A stretch of DNA of 64,000 bases from Caulobacteraceae bacterium (lineage in GTDB: Bacteria > Pseudomonadota > Alphaproteobacteria > Caulobacterales > Caulobacteraceae). The stretch is taken from NCBI GenBank assembly GCA_031291645.1, contig JARLIQ010000038.1, positions 22,414 to 86,413 of the forward strand, in the 5' to 3' direction. Both the position numbers and the translations under genes were made by a program. This document shows positions 1-64,000 of this stretch, in pieces (within the stretch, counting starts at the first letter, position 1; the number at the start of each line of letters is the position of its first letter). Under the pieces are notes generated by a model. That model saw only the letters and a program-made list of their open reading frames with translations, had not been told where the DNA came from and ran no database searches.

Positions 1-479
1 ATACATGCCAGAGGATCTCGAGCATCTACTTTAAGTTTTAGTACGGGATAGGCAGCGTGCGCGCGGGCAGTCGCCTCGTAGGCCGGCACAGGGCGGATGC
101 CGACTGTAATGTCGATGACCACCGGCCGGGCCTTCACGCCAGCGACCTCAAATGGATCCAGACCGTCGCGTTTCGCCGCCATGTCCCACAACGCTGAATC
201 GAGGGCGAAGCGGGCGCCCCCAGCCGGAAGCAGGTCGAGCAGAGCAGGACGTGTTAGCCCTTGATCGATTTCCGGCCGGACTTCCTCGATCTGCGCCAGC
301 ATCGTTGCCGGCGTTTCGCCCCGATAAGGAATGCCGCAGGCTTCTCCGGTGCCGACATTGCCGGCGCCGTCTGTGATCCAAACCTGCAGCGCGGTCTGTT
401 CGTCCTGCACCCCTCGCGCAATCGCGAACTGTTCCTTCATCGGCCACGTCCTCGCCTGAGTCCTGACGCTCCAGCTCAT
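1..479 (-). CDS. dgcA: N-acetyl-D-Glu racemase DgcA-like enolase-superfamily (dipeptide-epimerase-type) protein; 5' part only, runs off the window start
   Basis: Absent from the ORF track because it has no stop in the window. Manual translation from ATG 479-477 gives MSWSVRTQARTWPMKEQFAIARGVQDEQTALQVWITDGAGNVGTGEACGIPYRGETPATMLAQIEEV..., the capping-domain pattern of L-Ala-D/L-Glu-epimerase-like enolases. Its start overlaps the stop of the upstream DUF1611 gene as ATGA (476-479). Confidence 0.6.
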   Translation of the reverse strand, partial: MSWSVRTQARTWPMKEQFAIARGVQDEQTALQVWITDGAGNVGTGEACGIPYRGETPATMLAQIEEVRPEIDQGLTRPALLDLLPAGGARFALDSALWDMAAKRDGLDPFEVAGVKARPVVIDITVGIRPVPAYEATARAHAAYPVLKLKVDARDPLAC

Positions 480-1474
480 GCGGCCAATATCCTCGAAGCT
501 ACGGCATCGACACCAAAGCGAAGCGGGTCGAAGCACGGCAAGCCCAGTTCTTGCTCTAAAGTCAGCGCGACGGCATGGGCATCTTCCTCGGCCATGGACG
601 AGGTGTTGAGCGCAATGGCGACGAAGCGTGCGTCGGGGTTGGTGACCTGTGCCAGCGTCCGGTAAACCGCCATCGTTTCGCCCAGCGGCCGAATGGGAAA
701 TCCCTCGAATCCGGATATTTCCTTGCGGGAAGGATCATGACACAACACCAGCGCATCGGGCTGGGAACCGTGAAGCAGTCCCAGCGTGACCCCTGCGTAG
801 GCGGGGTGAAAAATGGCCCCCTGCCCCTCTATGATGTCCCAATGATCATTGTTTTTGGCGTCTGGGGACAATGCCTCCGCGGCGCCGGCGATGAAATCGG
901 CGATGACAGCATCGATAGCAACGCCGCTCCCCGCAATCATAATGCCGGTCTGTCCCGTTGCACGGAATTCGACATCGGCGCCGAGCGCTGACATCGCCCG
1001 GGCCAAAGCGAGCGCGGTATATTTCTTGCCCAGCGCGCAGTCCGTCCCGACGGTCAGCAGGCGCTTGCCTCGCCTCTTGCGCCCAGTTGCAATCGGAAAG
1101 GCAATGTCACTATGGCGAACATCGTGAAGCTGCCGACCAAGTCGGGCGGAAGCCTCAGCGATCTCGGGAATGTTAGACAAACGTGTGTGCAGACCACTGA
1201 CAATATCGAGTCCGGCTTCGAGGGCCCTGACTAACATCGGAATCCAGGCTTCCGGCATTTGGCCGCCGATTGAGGCTGTGCCGATCAGGAGGGATTTGGC
1301 ACCCCTTTGCACGGCGGCCTCGGGATCCAGATCTTTGAGACCAAGGTCGGCCGCGCGGGACGTCAGCCGCCATTGTCCGATACAATCGCTGCCGGCCCAA
1401 TCACGAACGCCCTTTGCGGTTTTCGTATAGGGCGACAGTGGCGCGTCGCCCACGAAGATGAGATAAGGCGTCAT
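476..1474 (-). CDS. dgcN: DUF1611-family N-acetyltransferase (DgcN-like, D-glutamate N-acetyltransferase)
   Basis: Track ORF 476..1537. The family-typical N-terminus MTPYLIFVGDA begins at ATG 1474, so the upstream 21 codons look like a spurious extension. The GTDCALGKKYT P-loop-like motif and overall architecture match DUF1611. It is translationally coupled to the epimerase-like gene. Confidence 0.7.
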   Translation of the reverse strand: MTPYLIFVGDAPLSPYTKTAKGVRDWAGSDCIGQWRLTSRAADLGLKDLDPEAAVQRGAKSLLIGTASIGGQMPEAWIPMLVRALEAGLDIVSGLHTRLSNIPEIAEASARLGRQLHDVRHSDIAFPIATGRKRRGKRLLTVGTDCALGKKYTALALARAMSALGADVEFRATGQTGIMIAGSGVAIDAVIADFIAGAAEALSPDAKNNDHWDIIEGQGAIFHPAYAGVTLGLLHGSQPDALVLCHDPSRKEISGFEGFPIRPLGETMAVYRTLAQVTNPDARFVAIALNTSSMAEEDAHAVALTLEQELGLPCFDPLRFGVDAVASRILAA

Positions 1475-1603
1475 GAGCATTCGTAAAAAACAAGGTAAGT
1501 AAAAATCATTCTTATCGGTGCCCCAACGAGATTTCACGCTGCTGAAGACGGTAAATAACCGGCGCGTTTAAACCTACGTAGAAACGCATCTGCCTTTCAA
1601 GCG

Positions 1604-3787
1604 TCAATATTTGGCGTCGATTCGAACCCCGATCACGCGAGGTTCGCCCACCACATCCGATGTTGATGAGGTCAGGTATATGCGTTGTTTGTCGGTGAGG
1701 TTCCGGGCAAACAGGCCCAGCTTGTAGCGGCCATTGGAAACGTCGATGCTCGCATCGATCATGGTGGCCGAGGGGATCGGCAGACCCGTCGGATCCTGGA
1801 ATTTATTCGTCGTGGAGTCCACATAGCGAGCGCCGACACGGCCGTCGAACTGCCAGTCTCTGACTTGAGCAAAAGTCCAATCGACCGTGGCGTTGGCGGA
1901 CCATGGCGTGACCAGCGGTAAGGGGTCTCCCGCATGGCCGGCCGTGAAAATCGCGTTCACCGAGCGCAGCTTGGCGTCCGAATATGACACTCCGGCGCTG
2001 AGCGTTAGATCGTTGATCGGCCGATACTGACCGCTGAGTTCAAACCCTTGGCTACGCGCCGTGCCGGCGTTGACCGTGTAGGGCAGAAGCCCAAGGTAGC
2101 TCTCGGTCAGCTGGATATTCGACCAGTCGATCAGAAACACCGCACCTTCGACATAGGCACGATGGTCCGCGAATTCGGACTTAACGCCCAACTCGTAGCT
2201 GGTGGTCCGATCTGGCTGGAAGGTCGTCGGCGCGCCGGGATAGGCGTTGTTGGCGCCGCCCGGCCGGAAGCCGGTGGCGGCCCTGGCATAGAGCATCGTC
2301 CCATTGAACGGACGATATCGCGCGGTTGCCGACCAGAGCGTCGTGGTGTCGTCGCCTTTACCGCCGAAGGTCGTGAGGCTGCCGAGTAGCGATCCGCCGT
2401 ACCCCGTGGTGCTATCTGTCTGTGTATGCGCGACGCGCAGGCCGGCTCCTATGTCCCATTCATCGCTGATCTTGAGGGTGGCGTTGCCGAAGCCGGAGTA
2501 TTCCTCGTAGGTCGAGTGGAGCGGGAAGGTTGCCAACGGATTGACGCCGGCGACCGGCGTGTCCGCGGCCGGGGCGAGAAGGGTCGCGATCGCCGACTCT
2601 TCGAAGGTCTCGCGAGTGTAGTAGGCACCGACGAGCCAATTAATCTTGCCATCTGCCGGCGATGCAAGGCGTACCTCTTGAACGAACTTTTCGCCGCTGG
2701 TGTCGATCACATAGTCCGTACGTCCCGGCAGGTACGAGTAGGAGGCCGTCAAGTCGCTGCCTTGATCCCACTTCGATTTCGAATAGCCCGTCGCAGAGGT
2801 CAGGGTCGCCCAGCCGAGATTCCAGTTCACCGTGCCATTCAGAACCGAATAGGTTTGATCACTATAAACCGGCGCTACATAGCGGATCGCATACGGCCCG
2901 TCCGACGGTTGCCCCGTGGCCGAATTGATCCCGATCCGCGCCTGGCCGCCATAGTCATTTTCCTGATGGGTGAAACTGAGATCGACGGTCAAATCCTTGG
3001 TCGGCGCATAACGCAGCGCGACCCGATATTGGTCTGACGTGCCGCGATTGAAGTCGCGCTCGCCGCCCGACGCGACATTGTCGATGTAGCCCGGATCGTC
3101 GCGATGGCCGAAGCTGACCCGCAGGCCTAGCGTGTCATTGACAAGCGGTAGGTTGACGACGCCGCGCCCGAGCCAGCCCGTTTGGGCCGAATGCGCCATG
3201 CCCCAAACCTCGCCACCGACTTCGCCGTCGAACTCGGTGAGCGACGGCTTCTTGGTGACGTATTTGATCAAGCCCCCCAACGAGTTCGCGCCATAGAGCG
3301 TGCCCTGTGGTCCGCGCAGCACCTCGATACGATCCAGGTCGTAGGGCGACAGATCGAGGTTTGACGAGGCGGCCGGCCCGGTCGGCGAACTACGGCTGAC
3401 GGGTGAATCATCGACGTAGACGGCCGTCGTGGCGCCAGCGTCGTCACTGGGGGAGATTCCGCGGAACCCAATGTAGCCGATACCGGGAATGCCGGAGCCG
3501 TTGAGCGTAACACTGGGAAGGTAGCCGACAATGTCGGCGAGCTTCGTGACGCTCAACTTGCTGAGGGTCGAGGCGTCGATCGCGCTAATCGCGGAGGGCA
3601 CGTCGCGCAGAATTTCCGACCTCTTGGACGCTGTGACAACGACCTCACCGATTTCTGTCGTTGGCTTCGCCGGAGCAGCTGCCCCATCGGCCCCCGCGCT
3701 CACCTGAGCCGATGCCGGGGACGCGGTCAAAGCCGCCAAGATCCCAATCCCGCTGGCCATCGCCAGCAACGCTGTCTGCCGTCGCAT
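1604..3787 (-). CDS. TonB-dependent receptor
   Basis: Track ORF 1604..3853. It has a signal peptide (MRRQTALLAMASGIGILAALTASPASAQ), a plug region (EVVVTASKR, IEVLRGPQGTLYGANSLGG) and an aromatic C-terminus (...RIDAKY). ATG 3787 is preceded by a GGGGGA Shine-Dalgarno sequence. Confidence 0.9.
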   Translation of the reverse strand: MRRQTALLAMASGIGILAALTASPASAQVSAGADGAAAPAKPTTEIGEVVVTASKRSEILRDVPSAISAIDASTLSKLSVTKLADIVGYLPSVTLNGSGIPGIGYIGFRGISPSDDAGATTAVYVDDSPVSRSSPTGPAASSNLDLSPYDLDRIEVLRGPQGTLYGANSLGGLIKYVTKKPSLTEFDGEVGGEVWGMAHSAQTGWLGRGVVNLPLVNDTLGLRVSFGHRDDPGYIDNVASGGERDFNRGTSDQYRVALRYAPTKDLTVDLSFTHQENDYGGQARIGINSATGQPSDGPYAIRYVAPVYSDQTYSVLNGTVNWNLGWATLTSATGYSKSKWDQGSDLTASYSYLPGRTDYVIDTSGEKFVQEVRLASPADGKINWLVGAYYTRETFEESAIATLLAPAADTPVAGVNPLATFPLHSTYEEYSGFGNATLKISDEWDIGAGLRVAHTQTDSTTGYGGSLLGSLTTFGGKGDDTTTLWSATARYRPFNGTMLYARAATGFRPGGANNAYPGAPTTFQPDRTTSYELGVKSEFADHRAYVEGAVFLIDWSNIQLTESYLGLLPYTVNAGTARSQGFELSGQYRPINDLTLSAGVSYSDAKLRSVNAIFTAGHAGDPLPLVTPWSANATVDWTFAQVRDWQFDGRVGARYVDSTTNKFQDPTGLPIPSATMIDASIDVSNGRYKLGLFARNLTDKQRIYLTSSTSDVVGEPRVIGVRIDAKY

Positions 3788-3873
3788 TATTTCCCCCATA
3801 GAGCCGACTTCACTAGGGGGGGTATACGGAAAATTTCGTCCTGTATAGGACAAAATGAACCCGCTGGGGACGC

Positions 3874-4563
3874 CTATCCAGCGTGCCGGGCTGACCGTCC
3901 GCGGACGGGGCGCTGCCGGCTCGGCTCCTGGGCCTCCTTTGAAGGGGGAACGGGCAAGCTGCCGATGAGCTCTTCCTGCGAACTAGAGCAGACGCTGAGG
4001 ATGGTCGCGCTCTCCGCATCGTCTCCGACGACGTAGGCATGGCCCATCTTGCTGTCGATGTAGACCGACTCGCCGGTGTTCATTTTCACAGGATCATAGA
4101 ACTCAGTGTGGACTTCTACTACACCCTCTAGCACATAGATGTACTCCTCACCCTGGTGCCGAAGCAGTGGGCCGAACTCCTCTATTGTTCGCGCCTTTAC
4201 CCGAGACACGATTGGAATCATGTCCTTGTGACGAAGCTCGGGGCACATATAGAAATAGTCATAATTTGGTGTGGATACGCTTAGAGCACCCGAAAGGGTA
4301 CCTAAACTCCGGCGGCCGTTGGCCGCAACTCGAACGGGAGCTTCGGGCTCTGAAAATAGCTCGGACATGTGCACGTTCAGCCGCTCACTGATCATCTGCA
4401 GCTTGTCATATGTCAGCGTCAGGCGGTCATGTTCCACCTTTGACAGGGTAGACATGGGCACGCCGGTGCGCTCGCTCATTTGTTTTAGCGTCAGCCCTAG
4501 TCTCGCGCGCAGGTTACGCAAGAGCGAGCCAAGCGTGGATTTGGCCGGTACGGCTGTGTTCAT
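3874..4563 (-). CDS. XRE-family HTH transcriptional regulator with C-terminal cupin domain
   Basis: The N-terminal HTH LGLTLKQMSERTGVPMSTLSKVEHD is followed by a cupin-like region (GEEYIYVLEGVVEVH...GHAY). It is divergent from the peptidase operon. Confidence 0.8.
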   Translation of the reverse strand: MNTAVPAKSTLGSLLRNLRARLGLTLKQMSERTGVPMSTLSKVEHDRLTLTYDKLQMISERLNVHMSELFSEPEAPVRVAANGRRSLGTLSGALSVSTPNYDYFYMCPELRHKDMIPIVSRVKARTIEEFGPLLRHQGEEYIYVLEGVVEVHTEFYDPVKMNTGESVYIDSKMGHAYVVGDDAESATILSVCSSSQEELIGSLPVPPSKEAQEPSRQRPVRGRSARHAG

Positions 4564-4826
4564 GGTGGGGTGCTCACTGCTGCCGGCCTGCTACGATTCT
4601 AACTCGCAAGTGTCCGCGAAACGGGGCGCGGATAGAACACCGGGATGATCGCGTTGACAAGATAACAGGTGCCGAGGTCCTGTCCAGGATTGCGGTGTCT
4701 CGGGCGAGCAGCGTGGTTCGATCCGGCGAGCCATAAATAAAATTCCAGCCGCGAAGAGCGTCATGAGGCTCCGCATATCCGATAGAGGATCGTCTTGTCC
4801 TGATTTGAAACGACGGTCATAGTGCT

Positions 4827-6461
4827 TTGCCGTCTGCGATGCAGCTGCGGCCGTGCGGAGTCCCCTGCGTGAGCGAATTGATCACCATCGTCGAGTTGCA
4901 AGCGCGTACCGAAAGGCTCCTCACACCCTACCTGCGCCCTGGTGGCCCGGGTGTTGTGGTCGGAGTGGCGCGCGACGGGATAACGCTCTTGCAGTGCGTG
5001 TTCGGAGCTGCGGACGTGATGTCGGGGGCGCCGCTGACATTAGAGACCCAATTGCCGATCGCCTCAGTGACCAAGCATATGACCGCGATAGGCGCGGAGA
5101 TCCTTGCGGAAGAAGGGCTGCTCGATCTAGACGCGCCGGTGGGCAACTACGTGGAGGGTTTGGAGCTCGCTGTGGGCCGTCCTACCCTTCGCCAGCTCAT
5201 GACGCACCAATCCGGTTTGCGGTGTCACCTTGACGTGCAGTTCCTTAGCGGGCGCGGTTCGCGTCCCGACGGTTTCGCTATGCGCACAATCAAACGCATG
5301 CATACCGTGAATACAGAACCGGGCGAGCTCCAGGTCTACGGCAATACGGGATTTCATCTTGTCTCGCGCGCCATTGAGGCCGCCGCAGGCTGCAGCTTCG
5401 CGCGGTTTATGGAGGCCCGGGTATTCGGACCGCTCGGCCTGACACATACGGTCTTGGCGCAAAACTGGGCTCCAGGCTCAGGAAACGCCGCACTCTACGC
5501 AGCGGAGGGCGAGGAGTGGCGTGATGTAGGCGATCTGCGCCACGAAAGCTTAGGTGAAGGCGGCGTCTCTTCGAGACTTGATGACATGATGTCGTGGGCG
5601 CGCGCCCTGCGCACAGAGGATCCCCGTCTCCCGAAAGCCGCCTGGACCGCAGTGAAGTTCGAAGCCTCCACCTCGGACGGGATGCCGAGCGGCTATGGCT
5701 TGGGCTTGGTTGTTGGCCGCCATCGCGGTGTCGAGACGATCGGCCATGGGGGTATGATTTACGGCGCCACGAGCGCTTTGCTGACGGCTCCCGCCCACGG
5801 GGTGGATATCGTCGTGCTCGCGAATATGAATCTGCCCGCGGAGGCGATCGCCCGCGATCTTCTCGTCGCCGTCTTGGACGAAAGCGTCCTTACACCTGCC
5901 GCGGCACCAGCCCGCACTCAAGACTGGCCTGGTCTGCAAGAGGGTCTATTTCTCGCCAACGCACTGGTCGCCCGGTTCCTGGATCTGGGCGGCGCCCTTG
6001 CGATTTCGCTGCAGGGATCCCCCCCCCTCCCCTTAATGACTGGCGTCGAAGGACTGTGGCTACAGGGAGTGTTCGGTCCGATATCGATTCTGCTGCCCGA
6101 CGGTCCGGGCGGCGATCGTTTAGAAGTCCGCATGGGAGGAGAAACCCACGCGGCACTCCGCACTCGCAATGCCCCTCCCCATGGCCCAGCCCTGGCCCGC
6201 GAAGTTGTGGGAACCTACGTCTGTGCGGAGATCGAAAGCGCAATCACACTTTTGCATGGCGACGACGCGATCGGAATACGCACCCAAGGGCCGTACGGAA
6301 CGGTCGAGGGACGGGCTATTCCGATCACAGCCGAAATACTGCTCGCCGAGGTTCCCTTCTCACGCTTTCTGCTGACGCTAAGGCGCGAGTCCGGGCAGGT
6401 CACTGGGCTGGTCTACGATACCCCGCGCACCCGCGCGCTGCCCTTTCTCCGCATCAGCTGA
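4827..6461 (+). CDS. Serine hydrolase of the beta-lactamase/S12 family, D-aminopeptidase (DAP)-like
   Basis: It has an SxxK motif (SVTKHMTA), an HGG motif (IGHGGMIYG) and ~540 aa with a long C-terminal extension, as in Ochrobactrum-type D-aminopeptidase. The start is uncertain (TTG 4827 or ATG 4839). Confidence 0.7.
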   Translation: MPSAMQLRPCGVPCVSELITIVELQARTERLLTPYLRPGGPGVVVGVARDGITLLQCVFGAADVMSGAPLTLETQLPIASVTKHMTAIGAEILAEEGLLDLDAPVGNYVEGLELAVGRPTLRQLMTHQSGLRCHLDVQFLSGRGSRPDGFAMRTIKRMHTVNTEPGELQVYGNTGFHLVSRAIEAAAGCSFARFMEARVFGPLGLTHTVLAQNWAPGSGNAALYAAEGEEWRDVGDLRHESLGEGGVSSRLDDMMSWARALRTEDPRLPKAAWTAVKFEASTSDGMPSGYGLGLVVGRHRGVETIGHGGMIYGATSALLTAPAHGVDIVVLANMNLPAEAIARDLLVAVLDESVLTPAAAPARTQDWPGLQEGLFLANALVARFLDLGGALAISLQGSPPLPLMTGVEGLWLQGVFGPISILLPDGPGGDRLEVRMGGETHAALRTRNAPPHGPALAREVVGTYVCAEIESAITLLHGDDAIGIRTQGPYGTVEGRAIPITAEILLAEVPFSRFLLTLRRESGQVTGLVYDTPRTRALPFLRIS

Positions 6462-6876
6462 CCCCGGAAGCACAATTGCGGTGTTCATCGCTTCCCTTGC
6501 CACCGAGCCGAACCGGTTTGGGCCTTCCTCCCGCAGCTGCGCGGCCACCGAAAAAGAAAGCCTGGTCCGTTAGATCCCGCGTCGATCCCACGCTCCCCCG
6601 CAGGCTCCCCATTGAGGTTCTTCGCACTCGTGGGGAGAATACGGATGCTCGGGTGCTCGAGAGCTTGAGCGCCCTCGCACACCCTACCGGGCTGACAATG
6701 CCCGCGCCGACGAGGCTTGGGACACGAGATCCCGGCCGACCTTTCTGCGACCGGCCAGATCGACCTGATATTGCTGATGCTGCAAGGCGGCGCGATGGCG
6801 GCGGGCTAGGGCGACCGCGCCCGCATGCAAAGCGGAGCGCCGCCCTGGAGCGTCCAATCAAGGCGTTACCTCGCCG

Positions 6877-8385
6877 ATGGAGATGGAATTGACCCGGTTA
6901 AGAATTTTCACGGCCCTCTTGGGCACAGAGACTAACTCCTTCGCTCCGTTCCCCACCTCCGCCAACCAGTTCGAGCCGGCGGAGCAACCGTCAGCGGCGC
7001 CAGGCCCACCGCGATACCACCCATATGGTCAGGTCCTTCGTGTGCTCCGGGAGAGGGCCGAAAGCGACAACCTTGAAATCTTCCAAGGCCGTGGAGGGTT
7101 CGCTTCGCCAAGCGGCCTCACAACCCGCGCCGCCTATGAAACCCTTCGTGACCGACTGCTTGAGGACCTCCGATCGGCCATGCCGGTAGATGCCGTGGCC
7201 CTAAGCCTTCACGGCGCCATGATCGCCGATGGCTACGACACTGCTGAAGGGGACCTGCTGCGCAACATCCGTGCCGTCGTAGGACCAAATGTGCCGATTG
7301 GCGCCGAGCTCGATCCGCATGCTCATCTTGACGACGAAAAGCTTGCCCATTCGGACATTCTCGTTTTCTTCAAGGAATATCCCCACTCAGACGTCTATGA
7401 GCGCGCAGTCGAGATGATCGACATGACCTTGCGCATGACGCGCGGTGAGATCAAGCCGATCAAGTCGGTCAATGACCTGCATACCCTCGGCAATTTCCAC
7501 ACCACGCGGGAGCCCGTGCGCAGCTTTGTCGCGCGGATGAAGGCCGCCGAGGAGGAGGAGAAGGTGCTGTCCGTGTCCTTCATCCACTCCTTTCCCTGGG
7601 GCGACAGTTCGTCTCTCGGCGCCAAAATCCTTGTGATCACCGATGATGCAAAAGAACGTGGCGATAGTCTTTGCGCCGCGCTGGCGGAAGAACTGCTCGC
7701 GATCCGTGGGCAGGCGCAGGTGAAATTCCTGAGCCCCATCGCAGCCCTCGAACGGGCGCTCGCCGTCAATGGCGCGCCAGTGATCCTGGCCGACGCGGCC
7801 GATAACGCTGGCGGCGGAGCGGCAAGTGACTCGACTTTCGTCCTTAAGGCGATGCTGGAGCTGAACGTCGAAAACGCCTGCCTCGGACCGCTTTACGATC
7901 CCGGCGCCGTCACTCTGTGCCATTCTGCAGGCGCGGGCGCTCACCTCAAGCTGCGTATAGGAGGTAAGTTCTCGGCGGCGTCAGGCGACCCGCTCGACGT
8001 TGACGTCGAGGTCTTGAACTGCACGCACAATCTTCTGATGCTGAACGTGTTCGGCGGCCCTGATAGCGTAGCTCTGGGCCCCGCTGCCGCAATTCGGGTC
8101 GGCGGCGTCGACGTGGTCCTGACGTCGAAGCGCCAGCAGGCGTTGGGCGACCTGTTCAACGGCGTGGGCGTCGACTGGCGCACCAAGAAAATCGTCGTGG
8201 TCAAGTCAGCCCAGCACTTCCATGCCGTGTTTGGACCGTCCGCAGCGGAAGTGCTGTACATAGACACGCCAGGAAGCGTCACCAATGACTGGACGACGCT
8301 AAAATACGTCCGTCGTCCGCAGGGCCTTTGGCCGCTGGATGACAACAGCGCTTCATCCCCTTCCTCGGCCGGCTTGCAATTTTAG
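6877..8385 (+). CDS. M81-family metallopeptidase (MlrC-like)
   Basis: The N-terminus LRIFTALLGTETNSFAP and the ~500 aa length are typical of the MlrC N- and C-domain architecture. Confidence 0.75.
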   Translation: MEMELTRLRIFTALLGTETNSFAPFPTSANQFEPAEQPSAAPGPPRYHPYGQVLRVLRERAESDNLEIFQGRGGFASPSGLTTRAAYETLRDRLLEDLRSAMPVDAVALSLHGAMIADGYDTAEGDLLRNIRAVVGPNVPIGAELDPHAHLDDEKLAHSDILVFFKEYPHSDVYERAVEMIDMTLRMTRGEIKPIKSVNDLHTLGNFHTTREPVRSFVARMKAAEEEEKVLSVSFIHSFPWGDSSSLGAKILVITDDAKERGDSLCAALAEELLAIRGQAQVKFLSPIAALERALAVNGAPVILADAADNAGGGAASDSTFVLKAMLELNVENACLGPLYDPGAVTLCHSAGAGAHLKLRIGGKFSAASGDPLDVDVEVLNCTHNLLMLNVFGGPDSVALGPAAAIRVGGVDVVLTSKRQQALGDLFNGVGVDWRTKKIVVVKSAQHFHAVFGPSAAEVLYIDTPGSVTNDWTTLKYVRRPQGLWPLDDNSASSPSSAGLQF

Positions 8386-8399
8386 AAGGATCGCCAGCA

Positions 8400-9554
8400 A
8401 TGAAACGCGCCCGTGATTTTGGTATTCCATTTTCAGGTCGGCCGGGTCCCTTAAACGCCATCACCGACATCGTGGGACTCGAGGTCGGCTATTCGACTCT
8501 CTGGGAGGGTGAAGGGCGGGTTGAGATTGGCCGAGGCCCAGTCCGGACCGGGGTTACGGCAATACTTCCGCGGGGACGGGCAGATCGGACGCCCTGTTAT
8601 GGCGCCTGGGCCGCACTCAATGGCGCGGGCGAGATGACTGGCACCGTGTGGCTCGAAGAACGTGGCCTGTGCGAAGGGCCGTTTCTAATCACTAACACCC
8701 ACGCCGTCGGAGTGGTGCGCGATGCGGCTATCCAGTGGATGAGGCGTCAGGGGTACGATTGTCCGTTCGCCCTTCCAATCGTTGCTGAGACCAGCGATGG
8801 CTTGTTCAACGACATGGACGGTAGCCATGTGAAGCCGGAGCACGTGTTTCAGGCGCTGGACGACGCTCGTGGCGGGCCAATTGCCGAGGGCAATGTTGGC
8901 GGCGGCGCCGGCATGATGACCTATGAGTACAAAGGGGGCACCGGCACGGCCTCTCGGGTGCTTACGTCCGATCAAGGCAGTTATACCGTAGGAGTCCTGG
9001 TTCAAAGCAATTACGGTGAGCGTAAATCGCTCCGCATCGCTGGCATCAAGATGGGCGAGCGCTTGGCCGACGACCGCCCTAGCCTGCGCGGGGGCGTTAC
9101 GCTGCCCGACAATCGCGCCCGGTACTATGCGCGCTGGACCCAAGACGCCAATCAACTGCCGGATCAGACCGGTGCCGGTGACGGGTCAATCATCGTGGTA
9201 GTGGCGACCGACGCGCCTCTGCTGCCTCATCAGCTGAAACGTCTCGCAAAACGTCCTGGACTCGCAATCGGTCGCTTGGGCGGGGTGGGCGCAGCGCTTT
9301 CCGGTGATATCTTCCTCGCACTGTCGACAGCCAACGCAGATGTGAGCGAAGATGGCGCAGCGAGAAATGTCCAGCAATACCCAAATCTCAACCTCACGGC
9401 ATTGTTCGAGGCGGCAATCGACGCGACTGAAGAAGCAATCGTCAACTCCATGGTCGCCGGCGAAGCGGCAGAAGGGGCCAATTGCTTCTACGTACCTGCT
9501 CTGCCGGTAGATCGGGTTCTAGCTCTGCTCGCCGAGCATGCTTTGCTGGTCTAA
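8400..9554 (+). CDS. P1/S58-family peptidase (DmpA/BapA-like aminopeptidase)
   Basis: MKRARDFGIPFSGRPGPLNAITDIVGLEVG..., NVGGGAGM and GSIIVVVATDAPLLPHQLKRLAKR are hallmark DmpA-family blocks. Confidence 0.85.
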   Translation: MKRARDFGIPFSGRPGPLNAITDIVGLEVGYSTLWEGEGRVEIGRGPVRTGVTAILPRGRADRTPCYGAWAALNGAGEMTGTVWLEERGLCEGPFLITNTHAVGVVRDAAIQWMRRQGYDCPFALPIVAETSDGLFNDMDGSHVKPEHVFQALDDARGGPIAEGNVGGGAGMMTYEYKGGTGTASRVLTSDQGSYTVGVLVQSNYGERKSLRIAGIKMGERLADDRPSLRGGVTLPDNRARYYARWTQDANQLPDQTGAGDGSIIVVVATDAPLLPHQLKRLAKRPGLAIGRLGGVGAALSGDIFLALSTANADVSEDGAARNVQQYPNLNLTALFEAAIDATEEAIVNSMVAGEAAEGANCFYVPALPVDRVLALLAEHALLV

Positions 9555-9567
9555 CTAGAAAGCCATC

Positions 9568-9768
9568 GTGACCGACGGGATTACTGAAGAACATTTCGGC
9601 GCTCACGAGCGCGCCTGTAGCCGGGACGAGTGTATCGCCTCTGGCATGGACGACTTCATCACCACGCCGTTCGATCCCGAGCGGTTCTTGGAGACCGTCG
9701 CGCAAAATCTCGCCGCGCTAGGCCTGGAAAGCGACGCCCCCGGGCCGAGCCCGGAACCTCAGATCTAA
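9568..9768 (+). pseudogene. C-terminal remnant of a response-regulator receiver domain
   Basis: ...ERACSRDECIASGMDDFITTPFDPERFLETV matches only the last helix/strand of CheY-like receivers (cf. CLAAGMDDYLSKPI). There is no N-terminal Asp pocket. It begins immediately after the A/T-richer block ends. Confidence 0.6.
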
Positions 9769-9821
9769 TTTTCGCGCGTCCTTCTCACTGAAAGCCACCC
9801 TGATCGGAAGGAACCCCAGGG

Positions 9822-9983
9822 ATGGACGTGAAGGACAAGGTCGTCGTGACCGGCGTCGCCGAGGGGATCGGCGCGGCCCTCGCCCGCCGCTCGGCCCGCG
9901 AAGGCGCAAGAGTGGCGATCGTGGCTGATCGGGACGGCGATGGCGCCATCGCGATGATCATGACAGCGCCGACGCTCAATTGA
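9822..9983 (+). pseudogene. N-terminal remnant of a short-chain dehydrogenase/reductase
   Basis: Manual 53-codon ORF: MDVKDKVVVTGVAEGIGAALARRSAREGARVAIVADRDGDG..., followed by a premature stop. Only the TGxxxGIG Rossmann turn is present. Confidence 0.55.
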
Positions 9984-9989
9984 GCCCTA

Positions 9990-10211
9990 TCATCCGGTCG
10001 GACGCTCGCGCGCCGCCGGCTCGAATCGGGCGACCAGCCGCTTGTCGAACCACAGCTCGACCGGCTGCTGGCTCGGAACCCGGCGCGCCTCGGCCTTGGC
10101 CGCCTCGTCGTCCGGACAGCTGAGTTCGAAGGTCCGCAGATAGCCGCCGTCCGAGGCGATCTCGAAGGCCCTGTATCGCCTCACCGCCGCTCCCTTGGTC
10201 GATTCCGTCAT
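9990..10211 (-). CDS. Small conserved hypothetical protein (73 aa)
   Basis: Track ORF. The YRAFEI..DG.......C.DDEAA...A.......VELW pattern recalls a small protein family common in alphaproteobacteria. Function unknown. Confidence 0.5.
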   Translation of the reverse strand: MTESTKGAAVRRYRAFEIASDGGYLRTFELSCPDDEAAKAEARRVPSQQPVELWFDKRLVARFEPAARERPTG

Positions 10212-10285
10212 GGCCCACGACTAACCCGGCCCCGCCGGGCCTGTCCATGGTTTGGGCCGGACCCGCGGCGGTGTTCGGGCTCGCG

Positions 10286-10490
10286 TCAGGCGCCGGCACC
10301 GGCGCGCCAAGCCCGGGCCCAGGCCTCGATCCCGGCCATCTCGAGCAGCCTGAAGACGTGCTGGTCCTTCGGCGGCGCGGGGCCGGCGAGATAGGCCTCG
10401 ACGGCGGGCCACTCGATCAGGCCGGTCTGGTCGAGCCGGCCGCCCAGCAGGTGGTCGGCGAGGCTCGAGGGTGTCTTCGATCCCGTTCAT
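10286..10490 (-). pseudogene. Deletion scar of a second lasso-peptide operon: first ~7 codons of a precursor gene fused out of frame to the last ~60 codons of a lasso cyclase
   Basis: The 5' end (ATGAACGGGATCGAAGAC) and the 100 nt upstream are homologous to the start and leader region of the intact precursor at 26137. A second frame reads ...SSLADHLLGGRLDQTGLIEWPAVEAYLAGPAPPKDQHVFRLLEMAGIEAWARAWRAGAGA*. This aligns with the C-terminus of the cyclase at 23448..25277 (RRQLADLLIGGELDRMGLLDRPAVEAYLAQTGPPPDVNFYRLLEMAGAEAWIKSWRGR). Confidence 0.75.
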
Positions 10491-11118
10491 CGCAGGTCTC
10501 CGTCTGGATCGCCACGACGGCCTCGTGACCTCGGAAGGCCAGGCGCGGGCGGCGATGACCCCGAGGGAACAGGCCTCCGATCATCCGATAGTTAGCGCCG
10601 GCGCCGCCAAGCGGCGGCCTGCGGCTGGAGGCGGCTTCCGTGGTCTGATAGGACGGGCGGCCGGTTGGCCGACACGCATGTCCAGGCGGCTCGCTAAAGG
10701 TGTCGGCGCGTGTCTCAAGCGCGTTCTCAACGACCGGCGATCTCGACTTCAGGGCTCGGGACGCTTCCCGCCCCGAGCCTGCGCGGCCATGGTCAACGCA
10801 CCTGGCGTTCGAGCGCGCCGACGGTCAGGACCGGCCGGCGTGAGGCCTTGGAACGCCGTTCAGCCGCCGTGGGCGTCGCGACACCTGCCCTTGGCTTCGA
10901 TTTTGTGGCCGCCGGCGCCGGCATAGGGCGCGGTGGCGCGCAGCGGGACGCCGCGACATTGTGCGGTGACGTTCGCGCCTCCGCCCGATTCGAAGTGACC
11001 GCCACGGCGCTAATAGTAGCTGCTTCAAATGCCGAAACAGCGCCATTCCTTCGCGTTGACGCCGCTGCTGTCCGATCGGCGTGAGGCGTTCAGGGCAGGC
11101 CGAGCGGCGTCGCGGCAT

Positions 11119-12038
11119 TCAATCGGCCGGCGCATTTCGCCACGGCCCGCCCGTCGCCCATCGCTGATCGAACCCCCGACCCGCCGCCACGGCCTGGGCC
11201 GGCGCGCATCATCAGCGCGGCGATCAGCGCCTGGATGTCGGGAAACGGCTCCGGCGCCAGGACGATGTCCGTCCGGCGTAGGAAGGCGGTCCATTGCGTC
11301 TGCTTGGCGTCGGCGAAGGCGGCCGAGAGCGCCAGCGGCGGCTCGGCGAGCGGTGGGGTTTCGCGCCGGGCGAACGTCGCGGCGATGGCCTCGGCTAGAC
11401 CCCGGCCTTCGAAGGCGAAGGTGTTGGCGATCGCCTAGACGTCGAAGAAATCCTTCATCCGCGAGTTGGCGATTCCCAGCGCCGTCATGGCCTGGAATTT
11501 TTCCGCCAGCACCGTCTCCGGCGGATAGGCCTTGAGCCGAGGCATAGGCAGGTCGAGAAGCGACGGATAGTCAATGTCGAGGACGCCGCGTGATGGCGTC
11601 GCCATAGCCAATGTCCACGTGGATCGGCAGTCGCGCCCCGGCCAGCTCAGCCTGGACGTCCAAGGAGACGCCGCTGTATTCGTCCTCCGCCCGCGCTGCG
11701 GCTGCCCGAAGCGTCTCCGGCTTGAAGATCACGCCGTCGTCGCTCGGGATCGCCAGCACCTGCCGGAAAGTCTCGGCCACCCGAGCGGGCGCGTTGTCGC
11801 CGGACCCGAGCAGATCGAGGTCCCCCGTCGCCCGATAAGGCGTCGGCGCCCATAGGCTGAACAGCATGGCGCCCTTCAGCACGAACGCTCCCCGGAAGGC
11901 GGACAGGCTGAGCCGGTAAAGCAGCCGCTCAATCGCATAGCGGGTCATGACGAGCTGGGCGTTCTCCCGCCGCTCGCGGGCTCGCTGCGTCAGCCGCACC
12001 CGCGCGGAGGCGGCCAGGTTGACCGGCGTCCTGGTCAC
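11119..12038 (-). pseudogene. AbiEii/DUF1814-family nucleotidyltransferase toxin, disrupted
   Basis: GTG 12038 overlaps the AbiEi stop (GTGA). The N-terminal part (RYAIERLLYRLS...FVLKGAMLF...TGDLDLLG...VDIGYGDAIT) ends at a stop at 11571. Homology resumes in another frame (..GVLDIDYPSLLDLPMPRLKAYPPETVLAEKFQAMTALGIANSRMKDFFDV) and then hits an in-frame TAG (11435-11437). Confidence 0.75.
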
Positions 12039-12643
12039 GCCAGCGCTTCCAGATAGGGCCGGATCACCGTCTGCACGCGATCCACCTCGGCATAGCGCCA
12101 CAGGTCGTCGATGGGCGGGCGCCGAGACCCGGCGAACAGGTCCCGCAGCGCCTCCACCGCGACATCGACGCCGATCTTGTTGCGATACTTCAAGCAGTCC
12201 GCGACGGTCTTGGCGGGCGAGGTCATCGGCACGGGCACGCCATCGATCGTGTGGACCTCCACCCCAGCGCGCAGCGAGGGGGCGCCGGCGCGGATGACCT
12301 TGATTTGCACGGCGGGATTGACCGGCGCCCAGTCCTTTGGTCCCAGCAGCATCCAGACGGCGTGAGGCGTTTGCGTGGTCAGCTCATGGAATTGCAGGGC
12401 CGACAGCAGGCCGATCACGCCCTTCGGCTGGATTCGCCATGCTTCCGCCAGACTGGAGGCGGCGTCGGACGGAACGTCGCTTAGCTTGTAGAGCCCGCGC
12501 CCGATCCGTTGCAGGACGCCTTCCCGCGTGAGCCGCTGGAGATAGACCCGCGGGACGCCGGCTTTATCGAAATCGGCGCCGCGCGCGATCCCACGCTCAC
12601 GGGCGACCTCGACGGCGCGATTCCTATGGTGGCGGGCTTCCAC
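12035..12643 (-). CDS. AbiEi-family type IV toxin-antitoxin antitoxin / transcriptional regulator
   Basis: RGIARGADF...GVLQRIGRGLYKL is the AbiEi N-terminal winged-HTH signature. The protein is 202 aa and sits directly upstream of, and overlapping, the AbiEii remnant. Confidence 0.8.
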   Translation of the reverse strand: MEARHHRNRAVEVARERGIARGADFDKAGVPRVYLQRLTREGVLQRIGRGLYKLSDVPSDAASSLAEAWRIQPKGVIGLLSALQFHELTTQTPHAVWMLLGPKDWAPVNPAVQIKVIRAGAPSLRAGVEVHTIDGVPVPMTSPAKTVADCLKYRNKIGVDVAVEALRDLFAGSRRPPIDDLWRYAEVDRVQTVIRPYLEALA

Positions 12644-12669
12644 AAAGCTGTTCCTATTCCTCGGTAATT

Positions 12670-12679
12670 AATAGCTATT
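12670..12679. promoter_or_regulatory. Perfect 10-bp palindrome AATAGCTATT in the A/T-rich abiEi upstream region (possible autoregulatory operator)
   Basis: Seen directly, 27 nt upstream of the abiEi start codon inside TAATTAATAGCTATTTACGTGGATTTATAA. Confidence 0.3.
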
Positions 12680-12863
12680 TACGTGGATTTATAACATACC
12701 GCTGACCGGGTTGCGAGTGGCGACGCCGTTCAGCCGCGCCAACCCTCTTCGGGTTCAGGCCGTATCGGGCGGCAAGGGCGCGGGCGCCTCTTGCGACGCT
12801 TGGAGCGCGCCTTGAACACAGCGCCGTGCGAGCGCCGCCGTGAAGACGCTTGCCGTGGGGCAT
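12675..12863 (-). mobile_element. Possible degraded N-terminal HTH fragment of an IS481-like transposase
   Basis: The track ORF contains ...HGGARTALCSRRAPSVARGARALAARYGLNPKRV..., reminiscent of HKNARTTP...RALAxxYGINPKTVxKW in IS481-family transposases. No catalytic domain follows. Confidence 0.3.
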
Positions 12864-12993
12864 CCTCCTCCTGGCGGCTCAGGCGCAATGCTGCGCCATC
12901 AGAGTCCGGGACTGCACACCTAGACGAAGGCGAACCGCACGACCTCACCGGCGGGGTCAGGAAGTTGGCTCGACGAGCGCGATCCCCACGGCC

Positions 12994-13606
12994 TCAGGGC
13001 GCAGGACGGTGCAGCAGGTCGACGAGCTGCGGCGTCGCTCGAACCCGTCGGCGATGATAGGCGACCAGCGCCTGGCGGAAGCCCGCGCCGTCGGGCTCGT
13101 CCAGCAGGCGGACGAGGTCGGCCATTTCGGCCGCGAGGGCCGCCCAGCACCTGGGCCTCGAGGCGCCGCACGGCGTGGAGCTGATCGTTCAGTCCGGCGA
13201 GCGCCAGCGCGCAAGCGCTGCTCCCCGTGCGCCGCGCCAGCGTCGAGAAAAGCGCCGCGGCCGCCGCGGGCGGCGCGGGCTCCGGCCCTTCCAAGGCCTG
13301 GCCCGGCGCCGCCGACCAGGCCAGCTGGGCGGCGAGGGCGGCGATCCTGCCATTCCACTCGTAGAGGTCCTTCAGGCTGATCTCGGTGACCGGCGGGCGG
13401 TGGAAGCCCTCGCTCGGCCGCGCCTCGACAAGGTGTTCGCCCACGAGCCGCTGGAGGGCGGCGCGCACCGGGGTCAGACTGGAGTTTAGAGCCTCGGCCA
13501 GCCGGGGCGCTTCGATGCGCTCGCCCGGCCGGAACACGCCCTCAAGCACCCTCTGTTTGACGGCGGCGTAGATGCGCTCGCTGGTCGGATTGCCTGCGGG
13601 GCTCAT
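12994..13606 (-). pseudogene. GntR-family (FadR/FCD-like) transcriptional regulator with an apparent +1 frameshift
   Basis: The N-terminus ERIYAAVKQRVLEGVFRPGERIEAPRLAEALNSSLTPVRAALQRLVGEHLVE is a GntR winged helix. After ...RRLEAQVLGG (about 13136-13140, run GGCGGCCCTC) the listed frame becomes Arg/Pro junk. The adjacent frame continues plausibly (LAAEMADLVRLLDEPDGAGFRQALVAYHRRRVRATPQLVDLLHRPAP*, stop 12994-12996). Confidence 0.6.
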
Positions 13607-13663
13607 GGGGCGCGCTCCAAGGCCGGATCGGGATGGGCGGGCGAGACCGGATGACCGCTTGGC

Positions 13664-14404
13664 TCAGGCGACCCGACCCAGGTCCAGCCGCCGCAGGGCC
13701 GCGTCGGCGCGTTGGGCGAGCGCATCGACGCTGTCCGCCAGCCCCGCCGCCTCGGCGAAGGCTTGCTCGATCGAGGTCAACGGCAGGCGCGCCCAGGGCG
13801 CATCGGGGTCGATCTCCATCAGGAACGGGTCGCGACGGCCGGTCAGCGCCCGAAGGTGCTCCGCCTCGGCCGGTGTGATCGGCAGGCTGACGGCCACGGC
13901 CGTCCCGCCTTCGGGATAGGGCAAGGGCGCGCCCAGCGCGCGCAGCCGCCAGCCGGTGCGCAGCGCATAGCCCATCATCGAGGCGTCCGGCAGCGCCAGG
14001 CATTGGCTTGCGCCGCGGCCGAGCAGATATTCGACCAGGCCGATGCGGATCTCCTGCCCGGCGGCGGGATCGGCGCCGATGTTCACCCAGCGCGCCATCT
14101 CCCAGAGCCCGCGGTCCTCGCGCAGCGCCTTCGCATCACCGGCGACGTGGTGGGGCATGTTGTCGATCACCATCGAGAAGTCGTCGGCGGGGCGCACGCG
14201 GATGCTGGAGAAGCAGCCGCCGGCCTCGTCCAGCGCCAGGAGGTAGACGGCCCGTTCATCGTCGCCCTCGTCGTACTCGCCGCCGTCGCGGACCTTGAGG
14301 TTCCAGCCGCGGGTGCGCACGAAGAGCTCGTAGCGCTGGCGGTGCATCTGTTCGAGCTGGCGGGCGTAGAGCGCGCGATTGCGGTGGGTGCAGACGTGAA
14401 GCAT
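13664..14404 (-). CDS. Acyl-homoserine-lactone synthase (LuxI family)
   Basis: RQRYELFVRTRGWNL...EYDEGDDERAVYLLA...SSIRVRP...WEMARW is the autoinducer-synthase core. It has a ~40 aa C-terminal extension relative to typical LuxI proteins. Confidence 0.8.
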   Translation of the reverse strand: MLHVCTHRNRALYARQLEQMHRQRYELFVRTRGWNLKVRDGGEYDEGDDERAVYLLALDEAGGCFSSIRVRPADDFSMVIDNMPHHVAGDAKALREDRGLWEMARWVNIGADPAAGQEIRIGLVEYLLGRGASQCLALPDASMMGYALRTGWRLRALGAPLPYPEGGTAVAVSLPITPAEAEHLRALTGRRDPFLMEIDPDAPWARLPLTSIEQAFAEAAGLADSVDALAQRADAALRRLDLGRVA

Positions 14405-14616
14405 GGCTGGTCCTCCGGTGTCGCTGGGAGGGAGCCGCGCCGCAACGCCGGCGTCTATTCCTCGAATCCGGGGAGTTTACGGCTCGGCCGTCCCGTCCGA
14501 TGATCTCGCGCCCCGGCGGGCGCACGGGAGCGCCACGTCCGACGCGCAAGGCGCCATGTTGATCGTTGAACACCCCGAGCAGGCCGCGGCCTTATGAGCT
14601 GTCCGTACTGCGCGCC

Positions 14617-15381
14617 TCAGCAGAGCATCGCCGGGTCGGGAACCAGATAGCCGAATGTCAGGGCCTTCGCGATCAGCTGCGGCCGGGTCTGGACTTCGAG
14701 CTTGGTTTTGGCGGCGTCGATGTAGATCCGCACCGTGTGCTGGGAGAGGCCGAGGATTACGGCGATTTCCGCATCATGCTTGCCCTGGGCCATCCAGTAG
14801 ACACACTCCTGCTCGCGACGGGTCAGCGCCGTCTTCGGCGCCGGCCCCGCCCCAAGCGCGCCGAACAGAAGCGTCAGGCCCTGGCTGGCGTAGACCTGGG
14901 CCGAGCCTTCGAACACCGCCCGCTCGGCGTCGCTGAGCACGATCTTCCGGTCGCTGAGCAGGTTGACCACCGAGAATTCGCCGTAGGGCCCATGAACCGG
15001 GACCACCAGCCCGTCCTTAGCCCAGAGTTCACGCGCCTCGCCGAAGAAGTCGCGCTGCTCGCGCGAGCCGTCCGGCTTCTCGGCCTGGCCCCAGGTGAAA
15101 GCGCGACGGGAGGTGAAGGCCTGCGGAATGGTTGGGTCCAGACGGGCGTAGCGGCGAGCGTTGTAGTGCGCGATCCAGGGATCGGGATCGCCGAACACCA
15201 CCCTCGGCGACACCGGCGCGCCGGAGCTCGAAAGATGGACGAACATGGCGGAGTTGAAGCCCTGCCCCTGCACGAACCGCCGGAAGCGGTCGTCGAGCAT
15301 CTCGATCTTCGCGCAATCGCTCGCCGCCATCATGAAGTCGGCGGCGGCGTTCCCGAGGCCCCGATCGTCTGACTCAATCAT
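14617..15381 (-). CDS. LuxR-family transcriptional regulator (autoinducer-binding domain plus HTH)
   Basis: An N-terminal autoinducer-binding-like domain is followed by a C-terminal LTRREQECVYWMAQGKHDAEIAVILGLSQHTVRIYIDAAKTKL GerE/LuxR HTH. It lies immediately upstream of luxI. Confidence 0.85.
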   Translation of the reverse strand: MIESDDRGLGNAAADFMMAASDCAKIEMLDDRFRRFVQGQGFNSAMFVHLSSSGAPVSPRVVFGDPDPWIAHYNARRYARLDPTIPQAFTSRRAFTWGQAEKPDGSREQRDFFGEARELWAKDGLVVPVHGPYGEFSVVNLLSDRKIVLSDAERAVFEGSAQVYASQGLTLLFGALGAGPAPKTALTRREQECVYWMAQGKHDAEIAVILGLSQHTVRIYIDAAKTKLEVQTRPQLIAKALTFGYLVPDPAMLC

Positions 15382-15663
15382 GAGGTGATTTCAGGAGACG
15401 GGTGGGCGATTGCAAGAACTATCGATCAGACTCCGGACGAAATCGAAGCGTAGATCGTTTCGTTAGCCACCTGTAATGCCTTATGTTACAACAGAAACAT
15501 TAGAGATGAGATTTCACCTGGGCTTGCGACCGCTTGGCGAACCGACCGGTATGCCGGCGTCTCCAGGAACGTGCAACTCCCCGGTTTCGAGGATAGACGC
15601 GCATTCCACCTCTACCACAGGGTGTGATTTCCTGACCTGGACGGATCGCCTCCAAGCAAGCCC

Positions 15664-16542
15664 ATGGACGGATCAGACGCTCTGTTCTCCACCGAGGTCC
15701 AGACCGCCATGGCCGTGGCCGAACTCGCAAGTTTCAGCCGGGCCGGCCGGCGCCTCAGCGTCGAACAGTCCACCGTCAGCCGTCGCATTCGCGGCCTCGA
15801 AGAACGGCTCGGCGTCGCCCTGTTCGAACGCGGCCCGTTCGGGATCCGACTCACCCCGGCGGGGCGGCTCTTCCTGGCCCGGCTGGCGCGCTCGCGAAGT
15901 CTCCTGAGCGACGCCCTGAGCGAGGCGCGGCGAACGGGCGCCGCTGAGACCGGCGTCTTGAAGCTGGGGGCGGCCTGGACCTTCGCCGCCGGACGCGCCC
16001 AGGCCCTGGTGATGGCCTTTCGCGAGCGCCAATCCGGCGTCCGGCTGCTCCTGACGGAACGCGGCCCCACCGACCTCATCGCCATGCTGCTCAGCGGCGA
16101 CCTGGACTGCGCGTTCGTCGACCCTGCCTCGGCGTCCGAGCCAGGCCTCTGCGTCGAGCCTCTGTGGCGCGAGCGGGTGTATCTCGCCAGCTCGGCCGAT
16201 CGGCGCCCCCTCCCCGCCCATCGCGTCCTGCTTTGCCGAACCGCCGACGACGGCCTCGGCCTCGCCCGCCGGTTTCGGCCCGCAGGCGATGAGCCGGCTG
16301 AGGTCCAGGTTCACGACTGCTCCCGCGACAGCCTGCTGGCTCTCGTGGCCTCGGGCGAGGGCGTCACCCTCGCACCGGAGAGCGTCGCCGCGCTGGGCGG
16401 GAACGGCGTCCGCTTCTCGCCGGCGCCGGGCCCGGACGCCTATACGCAAGTCGGCGCGGCCTGGCGGCGGGAAAGCGGGAACCCCGCGCTGAACCGGTTC
16501 ATCGGCCTGGCCCGGCGCCTTCCGGCTCAGGCGGGCCACTGA
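15664..16542 (+). CDS. LysR-family transcriptional regulator
   Basis: HTH block VAELASFSRAGRRLSVEQSTVSRRIRGLEERLGVALFER plus a LysR substrate-binding region. Confidence 0.85.
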   Translation: MDGSDALFSTEVQTAMAVAELASFSRAGRRLSVEQSTVSRRIRGLEERLGVALFERGPFGIRLTPAGRLFLARLARSRSLLSDALSEARRTGAAETGVLKLGAAWTFAAGRAQALVMAFRERQSGVRLLLTERGPTDLIAMLLSGDLDCAFVDPASASEPGLCVEPLWRERVYLASSADRRPLPAHRVLLCRTADDGLGLARRFRPAGDEPAEVQVHDCSRDSLLALVASGEGVTLAPESVAALGGNGVRFSPAPGPDAYTQVGAAWRRESGNPALNRFIGLARRLPAQAGH

Positions 16543-17104
16543 GCCTTCTCGGGCGGCGCGGCGGCGGCGGGACCTGCGCAGGTCCGGCGCCATGACTCTG
16601 AAACGCGCGCGCCAGTTCGCCCGCGCCGAGCCGCGCATAGTCGGCCTTGTTTCGCCAGTCGCGCCGCGCCATTGCAGGGCCCGCCTCGGTGGACGCTGGC
16701 GCCGGGTGCGCCAGCCGTCGCCTCAGGCGCCACTCTGAGCGACAAAGGTTGGCGAACCGGCGCCGCGAACGCCAGCCGATCGCATGCCGCCATGCGCCAC
16801 ACGCATGGCGGCTCGGGACATCGCCCGAAACACGCTTGAAGTTGCATCTGAAATCAATCTAGGCTCGCCTCGCGCCGCTCAATCGCGGCGCCGAGGCGTG
16901 AGAACCTCGCTCTTGAGATGTCCCCCTGACGTGACGTCGCCAGGCGACCGCACTGCGCGAGCGCCCGCTGCGAGCACGCAAGCCTCAGGCCGTCGTTCTC
17001 GTCGCGGGCGCACACGCTCGCGTCGCCTTGCGGACCGCAGATCGCGCAAGACCCTCGCCCGCTCAGGGCGGGTGGTCGCGCCGATGCGCTTGTGGGGTGA
17101 AGCG

Positions 17105-17701
17105 ATGCGCCTGGACGGCTTGGATGGGGGGATTGAACCGATCGACGAGGAGGATCGGGTGGAGCGCAGCCGGCCCATGGCCGACGCGATGCCCGAGCCG
17201 GGCCACGGGCTTGACGCCCTGTTCCGCGACCAGGCGCCCAGGCTGATGAAGCTGCTGGCCCGCAACACCTTCGGGCGCGACGACGCCCTCGACATCATCC
17301 AGGAGGGATTCCTGAGGATGGTCTGCGCGGTGAAGCGCCAAGCCCTCCCCCTCAATCCCGAGGCCTATCTCCAGAGCATCGTGCGCAACCTGATGCGCGA
17401 CCATGCGCGCAAGGCCGCCGTCCGCCGCAGCGGTCAGCACCGTCTCCTGGATCCCGAGGTTCTGGGCGGCCGGAGCGACGATCCGGAAGCGGTGCTGCAG
17501 GCGCGGGACCTGCTGCGGCGCTACGAAGCGGCGCTCGCGCGATTGAGCCCGAAGACCCGAGATGTTTTCCTGCGCCACAGAGTGGGCGGCTTCAGCTACG
17601 CCGAGATCGCCGAGCAGTTGAACCAGAGCGTGAGCAACATCGAAAAGCACATGATGAAGGCGATCGCGCATCTCGACCGGATGCTGGGAGACGACGCGTG
17701 A
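17105..17701 (+). CDS. ECF (FecI-like) RNA polymerase sigma factor
   Basis: Track ORF 16784..17701, but its first ~100 codons are Arg/Ser-rich junk. The sigma-2 (DALDIIQEGFLRM) and sigma-4 (SYAEIAEQLNQSVSNIEKHMMKA) regions lie after ATG 17105 (alternative ATG about 17177). A GTGA overlap joins it to the FecR gene. Confidence 0.8.
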   Translation: MRLDGLDGGIEPIDEEDRVERSRPMADAMPEPGHGLDALFRDQAPRLMKLLARNTFGRDDALDIIQEGFLRMVCAVKRQALPLNPEAYLQSIVRNLMRDHARKAAVRRSGQHRLLDPEVLGGRSDDPEAVLQARDLLRRYEAALARLSPKTRDVFLRHRVGGFSYAEIAEQLNQSVSNIEKHMMKAIAHLDRMLGDDA

Positions 17702-18708
17702 CGACGCCGGGCGATGACGCGCCGCCCGACGCGGAACGCCTGCGCCAGGCGGCTGCAGCCTGGTTCGCCCGCCTTCGCGCGCCCGACGGCGAGACCTCTC
17801 GTCCAGCCTTCGAGGCCTGGCGTGACGCGGATCCGGCCCATGCGGCCGCCTATGAGCGGATGGAGCGCGTGTGGTCGCGCGGCGCTGTCCTGGCTGCGGC
17901 CAGGCCTGGCCAGGGACGACCGCGCCGCAGGCGCGGGTGGCCGGGGCTGGCCTGGGGCGCCGCCGCCGGGCTTGGCGCAGCGGCCGCCGTCGGGCTCACG
18001 GTCCTGGCCGGCCCCGCTTCGCTCCAGCTCGAGGCCGCGTCGATCGTCTGGCCCAGGGTCTCGACCCGGATCGACCAGATCCGTCGTCTCGATCTGCCTG
18101 ATGGATCGCGCGTGACGCTGGACAGTGACACGGTGCTGGCCACCCATTTCGCGGCGGACATCCGCCAGGTGCGGCTTCTCCGCGGCCGCGCCCGGTTCGA
18201 CGTCGTCGACGAGCGCCGCCGCTTCGTCGTCGACGCCGGCCACGGCGCGATCGAGACCCGCAAGGCGCTGTTCGACGTATCCGTCCGACCCGGCCGGTCG
18301 GCGTCCGTCACCGCGCTCGGCGGGCGACTGGAGGCGAACGATCTCGACGCCCTCGCCGGCGCATCGAGGGCTGGGCGGACGCTCGTCGCCGGCGAGCGTC
18401 TTACGATCGACGGGCGGACGGGCGGGATCGAGGTTGCGGCGGCGCCGGCCGGCGACCAGCTCTGGCCCGAAGGCCTGCTCGATTTCCGCGGCGCGCCGCT
18501 CGGCGAGGCGCTGGCCGAAGCCAACCGCTACAGCCTCGCCAAGATCGTCCTCGCCGATCCGTCGCTGGCCTCGCTCCGGATCAGCGGGGTCTTCAAGGCC
18601 GGCGCCAACACCGACCTGGCGGCCAGCCTGGCGGCGATGTTCCACCTCGAACTCAGCCGCAGCGACACCGGCGGCTATGTGCTCTCGCGTGCCGCCGCCG
18701 CGTCCTGA
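17698..18708 (+). CDS. FecR-family anti-sigma factor / transmembrane sensor
   Basis: The N-terminal anti-sigma motif AAAWFARLRAPD...AFEAWRDADPAHAAAYERME is followed by a TM segment and a FecR periplasmic domain (DLPDGSRVTLDSDT...). Confidence 0.85.
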   Translation: MTTPGDDAPPDAERLRQAAAAWFARLRAPDGETSRPAFEAWRDADPAHAAAYERMERVWSRGAVLAAARPGQGRPRRRRGWPGLAWGAAAGLGAAAAVGLTVLAGPASLQLEAASIVWPRVSTRIDQIRRLDLPDGSRVTLDSDTVLATHFAADIRQVRLLRGRARFDVVDERRRFVVDAGHGAIETRKALFDVSVRPGRSASVTALGGRLEANDLDALAGASRAGRTLVAGERLTIDGRTGGIEVAAAPAGDQLWPEGLLDFRGAPLGEALAEANRYSLAKIVLADPSLASLRISGVFKAGANTDLAASLAAMFHLELSRSDTGGYVLSRAAAAS

Positions 18709-18728
18709 CGGCCCATCGGATCGAATTT

Positions 18729-18752
18729 GAACTTTTTTCGTCGAGCGACGTG
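18729..18752 (+). promoter_or_regulatory. Candidate ECF-type promoter (TGAAC-N16-CGT) upstream of the transporter gene
   Basis: GAATTTGAACTTTTTTCGTCGAGCGACGTG has AAC at 18730-18732 and CGT at 18749-18751, a 16-nt spacer as in iron-starvation/FecI-type promoters. It lies ~75 nt upstream of the TBDT start. Motif only. Confidence 0.3.
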
Positions 18753-18825
18753 AGGTCGCCCGCCCCTGTCCCGTCGAACGCCTCGAACGGACTTCGTCTC
18801 GAGGTTCGAAAGCGGGGAGCAGGGA

Positions 18826-21375
18826 ATGGTATTGTTGTCTCAATCGATCCGGCGGTGGGGCCTGGCTGGCGCGGCCGCGGGTGTGCTGGCGCTCGCCGCC
18901 GCCGCCGCTCAGGCCGCCGAGGCGGCGCGCAGCTACAACCTCAAGGCCGAGGACCTCGACTCGGCCCTGCACGAGGTCGCCCTGATCTCGGGCCGCTCGA
19001 TCATCGCCCCATCGGGCCTCTTAGCCCATCACCGCGGCGGACCGCTCGAAGGTCGTTACACCGCCGAGGACGCCGTCCGCGCGCTCCTGACCGGCACGGG
19101 CCTTTCCGTCAGCGTCGTCGGCGGCGCCCTGGTGGTCAGCGCCGACGATCAACCGGCCAACCCGCCAGCCGCCGCGCAGCTTTCCGAGGTCGTGGTCAGC
19201 GCCAGCCACATCAAGGGCGCGCCGCCCTCCGCGCCGGTCCAGACGGTGAACCGGACCGATATCGAACGGTCGGGGTATGGCGACGTCGGCGAATTGATGC
19301 GGAGCCTGCCGGAATCCTACGCCGGCGGCCAGCAGCCGGGTGTCCTGATCGGCGCCAGCGGCACCAACGCCGGCAACTCCAACCAGACCAACTCGGCCAC
19401 GGTCAACCTGCGCGGCCTCGGCTCGGACGCCACCCTCGTCCTGATCGACGGCCACCGGCTGGCGGCCGACGCCGAAAACCAGGCGCCGGACATCTCGGTG
19501 ATCCCGCTGGCCGGCATCGCCCGGGTCGAGGTGGTCACGGACGGCGCCTCGGCGCTCTACGGCTCGGACGCCGTGGCCGGCGTCGCCAACTTCATCATGA
19601 GATCCGACTACGACGGTGCGGAGGTCTCCGAGCGGATCGGCGGGGCGACCGAAGGCGGGGACTTCAGCCAGATCTACACGGCGCTGGCGGGCAAGACCTG
19701 GGGGAGCGGACACGTGCTGGCGAGCGTGGAGACCAGCCACCAGACCCCGATCCTGGCCAGCCAACGCGACTACACTCACGGTGCGCCCGGGGTGAACGAC
19801 CTTCTGTGGCCGCAGACCAAGACCTCGGCCTTCGTCAACCTCGGCCAGGACCTGACGCCCTGGGCGAGCTTCCACTTCGACGGCCTCTACGCCCATCGGC
19901 AGTACGGCCAGGACGAACAATCGACCGAGGCGACCCCGATCTCGGTCCTCGACGACAAGACGAAATTCTATTTCCTGGCGCCGGCGCTCGACTTCACCCT
20001 GCCGGACGGCTGGGCCGCCAGCCTGCAGGGAACAGCCTCGGCATCCCAGGACCCGGCATACATCAGCTTTCCGGGCGGTCACTACGTGACCAACTACGCC
20101 AACTCGACTGACGATGTCGAAGCCGGCGCCAGCGGGCCGATCGCGACCCTGCCGAGCGGGCAGGTCAAGCTCGCGGTGGGTGGCGGCTATCGGGCCGAGC
20201 GCTTCGCCGTCGACCTTGACGGATCGCCCTATCAGGCCGGCGCTGACCATGTGACCTATCTCTACGGCGAGGCCTTCGCGCCGCTGGTCAGTCCGTCCGA
20301 CGACCGGCTGCTGCTCCACGCGCTCGACCTCAGCCTCGCCGGCCGCTGGGAGCGCTACAGCGACTTCGGCTCCACGACCAACCCCAAGGTCGGCCTACGC
20401 TACAAGCCGGTGAACGGCCTGACGCTGCGCGCCACCTGGGGGACCTCGTTCAAGGCGCCGGAGTTCCTGCAGACCAGCGAGCCGGCGAACATCTTCCTCT
20501 ACCCCGGGACCTTCCTTGGCGGCTCAGCGGGGACGACCGGGCTCTTGACCTTCGGCGGCAACCCCAAGCTCAAGCCGGAGCGGGCGAACGGCTGGACCAT
20601 CGGGGCGGACTGGGCGCCGCCACAGGTCCACGCGTTCGAGGTGTCGGTGACCTACTTCAATATCGACTACACCGACCGCATCGTGCAGCCGATCAGCAAC
20701 CCCGGGGTCGCGCTCACCGACCCGCTCTACGCCTCGTTCGTCACCACCGACCCATCCGACGCCGAACAGGCCGCGGCCATCGCCAACGCTGGGGCCTTCT
20801 ACAACGAATCCGGCGCGGCCTATGACTCGTCCAAGGTGGTCGCCCTGGTGCAGGACCTCCTGGTCAACGCGGCGTCGCAAAGGATCCAGGGCGTCGACCT
20901 CTCGATCAAGAAGAGCTTCACGCTCGGCCCGGCCGACCAAATCGACGCCTTCGTCAACGCCAGCTGGCTGCATATCCTGCAGCAGACGCTGCCGAGCCAG
21001 CCGTTCGTGACCTTGACCGGCACCCTGTTCAATCCGCCGACCCTGCGCACGCGCGCCGGCCTGACCTGGACCCACGGCCCGCTGTCGGCCACCGGCATCG
21101 TCAACTACATCTCCGGCGAGATGGACACCGGGGTGACGCCCAACGTCCCAGTCGCGGCCTGGACGACGCTCGACCTGAACCTGAACTACAAGTTCGGCCG
21201 CCTGAACCGCAGGCTGTCCGACCTGGACGCGACGCTCTCCGTCACCAACGCCCTCGACGCCAAACCGCCCTACGCCAAGGGGGCGTCAGACTACGCCCCC
21301 GGCTTCAACTTCGACAGCACCAACGCCTCGGCGGTCGGCCGGTTCGTCGCCTTCCAGCTCCGCGAGCGCTTCTAG
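18826..21375 (+). CDS. TonB-dependent transporter with N-terminal STN signalling domain (FecA/FpvA-type transducer)
   Basis: Signal peptide, then an STN-like block (YNLKAEDLDSALHEVALISGRSIIAP...AEDAVRALLTGTGLSVSVVGGALVV), a plug (VNLRGLG..ATLVLIDGHR, VEVVTDGASALYGSDAVAGVANF) and a terminal ...FQLRERF. Confidence 0.9.
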   Translation: MVLLSQSIRRWGLAGAAAGVLALAAAAAQAAEAARSYNLKAEDLDSALHEVALISGRSIIAPSGLLAHHRGGPLEGRYTAEDAVRALLTGTGLSVSVVGGALVVSADDQPANPPAAAQLSEVVVSASHIKGAPPSAPVQTVNRTDIERSGYGDVGELMRSLPESYAGGQQPGVLIGASGTNAGNSNQTNSATVNLRGLGSDATLVLIDGHRLAADAENQAPDISVIPLAGIARVEVVTDGASALYGSDAVAGVANFIMRSDYDGAEVSERIGGATEGGDFSQIYTALAGKTWGSGHVLASVETSHQTPILASQRDYTHGAPGVNDLLWPQTKTSAFVNLGQDLTPWASFHFDGLYAHRQYGQDEQSTEATPISVLDDKTKFYFLAPALDFTLPDGWAASLQGTASASQDPAYISFPGGHYVTNYANSTDDVEAGASGPIATLPSGQVKLAVGGGYRAERFAVDLDGSPYQAGADHVTYLYGEAFAPLVSPSDDRLLLHALDLSLAGRWERYSDFGSTTNPKVGLRYKPVNGLTLRATWGTSFKAPEFLQTSEPANIFLYPGTFLGGSAGTTGLLTFGGNPKLKPERANGWTIGADWAPPQVHAFEVSVTYFNIDYTDRIVQPISNPGVALTDPLYASFVTTDPSDAEQAAAIANAGAFYNESGAAYDSSKVVALVQDLLVNAASQRIQGVDLSIKKSFTLGPADQIDAFVNASWLHILQQTLPSQPFVTLTGTLFNPPTLRTRAGLTWTHGPLSATGIVNYISGEMDTGVTPNVPVAAWTTLDLNLNYKFGRLNRRLSDLDATLSVTNALDAKPPYAKGASDYAPGFNFDSTNASAVGRFVAFQLRERF

Positions 21376-21400
21376 CCTCCTGCTTTTCTGGGGATTTCTG

Positions 21401-23485
21401 ATGATCAGTCTCACCCTGCGGGCGAGCTTTCTCGCGTCCGCGTCCGTTCTGCTCGCCTGTGCTTCGGCGCAGGCGGCCCCCTCGCCGCGCGAGCTGTTGG
21501 AACTCGCCGACCTTTCCAGCGTCTCGATCTCGCCAGACGGCTCCACCGTCGCGTTCCGGCTGGAGCGCGCCTCTGTGGAACGCAACACCTACGACAGCGT
21601 CTGGTTCGTCGAGCCGGTGGCCGGCGGGACGGCGCCACGGCGGCTAGCCGACGGCGGCCCGCCGCCACACAACGACCAGGGCGGGGCGACCAGCACGCCG
21701 CCAATCTGGTCGCCAGATGGGCGTTGGATCTACTACCAGGCCCTGATCGACGGCCAGGTCCAAGTCTGGCGCGCGGCGGCCGACGGCTCCCGAGCCGAGG
21801 CCATCACCCACGATCCAGCCGACGTCCAGGCCTTCGCGGTGAATCCCGACGGCTCCAGCCTGCTCTACCGGGTCGGCGCGACGCGCGAGGCGATCCTGGA
21901 GGCCGAGCAGACCGAGTACGATCAGGGGATCAGGATCGACGCCACCGTTCCGGTCGGCCAGCCGCTCTTCCGGTCGGGCTATGTCAACGGCCGGCTGGCC
22001 ACCCAGCGGTTCACCAACGATTGGTCGAGCCGAGGCCCCCTCCTCGGCCAGACCGTCCCGAGCTGGAAGTGGGTCGACCTGGCCAGCCTGGAGACACGCG
22101 ACGCCACATCGACGGAACTCAGGGCCGCGTCGGGGCGGCTGCCCACCGTCACGACCAGCATGATCGAGGCCGTCGGTGTCGCCTTCAGTTCGCGGTCTCC
22201 CGACAGTGGCGCGATCGTCGAGGCGCTGTTCGCGGGCAAAGCCAAGACCCTCCAGGTCCGAAGGCCTGACGGTTCACGGCTGATCTGCAGGGTCCCGCGC
22301 TGCACAGACGTCGACGTCGTCGCCGCCGTCTGGCGCCCAGGCCACGATCAGGTCGTCTTCAGCACGACGGACCACGACCGCGGCCGAGGGCAGTCGCTCC
22401 TGCTCTGGGACTTGTCGACCGGCACGGTCCGGCTGATCGTTCGGTCGGCGGGGCTCCTGGCCGGCGGGCGCGACGTCGGCTGGAACAATTCCTGCGCCGT
22501 CGGCGAACGCTATGCGGTGTGCGTGGCCGCCGACGCGGACACGCCGCCCAGGCTGGAGCGGGTGGACCTCGAAACCGGCGAGCGAGCTGTGCTCTTCGAT
22601 CCGAACGCCGCGCTCGCCGCTGAGGCTGGCCCGCATGCCGCCTTCATGGCCTGGAAGGACCCAGCCGGTGAGGTCTTCACCGGCGAATACTTCCCCCCGG
22701 CCGTCGTCGGTTCGGGCGTGCCGGCGCCCCTGTTCATCACCTACTACAGCTGCGGCGGCTATCTTCGGGGCGGCGCCGGCGACGAGTGGCCGCTCGCCAG
22801 CCTCGCCGGGGCCGGCATCGCCGCGCTCTGCGTCAACGAGCCTGCGCTGAACCTGCCGCATCTTGACCAGCTTGAGCGGTACCAGACGGCGATTTCCGGC
22901 ATTCGGACCGTGATCGATGACCTCGCACGGAGCGGTCAGATCGATCCGCATCGCGTCGGGATCGGCGGCCTCAGCTTCGGCAGCGAAGTGGCGATGTGGG
23001 TGGCGATGCGCTCGAATCTTGTCTCGGCCGTCTCGGTCACCTCGCCGTCGGTCACACCGACCTACTTCTGGGCGCACAGCGTGAAGGGCGCCGGCTTCCG
23101 CGCCGACCTTCGAGGCATGTGGGGCGTCGGTTCGCCAGAGGAAACGCCGGACCGGTGGAAGCTCCTGTCGCCGGCCTTGAACCTCGACAAGCTCCACGCC
23201 GCCATCCTGATGCAGATGCCTGAGCAGGAGTACCTCGACACGATCGACTACATCTCCCCGCTCATGGCGTCGTCCACGCCGATCGAGGTCTACGCCTTCC
23301 CCAACGAGCCGCACCAGAAGGTCCAGCCTCGGCACAAGTTTGCGGCCTACGAGCGGAATCTGGACTGGTTTCGCTTCTGGCTTCAGGGGTATGTCGATCC
23401 GGACCCGACCAAGGCGGCGCAATACCAACGTTGGGAGACAATGCGCGTCAAGGCCGCCCAAGGTCAGCCGACACCGTCGGGCTGA
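21401..23485 (+). CDS. Prolyl-oligopeptidase (S9) family serine hydrolase; lasso-peptide isopeptidase (AtxE-type) candidate
   Basis: Signal peptide, an N-terminal beta-propeller-like half (SPDGSTVAF, WSPDGRWIYY), and a C-terminal alpha/beta hydrolase with GxSxG (GIGGLSFGSEV) and a late His (NEPHQK). It is placed between the TBDT and the lasso cyclase, as in astexin-type loci. Confidence 0.75.
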   Translation: MISLTLRASFLASASVLLACASAQAAPSPRELLELADLSSVSISPDGSTVAFRLERASVERNTYDSVWFVEPVAGGTAPRRLADGGPPPHNDQGGATSTPPIWSPDGRWIYYQALIDGQVQVWRAAADGSRAEAITHDPADVQAFAVNPDGSSLLYRVGATREAILEAEQTEYDQGIRIDATVPVGQPLFRSGYVNGRLATQRFTNDWSSRGPLLGQTVPSWKWVDLASLETRDATSTELRAASGRLPTVTTSMIEAVGVAFSSRSPDSGAIVEALFAGKAKTLQVRRPDGSRLICRVPRCTDVDVVAAVWRPGHDQVVFSTTDHDRGRGQSLLLWDLSTGTVRLIVRSAGLLAGGRDVGWNNSCAVGERYAVCVAADADTPPRLERVDLETGERAVLFDPNAALAAEAGPHAAFMAWKDPAGEVFTGEYFPPAVVGSGVPAPLFITYYSCGGYLRGGAGDEWPLASLAGAGIAALCVNEPALNLPHLDQLERYQTAISGIRTVIDDLARSGQIDPHRVGIGGLSFGSEVAMWVAMRSNLVSAVSVTSPSVTPTYFWAHSVKGAGFRADLRGMWGVGSPEETPDRWKLLSPALNLDKLHAAILMQMPEQEYLDTIDYISPLMASSTPIEVYAFPNEPHQKVQPRHKFAAYERNLDWFRFWLQGYVDPDPTKAAQYQRWETMRVKAAQGQPTPSG

Positions 23486-25277
23486 ACGGGGAAAGCGGCT
23501 CGGCCCTGGCGTCGCGCCCTCGCCAGGACTTGATCCAGGCCTCGGCGCCGGCCATTTCGAGCAGCCTGTAGAAGTTCACGTCGGGCGGCGGTCCTGTCTG
23601 GGCCAGATAGGCCTCGACCGCCGGGCGGTCCAAGAGGCCCATCCGGTCAAGCTCGCCGCCGATCAGCAAGTCGGCGAGCTGGCGGCGGTTGCGAACGAAG
23701 GCGAGGCCGCTGAAGCCCGAAAAGTCGCCTTTCGAGCGCCGGGTTAGGACCTCGGGCGGCAAGCGATCGGCGAAGGCGTCCCTGGCGACGGCGCGGTTCC
23801 GCCCACCCTGGATCCACATCCAGCTTGGGATGCGCAGACAGTGTTCGACAAGGGGTTGGGACAACAGCGGATAGCGGAGCGGCGCGAGGCCGGCGCGATC
23901 CTGGCTGTCAACCGCGCACTGGATGAACATCAGGCTCGTGACGTGCTCGATCTTGCCGGGCAGCGCATCCGTGGGACGTTCGAGCCAGGGATGCGGGGCG
24001 GGATCATACCGAAGAGTATTTGACGACAGAAACCGCGGGTCTTTCCGCCAAACCGGCGGCCGGCCTCGCGCCCACTTTCTCAGAGCAAGGCCGGCAGCGC
24101 GCCAGAGGGTGCAGCGATGCAGGTTTGAGAGATCGTCGACCGCGCGCAGAAAGGTCAGACCAGGGCCGCGCGTGAGCAGCGCGTCGGTCGCCGGCGCGGC
24201 GCTCCCCAGGTAGCAGAAGACGTTGTCGCCGCCACCCCCCGAGAACAGCGCGTCAGGGCGCCGGTCGCGCGCCTCGGCGATAAACGCCAAGTCCACGGCC
24301 TGCTGCAGGGCGCCAAGGCCGGGCCTCAACCAGGTAAGCGTCGGCGCACGCGCGATCTCGACAGCGTCGATGTCCAGCTTTCGCGTCGTCAGCGAAGCGC
24401 CGATGGAGCGCGCCATCGCCTCGGCGTAGGCGCGTTCGTCGGCGGCCGGATCATCAGTCGCGAGGTTGACGCAGGAGACGCCGGACCGGCCGTGCAAAGA
24501 GGCGGCGATGATCGATGAGTCCAGGCCTCCAGAGAGCTCGAGCAGGATGGCGGGCGACTGGCGAGCCCAGGCGCGAACGCAGCGCTCGGCTTCTTCACGA
24601 ACGCCGGCTGTGGCCGCCCCGCGGTCATGCAGCTGTGCGCCGCGATCGGCGAAGGTCCAGGGCGACCAGACCGTAGCGATGCTCGTGCGGCCGCCTTCGA
24701 TCGTCAGCCGGGTTCCGGCCACCAGCTCACTGACGCCGCAAAGGCCGGTCCGCGCTCCGCGGAGGCCTCTGAAAAGCAGGTAGTGCGCGATGAACGCCGG
24801 ATCGACCTCGGGCTTGATCAACGCCAGGGCGAGAATCGGCTCGAGATCGGAGAAGAGGACCTGACATCCCTCCCAGGCCAGGCGAAAGCAGGCCATCGCG
24901 CCAGACGGGTCTCGGACCGCATCGACGCGGTTATGCGCATGGTCGGCGAGAAGGGCGATGTAGCCACCCCACACCGACTGCAACAGGGATTCGCCACGGC
25001 TCTCCGTCACCTGCGAGCTGAGGACAAGATCCGAGGCCCGCACCGGGTCCGCCTCGCCGCCGCGATGAAACAGGGCCCCGATCACCACACCGGCGCCGCC
25101 CTGGATGGGAAGGATCGGCGTCTCTTGCGCGGCGTAGACTACGAGTGCGTCGACGTCGAACACACGAACCATGCCGAAGCGCTGTTCGAGCGCGGCTGCG
25201 ATCTGAGCCAGACGTGGTTCGAGGCGGTCGCGGGCGCCGGCAGGGACAACGATTGCGAGGTAGCGTTCGCGCATCAC
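23448..25277 (-). CDS. Lasso-peptide cyclase (asparagine-synthetase-like, McjC family)
   Basis: 609 aa with a PP-loop ATP-binding motif LELSGGLDSSIIAASL and an Asn-synthase B-like fold. An ATGA overlap joins it to the upstream B gene. Its C-terminus is paralogous to the remnant at 10286-10470. Confidence 0.85.
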   Translation of the reverse strand: MMRERYLAIVVPAGARDRLEPRLAQIAAALEQRFGMVRVFDVDALVVYAAQETPILPIQGGAGVVIGALFHRGGEADPVRASDLVLSSQVTESRGESLLQSVWGGYIALLADHAHNRVDAVRDPSGAMACFRLAWEGCQVLFSDLEPILALALIKPEVDPAFIAHYLLFRGLRGARTGLCGVSELVAGTRLTIEGGRTSIATVWSPWTFADRGAQLHDRGAATAGVREEAERCVRAWARQSPAILLELSGGLDSSIIAASLHGRSGVSCVNLATDDPAADERAYAEAMARSIGASLTTRKLDIDAVEIARAPTLTWLRPGLGALQQAVDLAFIAEARDRRPDALFSGGGGDNVFCYLGSAAPATDALLTRGPGLTFLRAVDDLSNLHRCTLWRAAGLALRKWARGRPPVWRKDPRFLSSNTLRYDPAPHPWLERPTDALPGKIEHVTSLMFIQCAVDSQDRAGLAPLRYPLLSQPLVEHCLRIPSWMWIQGGRNRAVARDAFADRLPPEVLTRRSKGDFSGFSGLAFVRNRRQLADLLIGGELDRMGLLDRPAVEAYLAQTGPPPDVNFYRLLEMAGAEAWIKSWRGRDARAEPLSPFSPTVSADLGRP

Positions 25278-25930
25278 ACCACCAGGATCGGCGTGAAGCA
25301 GGTGACTGCGCCGAGGCCGTCATTGAGGACTTCGGCGCCGGCCTGCACCCAGCAATGGGCGGTGAAAGGGTTCAGCCGCACGCCGAAGACCAGGTCGGCC
25401 GCGAATCCTCGGGCGCCGAGAAAATCGAGCATGGCCAACGCGTCGGGCAGGCAGGCGATCGCGTGAGGACAGATCCGTCGGGCTGCGCTGAAGTCGAGCG
25501 CCAGCCGCCGTAGAGACCGATCGCCAGCGCCAACGGCGCGCAGACGGGCGTTTCGGCTTCGAACACGCGCGATCAGTGCGCTGAACGGCGTTCTGACCAC
25601 CTGGCCTCGGGCGCGCGCCAACCTGAAGGCGACCTCCACCACGACGGCCGGCCCGAAGCGGGCGCGGTCGCCTGGCGCATCGACAAGGCTGGATTCTGGC
25701 TGCGGGGCGCGCGTGGGCTCAATGGGGGCCGCGCCTTGTGGCTCGACCACGCCGGTGCGCGTCAGCGCTTCCATATCGTTCGCAGGCGGGACGCCCCCAC
25801 CGGCCAACGCGCGGAAGGCATGTTCAGCCGCGGCACGGAGGCAGTAGTAGCGGTCCGCCCGCATATCGAGGAAGACGGGACGATCCCCGACCCAACAGAA
25901 GCTGACCTGTTCGCGAAGACTCCAGGGCAT
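25274..25930 (-). CDS. Lasso-peptide B protein: fused PqqD-like RRE (B1) and transglutaminase-like Cys protease (B2), McjB family
   Basis: The N-terminal block VSFCWVGDRPVFLDMRADRYYCL is PqqD/RRE-like. The C-terminal catalytic pattern is C (RRICPHAIACLPDALA), H (FTAHCWVQ) and D (VLND). Length 218 aa. Confidence 0.8.
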   Translation of the reverse strand: MPWSLREQVSFCWVGDRPVFLDMRADRYYCLRAAAEHAFRALAGGGVPPANDMEALTRTGVVEPQGAAPIEPTRAPQPESSLVDAPGDRARFGPAVVVEVAFRLARARGQVVRTPFSALIARVRSRNARLRAVGAGDRSLRRLALDFSAARRICPHAIACLPDALAMLDFLGARGFAADLVFGVRLNPFTAHCWVQAGAEVLNDGLGAVTCFTPILVV

Positions 25931-25962
25931 GGTGTCCCTCGCCCGCTCTGTAAGGGGAAACA

Positions 25963-25992
25963 GCGGCGCGCGTGCACAGGCTCGCGCGCCGC
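25963..25992 (-). terminator. GC-rich hairpin (10-bp stem) between the precursor and B genes; probable attenuator
   Basis: On the mRNA strand GCGGCGCGCG-AGCCTGTGCA-CGCGCGCCGC is followed by TGTTTCCCC. It sits in the 72-nt A-B intergenic gap. Confidence 0.5.
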
Positions 25993-26002
25993 CGCGCCAG
26001 GC

Positions 26003-26137
26003 TCAGTCGTCCGAGATGCCTTCCGGCAGGAGGTAGCCCGTGGCCTCGCCGTGAAGCTGCACGCCGCCGTGGGTCTCGACGCTCGCGGCGCCCAGGTCGA
26101 TCAGTTCGGCTTCACGCCGGTCTTCGGTCCGTTCCAT
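26003..26137 (-). CDS. Lasso-peptide precursor (44 aa): leader MERTEDRREAELIDLGAASVETH, predicted core GGVQLHGEATGYLLPEGISDD
   Basis: Manual ORF below the track size cut-off, ATG 26137-26135 to TGA 26005-26003. A GGAGA Shine-Dalgarno sequence lies 6 nt upstream. Thr is at -2, Gly at +1 and Glu at +8 (ring acceptor). It lies directly upstream of, and co-oriented with, the B and C genes. Confidence 0.8.
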   Translation of the reverse strand: MERTEDRREAELIDLGAASVETHGGVQLHGEATGYLLPEGISDD

Positions 26138-26156
26138 CGCAGGTCTCCCTATGGAG

Positions 26157-26177
26157 GGTCACGACCGTTTCGTGACC
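26157..26177 (-). promoter_or_regulatory. Perfect 8-bp inverted repeat GGTCACGA-N5-TCGTGACC in the precursor 5' leader
   Basis: Seen directly, ~20 nt upstream of the precursor start. The same position in the decayed paralogous leader (10510-10530) keeps a 7-bp pairing with one G-U wobble. Confidence 0.45.
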
Positions 26178-26226
26178 GACCCACGATAGGCGCCGCCTCG
26201 GGCTTATCCTGAGAGAATTATCCTCA

Positions 26227-26241
26227 AACTATCCGATAGTT
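26227..26241. promoter_or_regulatory. Operator-like palindrome AACTATC-N1-GATAGTT abutting a TTGAGG -35-like hexamer upstream of the precursor gene
   Basis: Perfect 7+7 inverted repeat ~90 nt upstream of the precursor ATG. The right half-site is conserved at 10579-10593 upstream of the decayed second locus. Confidence 0.4.
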
Positions 26242-26489
26242 GCCCCGGTCTCCGGAGAGATCGCGCCTGGCGTTGCGCCGATCCTGCATTCGCGCGTCAT
26301 CAGGCGCGGGAGGGCGCCGGTCGTTGAGAACACTCCCGACCTGCGGTGTCGGGAGCCTACGGCGCTTCGCGCTTTTACAAGCCTCGACCATTACCGGACG
26401 CCAGATTGTGAAAATCAGATTCTCGCTACCTGACATTCACGGCCAACCCCAAAAAGGCGCCTGATTTGGCCCAACATCGTTATTGCGAG

Positions 26490-26535
26490 CCCCGCTCGTT
26501 GAGGTTCGCGCCAACACAAACCTCAACGAGCGGGG
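26490..26535 (-). terminator. 17-bp perfect stem-loop just downstream of the SDR gene
   Basis: CCCCGCTCGTTGAGGTT-N12-AACCTCAACGAGCGGGG, 8 nt after the SDR stop codon. No U-tract follows, so its function as an intrinsic terminator is uncertain. Confidence 0.4.
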
Positions 26536-26542
26536 GACGCCA

Positions 26543-27304
26543 TCAAGCTTCCGGCGACAGCTCCGCGTGGCCGCCATCGGCCCGCAATTCCATGCCGGTC
26601 GAGAAACTGCTGTCGTCTGACGCCAGGAACAGCGCAGCAGCCGCAAGTTCTTCCGGCCGTCCCAGCCGCTTCATCGGGGTCACGCCCGCAGCGTATCTCC
26701 GGAATTCGGCAGCGGCCTCAGGCGTGGGCGAGTTGGTGTCCATGATGGGCGTGTCGACCGGCCCTGGGCTGAGTGTGTTGACCCGGATCCCGCGCGACAT
26801 CAATTCGGTCGCGAAGGTCCGCGCCAGCGAGCGAACCGCAGCCTTGGACGCATTGTAGACACTCATGCCCCGGTCTCCTCGGACGTTGAGCGATGACGAA
26901 ACCAGAATGATGGAAGCGTTGTCGTTCAGAATCGGTAACGCCTTCTGCACGGTGAAAAACGCTCCGCGAACGTTGAGATCGAAGATCTTGTCGAACAGCT
27001 CAGCCTCGACCGCGTCCAGTGGGGCTGCGTCGGCACGACCGGCATTGGCGACGATGATATCCAGCTTGCGACCGTCTGCTGCGATCCGGGCGTAAACCGC
27101 CTCGATATCCCCCATCTTCGCAAGGTCGGCCCTGATCGACGCCGCGCTCGCGCCGATCTCGGCGACCGTTTCCGCAAGTTCCGCTTCCCGGCGTCCGACG
27201 ATGTAGACGAAAGCCCCCTCCTCCGCAAAACGGCAGGCTATGGCGCGGCCGATTCCGCTGCTTCCGCCCGTGACGATCGCGACCTTATTTTGCAATTTGC
27301 CCAT
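26543..27304 (-). CDS. SDR-family oxidoreductase
   Basis: TGGSSGIGRAIA cofactor motif, an NAG segment and a YNASKAA catalytic motif. 253 aa. Confidence 0.9.
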   Translation of the reverse strand: MGKLQNKVAIVTGGSSGIGRAIACRFAEEGAFVYIVGRREAELAETVAEIGASAASIRADLAKMGDIEAVYARIAADGRKLDIIVANAGRADAAPLDAVEAELFDKIFDLNVRGAFFTVQKALPILNDNASIILVSSSLNVRGDRGMSVYNASKAAVRSLARTFATELMSRGIRVNTLSPGPVDTPIMDTNSPTPEAAAEFRRYAAGVTPMKRLGRPEELAAAALFLASDDSSFSTGMELRADGGHAELSPEA

Positions 27305-27434
27305 GAGCGCCCTTTCGCTACCGAAGCACGGACTGCGCCGCCCGGCTGCTGGTCATTTAGGGGCGCCCGCGTCGCGATAGGAGCCTCCTTCAGGCGATAG
27401 CATCTATTCCTTGGCGGAATACTGCGAGCAACCG

Positions 27435-28340
27435 TCATCTGATACAAAGGGTCGGTTCGGCCGCACAAACCGCCTCGACATAGTCGATGAAAACCGCGGC
27501 ACGTCTTGGCAGCGCGCGGTCGCCCGACCAGACCGCGCTGATCGGAGCTTGAACGCACTCATAATCCGTCAGAATCTGGCGAACGGCGCCTGAGATCAGC
27601 TCGTCCCTGAACAGCCAACTCGCGGCGTGGGCGATACCCAGACCGGCCTTCACGGCTGCCCTGGTCAGTTCGACATCATCCGATTGGATAGGCCCTTTAG
27701 GATCGATCGTTACGCGATCGCTTCCCCGACGAAAGCTCCAAGGGCGTGGCCTTCCGTGACGGATGGACGCGATGCACGGATGCCCCTCAAGCTCTGCCGG
27801 CGTCGTCGGCTCACCATGCCGGCGCAAATATTCCGCCGAAGCAACGACGATCGCCGCGGTCGTGCCGACCTGACGTGAACGGAGTTCGGAGTCCTCAAGG
27901 TCACCCACACGGATCGCGACATCGATACGCTCCTCGACCAGATTGACGAGCCGCTGGGATACGACGAATTCCAGCAATAATTTGGGATATCGCTCGACGA
28001 ATGGCCCCAAGTTGGGCAGCAGATAAGATGTTGCGAAGCCCGGCGGACACGTCAGCCGGACCAGTCCGGCTGGCGAGCGCTCCCGTTCGCTCACCGCGTC
28101 TTCCAGCAGCTCGAGCTCGTCGACAAGGCGCCGGGCGTTATCGTAGTAGTGCTGGCCGGCTGCCGTCAGCGCGAGGCCGCGCGACGAGCGCCGTACCAGT
28201 TGTGTACTGAGCCGCTTCTCCAAAGCAGCGATCTGCTTGCTCGTGGTGGATTGCACGATCCCCATCTGTCGAGCCGCTTTCGAAAAGCTTCCCGCTTCGG
28301 CAACCCGAAGGAAGAGCTTCATTACGTCAATTTTGTCCAT
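27435..28340 (-). CDS. LysR-family transcriptional regulator
   Basis: HTH block FLRVAEAGSFSKAARQMGIVQSTTSKQIAALEKRL plus a substrate-binding domain. 301 aa. Confidence 0.9.
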   Translation of the reverse strand: MDKIDVMKLFLRVAEAGSFSKAARQMGIVQSTTSKQIAALEKRLSTQLVRRSSRGLALTAAGQHYYDNARRLVDELELLEDAVSERERSPAGLVRLTCPPGFATSYLLPNLGPFVERYPKLLLEFVVSQRLVNLVEERIDVAIRVGDLEDSELRSRQVGTTAAIVVASAEYLRRHGEPTTPAELEGHPCIASIRHGRPRPWSFRRGSDRVTIDPKGPIQSDDVELTRAAVKAGLGIAHAASWLFRDELISGAVRQILTDYECVQAPISAVWSGDRALPRRAAVFIDYVEAVCAAEPTLCIR

Positions 28341-28656
28341 GAGCCATGATTAGTCCATCGAGTTCACGGGTAATACAGCGACAAAAGCCAATGACTCCGA
28401 AAGGCTGCTATCGAGGTCGGCTCGCCAGAAGCAGTCAGCCAGATAAGTCCCAGCTGCCGACCTTCAGAGAGGCGCGGCGGCGTCCCTGAATGAACGGCGA
28501 ATTTCAGGATCTGCGACCGGCGCGTTGAACGACGACAATTGGGCGCACAGCTGACCAGCCTATTTACACGCCATTCCACGCCAATGCCCCACACCGTGGC
28601 GCCAGAGGTCGCCATGCACTAACATTGAGCTGGATCACCCCGCAGGGGCAGGCCAC

Positions 28657-29285
28657 ATGGACCTCAACAAGTTCGACCTCAACCTACTCAAGGCACTGGA
28701 TGTGCTTCTTGAGGAACGGAACGTCACCCGCGCAGCAGAACGCCTCTTCATCACACAACAAGCCGCCAGCGGCGCGCTCCAGCGCCTGCGTCGGCATTTC
28801 GACGACGATCTGCTCAGCCCTGTTGGCCGCCGGCTTGAGCCCACGCCCTTGGCCCTGTCACTGGTCCTTCCTGTCAGGGAAGCCCTCCTCGCAACCAAGG
28901 CGGCGCTCGGCACGCGCCCCACATTCGATCCGCAAAGCGCCCAGGCAAACTGTCGAATCGCCATGACCGATTACAGTTTGCTCGTGGCGCTACCGCGGTT
29001 TCTGCGTCGCCTTTCAGTGGACGCTCCGCGCGTGCGTTGCACCGTCGAGCCGCTAACAAAGAACTCCTTCGATCGACTGGACATGGGTGACCTCGACTTC
29101 TGCCTCGCCGCGAACGACGTCCGTCTCTATGGACGCCACCGACCGGGCAAACTCATTCGCTCGGAGCCGATGTTTCAAGACGACTTCGTCTGCGTCGTAG
29201 ACCCGCGATATGTCGACATTTCGCGAGGAATGCCCCTAAGCGCCTACAAGCGGCTTCGCCATAACTCGGTTGCATTCGGCGAGCC
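28657..29285 (+). pseudogene. NodD-like LysR-family regulator, 3'-truncated
   Basis: MDLNKFDLNLLKALDVLLEERNVTRAAERLFITQQAASGALQRLR... is NodD/LysR-like up to ...YKRLRHNSVAFGE (about codon 210). After that, homology and base composition change abruptly. The track ORF (28657..29715) is a chance in-frame read-through into the excisionase gene. Confidence 0.65.
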
Positions 29286-29475
29286 GTGGGCGCCGGCTCG
29301 CGACGGCCGCCACCGCACCCGGCAAGTCATTTTTCGCTGGTGTGCGCCTTGCGGCGATGCGCGGAATTGGGCGATTCCCAGCGCCGCCCGCACGCGCTTA
29401 GATCAGCCGAGAGCCCAGGCCGAGCCCTCACTAGGCGGCCGTTCCTTTGATCCCGAGACTGGAGCGCGGACCAGG

Positions 29476-29715
29476 ATGCGATCGCCGGAGACCCCAGCGG
29501 CAAAGCGCCTCTTCACCGTCAACGAGTTCTGCACGGCCTACGGAACGGGCCGGTCCAAGACCTACGAGCTGATCCGGCTGGGCCTGCTGAAGGCGCGCAA
29601 GCTCGACGGCAAGACCATGATCCGAGCCGAGGACGCTGAGGCCTTCGTTGAGCGCCTTCCGCCAGCGCTGGGCGCGCTTGGCCCCAGCCCCGGCCGTCGC
29701 CGCTCCCTGAGTTGA
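29476..29715 (+). CDS. AlpA/excisionase-family DNA-binding protein
   Basis: MRSPETPAAKRLFTVNEFCTAYGTGRSKTYELIRLGLLKARKLDGKTMIRAEDAEAFVERL is the typical helix-turn-helix excisionase pattern. It lies adjacent to the integrase. Confidence 0.7.
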   Translation: MRSPETPAAKRLFTVNEFCTAYGTGRSKTYELIRLGLLKARKLDGKTMIRAEDAEAFVERLPPALGALGPSPGRRRSLS

Positions 29716-29746
29716 GATTAGGATACATGCCTAACTGATTTCCTGG

Positions 29747-30997
29747 TCACGGTTTTCCAGTGCAGTAGTCACACCACGACTGCATGACCGTCCGGCGCAG
29801 TTCGACGAGCCGATCCCGCTGGTAGGCCGCCTCCAGACCCGGCTGCGCATGGGCCAGGCTGAGCTCGGCCACATCGCGCGCCACCCCCTGTCTGGCCGCC
29901 CACGTGCGGAACGCCGCCCGCATGCCGTGAGTGGTCACCCCTTCCCGCTTCATCCGGGCGAGGAGGTGCTGGAGCGAGACGTGGCTGATCGGCCGGATTG
30001 GGCTGTTACCCGGGAAGAGGAGGACGCTCTCGCCGCGCTCGATGTCTTTGATGAGCGCCGCCGCCTGACGCGAGAGCGGCACGACGTGCTCGCGCCCGCC
30101 CTTCATCCGCTCAGCGGCCAAGGTCCAGGTCATCTTGTCGAGATCGAATTCCCCCCAACTGGCCCAGAGCGCCTCGGCGGCGCGGGCGGCGGTGTAGATG
30201 ACGAGCTCCATGGCCCGGGCCGCCTGGCCCGACCGGCCTTTCAGCTCGGCGACGAAGCCGGGAAGATCGTCGATCCGGATGGCGGCGTGGTGGACGACCT
30301 TGTGCACCTTGTTCTTGGCCGGGAGGGTGTGGGCCAGGTGGCCCTTCCAGCGAGCCGGATTCTCGCCTTCGTCGCGGTGGCCGTGGGCGACGGCGTAGTC
30401 GAGGATGAGCTCGATCCGGCCGCGGATTCGCGACGCCGTCTCGGTGCGTTCGCTCCAGAAGGCGGCCGCCGCCTTGCCGACCGGCTGGCGCAGGATCTCG
30501 AGCACCGCGGCGGCGTCCACCTGCCCCACAGGCGTCCTGCCGATGAAGGGGTGGACGTAGGTCTCGAGCGAGCCCTTCCATTGCCCCTCGGATTTGGGGT
30601 TCTTCCAGGCCGCGGCGTGGTCGGCGATGTACCGGGCCGCGACATCCTTGAAGGTGAGCGCCCTGGCCGCCTTGCGCGCCACCTCGGCGCGTTCGGCCGC
30701 CCTGACATCCAGGGGGTCCTTGCCGTCGGCCAGCAGCCGCCTCGCGGCGTCCGCCCGGGCGCGCGCTTCGGCCAGGCCCACGGTGGGATAGGGCCCAAGT
30801 CCGGCCTGCCGGGCGCGGCCATGGCGCATGTAGCGGAAGATCCAGGACTGTGGTCCGGCGACGGGCGGGGCGTCGACGCCATCCTTCCGCCTGGCGGGGT
30901 TGACGAAGAGGTAGAGCCCCTCGTCGACCCGATGCCGGCCGATGGTCCTGGCCAGGCGGTCGACCTCCAGTTTGGTGGAAATCTTGTGGGAACGCAT
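29747..30997 (-). CDS. Tyrosine recombinase / P4-type phage integrase
   Basis: N-terminal arm-binding (DUF4102-like) region (GLYLFVNPARRKDG...WIFRY), a SAM-like core, and catalytic residues in ...TTHGMRAAFRTWA...LSLAH...AYQR. The start at ATG 30997 is more likely than 31018. It lies next to a tRNA gene. Confidence 0.9.
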   Translation of the reverse strand: MRSHKISTKLEVDRLARTIGRHRVDEGLYLFVNPARRKDGVDAPPVAGPQSWIFRYMRHGRARQAGLGPYPTVGLAEARARADAARRLLADGKDPLDVRAAERAEVARKAARALTFKDVAARYIADHAAAWKNPKSEGQWKGSLETYVHPFIGRTPVGQVDAAAVLEILRQPVGKAAAAFWSERTETASRIRGRIELILDYAVAHGHRDEGENPARWKGHLAHTLPAKNKVHKVVHHAAIRIDDLPGFVAELKGRSGQAARAMELVIYTAARAAEALWASWGEFDLDKMTWTLAAERMKGGREHVVPLSRQAAALIKDIERGESVLLFPGNSPIRPISHVSLQHLLARMKREGVTTHGMRAAFRTWAARQGVARDVAELSLAHAQPGLEAAYQRDRLVELRRTVMQSWCDYCTGKP

Positions 30998-31138
30998 CGG
31001 CCCCGGCGCCTCCAACATCTGGTCGGAGTGTGTGGATACGAACGTGTTTGGCGTTCAGTTATCACTGATCAGGAACCTGTTCCGGACCCGGTCCAGGCGC
31101 CCGATTTGGCTCCGCGCGAGCCATTGCCAGCGCATTTG

Positions 31139-31160
31139 TTCCCACAAACCTTCCCACAAA
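31139..31160. repeat. Tandem direct repeat TTCCCACAAA-CC-TTCCCACAAA between the integrase and the tRNA (candidate arm-type integrase binding sites)
   Basis: Seen directly. There are two exact 10-mers 12 nt apart, and the first overlaps a TTTGT/ACAAA inverted repeat. Confidence 0.35.
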
Positions 31161-31304
31161 TATGAGCCGGCTTGAGGCGGATTGCAAGGCGCCGTCGCGC
31201 ACACGATCCGAGCGGCCACGGCCGCTAATCCTTGGTTTTTATGGGGATTTTTCGCCTATTCCGGCCTGTCCCGCACGCTTGCGGACGACCATGGAAAGCC
31301 CTCT

Positions 31305-31381
<77 letters not shown>

Positions 31382-31461
31382 CCGAGAGGAGCGCCCTTAT
31401 AGGCAGGGGTCGGCTGCGTCGCAACCGCGATGTGGCGGGGCCTCGAAGGTCCGTGGGCCGC

Positions 31462-32436
31462 CTAGTATCCCGCCGCCATCTCGACAGCGAGCGCCAGGTC
31501 CAGGGCGCGGGCGGCCTCCTCGCCGGTGACGGCTGGCCGGGGCGCTTCGCCGCGCACAGCGGCCAGGAAGGCCGAGACGCTGGCCCCCAGGGGATCGCGG
31601 CCGGTCGGGGTGTCGGCGAAGTCGGCGTTCAGGTCGAACGGGGTGGTGTTGACGAAGGTGCGCGCCACGAAATCGACCTCGACCTCGCCGGAAGGCAGCA
31701 CGATGCGCATCCGCCGCTGGCGCGTCTCGGCGATGCGGCTGGCGCAGAGTTTGAGCGTCGCCCCGTCGGCCAGGGTGATCTCGGCCGTCGCCTCGTCGAT
31801 GAACGGGCCATGGGTGATCCGCGCCTCGGCCTCGACCGTCAGGGGCTCGGCGTGGCTCATGGTCAGGGCTAGGTCGATGTCGTGGATCATCAGGTCGAGC
31901 ACACAGGAGACGTCGGTGTTGCGCGGGCCCCAGGGTTGGAACCGCACCGATTCCAGGAACAGCGGCGCCTCGGGCAGGTCGAGAAGGCCCATGGCCGCCG
32001 AGACGATCCGCTCCTGGTGGCCGCAGGCCAGCACCACCCCGGCCTTGGCGGCGGCCTGGACCAGCCTGTCCGCATCCTCCAGCCGCGTCGCCAGCGGCTT
32101 TTCGACATAGACCGACTTGCCAGCGTTCAGCGCCGCCAGCGCCGCCTCGGCGTGGACGCTGGCCGGCGAGGCCACGGTGACCACGTCGACCTTGGCCAGG
32201 AGCGAGGCCAGGTCCTCGAACGCCTCGCCGCCGAGCCCGCCGGCAAGCGCGCCGGCCCGCTGGACGTCAGGGTCGAACACCCCGACGAACGTGACGTCCT
32301 CGAGCCCGGCGTACTTGCGCGCATGGTGGCCACCGAACGATCCGGCGCCGACCACGCCGGCTCTCAACTTGATGCTCACGGGGCGCCTCGCGCTGCTGTC
32401 GGCGCGACATAGGTCAGGCGCGCGCGCTTTGTCCAT
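31462..32436 (-). CDS. Gfo/Idh/MocA-family oxidoreductase
   Basis: Rossmann N-terminus LRAGVVGAGSFGGHHARKY. The likely true start is GTG 32379 (VSIKLRAGVVG). Confidence 0.8.
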   Translation of the reverse strand: MDKARAPDLCRADSSARRPVSIKLRAGVVGAGSFGGHHARKYAGLEDVTFVGVFDPDVQRAGALAGGLGGEAFEDLASLLAKVDVVTVASPASVHAEAALAALNAGKSVYVEKPLATRLEDADRLVQAAAKAGVVLACGHQERIVSAAMGLLDLPEAPLFLESVRFQPWGPRNTDVSCVLDLMIHDIDLALTMSHAEPLTVEAEARITHGPFIDEATAEITLADGATLKLCASRIAETRQRRMRIVLPSGEVEVDFVARTFVNTTPFDLNADFADTPTGRDPLGASVSAFLAAVRGEAPRPAVTGEEAARALDLALAVEMAAGY

Positions 32437-32519
32437 CGGCCATGACGGCGCGGCCCCATTGAGCTAAACAGCTGTTTGATTTTCAATTGCAACGCACAAA
32501 AGCCCTAGGGAGACGTCTC

Positions 32520-33524
32520 ATGAGCCTGGTCTCGCGCGAAATCCGCCTGAAGTCCCGCCCCGTCGGCATGCCCAACGCCGGCAATTTCGAGCTGGCCTCG
32601 GTCGAGCTGCCGCCGCCGGGTCCGGGCGAGGTCCAGGTGCGGAACCTGTGGATGACGGTCGATCCCTACATGCGCGGCCGGATGAACGACGTGAAGAGCT
32701 ACGTCCCGCCGTTCCAGGTCGGCGAGGCGCTGCAGGGCGGCGCGGTCGGCGAGGTGGTCGCCTCCAACGATCCCGCGCTCAAACCCGGCGACCTGGTCTC
32801 GACCATGTTCGGGTGGCGCGAGGGCTTCAACGCCCCGGCCGGCGCGGTGCAGAAGCTGGAGCCCCATGGCCTGCCCCCGCAGGCCTTCCTCGGCGCGGCC
32901 GGCATGCCGGGCCTGACCGCCTATGTCGGGCTGATCAAGGTCGCGGCGCTGAAGGAGGGCGACGTGGTCTTCGTCTCCGGCGCGGCCGGCGCGGTCGGCC
33001 AGATCGTCTGCCAGATCGCCAAGATCAAGGGCCACACGGTGATCGGCTCGGCGGGCGGCGCCGAGAAGGCCGCGTACCTGAAGGAGATCGGCGTCGACCA
33101 CGTGATCGACTACAAGGCCGCGCCCAACCTGACCGAGGCCGTCCTGAAGGCCGCGCCCGACGGCATCGACGTCTATTTCGAGAACGTCGGCGGCGAGCAC
33201 CTGGAAGCGGCCCTGACCGCCGCCCGGCCCTTCGCCCGCTTCGCCCTGTGCGGGATGATCTCGCAATACAACGCCACCGACGGCGGCGCGGGCGTCCACG
33301 GCCTGATGCAGGCGGTCGGCAAGCAGCTTCGCCTGGAGGGCTTCATCGTCTCCAGCCACTTCGACATGATGCCGGCCTTCGTCAAGGAACTGGCCGGATG
33401 GGTCGCCTCGGGCAAGCTGACCTGGCGGGAGACCGTCGAGCACGGCATCGAGAACGCGCCCAACGCCTTCTTCAAGCTGTTCAAGGGCGAGAACCTGGGC
33501 AAGATGCTGGTCAAGCTGAGCTGA
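32520..33524 (+). CDS. NADP-dependent oxidoreductase (medium-chain, YncB/CurA/alkenal reductase-like)
   Basis: MSLVSREIRLKSRPVGMP..., a GAAGAVG cofactor motif and a ...GENLGKMLVKLS C-terminus. An AGGGAGA Shine-Dalgarno sequence precedes ATG 32520. Confidence 0.85.
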   Translation: MSLVSREIRLKSRPVGMPNAGNFELASVELPPPGPGEVQVRNLWMTVDPYMRGRMNDVKSYVPPFQVGEALQGGAVGEVVASNDPALKPGDLVSTMFGWREGFNAPAGAVQKLEPHGLPPQAFLGAAGMPGLTAYVGLIKVAALKEGDVVFVSGAAGAVGQIVCQIAKIKGHTVIGSAGGAEKAAYLKEIGVDHVIDYKAAPNLTEAVLKAAPDGIDVYFENVGGEHLEAALTAARPFARFALCGMISQYNATDGGAGVHGLMQAVGKQLRLEGFIVSSHFDMMPAFVKELAGWVASGKLTWRETVEHGIENAPNAFFKLFKGENLGKMLVKLS

Positions 33525-33596
33525 GGCCGGCGCGCGGCGGTTGACAGCGACGGCGCCGGACGGTCCAGTCCGCCTCCCTTTCCTGGCCTGGAAACA

Positions 33597-35147
33597 GTGA
33601 TGGCGGACGCGTCCGGCAGCCGGCCCGATGTCGGCTATACCTTTGGCTACTACCGCGAGCTGTCGCCGGGTCTGATCGACTTCGCGCTGGTTCTGGCGGG
33701 CGTCGAGCCGCCGGCGCGGGCGGGGATGCGCTATCTGGAACTCGGCTTCGGCCAGGGGCTGTCGGCCAACATCCACGCGGCCGCCTGCCCGGGCGAATAC
33801 TGGGGCGAGGACTTCAACCCGGCCCACGCCGCCAACGCCGCCGAATGGGCCAAGGCCTCGGGCGCCAAGGCCAGATTCACCGGGGAAAGCTTCGCCGAAC
33901 TGGCCGCGCGGGAGGATCTGCCCGAGTTCGACTACATCGTGCTGCACGGCGTCTGGAGCTGGGTTCCGCCGGCGGCGCACGAGACCATCCTCGACATCAT
34001 CCGCCGCCGGCTGAAGCCGGGCGGCGCGGTCTATGTCAGCTACAACGCCCAGCCGGGCTGGACCGAGATCCTGCCGCTGCGCCAGATGATGGCGCTGGCC
34101 GCCGGGACGGACACCGCGAGTCCCGAGGCCGTGCCCGAGGCGATCGACCGCGCCTTCGCCTTCGCCGAACAACTGCACGCCGCGGGCGCGGCCTTCTTCG
34201 CCGCCGTGCCGGGCGCCAAGCGGCGCCTGGACGCCATCGCGCGGCTCAGCCGCAGCCATCTGGCTCACGACCATTTCAACCCGACCTGGACGCCGATGTA
34301 TTTCACCGAGGTCCAGGCGCCCATGGCCCAGGCGGGCCTGGCCTACGCGACCACCGCCAGCCTGCTCGACCAGCTGGACGAGCTGAACCTGACGCCCGAG
34401 CAGATCCAGATGCTGGCCGGCCTGCCGGACCCGCTGCAGCGCGAGAGTGTGCGCGACTTCCTGGTCTACCAGACCTTCCGCCGGGACCTTTACGTGCGGG
34501 ACGCGCGCGCCCTGGCCCCGCAGGACCGGGGCGAGCGGTTGGCGCGCCAGCGCGTCGCCCTGACCGTCGAGGCCGCCGCGGTCGCCTACGACGTCACCGG
34601 CGAAGGCGAGGAAGTGGCGCTGACCGAAGACCTCTACGCCCCGATCATCGCCGCCCTGGCCGCCGGCGACGGCGGTCCGAAGACCATCGCCGAGCTGTTC
34701 GGCGATCCTGAGGTGGCCCGCCTGCCGCCAGGCCTGGTGCTGGACGCGATCGCCGTCCTGATCGGTTCCGGCCGCGCCCATCCCGCCCAGTCCGAGGTCG
34801 CCGTCCAGGCCGCCCGCGCGCCCTGCCTCAGACTCAACGCCCACCTGGCGCGGCGGGCAAGGACCAGCGGCGAGGTGCGCTATCTGGCCTCGCCGGTGAT
34901 CGGCGCAGGGGTGAAGGTCCCCCGCCTGGAGCAGTTGTTCCTGGCCGCGCGCGCGGACGGGGCCGACGGACCCGACGCCTGGGCCGCCGAGGTCGACGCG
35001 GTGTTCGCAACCCAGGGCTTGGCCGTGGTGAAGGACGGCCGCACGCTCGAGACCGAGGCCGAGACGCGGGCCGAGCTGGCCCGTCTGGCGAGGGCGTTCG
35101 AGGCCGACCGGCTGCCGCTGCTGAGACGCCTCGGCGTCGCGGATTAG
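33597..35147 (+). CDS. Class I SAM-dependent methyltransferase with C-terminal methyltransferase-regulatory domain
   Basis: YLELGFGQGLS SAM motif I, then a long C-terminal domain of the type annotated as methyltransferase regulatory domain. Confidence 0.7.
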   Translation: MMADASGSRPDVGYTFGYYRELSPGLIDFALVLAGVEPPARAGMRYLELGFGQGLSANIHAAACPGEYWGEDFNPAHAANAAEWAKASGAKARFTGESFAELAAREDLPEFDYIVLHGVWSWVPPAAHETILDIIRRRLKPGGAVYVSYNAQPGWTEILPLRQMMALAAGTDTASPEAVPEAIDRAFAFAEQLHAAGAAFFAAVPGAKRRLDAIARLSRSHLAHDHFNPTWTPMYFTEVQAPMAQAGLAYATTASLLDQLDELNLTPEQIQMLAGLPDPLQRESVRDFLVYQTFRRDLYVRDARALAPQDRGERLARQRVALTVEAAAVAYDVTGEGEEVALTEDLYAPIIAALAAGDGGPKTIAELFGDPEVARLPPGLVLDAIAVLIGSGRAHPAQSEVAVQAARAPCLRLNAHLARRARTSGEVRYLASPVIGAGVKVPRLEQLFLAARADGADGPDAWAAEVDAVFATQGLAVVKDGRTLETEAETRAELARLARAFEADRLPLLRRLGVAD

Positions 35148-35245
35148 GGCCGGCGCCGCTCGATTCGACGGGCAAGCCTCCGATCCGCGTTGGCCCCGGG
35201 TCCGCGAGCGGCTACAAGCCCCTGTCCCGCCCCCGGAGCACCCCT

Positions 35246-36139
35246 GTGGCCCGTCTGTTCAACGCCTATGTGATCGTCGACTGGAGCGCGGCCTCCAAGC
35301 CGAACACGGGCGCGGATTCCGTCTGGATCGGCGTGCTGAAGCGCGACGTGCGCTTCCGCCTGGCGTTCGAATCCTTCAACCCGGCCACCCGCGGCGAGGC
35401 CGAGAAGAAGCTCGCCGCCGTGCTCGACGACCTGAAGAAACGGGGCGAACGCGCCCTTTTGGGCTTCGACTTCCCGCTCGGCTTCCCGCGCGGCTTCGCG
35501 GCGGCGCTGAAGCTGCCGGGCGAGGCGCCCTGGCGCGCGGCCTGGGACCAGCTCGACAAGATGGTCAAGGACAAGGCCGACAACACCAACAACCGCTTCG
35601 GCGTGGCCTCGGAGATCAACCGGCGCCTGACCGGCGGGCCCTTCCCCTTCTGGGGCTGTCCGCCGAAGGACACCCTGACCACCCTGCAGCCCAAGCGCGC
35701 CCGCGAGCACGGCCCGGACGACCTGCCCGAGCTGCGCTACGCCGACGCCGCGGCCAAGGCCGCCTCGATCTGGAAGCTCTATTACAACGGCTCGGTCGGC
35801 GGTCAGGCGATCCTCGGCATCCCCGCCGTGCGCCGCATCAAGCTGGCCCGCTGCGAGGCGGTGCGGGTCTGGCCGTTCGAAACGGGCTTCCAGGCGCTGA
35901 GCGAGGCCGACCTGGCCGGGGTCGAGGTGGTGGTGGCCGAGGTCTACCCGAGCCTGATCAAGGCGCCGCCGGTGGCCGGCGAGGTCAAGGACCTGACCCA
36001 GGTGCGCGCGACCGCCGAACACTTCGCCCGGCTGGACGAGGCCAACAAGCTGGGCGCGGCCTTCGCGCCGGCCAAGACCCTCCCGCCCGAGACGGTCGAG
36101 ATCGCCCAGCGCGAGGAAGGCTGGATCCTGGGGGCCTAG
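35246..36139 (+). CDS. Conserved hypothetical protein (DUF429-like)
   Basis: Good coding signal and a GTG start. N-terminus YVIVDWSAASKP...GFDFPLGFP. No function can be assigned from sequence alone. Confidence 0.6.
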   Translation: MARLFNAYVIVDWSAASKPNTGADSVWIGVLKRDVRFRLAFESFNPATRGEAEKKLAAVLDDLKKRGERALLGFDFPLGFPRGFAAALKLPGEAPWRAAWDQLDKMVKDKADNTNNRFGVASEINRRLTGGPFPFWGCPPKDTLTTLQPKRAREHGPDDLPELRYADAAAKAASIWKLYYNGSVGGQAILGIPAVRRIKLARCEAVRVWPFETGFQALSEADLAGVEVVVAEVYPSLIKAPPVAGEVKDLTQVRATAEHFARLDEANKLGAAFAPAKTLPPETVEIAQREEGWILGA

Positions 36140-36164
36140 CCTAACAGGCCCCTCGCCGACCCGC

Positions 36165-36620
36165 TCAACCCCGATCGCGCATCAGGCGGCCCTGTTCGCG
36201 CTTCCAGTCGCGATCGGCCTCGGCCTCGCGCTTGTCGTGCAGCTTCTTGCCCTTGGCCAGGGACAGTTCCAGCTTGGCGCGGCCCTTGTCGTCGAAATAG
36301 AGCCGCGTCGGGATCAGGGTTCGCCCCTCGCGCTGCACCGCGCCGGTCAGCCGGTCGATCTCCTTGCGGTGCAGCAGCAGTTTGCGCGGCCGGCGCGGCT
36401 CGTGATTGAAGCGGTTGGCCGGGCCGTATTCGGGGATGTAGGCGTTGACCAGGACGATCTCGCCGTTCTCGGCCGCGGCGTAGGACTCGGCGATGTTGGC
36501 GCGGCCAAGGCGCAGGGCCTTGACCTCCGTGCCCGTCAGCATCAGGCCGGCCTCGAAGGTCTCCTCCAGGAAGTAGTCGAACCGCGCCCGCCGGTTCTCG
36601 GCGATCAGCTTCTGGGTCAT
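36165..36620 (-). CDS. smpB: SsrA-binding protein SmpB
   Basis: [32 protein letters not shown]...LLLHRKEI is the canonical SmpB pattern. Confidence 0.95.
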
Positions 36621-37504
36621 CAGACCACGCCGGCCTCGCGCATGGCCGCGAGCACCTGGGGCTTCACCGTCTCCGAGCAGGGGGCGATCGGCAGGCGCGC
36701 CTCGTCGGCGCAGAGCCCGAGGTGCGCCAGGGCGAACTTGGTCGGCGACGGCGAGGCGTCGAGGAACAGCGCCTTGTGCAGCCGGATCAGCCGGTCCTGC
36801 CAGTACCGCGCGGTCCCGAAGTCGCCGGCGAGACAGGCGTTGTAGAAGGCCGCGCAGGCGTCCGGCGCGACGTTCGAGGTCACCGAGATGCAGCCGTGGC
36901 CACCGTGGGCGATGTAGCCCATGGCCGTCGGATCATCACCCGACAGCATCACCCAGTCCTCGCCGCAGGTCAGTCGCTGAAGGCTGGGACGCGAGAGGTC
37001 GCCCGTCGCGTCCTTGATCCCGACGATGTTCGGCAGGACCGACAGCCGCGCCAGGGTGTCGTTGTGGATGTCGACGCTGGTGCGGGACGGCACGTTGTAG
37101 ACCAGGACCGGCAGTTCGACCGCCTCGTTGACCGCCGCGTAGTGGCGGTAGAGCCCCTCCTGGCTCGGCCGGTTGTAGTAGGGCGTGACCATCAGCGCCG
37201 CGTCGGCGCCCACCGCCTTGGCGTGGCGGACCAGGTCGATGGCCTCGGCGGTCGCGTTGGAGCCCGCGCCGGCGATCACCGGGACGCGTCCGCGCGCCGT
37301 CTGGACGCACAACTCCACGACGCGGCGGTGCTCTTCGTGACTGAGGGTTGCTGATTCGCCGGTCGTGCCGACGGGCACCAAGCCATGCACCCCGCCCGCG
37401 ATTTGGCGCTCGACAAGCTCCACAAAGGCTGATTCGTCGACCTCGCCGCGACGAAATGGCGTGATGAGGGCCGTAAGAACGCCCGTAAAGAGGGGTTGGG
37501 ACAT
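36620..37504 (-). CDS. dapA: 4-hydroxy-tetrahydrodipicolinate synthase
   Basis: [17 protein letters not shown]...[17 protein letters not shown]...GIKDATGD. The track ORF (to 37798) carries a spurious N-terminal extension. Confidence 0.95.
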
Positions 37505-37629
37505 GTGAAACCGCAAAATGCCGTGATTTGGGTCTACCGCGCTTGCGGCCCCGATTGCGGCGGACAATATGGCCCCGGGCGTGGACGCCGCAACTGCGCT
37601 TGTCCGGGGGGCGAACGGAGAGTGGAGTT

Positions 37630-39936
37630 TTGACGCTGTCGATCGGCCGCGGTTTGATGTTGTTCGCTTCGGTCGCCCTCGCGGCCACGCCGGTGCTCGC
37701 CCAGACGAGCGCGCTATCCAGCGCCAGCTATCCGGCGCCTGGGGCCTCGGGCGCCGCCACGCCGATCGGGGCGGCCAACGCCGTCGGTAACCCCGCAACC
37801 CCCGCCTCGGTTCCAGCGGCGACGGGCCAGGCGCCGCCCGTGCGGTTCCCGGCGCTCACCGCGTCGGGCTTGCCCAGCGGCGCCGATCTCGACTCCCTGG
37901 CCACGGCCATCGCCGCCGCGCGCCGCGGCCAGGCCTCCGCCGCCCAGGCCGCGATCGAGCAGATCGCCGATCCGGCGGCGCGCAAGGTCGCGCTCTGGGC
38001 CCTGGTCGACGCCGATGGCGAACAGCTGCCGTTCTTCCAGCTCGACCAGGCGCGCCGCGACTTGGCCGGCTGGCCCCGCGTCACCCGCCGCCAGCAGGTG
38101 GCCGAGAAGGCGATCGACGGAGCGGGCCTGCCGCCGGCCCAGGTCATCGCCTGGTTCCAGGCCGCCGCTCCGACGACGCCGCAGGGCGCCATGGCCCTCG
38201 CCGGCGCCTACCAGCTGGCCGGCCGCAATCAGGACGCCCAGGCGCTGATCAAGACTTGGTGGCGCAACCGCCCGTTCGACGCCGGCGTCCAGCGCACCAT
38301 GCTGACCCGCTTCGGCGCCTATCTGACGATGGACGACCACATCGCCCGGGCCGACACCCTGCTTTACGGGAGCGCCAGCCCGGCGCTGAGCGACGTGCTG
38401 GCGATGCTGCCGCCCGACCAGAGGGCCTTGGCCGACGCGCGCCTGGCGCTGCACGACGAGGCCAGCGACGCCAACGCCCGGGTGGCCGCCCTGCCACCGG
38501 CCTTGGCCAAGAGTCCGGGCCTGGCGGTCGACAGCGCCCGCTACCTGCTCTCGCGCAACCTCGACGAGGTGGCGCTGGAACTGGCGTCCAGCTTCCCGGC
38601 CGTGCTGCCCAACGCCGACGCGGCCAGCAAGGTCTGGGTCCTGCGCCGGCAGATGATCAACACCGCCCTGCGCGACCGGGACTACCGCGCCGCCTACGCC
38701 GCGGCGACCAACACCGGCCTGACCACCGGCGTCGACTACACCGAGGCGGAGTTCTACGCCGGCTGGATCGCCTTCTCGAAGCTGCACGACCCGGCCGCCG
38801 CCGACCAGCACTTCGCCAGGATCCAGGCGGCCGCCGGCACCCCGATCACCCAGGCCCGCGCGCTTTACTGGCGCGGCCGCGCCGCCGAGGCGATGGGCGA
38901 CCCCGGCGTCGCCAAGGCCTTCTACACCGACGGCGCGCGCTACCTGACGACCTTCTACGGCCAGCTCGCCGCCGGCCGGGCCGGAATCCAGCAGATATCG
39001 CTCGGCCACGATCCCGAGCCGACCCCGGCCGACCGCGCGCGCTTCGACAGCCGCGAACTGGTGCGCGGCGCGCGGATGCTGGCGGCGATCGGCGACAAGG
39101 AGTTGTTCCGCGCCTTCATGCTGTGCATGGCCGACAACCTGCCGAACGGCCAGGAATACGCCATGCTGGTCGACATGGCGCGCGGCTCGGGCGACCAGGA
39201 CCTGGCCATGCGGGTCGTGCGGCTGGGCGCCCAGCACGGCTATGTGCTGCCCGACCGGGGCTATCCGGTCCGCTCGGCGCCCAATTCGCCGGAAGCGGCC
39301 GAGGCGGCGATGGTGTTCGGCATCACCCGCCAGGAAAGCGGCTTCGATCCCTACGTCCGCTCCCCGGTCGGGGCGCGCGGCATGATGCAGCTGATGCCGC
39401 GCACGGCCGAGGTGATCGCGCGCCGGATCGGCGAGCCCTATGGCGCAGGGCGGCTGGACGACCCCGACTACAACATGCGGCTGGGCGCTTCCTACCTGGG
39501 CCATATGATCAACAACTTCAGCGGCTCGTACGTGCTGGCGGCGGCGGCCTACAACGCCGGTCCCGGCCGGCCGGCTGAGTGGGTTGGCTATTGTGGCGAC
39601 CCGCGGACCTCGAGCGTCGACCCGGTCGACTTCATCGAGTGCATCCCCTTCTCCGAGACCCGCAACTACGTCATGCGCGTCTTGGAGGCCGCCGAGGTCT
39701 ACCGCGCCCGGCTGAACGGCGGCGCAGCGCCCCTGAACCTGGCGGCCGACCTCAAGCGCGGTGGATACCTCTACCAGGTCAGCAACACCGCTCCGCCCGC
39801 CGCGACCGGCGGGGTGAGCGCCCTTCCCCCTTCGCGCACGACGGCGGTGGCGGCGGCCGGCGGCGCCGCGATCATCGACGCCTCGACCCCGATCTCGATC
39901 GCGCCCGGGGTCAGCGTCCAGGGCGCGGTGCGCTAG
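37630..39936 (+). CDS. Soluble lytic murein transglycosylase (Slt70-like)
   Basis: Signal peptide [16 protein letters not shown], a long superhelical N-domain and a C-terminal SLT catalytic block ([27 protein letters not shown]...AAAYNAGPG). The start is TTG 37630 or ATG 37657. Confidence 0.85.
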
Positions 39937-40685
39937 AGCCGGCGGGCGGCGAGGACCAGACCGGCCGGCGTCTCCTGCAATGAGCCGTCCAGGCTGAATG
40001 CGGCCCTCAATATCTCAGGCCTCAGCGCCTCCAGGGGCGGGCCGTCGGCGACCACCTGGCCAGCGCGCAGGACGACCAGCCGGTCGCAGGCCCGCGCCGC
40101 CAGGGTGAGGTCGTGCAGGGTGACGATCACGGCCCGGCCGGCGCCCGCCTCTTCGCGCAGCAGTTCGAGCGCCAGCAGCTGGGCGTCGGGGTCGAGGCCG
40201 GACACCGGCTCGTCGGCGACCAGCAGGGGTGCGCGGGTGGCCAGCAAACGGGCCAGCAGCGCCCTCGCCCGCTCGCCGCCGGACATCTCCAGCACACCGC
40301 GCTCGGCCAGGTCGGCCATGCCGACCCGCGCCAGGGCCACCAGCGCCGCCTGCCGCGCCGCTGGCGAGGGCCGGTCGACCGCGCCGAGGGCGGCGATGCG
40401 CCAAACCGGCAGGCTCCAGGCGATACGCCGCTCCTGCGGCAGATAGGCCGCCAGCGCCGCCCGCTCGGCTTCCTTCAAGAGGCCGACCCGCCGCCCGCCG
40501 AGCGACGCCGTCCCGCCCGCCAGTGGAACCAGCCCCAGGAGCGCGCGCAGCAGGGTGGTCTTTCCCGCTCCGTTGGGCCCGACGACGCCAACCACCTCGC
40601 CCGGCTCGATGGACAGGTTGGCTTGGTCCAGCACCGCCCGTCCGGCCAGCCGCACGCTCGCCCTCTCGAGCCCGGCCGCGCTCAC
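39933..40685 (-). CDS. ABC transporter ATP-binding protein (FecE/BtuD-type)
   Basis: Walker A GPNGAGKTTLL, signature MSGGERARA and Walker B LLVADEP. Confidence 0.9.
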   Translation of the reverse strand: MSAAGLERASVRLAGRAVLDQANLSIEPGEVVGVVGPNGAGKTTLLRALLGLVPLAGGTASLGGRRVGLLKEAERAALAAYLPQERRIAWSLPVWRIAALGAVDRPSPAARQAALVALARVGMADLAERGVLEMSGGERARALLARLLATRAPLLVADEPVSGLDPDAQLLALELLREEAGAGRAVIVTLHDLTLAARACDRLVVLRAGQVVADGPPLEALRPEILRAAFSLDGSLQETPAGLVLAARRL

Positions 40686-41668
40686 GCCCGCCAGCTCCGC
40701 GCGACTCGGGCCGCGATCAGGGCGAACAGCGGCGCGCCGAACAGGGCCGTCACCACCCCGAGCTTGAGCTCGACCTCGGTCGGCAGGATGCGGCCCACGA
40801 GGTCGGCCGCGACCAGGAGGATCGCTCCGGCCAGGGCCGAGGGGAGCAGCACGCGCGCGGGATCGTGCCGCACCGCGCCCCGCACCAGGTGCGGGGCCAC
40901 CAGGCCCACGAAGCCGATCACCCCGGCGGCCGCGACCGCCGCGCCCGTGAGCAGCGCCGCGCCCGCCACCGACGCGGCCCGCATCCGCGCCATCGGCAGA
41001 CCGGACAGGGCGGCCGCCTCCTCGCCCAGGGTCATCATCACCAGTCCTCGGGCCGCGTAGGCGCAGAGCCCCGCGCCCAGCGCCATCGGCGCCAACGCCC
41101 AGGCGACGTCGCCCCAGTCACGATTGGCCACCGAGCCCATGAGCCAGGACAGGATATCGCGGGTCGCCATCGGCGAGAGCGACAGGTTGAACACCAGGGC
41201 GGTCAGGGCGCCGGCGAAGGCCGACAAGGCGACGCCGAACAGGATCAGGGTCTCGGGCTCGCGGAACCGGGCGGCGGCCACGATCACGGCCAGGCCCGCC
41301 AACAGGGCCCCAGCCAGGGCCGCGCCCTCGATCGCGCCGGGAACGACCGCCAGGCCGAGGGCGATGGCGGCGGCGGCGCCGAGACCGCCCCCGGCCGAGA
41401 CGCCCAGCACGCCCGGCTCGGCCAGGGGATTGCGCAGCAGTCCCTGCATCACCGCGCCCGCCAGGCCGAGCGCTCCGCCGACCACCGCGGCGGCGACCAC
41501 ACGCGGCGCGCGCAGCGCCCAGAGGACCTCGCCCGGCGGTGAAGACGGCGCGCGGAAGGCCTGGACGTACTGGACGCCGCTGAGCGGGGCTTCGCCGAAC
41601 GCGATCGCCGTCGCGGCCAGGACCAGCAGCGCCAGCACGAGAAGAGCCGAGAGCCGGCCGGCGCTCAT
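40682..41668 (-). CDS. FecCD-family ABC permease (iron-chelate/B12 type)
   Basis: Begins MSAGRLSALLVLALLVLAATAIAFG at ATG 41668. The protein is multi-TM and Gly/Ala-rich. The track ORF to 42376 is an out-of-frame extension over the binding-protein gene. Confidence 0.85.
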   Translation of the reverse strand: MSAGRLSALLVLALLVLAATAIAFGEAPLSGVQYVQAFRAPSSPPGEVLWALRAPRVVAAAVVGGALGLAGAVMQGLLRNPLAEPGVLGVSAGGGLGAAAAIALGLAVVPGAIEGAALAGALLAGLAVIVAAARFREPETLILFGVALSAFAGALTALVFNLSLSPMATRDILSWLMGSVANRDWGDVAWALAPMALGAGLCAYAARGLVMMTLGEEAAALSGLPMARMRAASVAGAALLTGAAVAAAGVIGFVGLVAPHLVRGAVRHDPARVLLPSALAGAILLVAADLVGRILPTEVELKLGVVTALFGAPLFALIAARVARSWRA

Positions 41669-42480
41669 GGCTTTCGGGCCTGGGCCAGGGTCTGGGCGGC
41701 GTCGGCGGCGAACCAGGCGGGGCAGCCGAGTTCGGACGCGGGCAGGCTGGCGATGGCCCGCCGCCGCGCCATCGCCTGCAACAGGCCGTTGCGCCCCGGG
41801 CCCCATTGCTGCTGCGCCACCCCGAAGGCGTCGAAGAAACCCAGGACCAGGGCGAACGGCGGATCCAGCACCAGGCGCTCCATCGAGACCGGCCCATAGC
41901 CCGGCGCCGCCCGGTCGCTCAAGCCCGCGCCCGCCAGTATGGCGTGGACCAGGGTCCCGGGCCCGGCGGTGAACCCGCTGGGGGTCAGGTAGAGCGCGCT
42001 CTTGCCGGCCCAGGCGCCGCGCGCGGCGGCCAGCTGGGCGTCCATCCGGGCGATCAGCGCCTCGCCCCGCGCCGGCTCGCCGAGCGCTGCGGCGACGCGG
42101 CGGACGTTGGCGCGCACGCCCTCGAAATCGGCGGCTTCGCCGATCCGCACCACCGTTATGCGGCGGCGGGTCAAGAGGTCGGCCAGCTTCTGGTCGCCGC
42201 CCCAGTAGCGGACCACGACCTGCGGCGAGGCGGCCAGGATCGCCTCGCTCGACGCGCGGCGGCGCGGCAGTCCTGCGCTCTGCGCGCCCAGGAAGGAATC
42301 GCGGTCGCCGACGCGCGGCGACAGGCCGACGATCGCGCCTCGCGGGGCCAGCGCCAGCACGTATTGGTCGGCGCACTGGTCCAGCGACATGACCCTCGCC
42401 GCCGCTGCCGCCGCCACGGCGCCGGTCAGGGCGAAACAGAGCGCCAGGGCGCCGGCGAGGCTCGCGCGGGCGCCCGGCAT
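41665..42480 (-). CDS. Periplasmic substrate-binding protein (BtuF/FhuD-like) of the ABC importer
   Basis: Signal peptide MPGARASLAGALALCFALTGAVAAAAAA, a cluster-A SBP-like length (271 aa) and an ATGA overlap with the permease gene. Confidence 0.75.
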   Translation of the reverse strand: MPGARASLAGALALCFALTGAVAAAAAARVMSLDQCADQYVLALAPRGAIVGLSPRVGDRDSFLGAQSAGLPRRRASSEAILAASPQVVVRYWGGDQKLADLLTRRRITVVRIGEAADFEGVRANVRRVAAALGEPARGEALIARMDAQLAAARGAWAGKSALYLTPSGFTAGPGTLVHAILAGAGLSDRAAPGYGPVSMERLVLDPPFALVLGFFDAFGVAQQQWGPGRNGLLQAMARRRAIASLPASELGCPAWFAADAAQTLAQARKP

Positions 42481-42484
42481 GGGA

Positions 42485-43117
42485 TCAGTCGACGACTTGG
42501 CCCTGGAACAGGCTGTCCAGCAGGACCGTGATCAGCTCGTCGTCCGCCGCCCAGTCGACGTTGGGCCGGCCGATGCGCAGGGTGACCACGCCGTGGCAGG
42601 CGCCCCACAGCACCTGGGCGGCGATGTCCACGCCGCTACGCAGACGGCCTTCCTTGGCGACGTCGGCGATCGTGCCCTTGAACCGCTCGTAGCAGCGCGC
42701 GCCAAGCTCCGAGGCGGCGGTGCGCTTGCCCGGCGAAATCTCGTCCGGGGAGGAGCAGAAGGTCAGCCAATAGGTGTTCGGATTGTCCAGGCCGAAACGC
42801 ATGTAGGCGTCGAGCATCAGCCGCACCCGGCTGACCGAGTCGATCGGCCGCCCCGCGATCTCGGTGTTCTGCGCCAGCAGCGCGCTGATCGCGCCCTCGC
42901 AGATTTCCAGCAGGATCTCGTCCTTGTCGCGGAAGTGCATGTAGAGCGCGGTCGACGAGACCCCAACCTCGTCGGCGATCTTGCGGATGGTCGCGCCCTG
43001 GTAGCCGTCGCGCAGGAAAATGCGCTCGGCGGCCTGCAGGATTTCCGCGCGCCGCAGGTGGCCGTCCCCCTTGGCCTTGCGGGCGGACTTCGGCGGTTTG
43101 TTCAAGGTGATCGTCAC
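42485..43117 (-). CDS. TetR-family transcriptional regulator
   Basis: HTH block ILQAAERIFLRDGYQGATIRKIADEVGVSSTALYMHFRDK. The likely start is GTG 43117. It lies 4 nt upstream of the ABC importer genes (same operon). Confidence 0.85.
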   Translation of the reverse strand: MTITLNKPPKSARKAKGDGHLRRAEILQAAERIFLRDGYQGATIRKIADEVGVSSTALYMHFRDKDEILLEICEGAISALLAQNTEIAGRPIDSVSRVRLMLDAYMRFGLDNPNTYWLTFCSSPDEISPGKRTAASELGARCYERFKGTIADVAKEGRLRSGVDIAAQVLWGACHGVVTLRIGRPNVDWAADDELITVLLDSLFQGQVVD

Positions 43118-43280
43118 GAACTCGTTCCCCAGACAGTCCCCGTAAACACCTAACGAGAATCGCGGGCCGGCCGCAAGCGCTCGTCCGCGTACGGCTGAGT
43201 CTAAACGATTGTTCAAACAAGCGTTTAGCATGCAACGCAGGCGCTGGACGAAGGCCGCCGTTCCCGCGTAAGCCGAACCC

Positions 43281-44189
43281 ATGAAACCGGCCCGAAAGCC
43301 CGAACTGGCGCCCGCGCCCCTCGTCATGCGCACGGGGGCCTGGGACGACTATGCGATGATCGACAGCGGCCATGGCCGGAAGCTGGAGCGCTACGGCCCC
43401 TATCGCGTCGTGCGGCCCGAACCCCAGTGCCTCTGGGCGCCGCGCCTGGACGAGGCGGCCTGGAGTATGGCCGACGCGGTGTTCGATCCGGCGGGCGACG
43501 AGGACGAGGGCCGCTGGCGCTTCTCCGGCCGGCCGAAGGAAACCTGGCCGCTGGCCTGGCGCGGCGTGAAATTCAGCGGCCGGTTCACGGCCTTCCGCCA
43601 CCTGGCCTTCTTCCCCGAGCAGGCGGCCAACTGGGCGTGGCTGGACCAGGCGGTGCGCGCCTCGGCCGCGCCCATGCGGGTCTTGAACCTGTTCGGCTAC
43701 ACTGGCGTCGCCAGCCTGGTCTGCGCCTCGGCCGGCGCGGCCGTGACCCACGTCGACGCCTCGAAAAAGGCCATCGGCTGGGCGCGCGAGAATGCGGAGC
43801 TGTCGGGCCTGGCGGACCGCCCGATCCGGTGGATCTGCGAGGACGCGCGCCGCTACGTCCAGCGCGAGGCGCGGCGCGGCTCGACCTATGAAGGGATCAT
43901 CCTCGATCCGCCCAAATACGGCCGTGGCCCCGGCGGCGAGGTCTGGCGGCTATTCGAGGACCTGCCCGAGCTGCTGCGGCTCTGCGTCGAGCTGTTGTCC
44001 GGCGAGGCCCGGTTCCTGGTGCTCAACGCCTATGCGGAGCGGATCTCCGGCCTCTCGCTCGGCGCGCTCCTGACCGAGGCCATGGCCGGCCGCGGCGGTC
44101 GGGTCGACTGGGGCGAGCTGGCGCTGATGGAAGAGGCCGGCGAGCGTGGCGTCGGCCTGTCGTTCTTCGCCCGCTGGAGCGCCGAATGA
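43281..44189 (+). CDS. Class I SAM-dependent RNA methyltransferase (RlmI/YcbY-like)
   Basis: VLNLFGYTGVASL...VTHVDASK...IILDPPKYGRGP motifs. Confidence 0.75.
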   Translation: MKPARKPELAPAPLVMRTGAWDDYAMIDSGHGRKLERYGPYRVVRPEPQCLWAPRLDEAAWSMADAVFDPAGDEDEGRWRFSGRPKETWPLAWRGVKFSGRFTAFRHLAFFPEQAANWAWLDQAVRASAAPMRVLNLFGYTGVASLVCASAGAAVTHVDASKKAIGWARENAELSGLADRPIRWICEDARRYVQREARRGSTYEGIILDPPKYGRGPGGEVWRLFEDLPELLRLCVELLSGEARFLVLNAYAERISGLSLGALLTEAMAGRGGRVDWGELALMEEAGERGVGLSFFARWSAE

Positions 44190-44977
44190 GCGCGCGGCAG
44201 GTCACCTCCCTGACCAACCCCACGGTCAAGGCCGTCCGCGCCCTGCATCTGCGCAAGGAGCGTGAGGAAAGCGGCCTGTTCCTCGCCGAGGGGCTGAAGC
44301 TGATCGGCGAGGCGTTGGAGATCGGCCACACGCCGCGCATCCTGATGTTCGGTCCCGAGGCCCGCACCCTTCCCTTCCTGGTCCGCGTCGCCGGGGCCAC
44401 CGAAGCGGCCGGCGGCGAGGTGATCGAGGTCACCCGCGACATCCTGGAGAAGGTCTCCCGGCGAGAGAACCCGCAGATGGTGATCGCCGTCTTCGCCCAG
44501 CGGTTCGGCGAGCTCGCCGCGCTCGATCCCCGCTCGGCCGACTGCTGGGTGGCGCTGCAGGCGGTGCGCGATCCGGGCAACCTCGGCACCATCGTGCGGA
44601 CCGCCGACGCGGCCGGCTGCGGCGGGGTGATCCTGGTCGGCGACTGCTGCGATCCCTATTCGGTCGAGGCGGTGCGCGCGACCATGGGCTCGATCTTCGC
44701 CGTGCCGCTGTTCAAGGCCACCGTCGCCGAGTTCATCGCATGGCGCGCGTCCTGGCCCGGCTCGGTGGTGGGCACCCTGCTCACGGCCAGCGTCGACCAC
44801 CGCGCGGCGGACTACCGTCGCCCGACCCTGATCCTGATGGGCAACGAGCAGGCCGGCCTGCCGCCCGAACTGGCCGCCACCTGCGACGTCAACGTCAAGA
44901 TCCCGATGCGCGGCCGCGCCGACAGCCTGAACCTGGCGGTGGCGACGGGGATCATGATCTACGCCGCGACGGGGTGA
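44186..44977 (+). CDS. TrmH/SpoU-family RNA 2'-O-methyltransferase
   Basis: DPGNLGTIVRTADAAG...MGNEQAGL...IPMRGRADSLNLAVATGIMIY are SpoU motifs 1-3. Confidence 0.9.
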   Translation: MSARQVTSLTNPTVKAVRALHLRKEREESGLFLAEGLKLIGEALEIGHTPRILMFGPEARTLPFLVRVAGATEAAGGEVIEVTRDILEKVSRRENPQMVIAVFAQRFGELAALDPRSADCWVALQAVRDPGNLGTIVRTADAAGCGGVILVGDCCDPYSVEAVRATMGSIFAVPLFKATVAEFIAWRASWPGSVVGTLLTASVDHRAADYRRPTLILMGNEQAGLPPELAATCDVNVKIPMRGRADSLNLAVATGIMIYAATG

Positions 44978-45105
44978 GCCCTGGAACACGTCGGGACCTC
45001 ACGGCTTGCGCCAGCTTGAGCGCATGCGTATCTGCCGGTGCGGCGGCCCTGCGCTATGGCCCGGGCGCCATCATCCGCCAAAGGCGATAAGAGGGGGACT
45101 GCGAC

Positions 45106-46122
45106 ATGCAGAGCAGACGGCTGGGCAAGAGCGCGGTCGCGGTATCGCCGATCTGCATGGGCACGATGACCTTCGGCTCCCAGGCCGACGAGGCCATGGC
45201 CCATCGCATCCTCGACAAGTCGTTCGACGCCGGGATCAACTTCTTCGACACCGCCGAGAACTATCCGGTCCCCCCCAAGGAGGAATGGGCCGGCCTGACG
45301 GAGGAGATCGTCGGGCGCTGGATGCGGACCAAGAACCGCGACGCCCTGATCATTGCGACCAAGGTCTCGGGCCCGAGCCACGGCTGGCTCAGGTCCTCCC
45401 AGCGCGCCGGCATGACCGCGCTCGACCGGCACAACGTCGTGCGCGCCATCGAAGCGAGCCTGCGACGCCTCGGCACCGACTACGTCGACCTCTACCAGAC
45501 CCACTGGCCGGATCACGGCGCGCGCTATGAAGAGGCGCTCGGCGCGCTGGACGACCTGATCCGCGAGGGCAAGGTGCGGGTGATCGGCTGCAGCAACGAG
45601 ACCACCTGGGGGCTGATGAACAGCCTGGCCGTCTCCGACCGCGAGGGCGTCGCCCGTTACGACACCATCCAGAACAACTTCAGCCTGAACAACCGGCGCT
45701 TCGAGGACGAGCTGGCCCAGGCCTGCCGCCAGGAGGGCGTCAGCCTGATCCCCTATTCGCCGCTGGGCGGCGGGGTGCTGTCGGGCAAGTACCAGGGCGG
45801 AGCGACGCCGGAAGGCGCGCGCTTCTCCAACTACCTCAAGCTGGGCGGTCGGCAGGCCGCGATGGCCCGGCGCTTCGTCAACGACAAGACCCTGGCCTCC
45901 ACCGAGCGGTTCGCCGCCATCGCCGCCGAGGCGGGCATGTCGCTGGTGACCCTGGCCACCGCCTGGAGCAAGCAGCACGACTTCGTCGCCTCGACCATCG
46001 TCGGCGCGACCCACGTCGATCAGGTCGATGACATCCTCGCGGCGGGCGACCTGACGCTCAGCGACGAGGTGATGAAGGCGATAGACGCGGTGTCGAAGGA
46101 CATCCTCTACCCGATGGGCTGA
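45106..46122 (+). CDS. Aldo/keto reductase
   Basis: GTMTFG...INFFDTAENY...DLYQTHWPD...NNFSL are AKR signatures. Confidence 0.9.
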   Translation: MQSRRLGKSAVAVSPICMGTMTFGSQADEAMAHRILDKSFDAGINFFDTAENYPVPPKEEWAGLTEEIVGRWMRTKNRDALIIATKVSGPSHGWLRSSQRAGMTALDRHNVVRAIEASLRRLGTDYVDLYQTHWPDHGARYEEALGALDDLIREGKVRVIGCSNETTWGLMNSLAVSDREGVARYDTIQNNFSLNNRRFEDELAQACRQEGVSLIPYSPLGGGVLSGKYQGGATPEGARFSNYLKLGGRQAAMARRFVNDKTLASTERFAAIAAEAGMSLVTLATAWSKQHDFVASTIVGATHVDQVDDILAAGDLTLSDEVMKAIDAVSKDILYPMG

Positions 46123-46213
46123 GGCTTCGGCCCCGAGGACACGGGTCGCGCCCGGCCTGCCGATTCAAGCCGGGCGCGGCACGGCGCCAGCCGTCCCCTT
46201 GGTCGCAACGAGA

Positions 46214-46906
46214 CTACGGCCTGTCGGGATTGGCGGGAGCGGTCGCCGTCGACGACGCGGCCGACGGGTTCACCGGCTGGCCGGGTTGGGCCTGGTCCGT
46301 CGTCGGCGGGTTGACTGGCGGCGCCGCGGTCGTCGGCGCTCTCGGCGCCGGCGAAGGCGCGGGCGTATCGTTCATCGGCGGGCTCGCCGGCATTGCGGCG
46401 CTCGCGTCGGTCCCCGCCTCGCTGGCCGGGTTGGCGCGGGCGTGGTGCGCCGGATGGACAGCTCGCGCCTCATGGTGGCGGACGGTCGTCACGGGCGGCG
46501 GCGGTGCGCTGGCGGCCGCGGCCTGGGAGGCCTGAGCCGCCGACTGGTTGGCCGAAGCGGCTGCGGTCTGAGCGGTTGCGGCGGCGGTGTCCGCCTGGGC
46601 GGCCGCGGTCTGGGCCGAAGCCGCCTGCACCACCGGCGACGGAGACTGGAGCACCGGCGGATGCGCCTGCCTGGTCGCGTAGACGGCGACCGCGGCGCCG
46701 GCGGCCGCGACCACCACGACAAGGATCGGCGCGGTGAACATCAGGCTGGACCGCTTGCGGCGGCGCCCGCCGTCCTGCAGGCGGCGATAGGTCATCGAAG
46801 GATCGAGCGGCGGGGCCTCTTCGGCGGCCGGCGCCTTGGCCGGCGCGGCTGGCTTGGCTGGCTCGGCCGGCGTGCGATATTGAAAGCGAAGGGCATAATC
46901 AGTCAT
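46214..46906 (-). CDS. Ala/Pro/Gln-rich low-complexity membrane-anchored protein (hypothetical)
   Basis: There is a single TM segment (MFTAPILVVVVAAAGAAVAVYA), and the remainder is low-complexity. It is the only frame here with a plausible start and TM segment; the overlapping ORFs are Arg-rich shadow frames. Confidence 0.5.
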   Translation of the reverse strand: MTDYALRFQYRTPAEPAKPAAPAKAPAAEEAPPLDPSMTYRRLQDGGRRRKRSSLMFTAPILVVVVAAAGAAVAVYATRQAHPPVLQSPSPVVQAASAQTAAAQADTAAATAQTAAASANQSAAQASQAAAASAPPPPVTTVRHHEARAVHPAHHARANPASEAGTDASAAMPASPPMNDTPAPSPAPRAPTTAAPPVNPPTTDQAQPGQPVNPSAASSTATAPANPDRP

Positions 46907-47156
46907 TGCATTCCATCCCTGAGCATTATTCTCGTGGGACGAACAACGGCCCGATCTCGAAAACAGTTCCGTTGAACATATTTTCGTCAGATTTCGGCCA
47001 CACGGCAGTCTAATCCTGAACCCTGCTCAACTGAGAAGCACACCTACCGATCCAGGCTTGGCTTTGGCGCTCGCTCAGTCACAGATGACCAATGCACGAT
47101 GATTAGTCATCCCAACGAAATCGAGCCAATTTATCGGATACTGAGGCGTCGGCTGC

Positions 47157-49538
47157 TCAGCTTCTCGGCTTGACGCGGGTGGTCGGCGGGGCGGCGAGCG
47201 GGTCGTCCGGCCAGGGATGCTTGGGATAGCGACCGCGCATGTCCTTGCGCACGTCAGCCCAGGAGCCGCGCCAGAACCCGGGCAGGTCGCGCGTGGTCTG
47301 GATCGGACGACGGGCCGGCGACAGCAGCGAGAGCGTCAGCGGGACGCGCCCGCCGGCGATCGTGGGGTGAACCGCGAGCCCGAACAGCTCCTGCGCCCTG
47401 ACCTCGATGCGCGGCCCCCCCTCCGCCGCATAGTCGATGACGCAACGGGTGCCGGTCGGCGCGGTCCAGGCGTCGGGCGCCTCGGCGTCCAGCCGGCGCT
47501 GCAGGTCCCAGGGGATCAGGGCGCGCAAGGCCCCGTCCAGGTCGCCCGCCGACAGGCCCGCCAGGCTGGCGCGCCCCGCCAGCAGCGGCGCCAGCCAGTC
47601 CTCCAGGCCGGCGAGCAGGGCCGCATCGGACAGGTCCGGCCAGGCCTCTGCATCCAGGCGCCGCAGGAAGGCCGCGCGGGCGCGCAGGCGGGCGGAGCCC
47701 TCGCCCCAGGGCAGGACGGCCAGGCCCCGATCGCGGACCTGGGACAGAAGGGCGCGTTCGACCAGCGCCGGCTCCGGGCGGTCGATGCGCCGCTCGTCGA
47801 TGACGATCCGGCCCAGGCGGCGGATGCGCCGGGCCGAGACCCGGCCCGCGGCGTCGGTCTGGACCTCGTCGGCCGTCTCGACCTGGCCGGCGAAGGTCTC
47901 CAGCAGGCGCGCCTCGTCGAGTGGAACGGCGGAAAGGATGCGGTCGCGCGCCTCGCCGCCGCCGAGTTCGGCCACGGCCAGCCACGGTTCGCGCGCCAGG
48001 GCGTCGGTCGCCTCCAGATAGGCGCCGCGGCCGTTGGCCAGGCGGTATTCGCCCGCCCCGCCGCGCGCGCGGGCGATGCGCTCGGGATAGGCGGCGGCCA
48101 GCAGCAGCCCCTCGTCCGCTGCGTCGCCTTGAGCCCCGCCACGGGCCGCGGCCTTGGCCCAGCGGGCGGCCAGGGCGCGCGCGTCGCGGGCGCGCGGCCC
48201 CTCCTCCCGCTTCAGCCGGCGAAGGCGTTCGCGCAGGTCGGGGTCGTTGCCGCCCAGCCCCTGTTCGGTCAGCAGCACGGCCAGCAAGGCGGCCCCTTCG
48301 GCCGCGCCGGCGCGCGCGCCTTCCAGCACCATGTGCGCCAGCCGCGGCGGCAGGGGCAGCTCGGCGATCGCCCGGCCGTGGGCGGTCAGGGCGCCTGCGG
48401 CGTCCAGGGCGTCCAGCCGGCGCAGCAGCGCCCTCGCCTCCGCCATCGCCGCCGGCGGCGGCGGATCGAGGAACGCCAGGCTGGCGGCGTCCCGCGCGCC
48501 CCAGCGGGCAAGGTCGAGCGCCAGGCGCGACAGGTCGCTCTCCAGGATCTCCGGCCGCGAGAAGGCGATCAGGGCGCGGGTCTCCGGCTCGTCCCACAGC
48601 CGGTAGCAGACGCCGGGCTCGGTCCGCCCCGCGCGGCCACGCCTCTGATCGGCCGAAGCCAGGCTGACCCGCACGGTCTCCAGGCGGGTCAGGCCGCGCG
48701 CCGGGTCATAGCGGGGCACGCGCGAAAAGCCGCTGTCGACCACCACCCGCACGCCCGCCAGCGTCAGGCTGGTCTCGGCGATCGAGGTGGCCAGCACCAC
48801 CTTGCGCATCCCCGCCGGCGCAGGGGAGATGGCGCGCTCCTGGGCGGCGACGTCCAGCGCGCCATAGAGCGGGGCGATCTCGATCCTCGGATCGCGCAGT
48901 CGCTCGGCCAGCCGCTGTTCGACCTGACGGATCTCGCCCTGGCCCGGCAGGAAGACCAGGACGCCGCCGCTGGTCTGCGCCAGGGCGGTCAGCACGGCCT
49001 GGACCACCTGGTCAGGCAGTCGCGGGCGGGGATCACGGCCCAGGTAGACCGTCTCGACCGGATACTGCCGCCCATGACTCTCGATCACCGGGGCCTCGCC
49101 CAAGAGGCGCGCGACCCGTGCCCCGTCCAGCGTGGCCGACATGACGAGCAGCCTCAGGTCCTCGCGTAGGACGCCCTGGCTGTCGCGGGCGAGCGCCAGG
49201 CCCAGGTCGGCGTCCAGGCTGCGCTCGTGGAACTCGTCGAACAGGACGGCCGCGACACCGTCGAGGCCAGGGTCGCCGAGGATCATGCGCGTGAAGACGC
49301 CCTCGGTGACCACCTCGATGCGGGTGCGGGCCGAGACGCGCGACTGCATCCGGACGCGAAAGCCGACCGTCTCGCCGACGGCTTCGCCGAGGCTTGACGC
49401 CATCCGCGCGGCCGCGGCGCGCGCGGCCAGTCGCCGAGGCTCCAGCACGACGATGCGCCCCTCGCCCACCCAGGGCTGGTCCAGCAGGGCCAGGGGAACG
49501 ACCGTGGTCTTGCCCGCGCCCGGCGGGGCCACCAGCAC
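47157..49538 (-). CDS. hrpB: ATP-dependent RNA helicase HrpB
   Basis: Motif I APPGAGKTT, DEFHERS, SATLD and the HrpB C-terminal domain. In-frame homology continues upstream to about 49598 without a canonical start codon (see findings). Confidence 0.9.
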   Translation of the reverse strand: MLVAPPGAGKTTVVPLALLDQPWVGEGRIVVLEPRRLAARAAAARMASSLGEAVGETVGFRVRMQSRVSARTRIEVVTEGVFTRMILGDPGLDGVAAVLFDEFHERSLDADLGLALARDSQGVLREDLRLLVMSATLDGARVARLLGEAPVIESHGRQYPVETVYLGRDPRPRLPDQVVQAVLTALAQTSGGVLVFLPGQGEIRQVEQRLAERLRDPRIEIAPLYGALDVAAQERAISPAPAGMRKVVLATSIAETSLTLAGVRVVVDSGFSRVPRYDPARGLTRLETVRVSLASADQRRGRAGRTEPGVCYRLWDEPETRALIAFSRPEILESDLSRLALDLARWGARDAASLAFLDPPPPAAMAEARALLRRLDALDAAGALTAHGRAIAELPLPPRLAHMVLEGARAGAAEGAALLAVLLTEQGLGGNDPDLRERLRRLKREEGPRARDARALAARWAKAAARGGAQGDAADEGLLLAAAYPERIARARGGAGEYRLANGRGAYLEATDALAREPWLAVAELGGGEARDRILSAVPLDEARLLETFAGQVETADEVQTDAAGRVSARRIRRLGRIVIDERRIDRPEPALVERALLSQVRDRGLAVLPWGEGSARLRARAAFLRRLDAEAWPDLSDAALLAGLEDWLAPLLAGRASLAGLSAGDLDGALRALIPWDLQRRLDAEAPDAWTAPTGTRCVIDYAAEGGPRIEVRAQELFGLAVHPTIAGGRVPLTLSLLSPARRPIQTTRDLPGFWRGSWADVRKDMRGRYPKHPWPDDPLAAPPTTRVKPRS

Positions 49539-49617
49539 CGCGTTCGGCCCCGTCGCCAGCGCCGCCTTCAGCGCCGGCAGGGCCTCATGGACGGGAAGCC
49601 CGGTGGCCTCCCTCGGC

Positions 49618-51210
49618 TCAGTCGCCGCGATGGGGCAACTCCATCGGCGCGGCCTCGTGGCCCTCGACGATCTCGCCCTTGGCCAGCTTTGAGTTCCACA
49701 TGCCGTAGGCGAAGTAGATCACGATCCCCACCGCCAGATAGATCAGGAAGAAGTTGCGGGTGGTGGGCGTGGCCATCAGGCTCATCAGCAGGAAGGCGCA
49801 CATCAGGGCGCCCAGGATCGGCACGGCCGGGAACAGCGGCGTGCGGAACGGCCGCGCCATGTCCGGGTGGGTGACGCGCAGGTAGATCACGGTGATGCAG
49901 ACGATGCCGAAGGCGGTCAGCGAGCCGACGTTGGTCAGGTCCGACAGGGCGTCCAGCGACATGAAGCCGGCGAAACCCGCGGCGGCGATCCCGACCAGGA
50001 TGGTGTTGATCCACGGGGTCTTGAACACCTTGTGCACCGCCGCAAGCTGGGACGGCAGAAGCCCGTCGCGCGACATGGTGTAGAACACCCGCGTCTGGCC
50101 GTAGAGCAGCACGAGCATCACGCTGGAAAGGCCGGCGATCGCCCCGATCTTCACCAGGACCGCGAACCAGGGCATGCCGAGCTGGTCCACCGCGGTGGCG
50201 ATCGGCGCCGGGTTGTCGAGCGAGGCGTAGGGCACGATGCCCACGAGCACCGCCGAGGTGGCGATGTAGAGCACGGTGCAGATGACCAGGGCGCCGATGA
50301 TGCCGATCGGCATGTCGCGCGCCGGGTTACGCGCCTCGGCGCCGGCGGTCGAGACCGCCTCGAAGCCGACGTAGGCGAAGAAGATGATCGCCGCGGCGTG
50401 GATCACGCCGCTGAGGCCGTAGCGCGAGGTCTTGGCGCCGGTGATCACATCGATCAGCGCGCGCCAGATCTGGTGGCCGATGTCCATGGGCGTACCCGGC
50501 GGCGGGGCGGGAATCTGCGCCGGCACCAGCGGATGCCAGTTGGCCGGATGGACGAAATGAGAGCCGATGGCGATGAAGGCGATGACCACCGCCAGCTTGA
50601 TGAACACCACGATGTTGTTGACGGTCGCCGACTCCGAGACCCCGACCACCAGCAGCAGCGCCACCGCGGCGATCGCCACGATCGCCGGCAGGTTCACCAC
50701 CCCCATCGCGATCACGTGGCCGGCCGCGTCGGTCACCGGCACGCCGGGCGCGGCGGTGAGCGCGGCGGGAATGTGGATGTTCAGGTCCTGCAGCAGGCTG
50801 ATGAAATAGCCCGACCAGCCGACCGCGACCGTGGACGCGGCCAGGCCGTACTCCAGCAGCATCAGCAGACCCATGACCCAGGCGACCACCTCGCCCATCG
50901 AGGCGTAGCTGTAGGAATAGGCGGAACCGGACACCGGCAGGGCCGAGGCCAGTTCGGCATAGCAGAGGGCGACGAAGGCGCAGAGGAGGCCCGTGATGAC
51001 GAAGGAGATCATGATGGCCGGCCCGGCCCATTCGGCCGCCGCATGGCCGGTCAAGACGAAGATGCCGGTGCCGATGATGCAGCCGATCCCCAGGAGAATC
51101 AGGTTGAGCGCGCCCAGCGTCCTCTTCAGTTCGCCATGCTCGTGCTCGGCGTGGATCTGCGCCACGCTCTTGCGCCGGAAGATGCGGCTCAAACCCGCGC
51201 CGTTGGCCAT
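49618..51210 (-). CDS. APC-superfamily amino-acid permease (cationic amino-acid transporter-like)
   Basis: 530 aa, ~14 predicted TM segments, N-terminus LKRTLGALNLILLGIGCIIGTGIFVLTG. Confidence 0.9.
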   Translation of the reverse strand: MANGAGLSRIFRRKSVAQIHAEHEHGELKRTLGALNLILLGIGCIIGTGIFVLTGHAAAEWAGPAIMISFVITGLLCAFVALCYAELASALPVSGSAYSYSYASMGEVVAWVMGLLMLLEYGLAASTVAVGWSGYFISLLQDLNIHIPAALTAAPGVPVTDAAGHVIAMGVVNLPAIVAIAAVALLLVVGVSESATVNNIVVFIKLAVVIAFIAIGSHFVHPANWHPLVPAQIPAPPPGTPMDIGHQIWRALIDVITGAKTSRYGLSGVIHAAAIIFFAYVGFEAVSTAGAEARNPARDMPIGIIGALVICTVLYIATSAVLVGIVPYASLDNPAPIATAVDQLGMPWFAVLVKIGAIAGLSSVMLVLLYGQTRVFYTMSRDGLLPSQLAAVHKVFKTPWINTILVGIAAAGFAGFMSLDALSDLTNVGSLTAFGIVCITVIYLRVTHPDMARPFRTPLFPAVPILGALMCAFLLMSLMATPTTRNFFLIYLAVGIVIYFAYGMWNSKLAKGEIVEGHEAAPMELPHRGD

Positions 51211-51348
51211 CTGGCTGTCCCTACCCCCATTGACTCGGCCCCTGTCCGAGCCGTCGCACGCTAGCGGGGCGATGCCCCGGCGGCAATCAAGGCCTGCGCC
51301 GGGTCCCGACTTTGCGATCCCGCGCCCGCTACCCTATTCTCCCCATCC

Positions 51349-52038
51349 ATGGAACAGCCCAAGGACTTCGATATCCGCGCGGTGATCGCCCCGGTCACCC
51401 CGTTGCAGCAGAACTGTACAATCGTCTGGTGCGTAAAGACCAAAAAGGCGGCGGTGATCGATCCCGGCGGCGAGGTCGAGCGCCTGCTGGGCGCGATCGA
51501 AGGCCAGGGCCTGGACCTGGAGGCGATCTGGATCACCCACGGGCACATGGACCACGCCGGCGGCGCGGCGGCGCTGAAGGACGCGACCGGCGTTCCGATC
51601 ATCGGCCCCCACCCCGCCGACCAGTTCTGGATCGACCGCATCACCGAGAGCGGCCAGCGCTACGGCATGCCGGAGGCCCGGACCTTCACGCCGGACCGGT
51701 GGCTGGGCGATGGCGACGTGGTCACCCTTGGCGAAACCGAGTTCGAGGTGCTGCACTGCCCCGGGCACACGCCGGGCCATGTGGTCTTCTTCCACCGCCA
51801 GGCCCGGTTCGCCCAGGTCGGCGACGTGCTGTTCCAGGGCTCGATCGGCCGCACCGACTTCCCGCTCGGCGACCACGACCAGCTGATCGCCTCGATCACC
51901 GGCAAGCTCTGGCCGCTCGGCGACGACGTGCGCTTCGTCCCTGGCCATGGACCGATGTCCAGCTTCGGGGTCGAACGCCGCCTCAATCCCTTCGTTTCCG
52001 ACGAAGCGATCGAGATGATGCGCTCGATGCGGGCTTGA
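51349..52038 (+). CDS. MBL-fold metallo-hydrolase (glyoxalase II-like)
   Basis: HxHxDH motif (WITHGHMDHAGG) plus downstream CPGHTPGH. Confidence 0.85.
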   Translation: MEQPKDFDIRAVIAPVTPLQQNCTIVWCVKTKKAAVIDPGGEVERLLGAIEGQGLDLEAIWITHGHMDHAGGAAALKDATGVPIIGPHPADQFWIDRITESGQRYGMPEARTFTPDRWLGDGDVVTLGETEFEVLHCPGHTPGHVVFFHRQARFAQVGDVLFQGSIGRTDFPLGDHDQLIASITGKLWPLGDDVRFVPGHGPMSSFGVERRLNPFVSDEAIEMMRSMRA

Positions 52039-52094
52039 AATTGCGGTTTCCAGTCTGAAATCAAGTGTGCAAGAGCCTCTGAGATACTTGAGGC

Positions 52095-52850
52095 ATGGAC
52101 GCTGACATGAACCTCACCACCGCCCGGCCCGACGCTCATCTGGGCCAGAACATCCTGATGGTGGACGACGATCCGGGCATTCGCGACGTCGTCTCCGATT
52201 TCCTGGGCCGCCACGGCTATCAGGTCGAGACGGCCGCCGACGGATCGGAGATGGAGCGGGTCCTCAGTCGCGGCCAGACCGACCTGGTCGTGCTGGACGT
52301 GATGCTGCCAGGCGAAGACGGCCTGGCCATCTGCCGCCGCCTGACCGGCTCCGACGGCCCGGCCATCATCATGCTGAGCGCCATGGGCGAGGAGACCGAC
52401 CGCATCATCGGCCTCGAGCTCGGCGCCGACGACTATCTGCCCAAACCCTGCAATCCGCGCGAACTCCTGGCCCGGATCCGGGCGGTGCTGCGCCGCCGCC
52501 AGGAACGGCGCGTCAGCGACGGCTCCATCGGCGCGACCTGCGAGTTCGCCGGCTGGCGGCTGGACCTGGTGCGGCGCGAGTTGCGCTCGCCGCAAGGCGT
52601 CGTGGTCAACCTGTCGAGCGGCGAATTCTCGATGCTGCGCGCCTTCGTCGAGCGGCCCCAGCGGGTGTTGACCCGCGACCGCCTGCTGGACCTCGCCCGC
52701 GGCCCGGACACCGAGGCCTACGACCGGGCGATCGACGTCCAGATCAGCCGGCTGCGCAAGAAGCTGGACGACGGCACCGGCGGACAGGAGCTCATCCGCA
52801 CCGTGCGCAACGAAGGCTACATGTTCACGGCCAAGGTCCAGCGCGCATGA
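52095..52850 (+). CDS. OmpR-family response regulator
   Basis: Receiver domain (ILMVDDDPGIR...DLVVLDVMLPGEDG) plus a winged-helix output domain (LRKKL...IRTVRNEGYMF). Confidence 0.9.
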   Translation: MDADMNLTTARPDAHLGQNILMVDDDPGIRDVVSDFLGRHGYQVETAADGSEMERVLSRGQTDLVVLDVMLPGEDGLAICRRLTGSDGPAIIMLSAMGEETDRIIGLELGADDYLPKPCNPRELLARIRAVLRRRQERRVSDGSIGATCEFAGWRLDLVRRELRSPQGVVVNLSSGEFSMLRAFVERPQRVLTRDRLLDLARGPDTEAYDRAIDVQISRLRKKLDDGTGGQELIRTVRNEGYMFTAKVQRA

Positions 52851-54202
52851 CGACTGCCCGCAGGCCGCCGACGGCGAGCCTGTTTGCGCAACTCCTCGGC
52901 CTTGTCGTGCTCAGCCTGGTGGGCGCGATCGTCATCAACCTGCTGATCATCCTCAACCTCACGCCGCCAATGCCGGACTTCTACCGGGTCAGCGAGGTGG
53001 CCCGGGTGCTCAAGGCCGGGCCAGGAACCACCACCAGCGACCACCGCCCGCTGGTCGTCAGCCTGGCCCAGAAGCCGCCCGGCGCGCCGAAGAACGACAT
53101 GATCTCCGGCGGGCCGCCCAACCTCAAGCGCGAGTTGGCCCAACTGATGGGCGTCGATCCGACCCTGGTGCAGATCAGCGCTGAATTCGGCCGGTTCTCG
53201 GACCGGCGGGTCGTTCGTCTGGTGCGCCAGGAGATGGCCAAGGACGGCCGCCCGGCGGAGGAGCACTTCCTGGTCGCCCCATTCAAGGTGGGCGTGCGCC
53301 GGGCCGACGGCCGGTGGGTGATCGCTGAGCCCAAGCCCAGCATCGTTCCGTCGGCCTGGCAGCAGCGGATCATCCTGGGCTTCTTCCTGAGCACCCTGGC
53401 CGTGACGCCGATCGCCTATCTGCTCGCCCGGCGGCTGGCCGCGCCGATCGCCCTGTTCGCCAGCGCCGCCGAACGGCTGGGGCGTGACCCCGGCGCGCCG
53501 CCGCTCGCCCTGCGCGGACCGGCCGAGATCCGCACCGCGGTGGGCGCCTTCAACGACATGCAGGAGCGCCTCGCCCGCTATGTCGACGATCGCACCGCCA
53601 TGGTCGGGGCCATCGCCCACGACCTGCGCACCCCCCTGACGCGGCTGCGCTTTCGCGTCGAGTCGGCGCCGGAGGAGCTGCGCGCCAAGATGGCCGCCGA
53701 CATCGGCGAGATGGAGGCGATGGTCGCCGGCACCCTAGCCTTCGTGCGCGATGCGACGCACGTGACAACCCGCACGCCGCTGGAGCTGTCGTCCCTGCTG
53801 GAGAGCCTAGCCGACGACATGAGCGAGACCGGCCTGAACGTCGTCGTCGAGCGGGCCGAGCGGGTGGTGGTCGACGGCGATCCCCTCGCCTTGCGGCGGC
53901 TGTTCAACAACCTGTTGGACAATGCGGTGAAGTTCGGCTGTCTCGCCCGCGTGCGGGTCTTCGCCGACGATGGCTTCGCCGTGGTCGAGATCGAGGACCG
54001 CGGCCACGGCCTGCCGGAAAAGGAACTGGATCGGGTGTTCGAGCCCTTCTACCGGCGCGAGGCGTCGCGCTCGCGCGAGACCGGCGGCATCGGGCTCGGG
54101 CTGGCCGTGGTCCGATCGATCGCCCGGGCCCACGGCGGGGACGCCACCCTGGGCAACCGCGACGGCGGCGGCGCCGTGGCGCGGGTGCGCCTGCCGATCT
54201 GA
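52847..54202 (+). CDS. Sensor histidine kinase (EnvZ-like: TM-periplasmic-TM-HAMP-HisKA-HATPase)
   Basis: H-box AIAHDLRTPLTRL, N-box LLDNAVKF and G-boxes DRGHGL / GGIGLGLAVV. An ATGA overlap joins it to the regulator gene. Confidence 0.9.
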   Translation: MTTARRPPTASLFAQLLGLVVLSLVGAIVINLLIILNLTPPMPDFYRVSEVARVLKAGPGTTTSDHRPLVVSLAQKPPGAPKNDMISGGPPNLKRELAQLMGVDPTLVQISAEFGRFSDRRVVRLVRQEMAKDGRPAEEHFLVAPFKVGVRRADGRWVIAEPKPSIVPSAWQQRIILGFFLSTLAVTPIAYLLARRLAAPIALFASAAERLGRDPGAPPLALRGPAEIRTAVGAFNDMQERLARYVDDRTAMVGAIAHDLRTPLTRLRFRVESAPEELRAKMAADIGEMEAMVAGTLAFVRDATHVTTRTPLELSSLLESLADDMSETGLNVVVERAERVVVDGDPLALRRLFNNLLDNAVKFGCLARVRVFADDGFAVVEIEDRGHGLPEKELDRVFEPFYRREASRSRETGGIGLGLAVVRSIARAHGGDATLGNRDGGGAVARVRLPI

Positions 54203-54321
54203 CCCGCGGTCTTTAGCTTCTCTATCGCCAATCTGAGATAAGATTCGCTGCGCCTGGGCCATTCAGGCTGTAATGCCCACTGCTCCAACGCCGCACCTCG
54301 CGCGTCGGACCGGAGTTGTTC

Positions 54322-55266
54322 ATGGCTGTTGTTGACGCGTCCCGTCCGCCGAACCCCTCGCGCCCCGCCCTGTCGGATCATCTTCGGCGCCTGGAATCGG
54401 AATCGATCGAGATCATCCGTGAGGTCGCGGCGGGTTTTGACAACCCGGTGATGCTGTATTCGATCGGCAAGGACAGCGGGGTGATGCTTCACCTGGCGGT
54501 GAAGGCCTTCTATCCGTCCAAACCGCCGTTCCCGCTGCTGCACGTGGACACGACCTGGAAGTTCCAGGACATGATCCGCCACCGCGACACCATCGCCGAG
54601 CAGTACGGGGTCAAGCTGCTGGTGCACACCAACGAGGAGGGCCTGGCGCGGGGGATCAACCCGATCGCGTCGGGCTCGTCGCTGCACACCCAGGTGATGA
54701 AGACCGAGGGCCTGAAGCAGGCGCTCGACAAGTACGGGTTCGACGCGGCGTTCGGGGGCGCGCGGCGCGACGAGGAGAAGAGCCGGGCCAAGGAGCGGAT
54801 CTTCTCGTTCCGCTCGGCGGGCCACGTCTGGGACCCGCGCAACCAGCGGCCGGAACTCTGGCGGCTGTACAACACGCGGGTCAACAAGGGCGAGACGATC
54901 CGGGTCTTCCCGCTGTCCAACTGGACCGAGCTCGACATCTGGGAATACACCCGCGCCGAGGGCATCGCGGTGGTGCCGCTGTACTTCGCCGCGCCCCGGC
55001 CGGTGGTCGAGCGCGACGGCATGCTGATCATGCGCGATGACGAGCGCATGCCGCTGCTGCCGGGAGAGGTCGAGGAGACCCGCTGGGTGCGCTTCCGCTC
55101 GCTGGGCTGCTATCCCCTGAGCGCGGCGGTGGAGAGCCGGGCGACCAGCTTGGACGACATCATCGGCGAAATGCGCGCCTCGCGCACCTCCGAGCGCCAG
55201 GGCCGGCTGATCGACGTCGACGAGAGCGCCTCGATGGAGAAGAAGAAGCGCGAGGGGTATTTCTGA
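54322..55266 (+). CDS. cysD: Sulfate adenylyltransferase subunit 2
   Basis: [16 protein letters not shown]...MLYSIGKDS...[13 protein letters not shown]...[10 protein letters not shown] is the canonical CysD pattern. ATG 54322 is preferred over TTG 54316. Confidence 0.95.
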
Positions 55267-57161
55267 TGGACGGCGCCTTGATCGAAGAGACCCAGGCCCA
55301 GACTGAGGCCCCCGCCGCCGCCCAGAAGGGCCTGCTGCGGTTCCTGACCTGCGGCTCGGTGGACGACGGCAAGTCGACCCTGATCGGCCGGCTGCTCTAT
55401 GATTCCAAGCTGATCCTCGACGACCACCTGGCCGCGCTCGAGCGCGACAGCGCCCGCCACGGCACCACCGGCGAGGAACTCGACCTGGCGCTGCTGGTCG
55501 ACGGGCTGGAGGCCGAGCGCCAGCAGGGCATCACCATCGACGTCGCCTACCGCTTCTTCACCACCGACAAGCGGGCCTTCATCGTCGCCGACACCCCAGG
55601 GCACGAGCAGTACACCCGCAACATGGCCACCGGCGCGTCCAACGCCGACCTGGCGGTGATCCTGATCGACGCGCGCAAGGGGGTGCTGACCCAGACCCGC
55701 CGTCACAGCTACATCTGCTCGCTGCTTGGCGTGCGCCACCTGGTGCTGGCGGTGAACAAGATCGACCTGGCGGACTACGACCAGGCGGTGTTCGACCAGA
55801 TCGTCGCCGACTATCGCGCCTTCGCCGAGACCCTCGGCTTCGCCTCGATTACCCCGGTGCCGATGTCCGCCCGCCATGGCGACAATGTCACGACCCGCTC
55901 GGCCCACACCCCCTGGTACGCCGGCCCGACCCTCCTGGAGCACCTGGAGAGCATCGACGTGGAGAGCGACGCGGCCGCCCGGCCGTTCCGCTTCCCGGTC
56001 CAGTGGGTCAACCGGCCGAACCTGGACTTCCGCGGCTTCTCCGGCACCATCGCCTCCGGGACCGTGCGGCCGGGCGACAGGATCGTGGTCGCCGCCTCCG
56101 GCCGCCAGAGCGCCGTGACGCGCATCGTCACCTATGACGGCGACCTGGCCGAGGCCCGCGCCGGCCAGGCGGTGACCCTGACCCTGGCCGACGAGGTCGA
56201 CATCGCCCGCGGCGACCTGCTGGCGCCGCCCACCGACCGGCCGGAGGTGGCCGACCAGTTCGCCGCCCACCTGATCTGGATGGGCGATGAGCCGCTGCTG
56301 CCCGGCCGGCCTTATCTGATGCGCATCGGCACGCGCTACGTGCCCGTCCGCGTCACCACCCTCAAGCACAAGGTCGACGTCGACACCCTCGATCACCTGG
56401 CCGCGCGGACCCTGTCGCTGAACGAGATCGGGCTGTGCAACCTGTCGACCGCCTCGCCGGTGGCCTTCGATTCCTACGCCGACAATCGCGAGACCGGCGC
56501 CTTCATCCTGATCGACCGCTACACCAACGCCACCGTCGGCGCCGGGATGATCGCCTTCGGCCTGCGCCGCGCCGCCAACATCCACCGCCAGGCCATGCTG
56601 GTCAGCCGCGCCGACCACGAGCGCATGGCCGGCCACAAGCCCGCCACCCTGTGGTTCACGGGCCTGTCCGGCTCGGGCAAGTCGACCATCGCCAACCTGG
56701 TCGAGCGCAAGCTGCACGAGCGCGGCGTGCGCACCTTCCTGCTGGACGGAGACAACGTCCGCCACGGGCTCAACCGCGACCTCGGCTTCTCCGACGCCGA
56801 CCGGGTGGAGAACGTCCGCCGCGTGGGCGAGGTCGCCCGCCTGTTCGTCGAGGCCGGCGTCGTGGTGCTCTGCTCCTTCATCTCGCCCTTCCGCGCCGAG
56901 CGGCGGATGGTGCGCGAACTGTTCGCCGAGGGCGAGTTCTTCGAGGTCTTCGTCGACACCACGCTCGAGGACTGCATCGCCCGCGACCCCAAGGGCCTCT
57001 ATGGCAAGGCGCTGGACGGTAAGATCGCCAACTTCACCGGCGTCTCGTCCCCCTACGAGCCGCCCGAACACGCCGAGTTGATCCTGGCTACCCCCGCCCT
57101 CTCGCCCGACCAGGCCGCCGACGCCGTCATCGATGAGCTCGAACGGCGAGGCCGAATCTAG
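55266..57161 (+). CDS. cysN: Bifunctional sulfate adenylyltransferase subunit 1 / adenylylsulfate kinase
   Basis: N-terminal GTPase ([26 protein letters not shown]) plus a C-terminal APS kinase ([12 protein letters not shown]...[11 protein letters not shown]). An ATGA overlap joins it to cysD. Confidence 0.95.
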
Positions 57162-57273
57162 AGCACGTTAGGCGAAAGTGTGTGCGGCTTCGCCGCTCGA
57201 ACGTGCTCTAAGCGTTTGATTTAGAGCCCTTTTAAGCGGGTCAGATGATTCCATCTGACCCTAAAGGGCTCTA
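57159..57273. repeat. Two adjacent nested long palindromes (REP/MITE-like element or bidirectional terminator)
   Basis: Hairpin 1: TAGAGCACGTT (57159-57169) pairs with AACGTGCTCTA (57200-57210), with an inner GGCGAA/TTCGCC pair. Hairpin 2: TAGAGCCCTTT (57222-57232) pairs with AAAGGGCTCTA (57263-57273), with an inner GGGTCAGATG-ATTC-CATCTGACCC (57238-57261). Confidence 0.6.
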
Positions 57274-57383
57274 GCGCCAGCGCAAGCCGCGCAACGGGTT
57301 CGCGGACGGAGGCGGCGACGCGCGGGGTCTCCTCATTCTTGCCAAAGACCGGGAAGATTGTGCGATCCGGGGGCCGGGCTTGT

Positions 57384-57410
57384 GAGAACCAAGCACGGCC
57401 TTCGCTCGTT
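57384..57410 (+). promoter_or_regulatory. Candidate general-stress (EcfG/SigT-type) promoter GAGAAC-N17-CGTT
   Basis: GAGAACCAAGCACGGCCTTCGCTCGTT lies ~65 nt upstream of the KGG-protein start. It resembles the GGAAC-N16/17-CGTT consensus with one mismatch in the -35 element. Confidence 0.4.
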
Positions 57411-57473
57411 ATCGGTAGGTCCGCGCCTTCCGCGGACGCGCCCGCCGCCCCGTTCAACAGCCAGGAGTACCCC

Positions 57474-57710
57474 ATGACGCAGCAGGACATTCGCAGCCAC
57501 AAGCCGGCCCGCCGCGGCTTTGCGGCCATGGACAAGGAGCGTCAAAGGGAGATCGCCCGCAAGGGCGGCGCCAGCGTGCCCGACGAAAAGCGCAGCTTCT
57601 CCCAGGATCGCGATCTCGCCGCCGCGGCGGGCCGCAAAGGCGGCGAAGCCTCGCACGGCGGCGGTCGTCGCCGCAGCACAGACTCCCGGCTGGACGAAGC
57701 TCGCTCATAG
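57474..57710 (+). CDS. KGG-repeat general stress protein (YciG-like)
   Basis: MTQQDIRSHKPARRGFAAMDKERQREIARKGGASV...AAAAGRKGGEASHGG contains two KGG motifs. An AGGAG Shine-Dalgarno sequence lies 6 nt upstream of ATG 57474. The track ORF 57339..57710 is over-extended. Confidence 0.8.
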   Translation: MTQQDIRSHKPARRGFAAMDKERQREIARKGGASVPDEKRSFSQDRDLAAAAGRKGGEASHGGGRRRSTDSRLDEARS

Positions 57711-57818
57711 GGCGGAGCCGGACCCTGCCGGGTCGATCGACCCAGTAGGGCGCTAGTCCACGGGTTCAGGCCATTTCCCCTGCAGCCTCAAGGCCTCAGC
57801 GGGAGATGGCCCAACCGG

Positions 57819-60209
57819 CTAGCGCCAATCCTGAAGCAGCAGCACCGCGAACGCGGGCTCTGCGCTGACCCACTGCGCGCCGACGCGCCAGCCGGCGCGG
57901 GCCGCAAGCGCCGCAAAACCGTCCAGCGTGAACTTGTAGGAATTCTCGGTGTGGATGGTCTCTCCCGCCGTCATCGCGAAATCGTGACCGGCCACGCTGA
58001 GGATCTGGTCCCGCAGGCTGACCAGATGCATCTCCATCCGGCTCTGGGCCGCATTCCACACCGCCTTGTGCCGGAAAGCCGACAGGTCGATCGACGCATC
58101 GAGTTCGCGGTTGATCCGCTCCAGGAGGTTCAGGTTGAACGCCGCGGTGACGCCGCGCGCGTCGTCGTAGGCGCGCACCAGCACGTCCTCGTCCTTCGCC
58201 AGATCGATCCCGACGATGAACTGGGCCCCCTGCCCCAGCAGTCGCCGCGCGGTATTCAGGAAGGTGACGGCCGCGTCGGGCGGGAAGTTGCCGATGGTCG
58301 AGCCCGGAAAGAAGCCGGTCCGGGGCCGTCCGTCCGCTGCCGCCGGCAGGTCGATCGGCTGGGTGAAGTCACCCACCAGCGGGGCGACCTCGATCGCCGG
58401 GAAGCGGGCGCGAATGGCCGAGGCGGCCGGCGCCAGGGCGTCCTCGCTGATGTCGACCGGGATGTAGGCCGCGATCTGGGGCGCGGCTTCGAGCAGCAGC
58501 CGGGTCTTCAGGCTGGCGCCGCTGCCGAACTCGATGAGCGCCGCGTCCGGTGAAATGTAGCGGGCGATATCGCTGGCCGCCTCACTCAGGAGCGCGGTCT
58601 CGGTCCGGGTCACGTAGTATTCCGGAAGCTCGCAGATCGCCTCGAACAGGGCCGAGCCGCGCTCGTCGTAGAAATACTTGCTGGGCAAGGTCTTGGGCGA
58701 GGCCGAGAGCCCCCCGACCACGTCCTTCAGGAAGGTTTCGGCTTCCGCCGCCGAGCGCGCCGGCGCGTCCTCGGCCAGGCGCACGCCGGCGAAGGCCCAG
58801 CGCTGGTGCGGGTAGAAGAAGTTGCGGTAGGTGGCCCGCACGTGGCCGGGCGGCGTGGCGCAGCAGCCGCCCCTCAGCACCATCTGGCTGACCATGAACT
58901 TGCCATTGTACTCGCCGACCGCGCCGGCGCCCGGCTTGAACCCCGGATAGGGCGCATAGGCGCTGGCCGTCCATTGCCAAAGCTCGCCGAACATCTGGCG
59001 AAGGCCGCCGCCCGCGCCCGCCGGCGCGGGAGCGAGCCGATCGAGGTCCAGGAAACCGCCGTCGAGCGGCAGGTCCGCCGCGGCATGCTCCCACTCCGCC
59101 TCCGTCGGCAGCCGCTTTCCGGCCCAGCGGGCGTAGGCGTCGGCCTCGAAATAGCTGACGTGGGCCACCGGCGCGTCGGGATCGAGCGGCGCGAGGCCGC
59201 CCAGGCCCATCACCCGCCAGTCGCCCGCGTCGTCGGCCGGCGTCCAGTACAGCGGATGGGCCCAGCCCTCAGCCTGCACCCTGGCCCAGCCGTCGGAGAG
59301 CCACAGCTCCGGCCGCGCATAGCCGCCGTCATCCATGAAGGCCAGCCATTCGCCGTTGGTCACCAGCCGGTCGGCCAGGCGGTAGGGCGCCACGAGCGTG
59401 CGGTGGCGCGGGCTTTCGTTGTCGAAGGCGAAGCCGCCGCCGGCGTGGCCGATCTCCACCACGCCGCCGTCGAAGCCGACGAAGCCCATCGGGGTCGGCC
59501 CGCTCGAAGCCGGCGCGGCCGAGGCGCGATAGACCGGCTCGCCCGGCATCTGGCCGAACAGGTGCAGGATGTCCATCAGGATCAGTTCCTGATGCTGCTC
59601 CTCGTGCGCCAGGCCGAGTTCGAGCAGGTCCAACAGTTCAGGCTGCTCACCGGCCGGACCGGACAGCAGCCGGGTCATGGCCTCGTCGATGGCGCGACGA
59701 TAGCCGCGCACCTCGCTGAGCGACGGCCGGGTGACCAGACCCCGCAGCGGCCGCGGCCGGCGCGGCCCGATCGCCTCGTAGTAGGAGTTGAACAGATAGC
59801 TGAACAGCGGGTCGAACGGCCGGTGCTCGGGATCGAACCTGGCCAGGATGAAGGTCTCGAAGAACCAGGTGGTGTGGGCCTGGTGCCACTTGGCCGGGCT
59901 CGCGTCCGGCATCGACTGCACCGTCTGATCCTCCGCCGACAGGGGCATGGTCAGGGCCAGGGTCCGCGCCCGGACCGCCAGGTAGCGGCGCGCCGCCGCC
60001 CCGGGGTCGCCGGCCGGTTGCGCGGATCGCGCCGTTTCGACGGCGCCGTCCGCCGGCGTCAAGACCGATTCTCCCAGCCTGTGCGGGCGTAGATCTCGCG
60101 CATGGGTCGGCCCTCTGATTGATCCAACGACGGCGGCTTGGCCCCGCGCCGCCCAACGCGAATGCGTCGGCTGCGCCAAAGGTTCCCCGGCCGCCGCACC
60201 ATGCCGCAT
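57819..60209 (-). CDS. egtB-egtD: Fused ergothioneine biosynthesis protein: EgtB (DinB_2 plus FGE-sulfatase sulfoxide synthase) N-terminal, EgtD (histidine N-alpha-methyltransferase) C-terminal
   Basis: EgtB blocks: VQSMPDASPAKWHQAHTTWFFE, ...RGGCCATPPGHVRATYRNFFYPHQRWAFAGVRLAED. A 12-aa linker follows, then EgtD blocks: LPSKYFYDERGSALFEAICELPEYY, IEFGSGASLKTRLLL, GIDLAKD, TENSYKF. This is one uninterrupted frame. The true start is probably downstream of 60209 (for example TTG near 60060). Confidence 0.8.
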   Translation of the reverse strand: MRHGAAAGEPLAQPTHSRWAARGQAAVVGSIRGPTHARDLRPHRLGESVLTPADGAVETARSAQPAGDPGAAARRYLAVRARTLALTMPLSAEDQTVQSMPDASPAKWHQAHTTWFFETFILARFDPEHRPFDPLFSYLFNSYYEAIGPRRPRPLRGLVTRPSLSEVRGYRRAIDEAMTRLLSGPAGEQPELLDLLELGLAHEEQHQELILMDILHLFGQMPGEPVYRASAAPASSGPTPMGFVGFDGGVVEIGHAGGGFAFDNESPRHRTLVAPYRLADRLVTNGEWLAFMDDGGYARPELWLSDGWARVQAEGWAHPLYWTPADDAGDWRVMGLGGLAPLDPDAPVAHVSYFEADAYARWAGKRLPTEAEWEHAAADLPLDGGFLDLDRLAPAPAGAGGGLRQMFGELWQWTASAYAPYPGFKPGAGAVGEYNGKFMVSQMVLRGGCCATPPGHVRATYRNFFYPHQRWAFAGVRLAEDAPARSAAEAETFLKDVVGGLSASPKTLPSKYFYDERGSALFEAICELPEYYVTRTETALLSEAASDIARYISPDAALIEFGSGASLKTRLLLEAAPQIAAYIPVDISEDALAPAASAIRARFPAIEVAPLVGDFTQPIDLPAAADGRPRTGFFPGSTIGNFPPDAAVTFLNTARRLLGQGAQFIVGIDLAKDEDVLVRAYDDARGVTAAFNLNLLERINRELDASIDLSAFRHKAVWNAAQSRMEMHLVSLRDQILSVAGHDFAMTAGETIHTENSYKFTLDGFAALAARAGWRVGAQWVSAEPAFAVLLLQDWR

Positions 60210-60255
60210 TCCGCGGCGCAGCGGAACAGATCATGTACGCCAGCGTTACGATTGG

Positions 60256-60861
60256 ATGAGTAGTCAGGCGTCCCAGCGGCCCGCGCGTCCGGTTCCAGCC
60301 GCCAAGCCGGCGCCGTCGCCGAACCAGGCCCCAGGGCGCTGGCGCGACGAGGTGCTGGCCCTCACCCCCGCGCTGCGGGCGTTCGCATGGTCGCTGTGCC
60401 ACGACGCCGCCGAGGCCGACGACCTGGTCCAGGAGACCTTGCTCAAGGCCTGGAGCCATCGGGACCGGTTCGAACCCGGCACCAACCTGCGCGCCTGGCT
60501 GTTCACCATCCTGCGCAACACCTTCTACACGGCGTTGAGCCATCGGCGACGCGAGGTTCGTGACGAGGAGGGCCAGTTCGCCGCCGGGCTGACGGCGCCG
60601 GCGAGCCAGTACTGGAGCGTGTCGGTGACGGAACTGCGCGCCGCCATGCTGCGGCTGCCGCCGGAACACCGCGAGGCGCTGATCCTGGTCGGCGGGGCGG
60701 GCCTGACCTACCTGGAGGCGGCCGAGGTCTGCGGCTGCGCGATCGGTACGATCAAAAGCCGGGTGAACCGGGCGCGGGCGCGCCTGATCCGGATGTTGGG
60801 CGGAGGACCGGCCGACGCCGAAGCGCCGACCGGCGAAGACGATCTCAGCCCTGCCCGCTGA
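60256..60861 (+). CDS. ECF-type sigma-70 family RNA polymerase sigma factor
   Basis: Region 2 ([38 protein letters not shown]) and region 4 ([28 protein letters not shown]). Confidence 0.85.
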
Positions 60862-61783
60862 CGGCGGCGACTTCGGCGGCGAAGTCCTCGGACTTCTTCT
60901 CCACCCCTTCGCCCAGCGCCAGGCGCACGAAGCCCTTCACGGCGATGGGCGCGCCCAGAGCCTTGCCGACTTCGGCCACCAGTTGTTCGACGGTCTTGTC
61001 CGGCTCCATCACGAAGGACTGCTTCAGCAGCACGACTTCTTCGTAGAACTTGCGGATCCGGCCCTCGACCATCTTCTCGACGACGTTGGCCGGCTTGCCG
61101 GACTCGGCCGCCTGTTCGGCGAAGATGGCGCGCTCACGCTCGACGGCCGCCGGATCGAGATCGGCGGTCGACAGCGACAGCGGCGCGGTGGCCGCCACGT
61201 GCATGGCGATCTTGCGGCCCAGTTCCTGCAGCTTGGCCTGGTCGCCGGCGCCCTCGATGGCCACGAGCACGCCGATACGGCCGAGTTCCGGCGCGGTGGC
61301 GTTGTGCACATAGCTGGCGATGGCGCCCTGGGCGACCTGGAAGCGGGCCGCGCGGCGCAGCATCATGTTCTCGCCGATGGTGGCGATCAGGCCGGTGACC
61401 AGGTCGGCGACGCTCTCGCCGTCCTTGGTCTTGGCCTGGCCGATCGCATCGACGCCGCCCTCGACGTCCAGCGCCGCCGCCGCGATGGTGCGGGCGGCGT
61501 TCTGGAACAGTTCGTTGCGCGCGACGAAGTCCGTCTCGGCGTTCAGCTCGATCACCGCACCGGTCATGCCGGCGCCGTCATTGCGCAGCGCAACGGCCAC
61601 CAGGCCCTCGGCAGCCACGCGGTCGGCCTTCTTGGCCGCCTTGGACAGCCCCTTGGTGCGCAGCCAGTCCATCGCCGCGTCCAGTTCGCCGCCGTTCTCC
61701 TGCAAGGCCTTCTTGCAGTCCATCATGCCCGCGCCGGACTTCTCGCGCAGTTCCTTCACCAGACCGGCCGTGATCTCAGCCAT
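60845..61783 (-). CDS. tsf: Translation elongation factor Ts
   Basis: [27 protein letters not shown]... is the canonical EF-Ts N-terminus. ATG 61783. Confidence 0.95.
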
Positions 61784-61805
61784 GGGGTCCTCCAAAACAG
61801 GTGTA

Positions 61806-61827
61806 GGCCGGGGCTGGCGCCCCGGCC
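61806..61827 (-). promoter_or_regulatory. 9-bp GC hairpin in the rpsB-tsf intergenic region (possible attenuator)
   Basis: GGCCGGGGC-TGGC-GCCCCGGCC, seen directly between the rpsB stop and the tsf start. Confidence 0.35.
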
Positions 61828-61859
61828 GCAGTCGTCAGTTCAAAAGGCCGAACGGGCGA

Positions 61860-62711
61860 TCAGCCCTCGGCCGGCTCGTCCCCGGCGGCTTCCAGCGTCG
61901 GCTCGGCGACGGCTTCGGCCACGTCGGCCTCGGCGGCCGCTTCGGTCTCGACGGCGGAGGCCGTCAGCACCGGCTCGACCGGCGGCGCCTCTGCGGCGCC
62001 GATATCGACGCCAAACGCGACCTGACCCTCGGCCAGGCCATCAAGCACCGAGTCTGCGACAAGATCGCAATAGAGCTGCAGCGCGCGCGCCGCGTCGTCG
62101 TTGCCCGGGATCGGATAGGTGATGCCGTTCGGGTCGCAGTTGGTGTCGAGGATCGCCACCACCGGGATGTTCAGCTTGCGCGCTTCCTGGATCGCGATCG
62201 CTTCCTTGTTGGTGTCGATCACGAACATCAGGTCGGGAATGCCGCCCATGTCCTTGATGCCGCCCAGGGACAGTTCCAGCTTGTCGCGTTCGCGGGTCAG
62301 CTGCAGCAGTTCCTTCTTGGTGCGGCCTTCGCCGGCCCCGCCCAGCACCGTCTCGAGTTCGCGCAGGCGCGCGATCGACTGCGAGATGGTGCGCCAGTTG
62401 GTCAGGGTGCCGCCCAGCCAGCGGTGGTTGACGTAGTACTGGGCGCAGCGACGCGCGGCCTGGGCCACCGGGTCGGAGGCCTGGCGCTTGGTGCCGACGA
62501 ACAGCACCCGGCCGCCCGAGGCGGCGACGTCGCGGACCTTGACCAGCGCCTGGTGCAGCAGCGGGATGGTCTGCGACAGGTCGATGATGTGGATGTTGGA
62601 GCGGCTGCCGAAGATGTAACGCTCCATCTTCGGATTCCAGCGGTGGGTCTGGTGGCCGAAGTGGGCGCCAGCCTCGAGAAGCTGCCGCATAGAAAAATCG
62701 GGAAGCGCCAT
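61860..62711 (-). CDS. rpsB: 30S ribosomal protein S2
   Basis: [29 protein letters not shown]... from ATG 62711, with an acidic Ala/Glu-rich C-terminal tail. The track ORF to 62867 is over-extended. Confidence 0.95.
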
Positions 62712-62907
62712 AGAACCTTTTCCTTCTTCCGGTTCGTCCTCCGCCAGGCTCCACCTTCCCTGGTGGGAAGGACCGGAACGGAAACGCGTGGGGACAGACC
62801 CACGTGATGCCGAACGCCCAGCGTGTGTGATGGGGCGCCACATAGGCGCAACGGAACCAAAAGGCAAGGCCGGGGGCGGCGCTCGCGCGTCAGCGGTCGA
62901 GAAACAA

Positions 62908-62933
62908 CCCTCTTCTCCCGCTAGAGGAGAAGG
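62908..62933 (-). terminator. Rho-independent terminator downstream of dnaE
   Basis: On the mRNA strand CCCTTCTCC-TCTAGCG-GGAGAAGAGGG is followed by TTGTTTCTC, immediately after the dnaE stop codon. Confidence 0.55.
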
Positions 62934-62936
62934 GAA

Positions 62937-64000
62937 CTAAACCTCTTCCAGGAAGGCCACGCCCGGCGCGGTCTTCAGCGCGCCCCGCAGCGCAGCGTCC
63001 AGGTGATAGCGGCCGGGCAGCTTCATCTCCACCTCACGGCCCTCGCCGATGCCGGCGACCAGCATCACCTCCCCGCCCCGCTCGGACGGGCGCGCCGCCG
63101 AAAGCCGCGCACGCAGGGCGGCCATGTCGGCCGCGGTGGGAGAGATATGGATGCGCAGGCTGGCGGCGGCGGCCTCAATCGCCTTGTCCAGCGGCTCGGC
63201 GTCGTCGCCGAAAAACCGCACCTCGCCTTCCGAGGCCTTGGCCCGCACCTTCAGCGTCACCGCCCGACCCGGCTCCAGCGCTTCGCGGCAACGGCGAAGC
63301 TGCTCGGGCGGGAACAGCACCTCGTATTCGCCGCTGGGGTCGGACAGGGAGACGAAGGCGAACTTCTCGCCGGTGCGCGCCGAGGCGCGCTCCTGGCGGC
63401 GGCGCACGATGCCGGCCATGCGGAAGGCCTCCATGCCGGCTTCCGCCTGGACCAGGGCCTCGCTGAGCAGGGTGGTGCGGCGCCGACGCAGCACCGGGAT
63501 CATGTCCTCCAACGGATGGCCGGTCAGGTAGAAGCCGACCGCCGCCAGCTCCTCGTCGAGCTGTTCGGTCTGGGTCCAGGGATCGCACTTGGCCAGGCGC
63601 GGGCGCGCCGCGTCGGCCTGTTCGCCGAACAGGGTGGCCTGGGCCGAGGCGCGCTCGGCCGCCACGCTCTGGCCGTAGGCGATCAGGTCGTCGGCGACGG
63701 CGACGATCTGGGCGCGGTTGGGGTGCAGGGAATCGAAGGCCCCGGCCCGGGCCAGGTTCTCCAGCGCCCGCTTGTTGATCTGGCGCGGGTCCACCCGCTC
63801 GACGAAGTCGAACAGGTCGCGGAAGCGCCCGCCCTCCTCGCGCACGGCGACCAGGTGCTCCATGGCGGCCAGGCCGACGTTGCGGACGGCGCCCAGGGCG
63901 TAGAGCACCTCGCCGTCCTCGACCTCAAAGTCGGCGCCAGAGCGGTTGACGTCCGGCGGGCGCACGGCGACCGAGGCGCGGCGCGCATCCTGGTAGAACA
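62937..64000 (-). CDS. dnaE: DNA polymerase III alpha subunit, C-terminal part (continues beyond window end)
   Basis: ...[41 protein letters not shown]...[16 protein letters not shown]... is followed by an OB-fold/tau-binding C-terminus. The frame stays open to position 64000. Confidence 0.9.

Follow-up and report, generated by a model that had tools for sequence, protein, structure and literature searches.

Seven genes, all intact and free of frameshifts, make up a predicted lasso peptide cluster in the window, by which we mean the whole stretch of 64,000 nucleotides of Caulobacteraceae DNA that was analysed and whose source is a metagenome-assembled genome. The genes are given below together with the signals and RNA structures that accompany the precursor gene; L003 and L005 denote related loci.

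26003..26137, minus strand: predicted lasso precursor gene (A), 44 codons and a stop, called from its sequence and translation, PF24178, NF033522 and identity to a GenBank protein
26069..26137, minus strand: leader, codons 1-23 of gene A
26006..26068, minus strand: core, codons 24-44 of gene A, followed by TGA at 26003..26005
26149..26144, minus strand: Shine-Dalgarno sequence GGGAGA, separated from the ATG by 6 nt (26143..26138); kept in L003 and L005
26158..26176, minus strand: 5'-UTR hairpin GTCACGA-AACGG-TCGTGAC, just upstream of the Shine-Dalgarno sequence, with a putative function
25960..25995, minus strand: GC-rich stem-loop between A and B, 13 + 2 base pairs followed by UUUCCCC, found by folding; stem kept in L003 and L005
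25274..25930, minus strand: lasso B protein, 218 aa, with an N-terminal RRE/PqqD-like leader-binding domain and a C-terminal B2 cysteine protease (GenBank MDR3511065.1)
23448..25274, minus strand: lasso cyclase C, an Asn-synthetase-like macrolactam synthetase, 608 aa (Asn_synthase PF00733, 112.8 bits)
21401..23485, plus strand: AtxE2-family lasso peptide isopeptidase, 694 aa, convergent with C, the two sharing 38 nt (GenBank MDR3511063.1)
18826..21375, plus strand: TonB-dependent receptor, a FecA-like transducer with Plug, TonB_dep_Rec_b-barrel and N-terminal STN signalling domains
17698..18708, plus strand: FecR-type anti-sigma factor with FecR and DUF4880 domains
17084..17701, plus strand: ECF (FecI-like) sigma factor, 205 aa, with Sigma70_r2, Sigma70_r4_2 and sigma70-ECF matches; gene call from L001

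Gene A starts with an ATG at 26137..26135 and translates to MERTEDRREAELIDLGAASVETHGGVQLHGEATGYLLPEGISDD. A first-pass annotation, made from the letters of this DNA, had proposed the same frame as a lasso precursor gene lying directly upstream of, and co-oriented with, the genes at 25274..25930 and 23448..25274 (25277 in that annotation), with a ribosome-binding site 6 nt before the start. Its coordinates and translation were matched exactly, the binding site was located as GGGAGA at 26149..26144, and the arrangement of the three genes was the one described. The leader of 23 residues, MERTEDRREAELIDLGAASVETH, carries the ELIDLG...ET motif of the family with Thr at position -2, and it is followed by a core of 21 residues, GGVQLHGEATGYLLPEGISDD. 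Two curated models were matched by the precursor: Pfam PF24178 (Subterisin; 47.7 bits, E 1.5e-12, residues 1-43 on model positions 1-42, curated cut-off 27 bits) and NCBIfam NF033522 (benenodin family lasso peptide; 48.3 bits, E 6.6e-13, full-length, curated cut-off 33 bits). When all six frames of the window were scanned, the leader-like motif was found to occur only once, in gene A itself.

The exact protein is present in GenBank as MDR3511066.1, a "benenodin family lasso peptide" of a Caulobacteraceae metagenome-assembled genome. The first-pass annotation had stressed that the ORF was missing from its ORF track; the gene is real, but the weight given to its absence was overstated, as GenBank annotates it and curated HMMs exist.

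Four close relatives of the precursor (P0002-P0005) are 68-86% identical to it and keep M1, the ELI[DE]LGAASVET block, Gly1, Gly2, Gly7, Glu8, Gly11, Pro15, Gly17, Ser19 and Asp20. Across the five close sequences G1, G2, G7, E8 and T-2 are invariant, and ring positions 3-6 vary. A profile built from these five sequences retrieved 45 matches at E <=1e-3 among 1.84 billion representative proteins, nearly all of them 40-46 aa long and of like layout. The gene order A, B, C, followed by the convergent genes for the isopeptidase (E), the TonB-dependent receptor (TBDR), FecR and the ECF sigma factor, is kept in 14/14 related loci with enough flanking DNA: two metagenomic loci with close relatives, and 12 of the 13 genomes of Caulobacter, Sphingomonas, Sphingopyxis, Sphingobium and Novosphingobium. 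The remaining genome locus (L017) stands outside this count because it ends ~500 nt past the match to A, and at L009 the order is intact apart from a cut by the contig end. Protein identities to the window across the syntenic loci range from 26% to 86%.

In this ~69% GC DNA, 169 ORFs with a minimum length of 30 aa were counted that overlap the stretch from 15 to 32 kb; at such a density length alone is uninformative, and the case for gene A therefore rests on homology and context. The notion that the frame arose by chance in GC-rich intergenic DNA and yields no peptide, as this plenty of short ORFs over a 17-kb stretch might suggest, can be dismissed in view of the matches to two curated HMMs at E ~1e-12, the 45 profile matches, the place upstream of B and C kept in the 14 loci, and codon changes relative to L003 and L005 that are both synonymous and conservative; a compositional artefact as the source of the HMM matches is likewise excluded by the conserved synteny. 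With a probability of about 90%, the ORF is predicted to encode, as gene A of an isopeptidase-type cluster, the precursor of a benenodin/subterisin-family class II lasso peptide. The novelty is small: although its core is uncharacterised, the gene belongs to a known family, has nothing unusual about it and is correctly annotated in GenBank.

Biosynthetic enzymes and the predicted product

Gene A lies 72 nt upstream of B in the same orientation, and B and C overlap. The first-pass annotation had placed the start of C at a GTG (25277); the most likely start is the ATG at 25274, which overlaps the stop codon of B (TGATG). The same annotation had named HMMs by which the two neighbours might be recognised as lasso enzymes, and this check was carried out. 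B was matched by Transglut_core3 (PF13471; 73.5 bits) and by the lasso B2 model NF033537 (74.6 bits, cut-off 33, residues 100-218), with a weak PqqD/RRE-like match at its N-terminus (residues 7-64), and C was matched by Asn_synthase at the 112.8 bits listed above. Only this general model was passed by C, the lasso/macrolactam cyclase models NF033535 and NF033561 staying sub-threshold; these specific NCBIfam models are actinobacterial and cyanobacterial exceptions. Cys160 and His192 of B are invariant in an alignment of 13 homologues, as is an N-terminal LD...RY motif, which is taken to be part of the leader-binding domain.

The junction of leader and core reads ...E-T-H/G-G-V-Q-L-H-G-E8 (the slash marks the predicted cleavage), with Thr at -2, Gly1 and Glu8 placed as the lasso rules invoked in the first-pass annotation would have them, and these features are conserved over 60 family members. 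A lasso precursor is expected to have a small residue first in its core and Asp or Glu at one of positions 7-9. Gly1 is found in 59/60 of these precursors, 55 have the acidic residue at core position 8 and the remaining 5 have it one place later, at position 9, and Thr precedes the conserved Gly by exactly two residues in every family sequence. The cores have 20-24 residues (median 21), and 55/60 tails end in a G[ILMV][STAG]-acidic motif; the likeness of the GISDD tail to those of sphingonodin-, syanodin- and sphingopyxin-type peptides, to which the first-pass annotation had pointed, is thus a feature of the family. These position statistics favour the predicted G1-E8 ring over G1-E7, which had been offered as its alternative and is disfavoured by a variable core residue 2 next to a near-invariant Gly1.

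Seven-residue rings are known from other lasso families, and the core opens with Gly-Gly, either of which could in principle be residue 1. A genuine precursor that is processed otherwise, by cleavage one residue further on to give a G1-E7 ring or by the use of Glu16 or Asp20 as the acceptor, is nevertheless very improbable. Thr stands at -2 relative to the first Gly throughout the family, core residue 2 differs among the homologues (G, P, A, S, E or N), which rules it out as the conserved N-terminus, and none of the family sequences has its acidic residue at position 7 alone. Moreover, P0005 has Gly in place of Glu16, and the ring of benenodin-1 has eight residues.

The maturation of the precursor with a G1-E8 ring can be outlined by established lasso biochemistry (PMC9266682, PMC13352647). 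The RRE half of B would bind the leader, the B2 Cys-His protease half would cut between His23 and Gly24, and C would adenylate the side chain of Glu8 and join it to the amine of Gly1 around the pre-folded tail. The predicted product is an 8-residue macrolactam threaded by a 13-residue tail, that is, a 21-residue [1]rotaxane with a computed monoisotopic mass of 2109.0014 Da ([M+2H]2+ 1055.51), one water less than the linear core at 2127.01 Da. Tyr12, Leu13 and Leu14 are candidate plugs, no other bulky residues being found in the right region. Benenodin-1, with its 8-residue ring, was isolated with 5 tail residues removed (PMC13352647), and the sphingonodins are entered without the acidic tail in a review table (PMC12427821). 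By analogy, the conserved acidic tail of the present product may be trimmed C-terminally, and on the precedent of these peptides trimmed species would be expected, with computed masses of 1993.97, 1878.95, 1791.92, 1678.83 and 1621.81 Da for the loss of one to five residues.

Comparison with known lasso peptides

The core was compared with 25 published lasso cores, taken from the table in PMC12427821 together with the predicted "sphingocin" of PMC11006600. The best global identity was 36% (sphingocin), with 33% to caulonodin I and II and 29% for the tenth-best core. The core and two of its sub-strings had zero matches in 8 million full texts, a search that covers article text and leaves supplementary genome-mining (RODEO-type) tables outside its scope. 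A PDB sequence search with the precursor returned chance matches only (E 0.16 or worse) and was uninformative because lasso cores are too short. The first-pass annotation had not recognised the core as a named peptide, and the full-text search and the identities of at most 36% among the 25 cores agree with this: the peptide is uncharacterised in sequence and typical in every structural respect.

Benenodin-1 of Asticcacaulis benevestitus is the namesake of NF033522, the family HMM that is passed by the present precursor. In both peptides Gly1 is linked to the acidic residue at position 8 to give an 8-residue ring (a prediction in the present case), and both clusters contain a cognate isopeptidase gene (BenE in that system) and no exporter gene. 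The acceptor is Asp in benenodin-1, whereas it would be Glu here; benenodin-1 lies outside the ten best-matching published cores (36% for the best, 29% for the tenth), and as isolated it ends in ...AKPM after the loss of 5 residues, whereas the core here ends in GISDD. A rotaxane switch of the benenodin-1 kind, in which two or more threaded conformers interconvert when heated, is not known to be predictable by any sequence rule. The full-length Pfam model PF24178, of which subterisin from Sphingomonas subterranea is the namesake, is matched by the precursor as well.

Sphingonodin I/II, syanodin I, sphingopyxin I/II and caulonodin I-III (Hegemann et al. 2013) come from clusters of like type in Sphingomonadales and Caulobacterales, and their cores of 20-24 residues have Gly1 and an acidic position 8, as here. 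Caulonodin I (...GLSRD) and caulonodin II (...GLSED), as tabulated in PMC12427821, also end in the G-[IL]-S/T-acidic pattern. These two caulonodins, however, give the best core identity within the group, 33%, and neither the ring GGVQLHGE nor the loop ATGYLLP occurs in any of the tabulated peptides.

The closest of the compared cores belongs to the sphingocin precursor SpgA of Sphingomonas sp. BPH / Sphingopyxis bauzanensis, a peptide known by prediction only (PMC11006600). This is a benenodin-family precursor with an ELIDLG...ETK/G leader and a GLSDD tail, and its locus (L010) has a like layout of A-B-C, isopeptidase and TBDR genes. The precursor identity is 43% and the core identity 36%; a GntR gene lies directly upstream at the sphingocin locus but is lacking at this place in the window. 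A transposon insertion in the sphingocin B gene has been linked to loss of phenanthrene use, for which there is no counterpart here.

Astexin-2/-3 and AtxE2 of Asticcacaulis excentricus, which serve as the model isopeptidase system, offer a comparison for the isopeptidase of the window, which is an AtxE2-family equivalog in a like convergent position beside TBDR, FecR and ECF sigma genes. The astexin-2/-3 peptides themselves differ in their 9-residue rings (G1-D9) and 24-residue cores, and their precursors are unrelated to the present one beyond the general lasso rules.

The locus thus adds one uncharacterised core, GGVQLHGEATGYLLPEGISDD, with a predicted Glu8 acceptor, to a well-populated family of which several members have been expressed and solved. 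In practical terms this is a modest gain: the peptide could readily be tried in heterologous expression, and P0002-P0005, with their variation at ring positions 3-6, amount to a set of mutants supplied by nature.

RNA elements and flanking DNA

About 120 nt upstream of the ATG (26138..~26260), including the Shine-Dalgarno sequence and the hairpin, are conserved in the alignment with L003 and L005, and a GC-rich hairpin is found at a like position ahead of the precursor Shine-Dalgarno sequence in most of the related loci that were folded. RNAalifold gave no consensus fold for 13 5' UTRs aligned with MAFFT, the hairpins being out of register in the alignment. Sequestration of the Shine-Dalgarno sequence was suggested by single-sequence folds and is not claimed: the shuffle control was weak (mean pairing of 0.70 vs 0.57 overall), and for the window the pairing was 0.61 vs 0.53, with 25% of shuffles as high, which is not significant. 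An Rfam scan of the window found tRNA only.

The 86-nt stretch between A and B folds at -44.7 kcal/mol (z = -2.4), and its stem-loop is a candidate attenuator or mRNA-stabilising hairpin, which probably sets a high ratio of A to B/C. It resembles the intergenic hairpins of other proteobacterial lasso clusters that had to be removed for higher heterologous production (PMC7549694). A consensus scan of 25800..26700 for sigma-70 promoters and intrinsic terminators found nothing, and the stem-loop fails the simple terminator pattern. Likewise, the search for an ECF -35/-10 pair (AAC-N15-18-CGT) upstream of A gave no consistent match across the loci. The window, L003 and L005 have in common a candidate GTGAGG-N16-CGTC element ahead of the receptor gene, but it does not recur ahead of A; for these two reasons control of the precursor gene by the ECF sigma factor is not claimed.

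On its upstream side the precursor gene adjoins a block of 62-63% GC, compared with ~70% in the surrounding DNA, which contains an SDR gene, a LysR gene, a LysR/HTH_17 ORF and a P4-type integrase gene and ends at a tRNA-Pro (31305..31381). Two independent metagenome contigs with an identical cluster both break at ~26572, the edge of this block. At its far edge the putative island shows no direct repeat of the 3' end of tRNA-Pro that could represent an att site.

Beyond the ECF sigma gene, whose call is nested in a longer ORF (16784..17701), lie LysR, LuxR, LuxI and GntR genes (12920..16542), followed by the remnant of a second cyclase at ~10325..10528 on the minus strand. In tblastn this fragment is 49% identical to residues 512-579 of the C protein of the cluster and contains an in-frame stop, and it has 72% nucleotide identity to the 3' end of the L003 cyclase gene. 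At L003 the same LysR-LuxR-LuxI-GntR block is found upstream of A. A tblastx screen of 9-13 kb for further relics of the cluster gave mostly noise in this GC-rich DNA, and only the tblastn cyclase fragment was trusted. The simplest reading is that two lasso units once stood in tandem, of which the second has kept only its regulators and a piece of the cyclase gene, with an AbiEi-type gene where its A and B would have been.

Cluster type and role in the producer

The isopeptidase scored 620.7 bits against the equivalog model NF033523 (cut-off 400) and was matched to the AtxE2 structure 5TXC at E 2.5e-55, its GLSFGS being aligned with GLSDGA and its PNEPHQK with PNEHHVK. These two AtxE2 motifs presumably hold the catalytic Ser and His. 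A domain scan of 30 neighbouring ORFs revealed no ABC exporter/immunity gene of the McjD type in or beside the cluster, and the only ORF with an ABC signature in the window (39933..40685) encodes a 250-aa ATPase ~14 kb away. The AtxE2-family gene next to A-B-C, the receptor and sigma/anti-sigma genes downstream of the isopeptidase gene and the lack of an ABC exporter gene place the cluster in the isopeptidase type; the McjD-like exporter/immunity gene that would mark the microcin J25 type is absent from it. A matching architecture, together with isopeptidase specificity, has been described for the astexins, sphingopyxin I and benenodin-1 (PMC9266682).

A GntR-like regulator directly upstream of the precursor gene is near-constant in isopeptidase-type clusters (PMC9266682), and it was found immediately upstream of A in 8 related loci. 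In the window this place is taken by the SDR and LysR genes, and a GntR homologue lies at 12920..13606, ~3 kb past the ECF sigma gene; at L005, too, no GntR gene adjoins A. The position of GntR is an accessory and not a defining feature of the cluster type. With GntR missing from its usual place, regulation may differ, or the cluster may be poorly expressed.

According to hypotheses in the literature, the threaded peptide would be returned to linear form by its cognate AtxE2-like enzyme, the presence of an STN-domain receptor, FecR and an ECF sigma factor suggests that the peptide is taken up or sensed, and the whole would amount to a siderophore-like or signalling cycle, not an antibiotic role. 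A fuller scheme may be drawn from these elements, although we consider it unlikely as a whole. The peptide would be a self-made extracellular signal or cargo carrier that is sensed by the receptor, whereupon the ECF sigma factor would be freed from FecR, receptor and isopeptidase would be induced, and the imported peptide would be linearised; the module would be tied to AHL quorum sensing, would move on mobile DNA and would be subject to additional translational control by the structured 5' UTR. The quorum-sensing wiring is proposed because a LuxR-LuxI-GntR block recurs beside the clusters of the window, L003, L007 and L008, and the travel on mobile DNA because Trb conjugation genes flank the L003 cluster and the tRNA-Pro/integrase block flanks that of the window. 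The role of isopeptidase-type lasso peptides in their producers is no more testable at this locus than at many similar known loci; leads on it may, however, come from the LuxRI-GntR neighbourhood that recurs among these clusters and from the conserved hairpins of the leader mRNA.

Two other views of the cluster were weighed against such a signalling or scavenging function. The precursor and enzymes might be intact and the cluster nonetheless cryptic or self-limiting, GntR having been lost and the product being re-linearised, so that no stable lasso peptide would ordinarily accumulate. This is consistent with the displacement of GntR from its place in the 8 related loci to a site near the decayed cyclase, with the low-GC tRNA-Pro/integrase block that adjoins the upstream region of the precursor gene, and with the hydrolysis of cognate threaded peptides by isopeptidases (PMC9266682). 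It is nonetheless an unlikely account: the seven genes carry no frameshifts, the ~120 nt upstream of the ATG, with Shine-Dalgarno sequence and hairpin, are conserved in L003 and L005, and L005 is similarly devoid of an adjacent GntR, which makes the arrangement not unique.

Still less likely is a role as a secreted antimicrobial of the microcin J25 type in place of scavenging or signalling. Antimicrobial activity has been found for many of the lasso peptides characterised so far, which enter target cells via TonB-dependent receptors, and astexin-1, which comes from an isopeptidase cluster, has narrow-spectrum activity (PMC9266682). Against this, the known isopeptidase-cluster peptides other than astexin-1 are without antimicrobial activity (PMC9266682), the receptor, anti-sigma and sigma genes are the producer's own, and no McjD-type ABC exporter/immunity gene lies in or next to the cluster. 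Microcin J25 (McjA/B/C/D) does share with the present system the Thr at -2 of the leader, a B protein that unites RRE and protease, an Asn-synthetase-like C protein and a G1-E8 ring (predicted here), but its core is unrelated and falls outside the ten best matches (the tenth being 29%). Where the microcin J25 system has McjD, the cluster described here has the module of isopeptidase, receptor and sigma/anti-sigma genes.

Conserved sequences upstream of the precursor and receptor genes

The approximately 120 nt preceding the ATG of the benenodin-family precursor gene (window 26138..26260, minus strand) are conserved with L003 and L005, two metagenomic loci encoding close precursor relatives. 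Within it are the palindrome AACTATCGGATAGTT and three copies of the repeat GGATA[AG]; a hairpin with a 7-bp stem (26158..26176) is located just before the precursor SD. Comparison of L003-L018 revealed ATTATAA/GGATAT repeats at corresponding positions upstream of the precursors in the more distant loci, most of which also possess a GC-rich hairpin at the corresponding upstream position. In several distant loci (L007, L010, L011, and L013) the SD is predicted to pair with a pyrimidine tract; in the window, SD pairing was 0.61 versus 0.53 in shuffled sequences, which is not significant.

Upstream of the TonB-dependent receptor gene (18709..18825, plus strand), an A/T run is followed by GTGAGG-N16-CGTCG, an element common to the window, L003, and L005 and proposed here as a candidate FecI-type ECF promoter. 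The −35 element of the receptor gene (GTGAGG) was looked for in front of the precursor and was not seen.

A low-GC block adjoining the precursor region

The upstream region of the precursor directly adjoins a block of lower GC content (26543..31381; 0.62-0.63 versus ~0.70 in the surroundings), which contains genes for an SDR and a LysR protein as well as the following features:

28657..29715, LysR/HTH_17 ORF
29747..31018, P4-type tyrosine integrase
31305..31381, tRNA-Pro(GGG), at the end of the block

The block is probably a small tRNA-linked island; an att direct repeat was looked for in connection with it and none was found. Two Logan contigs carrying an identical cluster both begin at its edge, at window position ~26572. 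At the edge of the block, just past the SDR stop codon, lies a 17-bp perfect inverted repeat, CCCCGCTCGTTGAGGTT...AACCTCAACGAGCGGGG (26480..26540), which is likely a terminator insulating the lasso operon from upstream transcription.

Putative remnants of a second lasso unit

Protein and nucleotide similarity identified part of another lasso cyclase gene, and four regulatory genes were found beyond the ECF sigma gene:

10325..10528, minus strand, cyclase gene fragment
12920..13606, minus strand, GntR
13664..14404, minus strand, LuxI
14617..15381, minus strand, LuxR
15664..16542, plus strand, LysR

The fragment is interrupted by an in-frame stop and coincides with a GC-content step near 10 kb. 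Over residues 512-579 of the C protein encoded in this cluster it shows 49% identity, and its nucleotide sequence is 72% identical to the 3'-terminal part of the cyclase gene in L003. It looks like a relic of a decayed second lasso cluster, and the regulator block (12920..16542) was probably part of the same unit. In L003, the counterpart of this four-gene block (5034..8598) is located upstream of the precursor and adjoins Trb conjugation genes, and in L007 and L008 the GntR and precursor genes are flanked by LuxI/LuxR-like genes. Therefore, an AHL quorum-sensing pair recurs beside these lasso clusters.

Precursor copy number and the distal region

The window contains a single precursor gene, whereas some related loci possess two tandem precursor genes with differing cores, as exemplified by GGPYVLPE... 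and GAPSTMPE... in Caulobacter hibisci:

L006, 10001..10356, tandem precursor pair
L007, 6406..6785, tandem precursor pair
L017, 6206..6720, tandem precursor pair

The distal part of the window (476..9554) also has a lower GC content (0.60-0.62). It encodes a DUF1611 protein, another TonB-dependent receptor, a regulator of the XRE-cupin type, a protein with a beta-lactamase fold, and two peptidases, of the M81/MlrC and S58 (DmpA-type) families, a gene content resembling a peptide-catabolism set.
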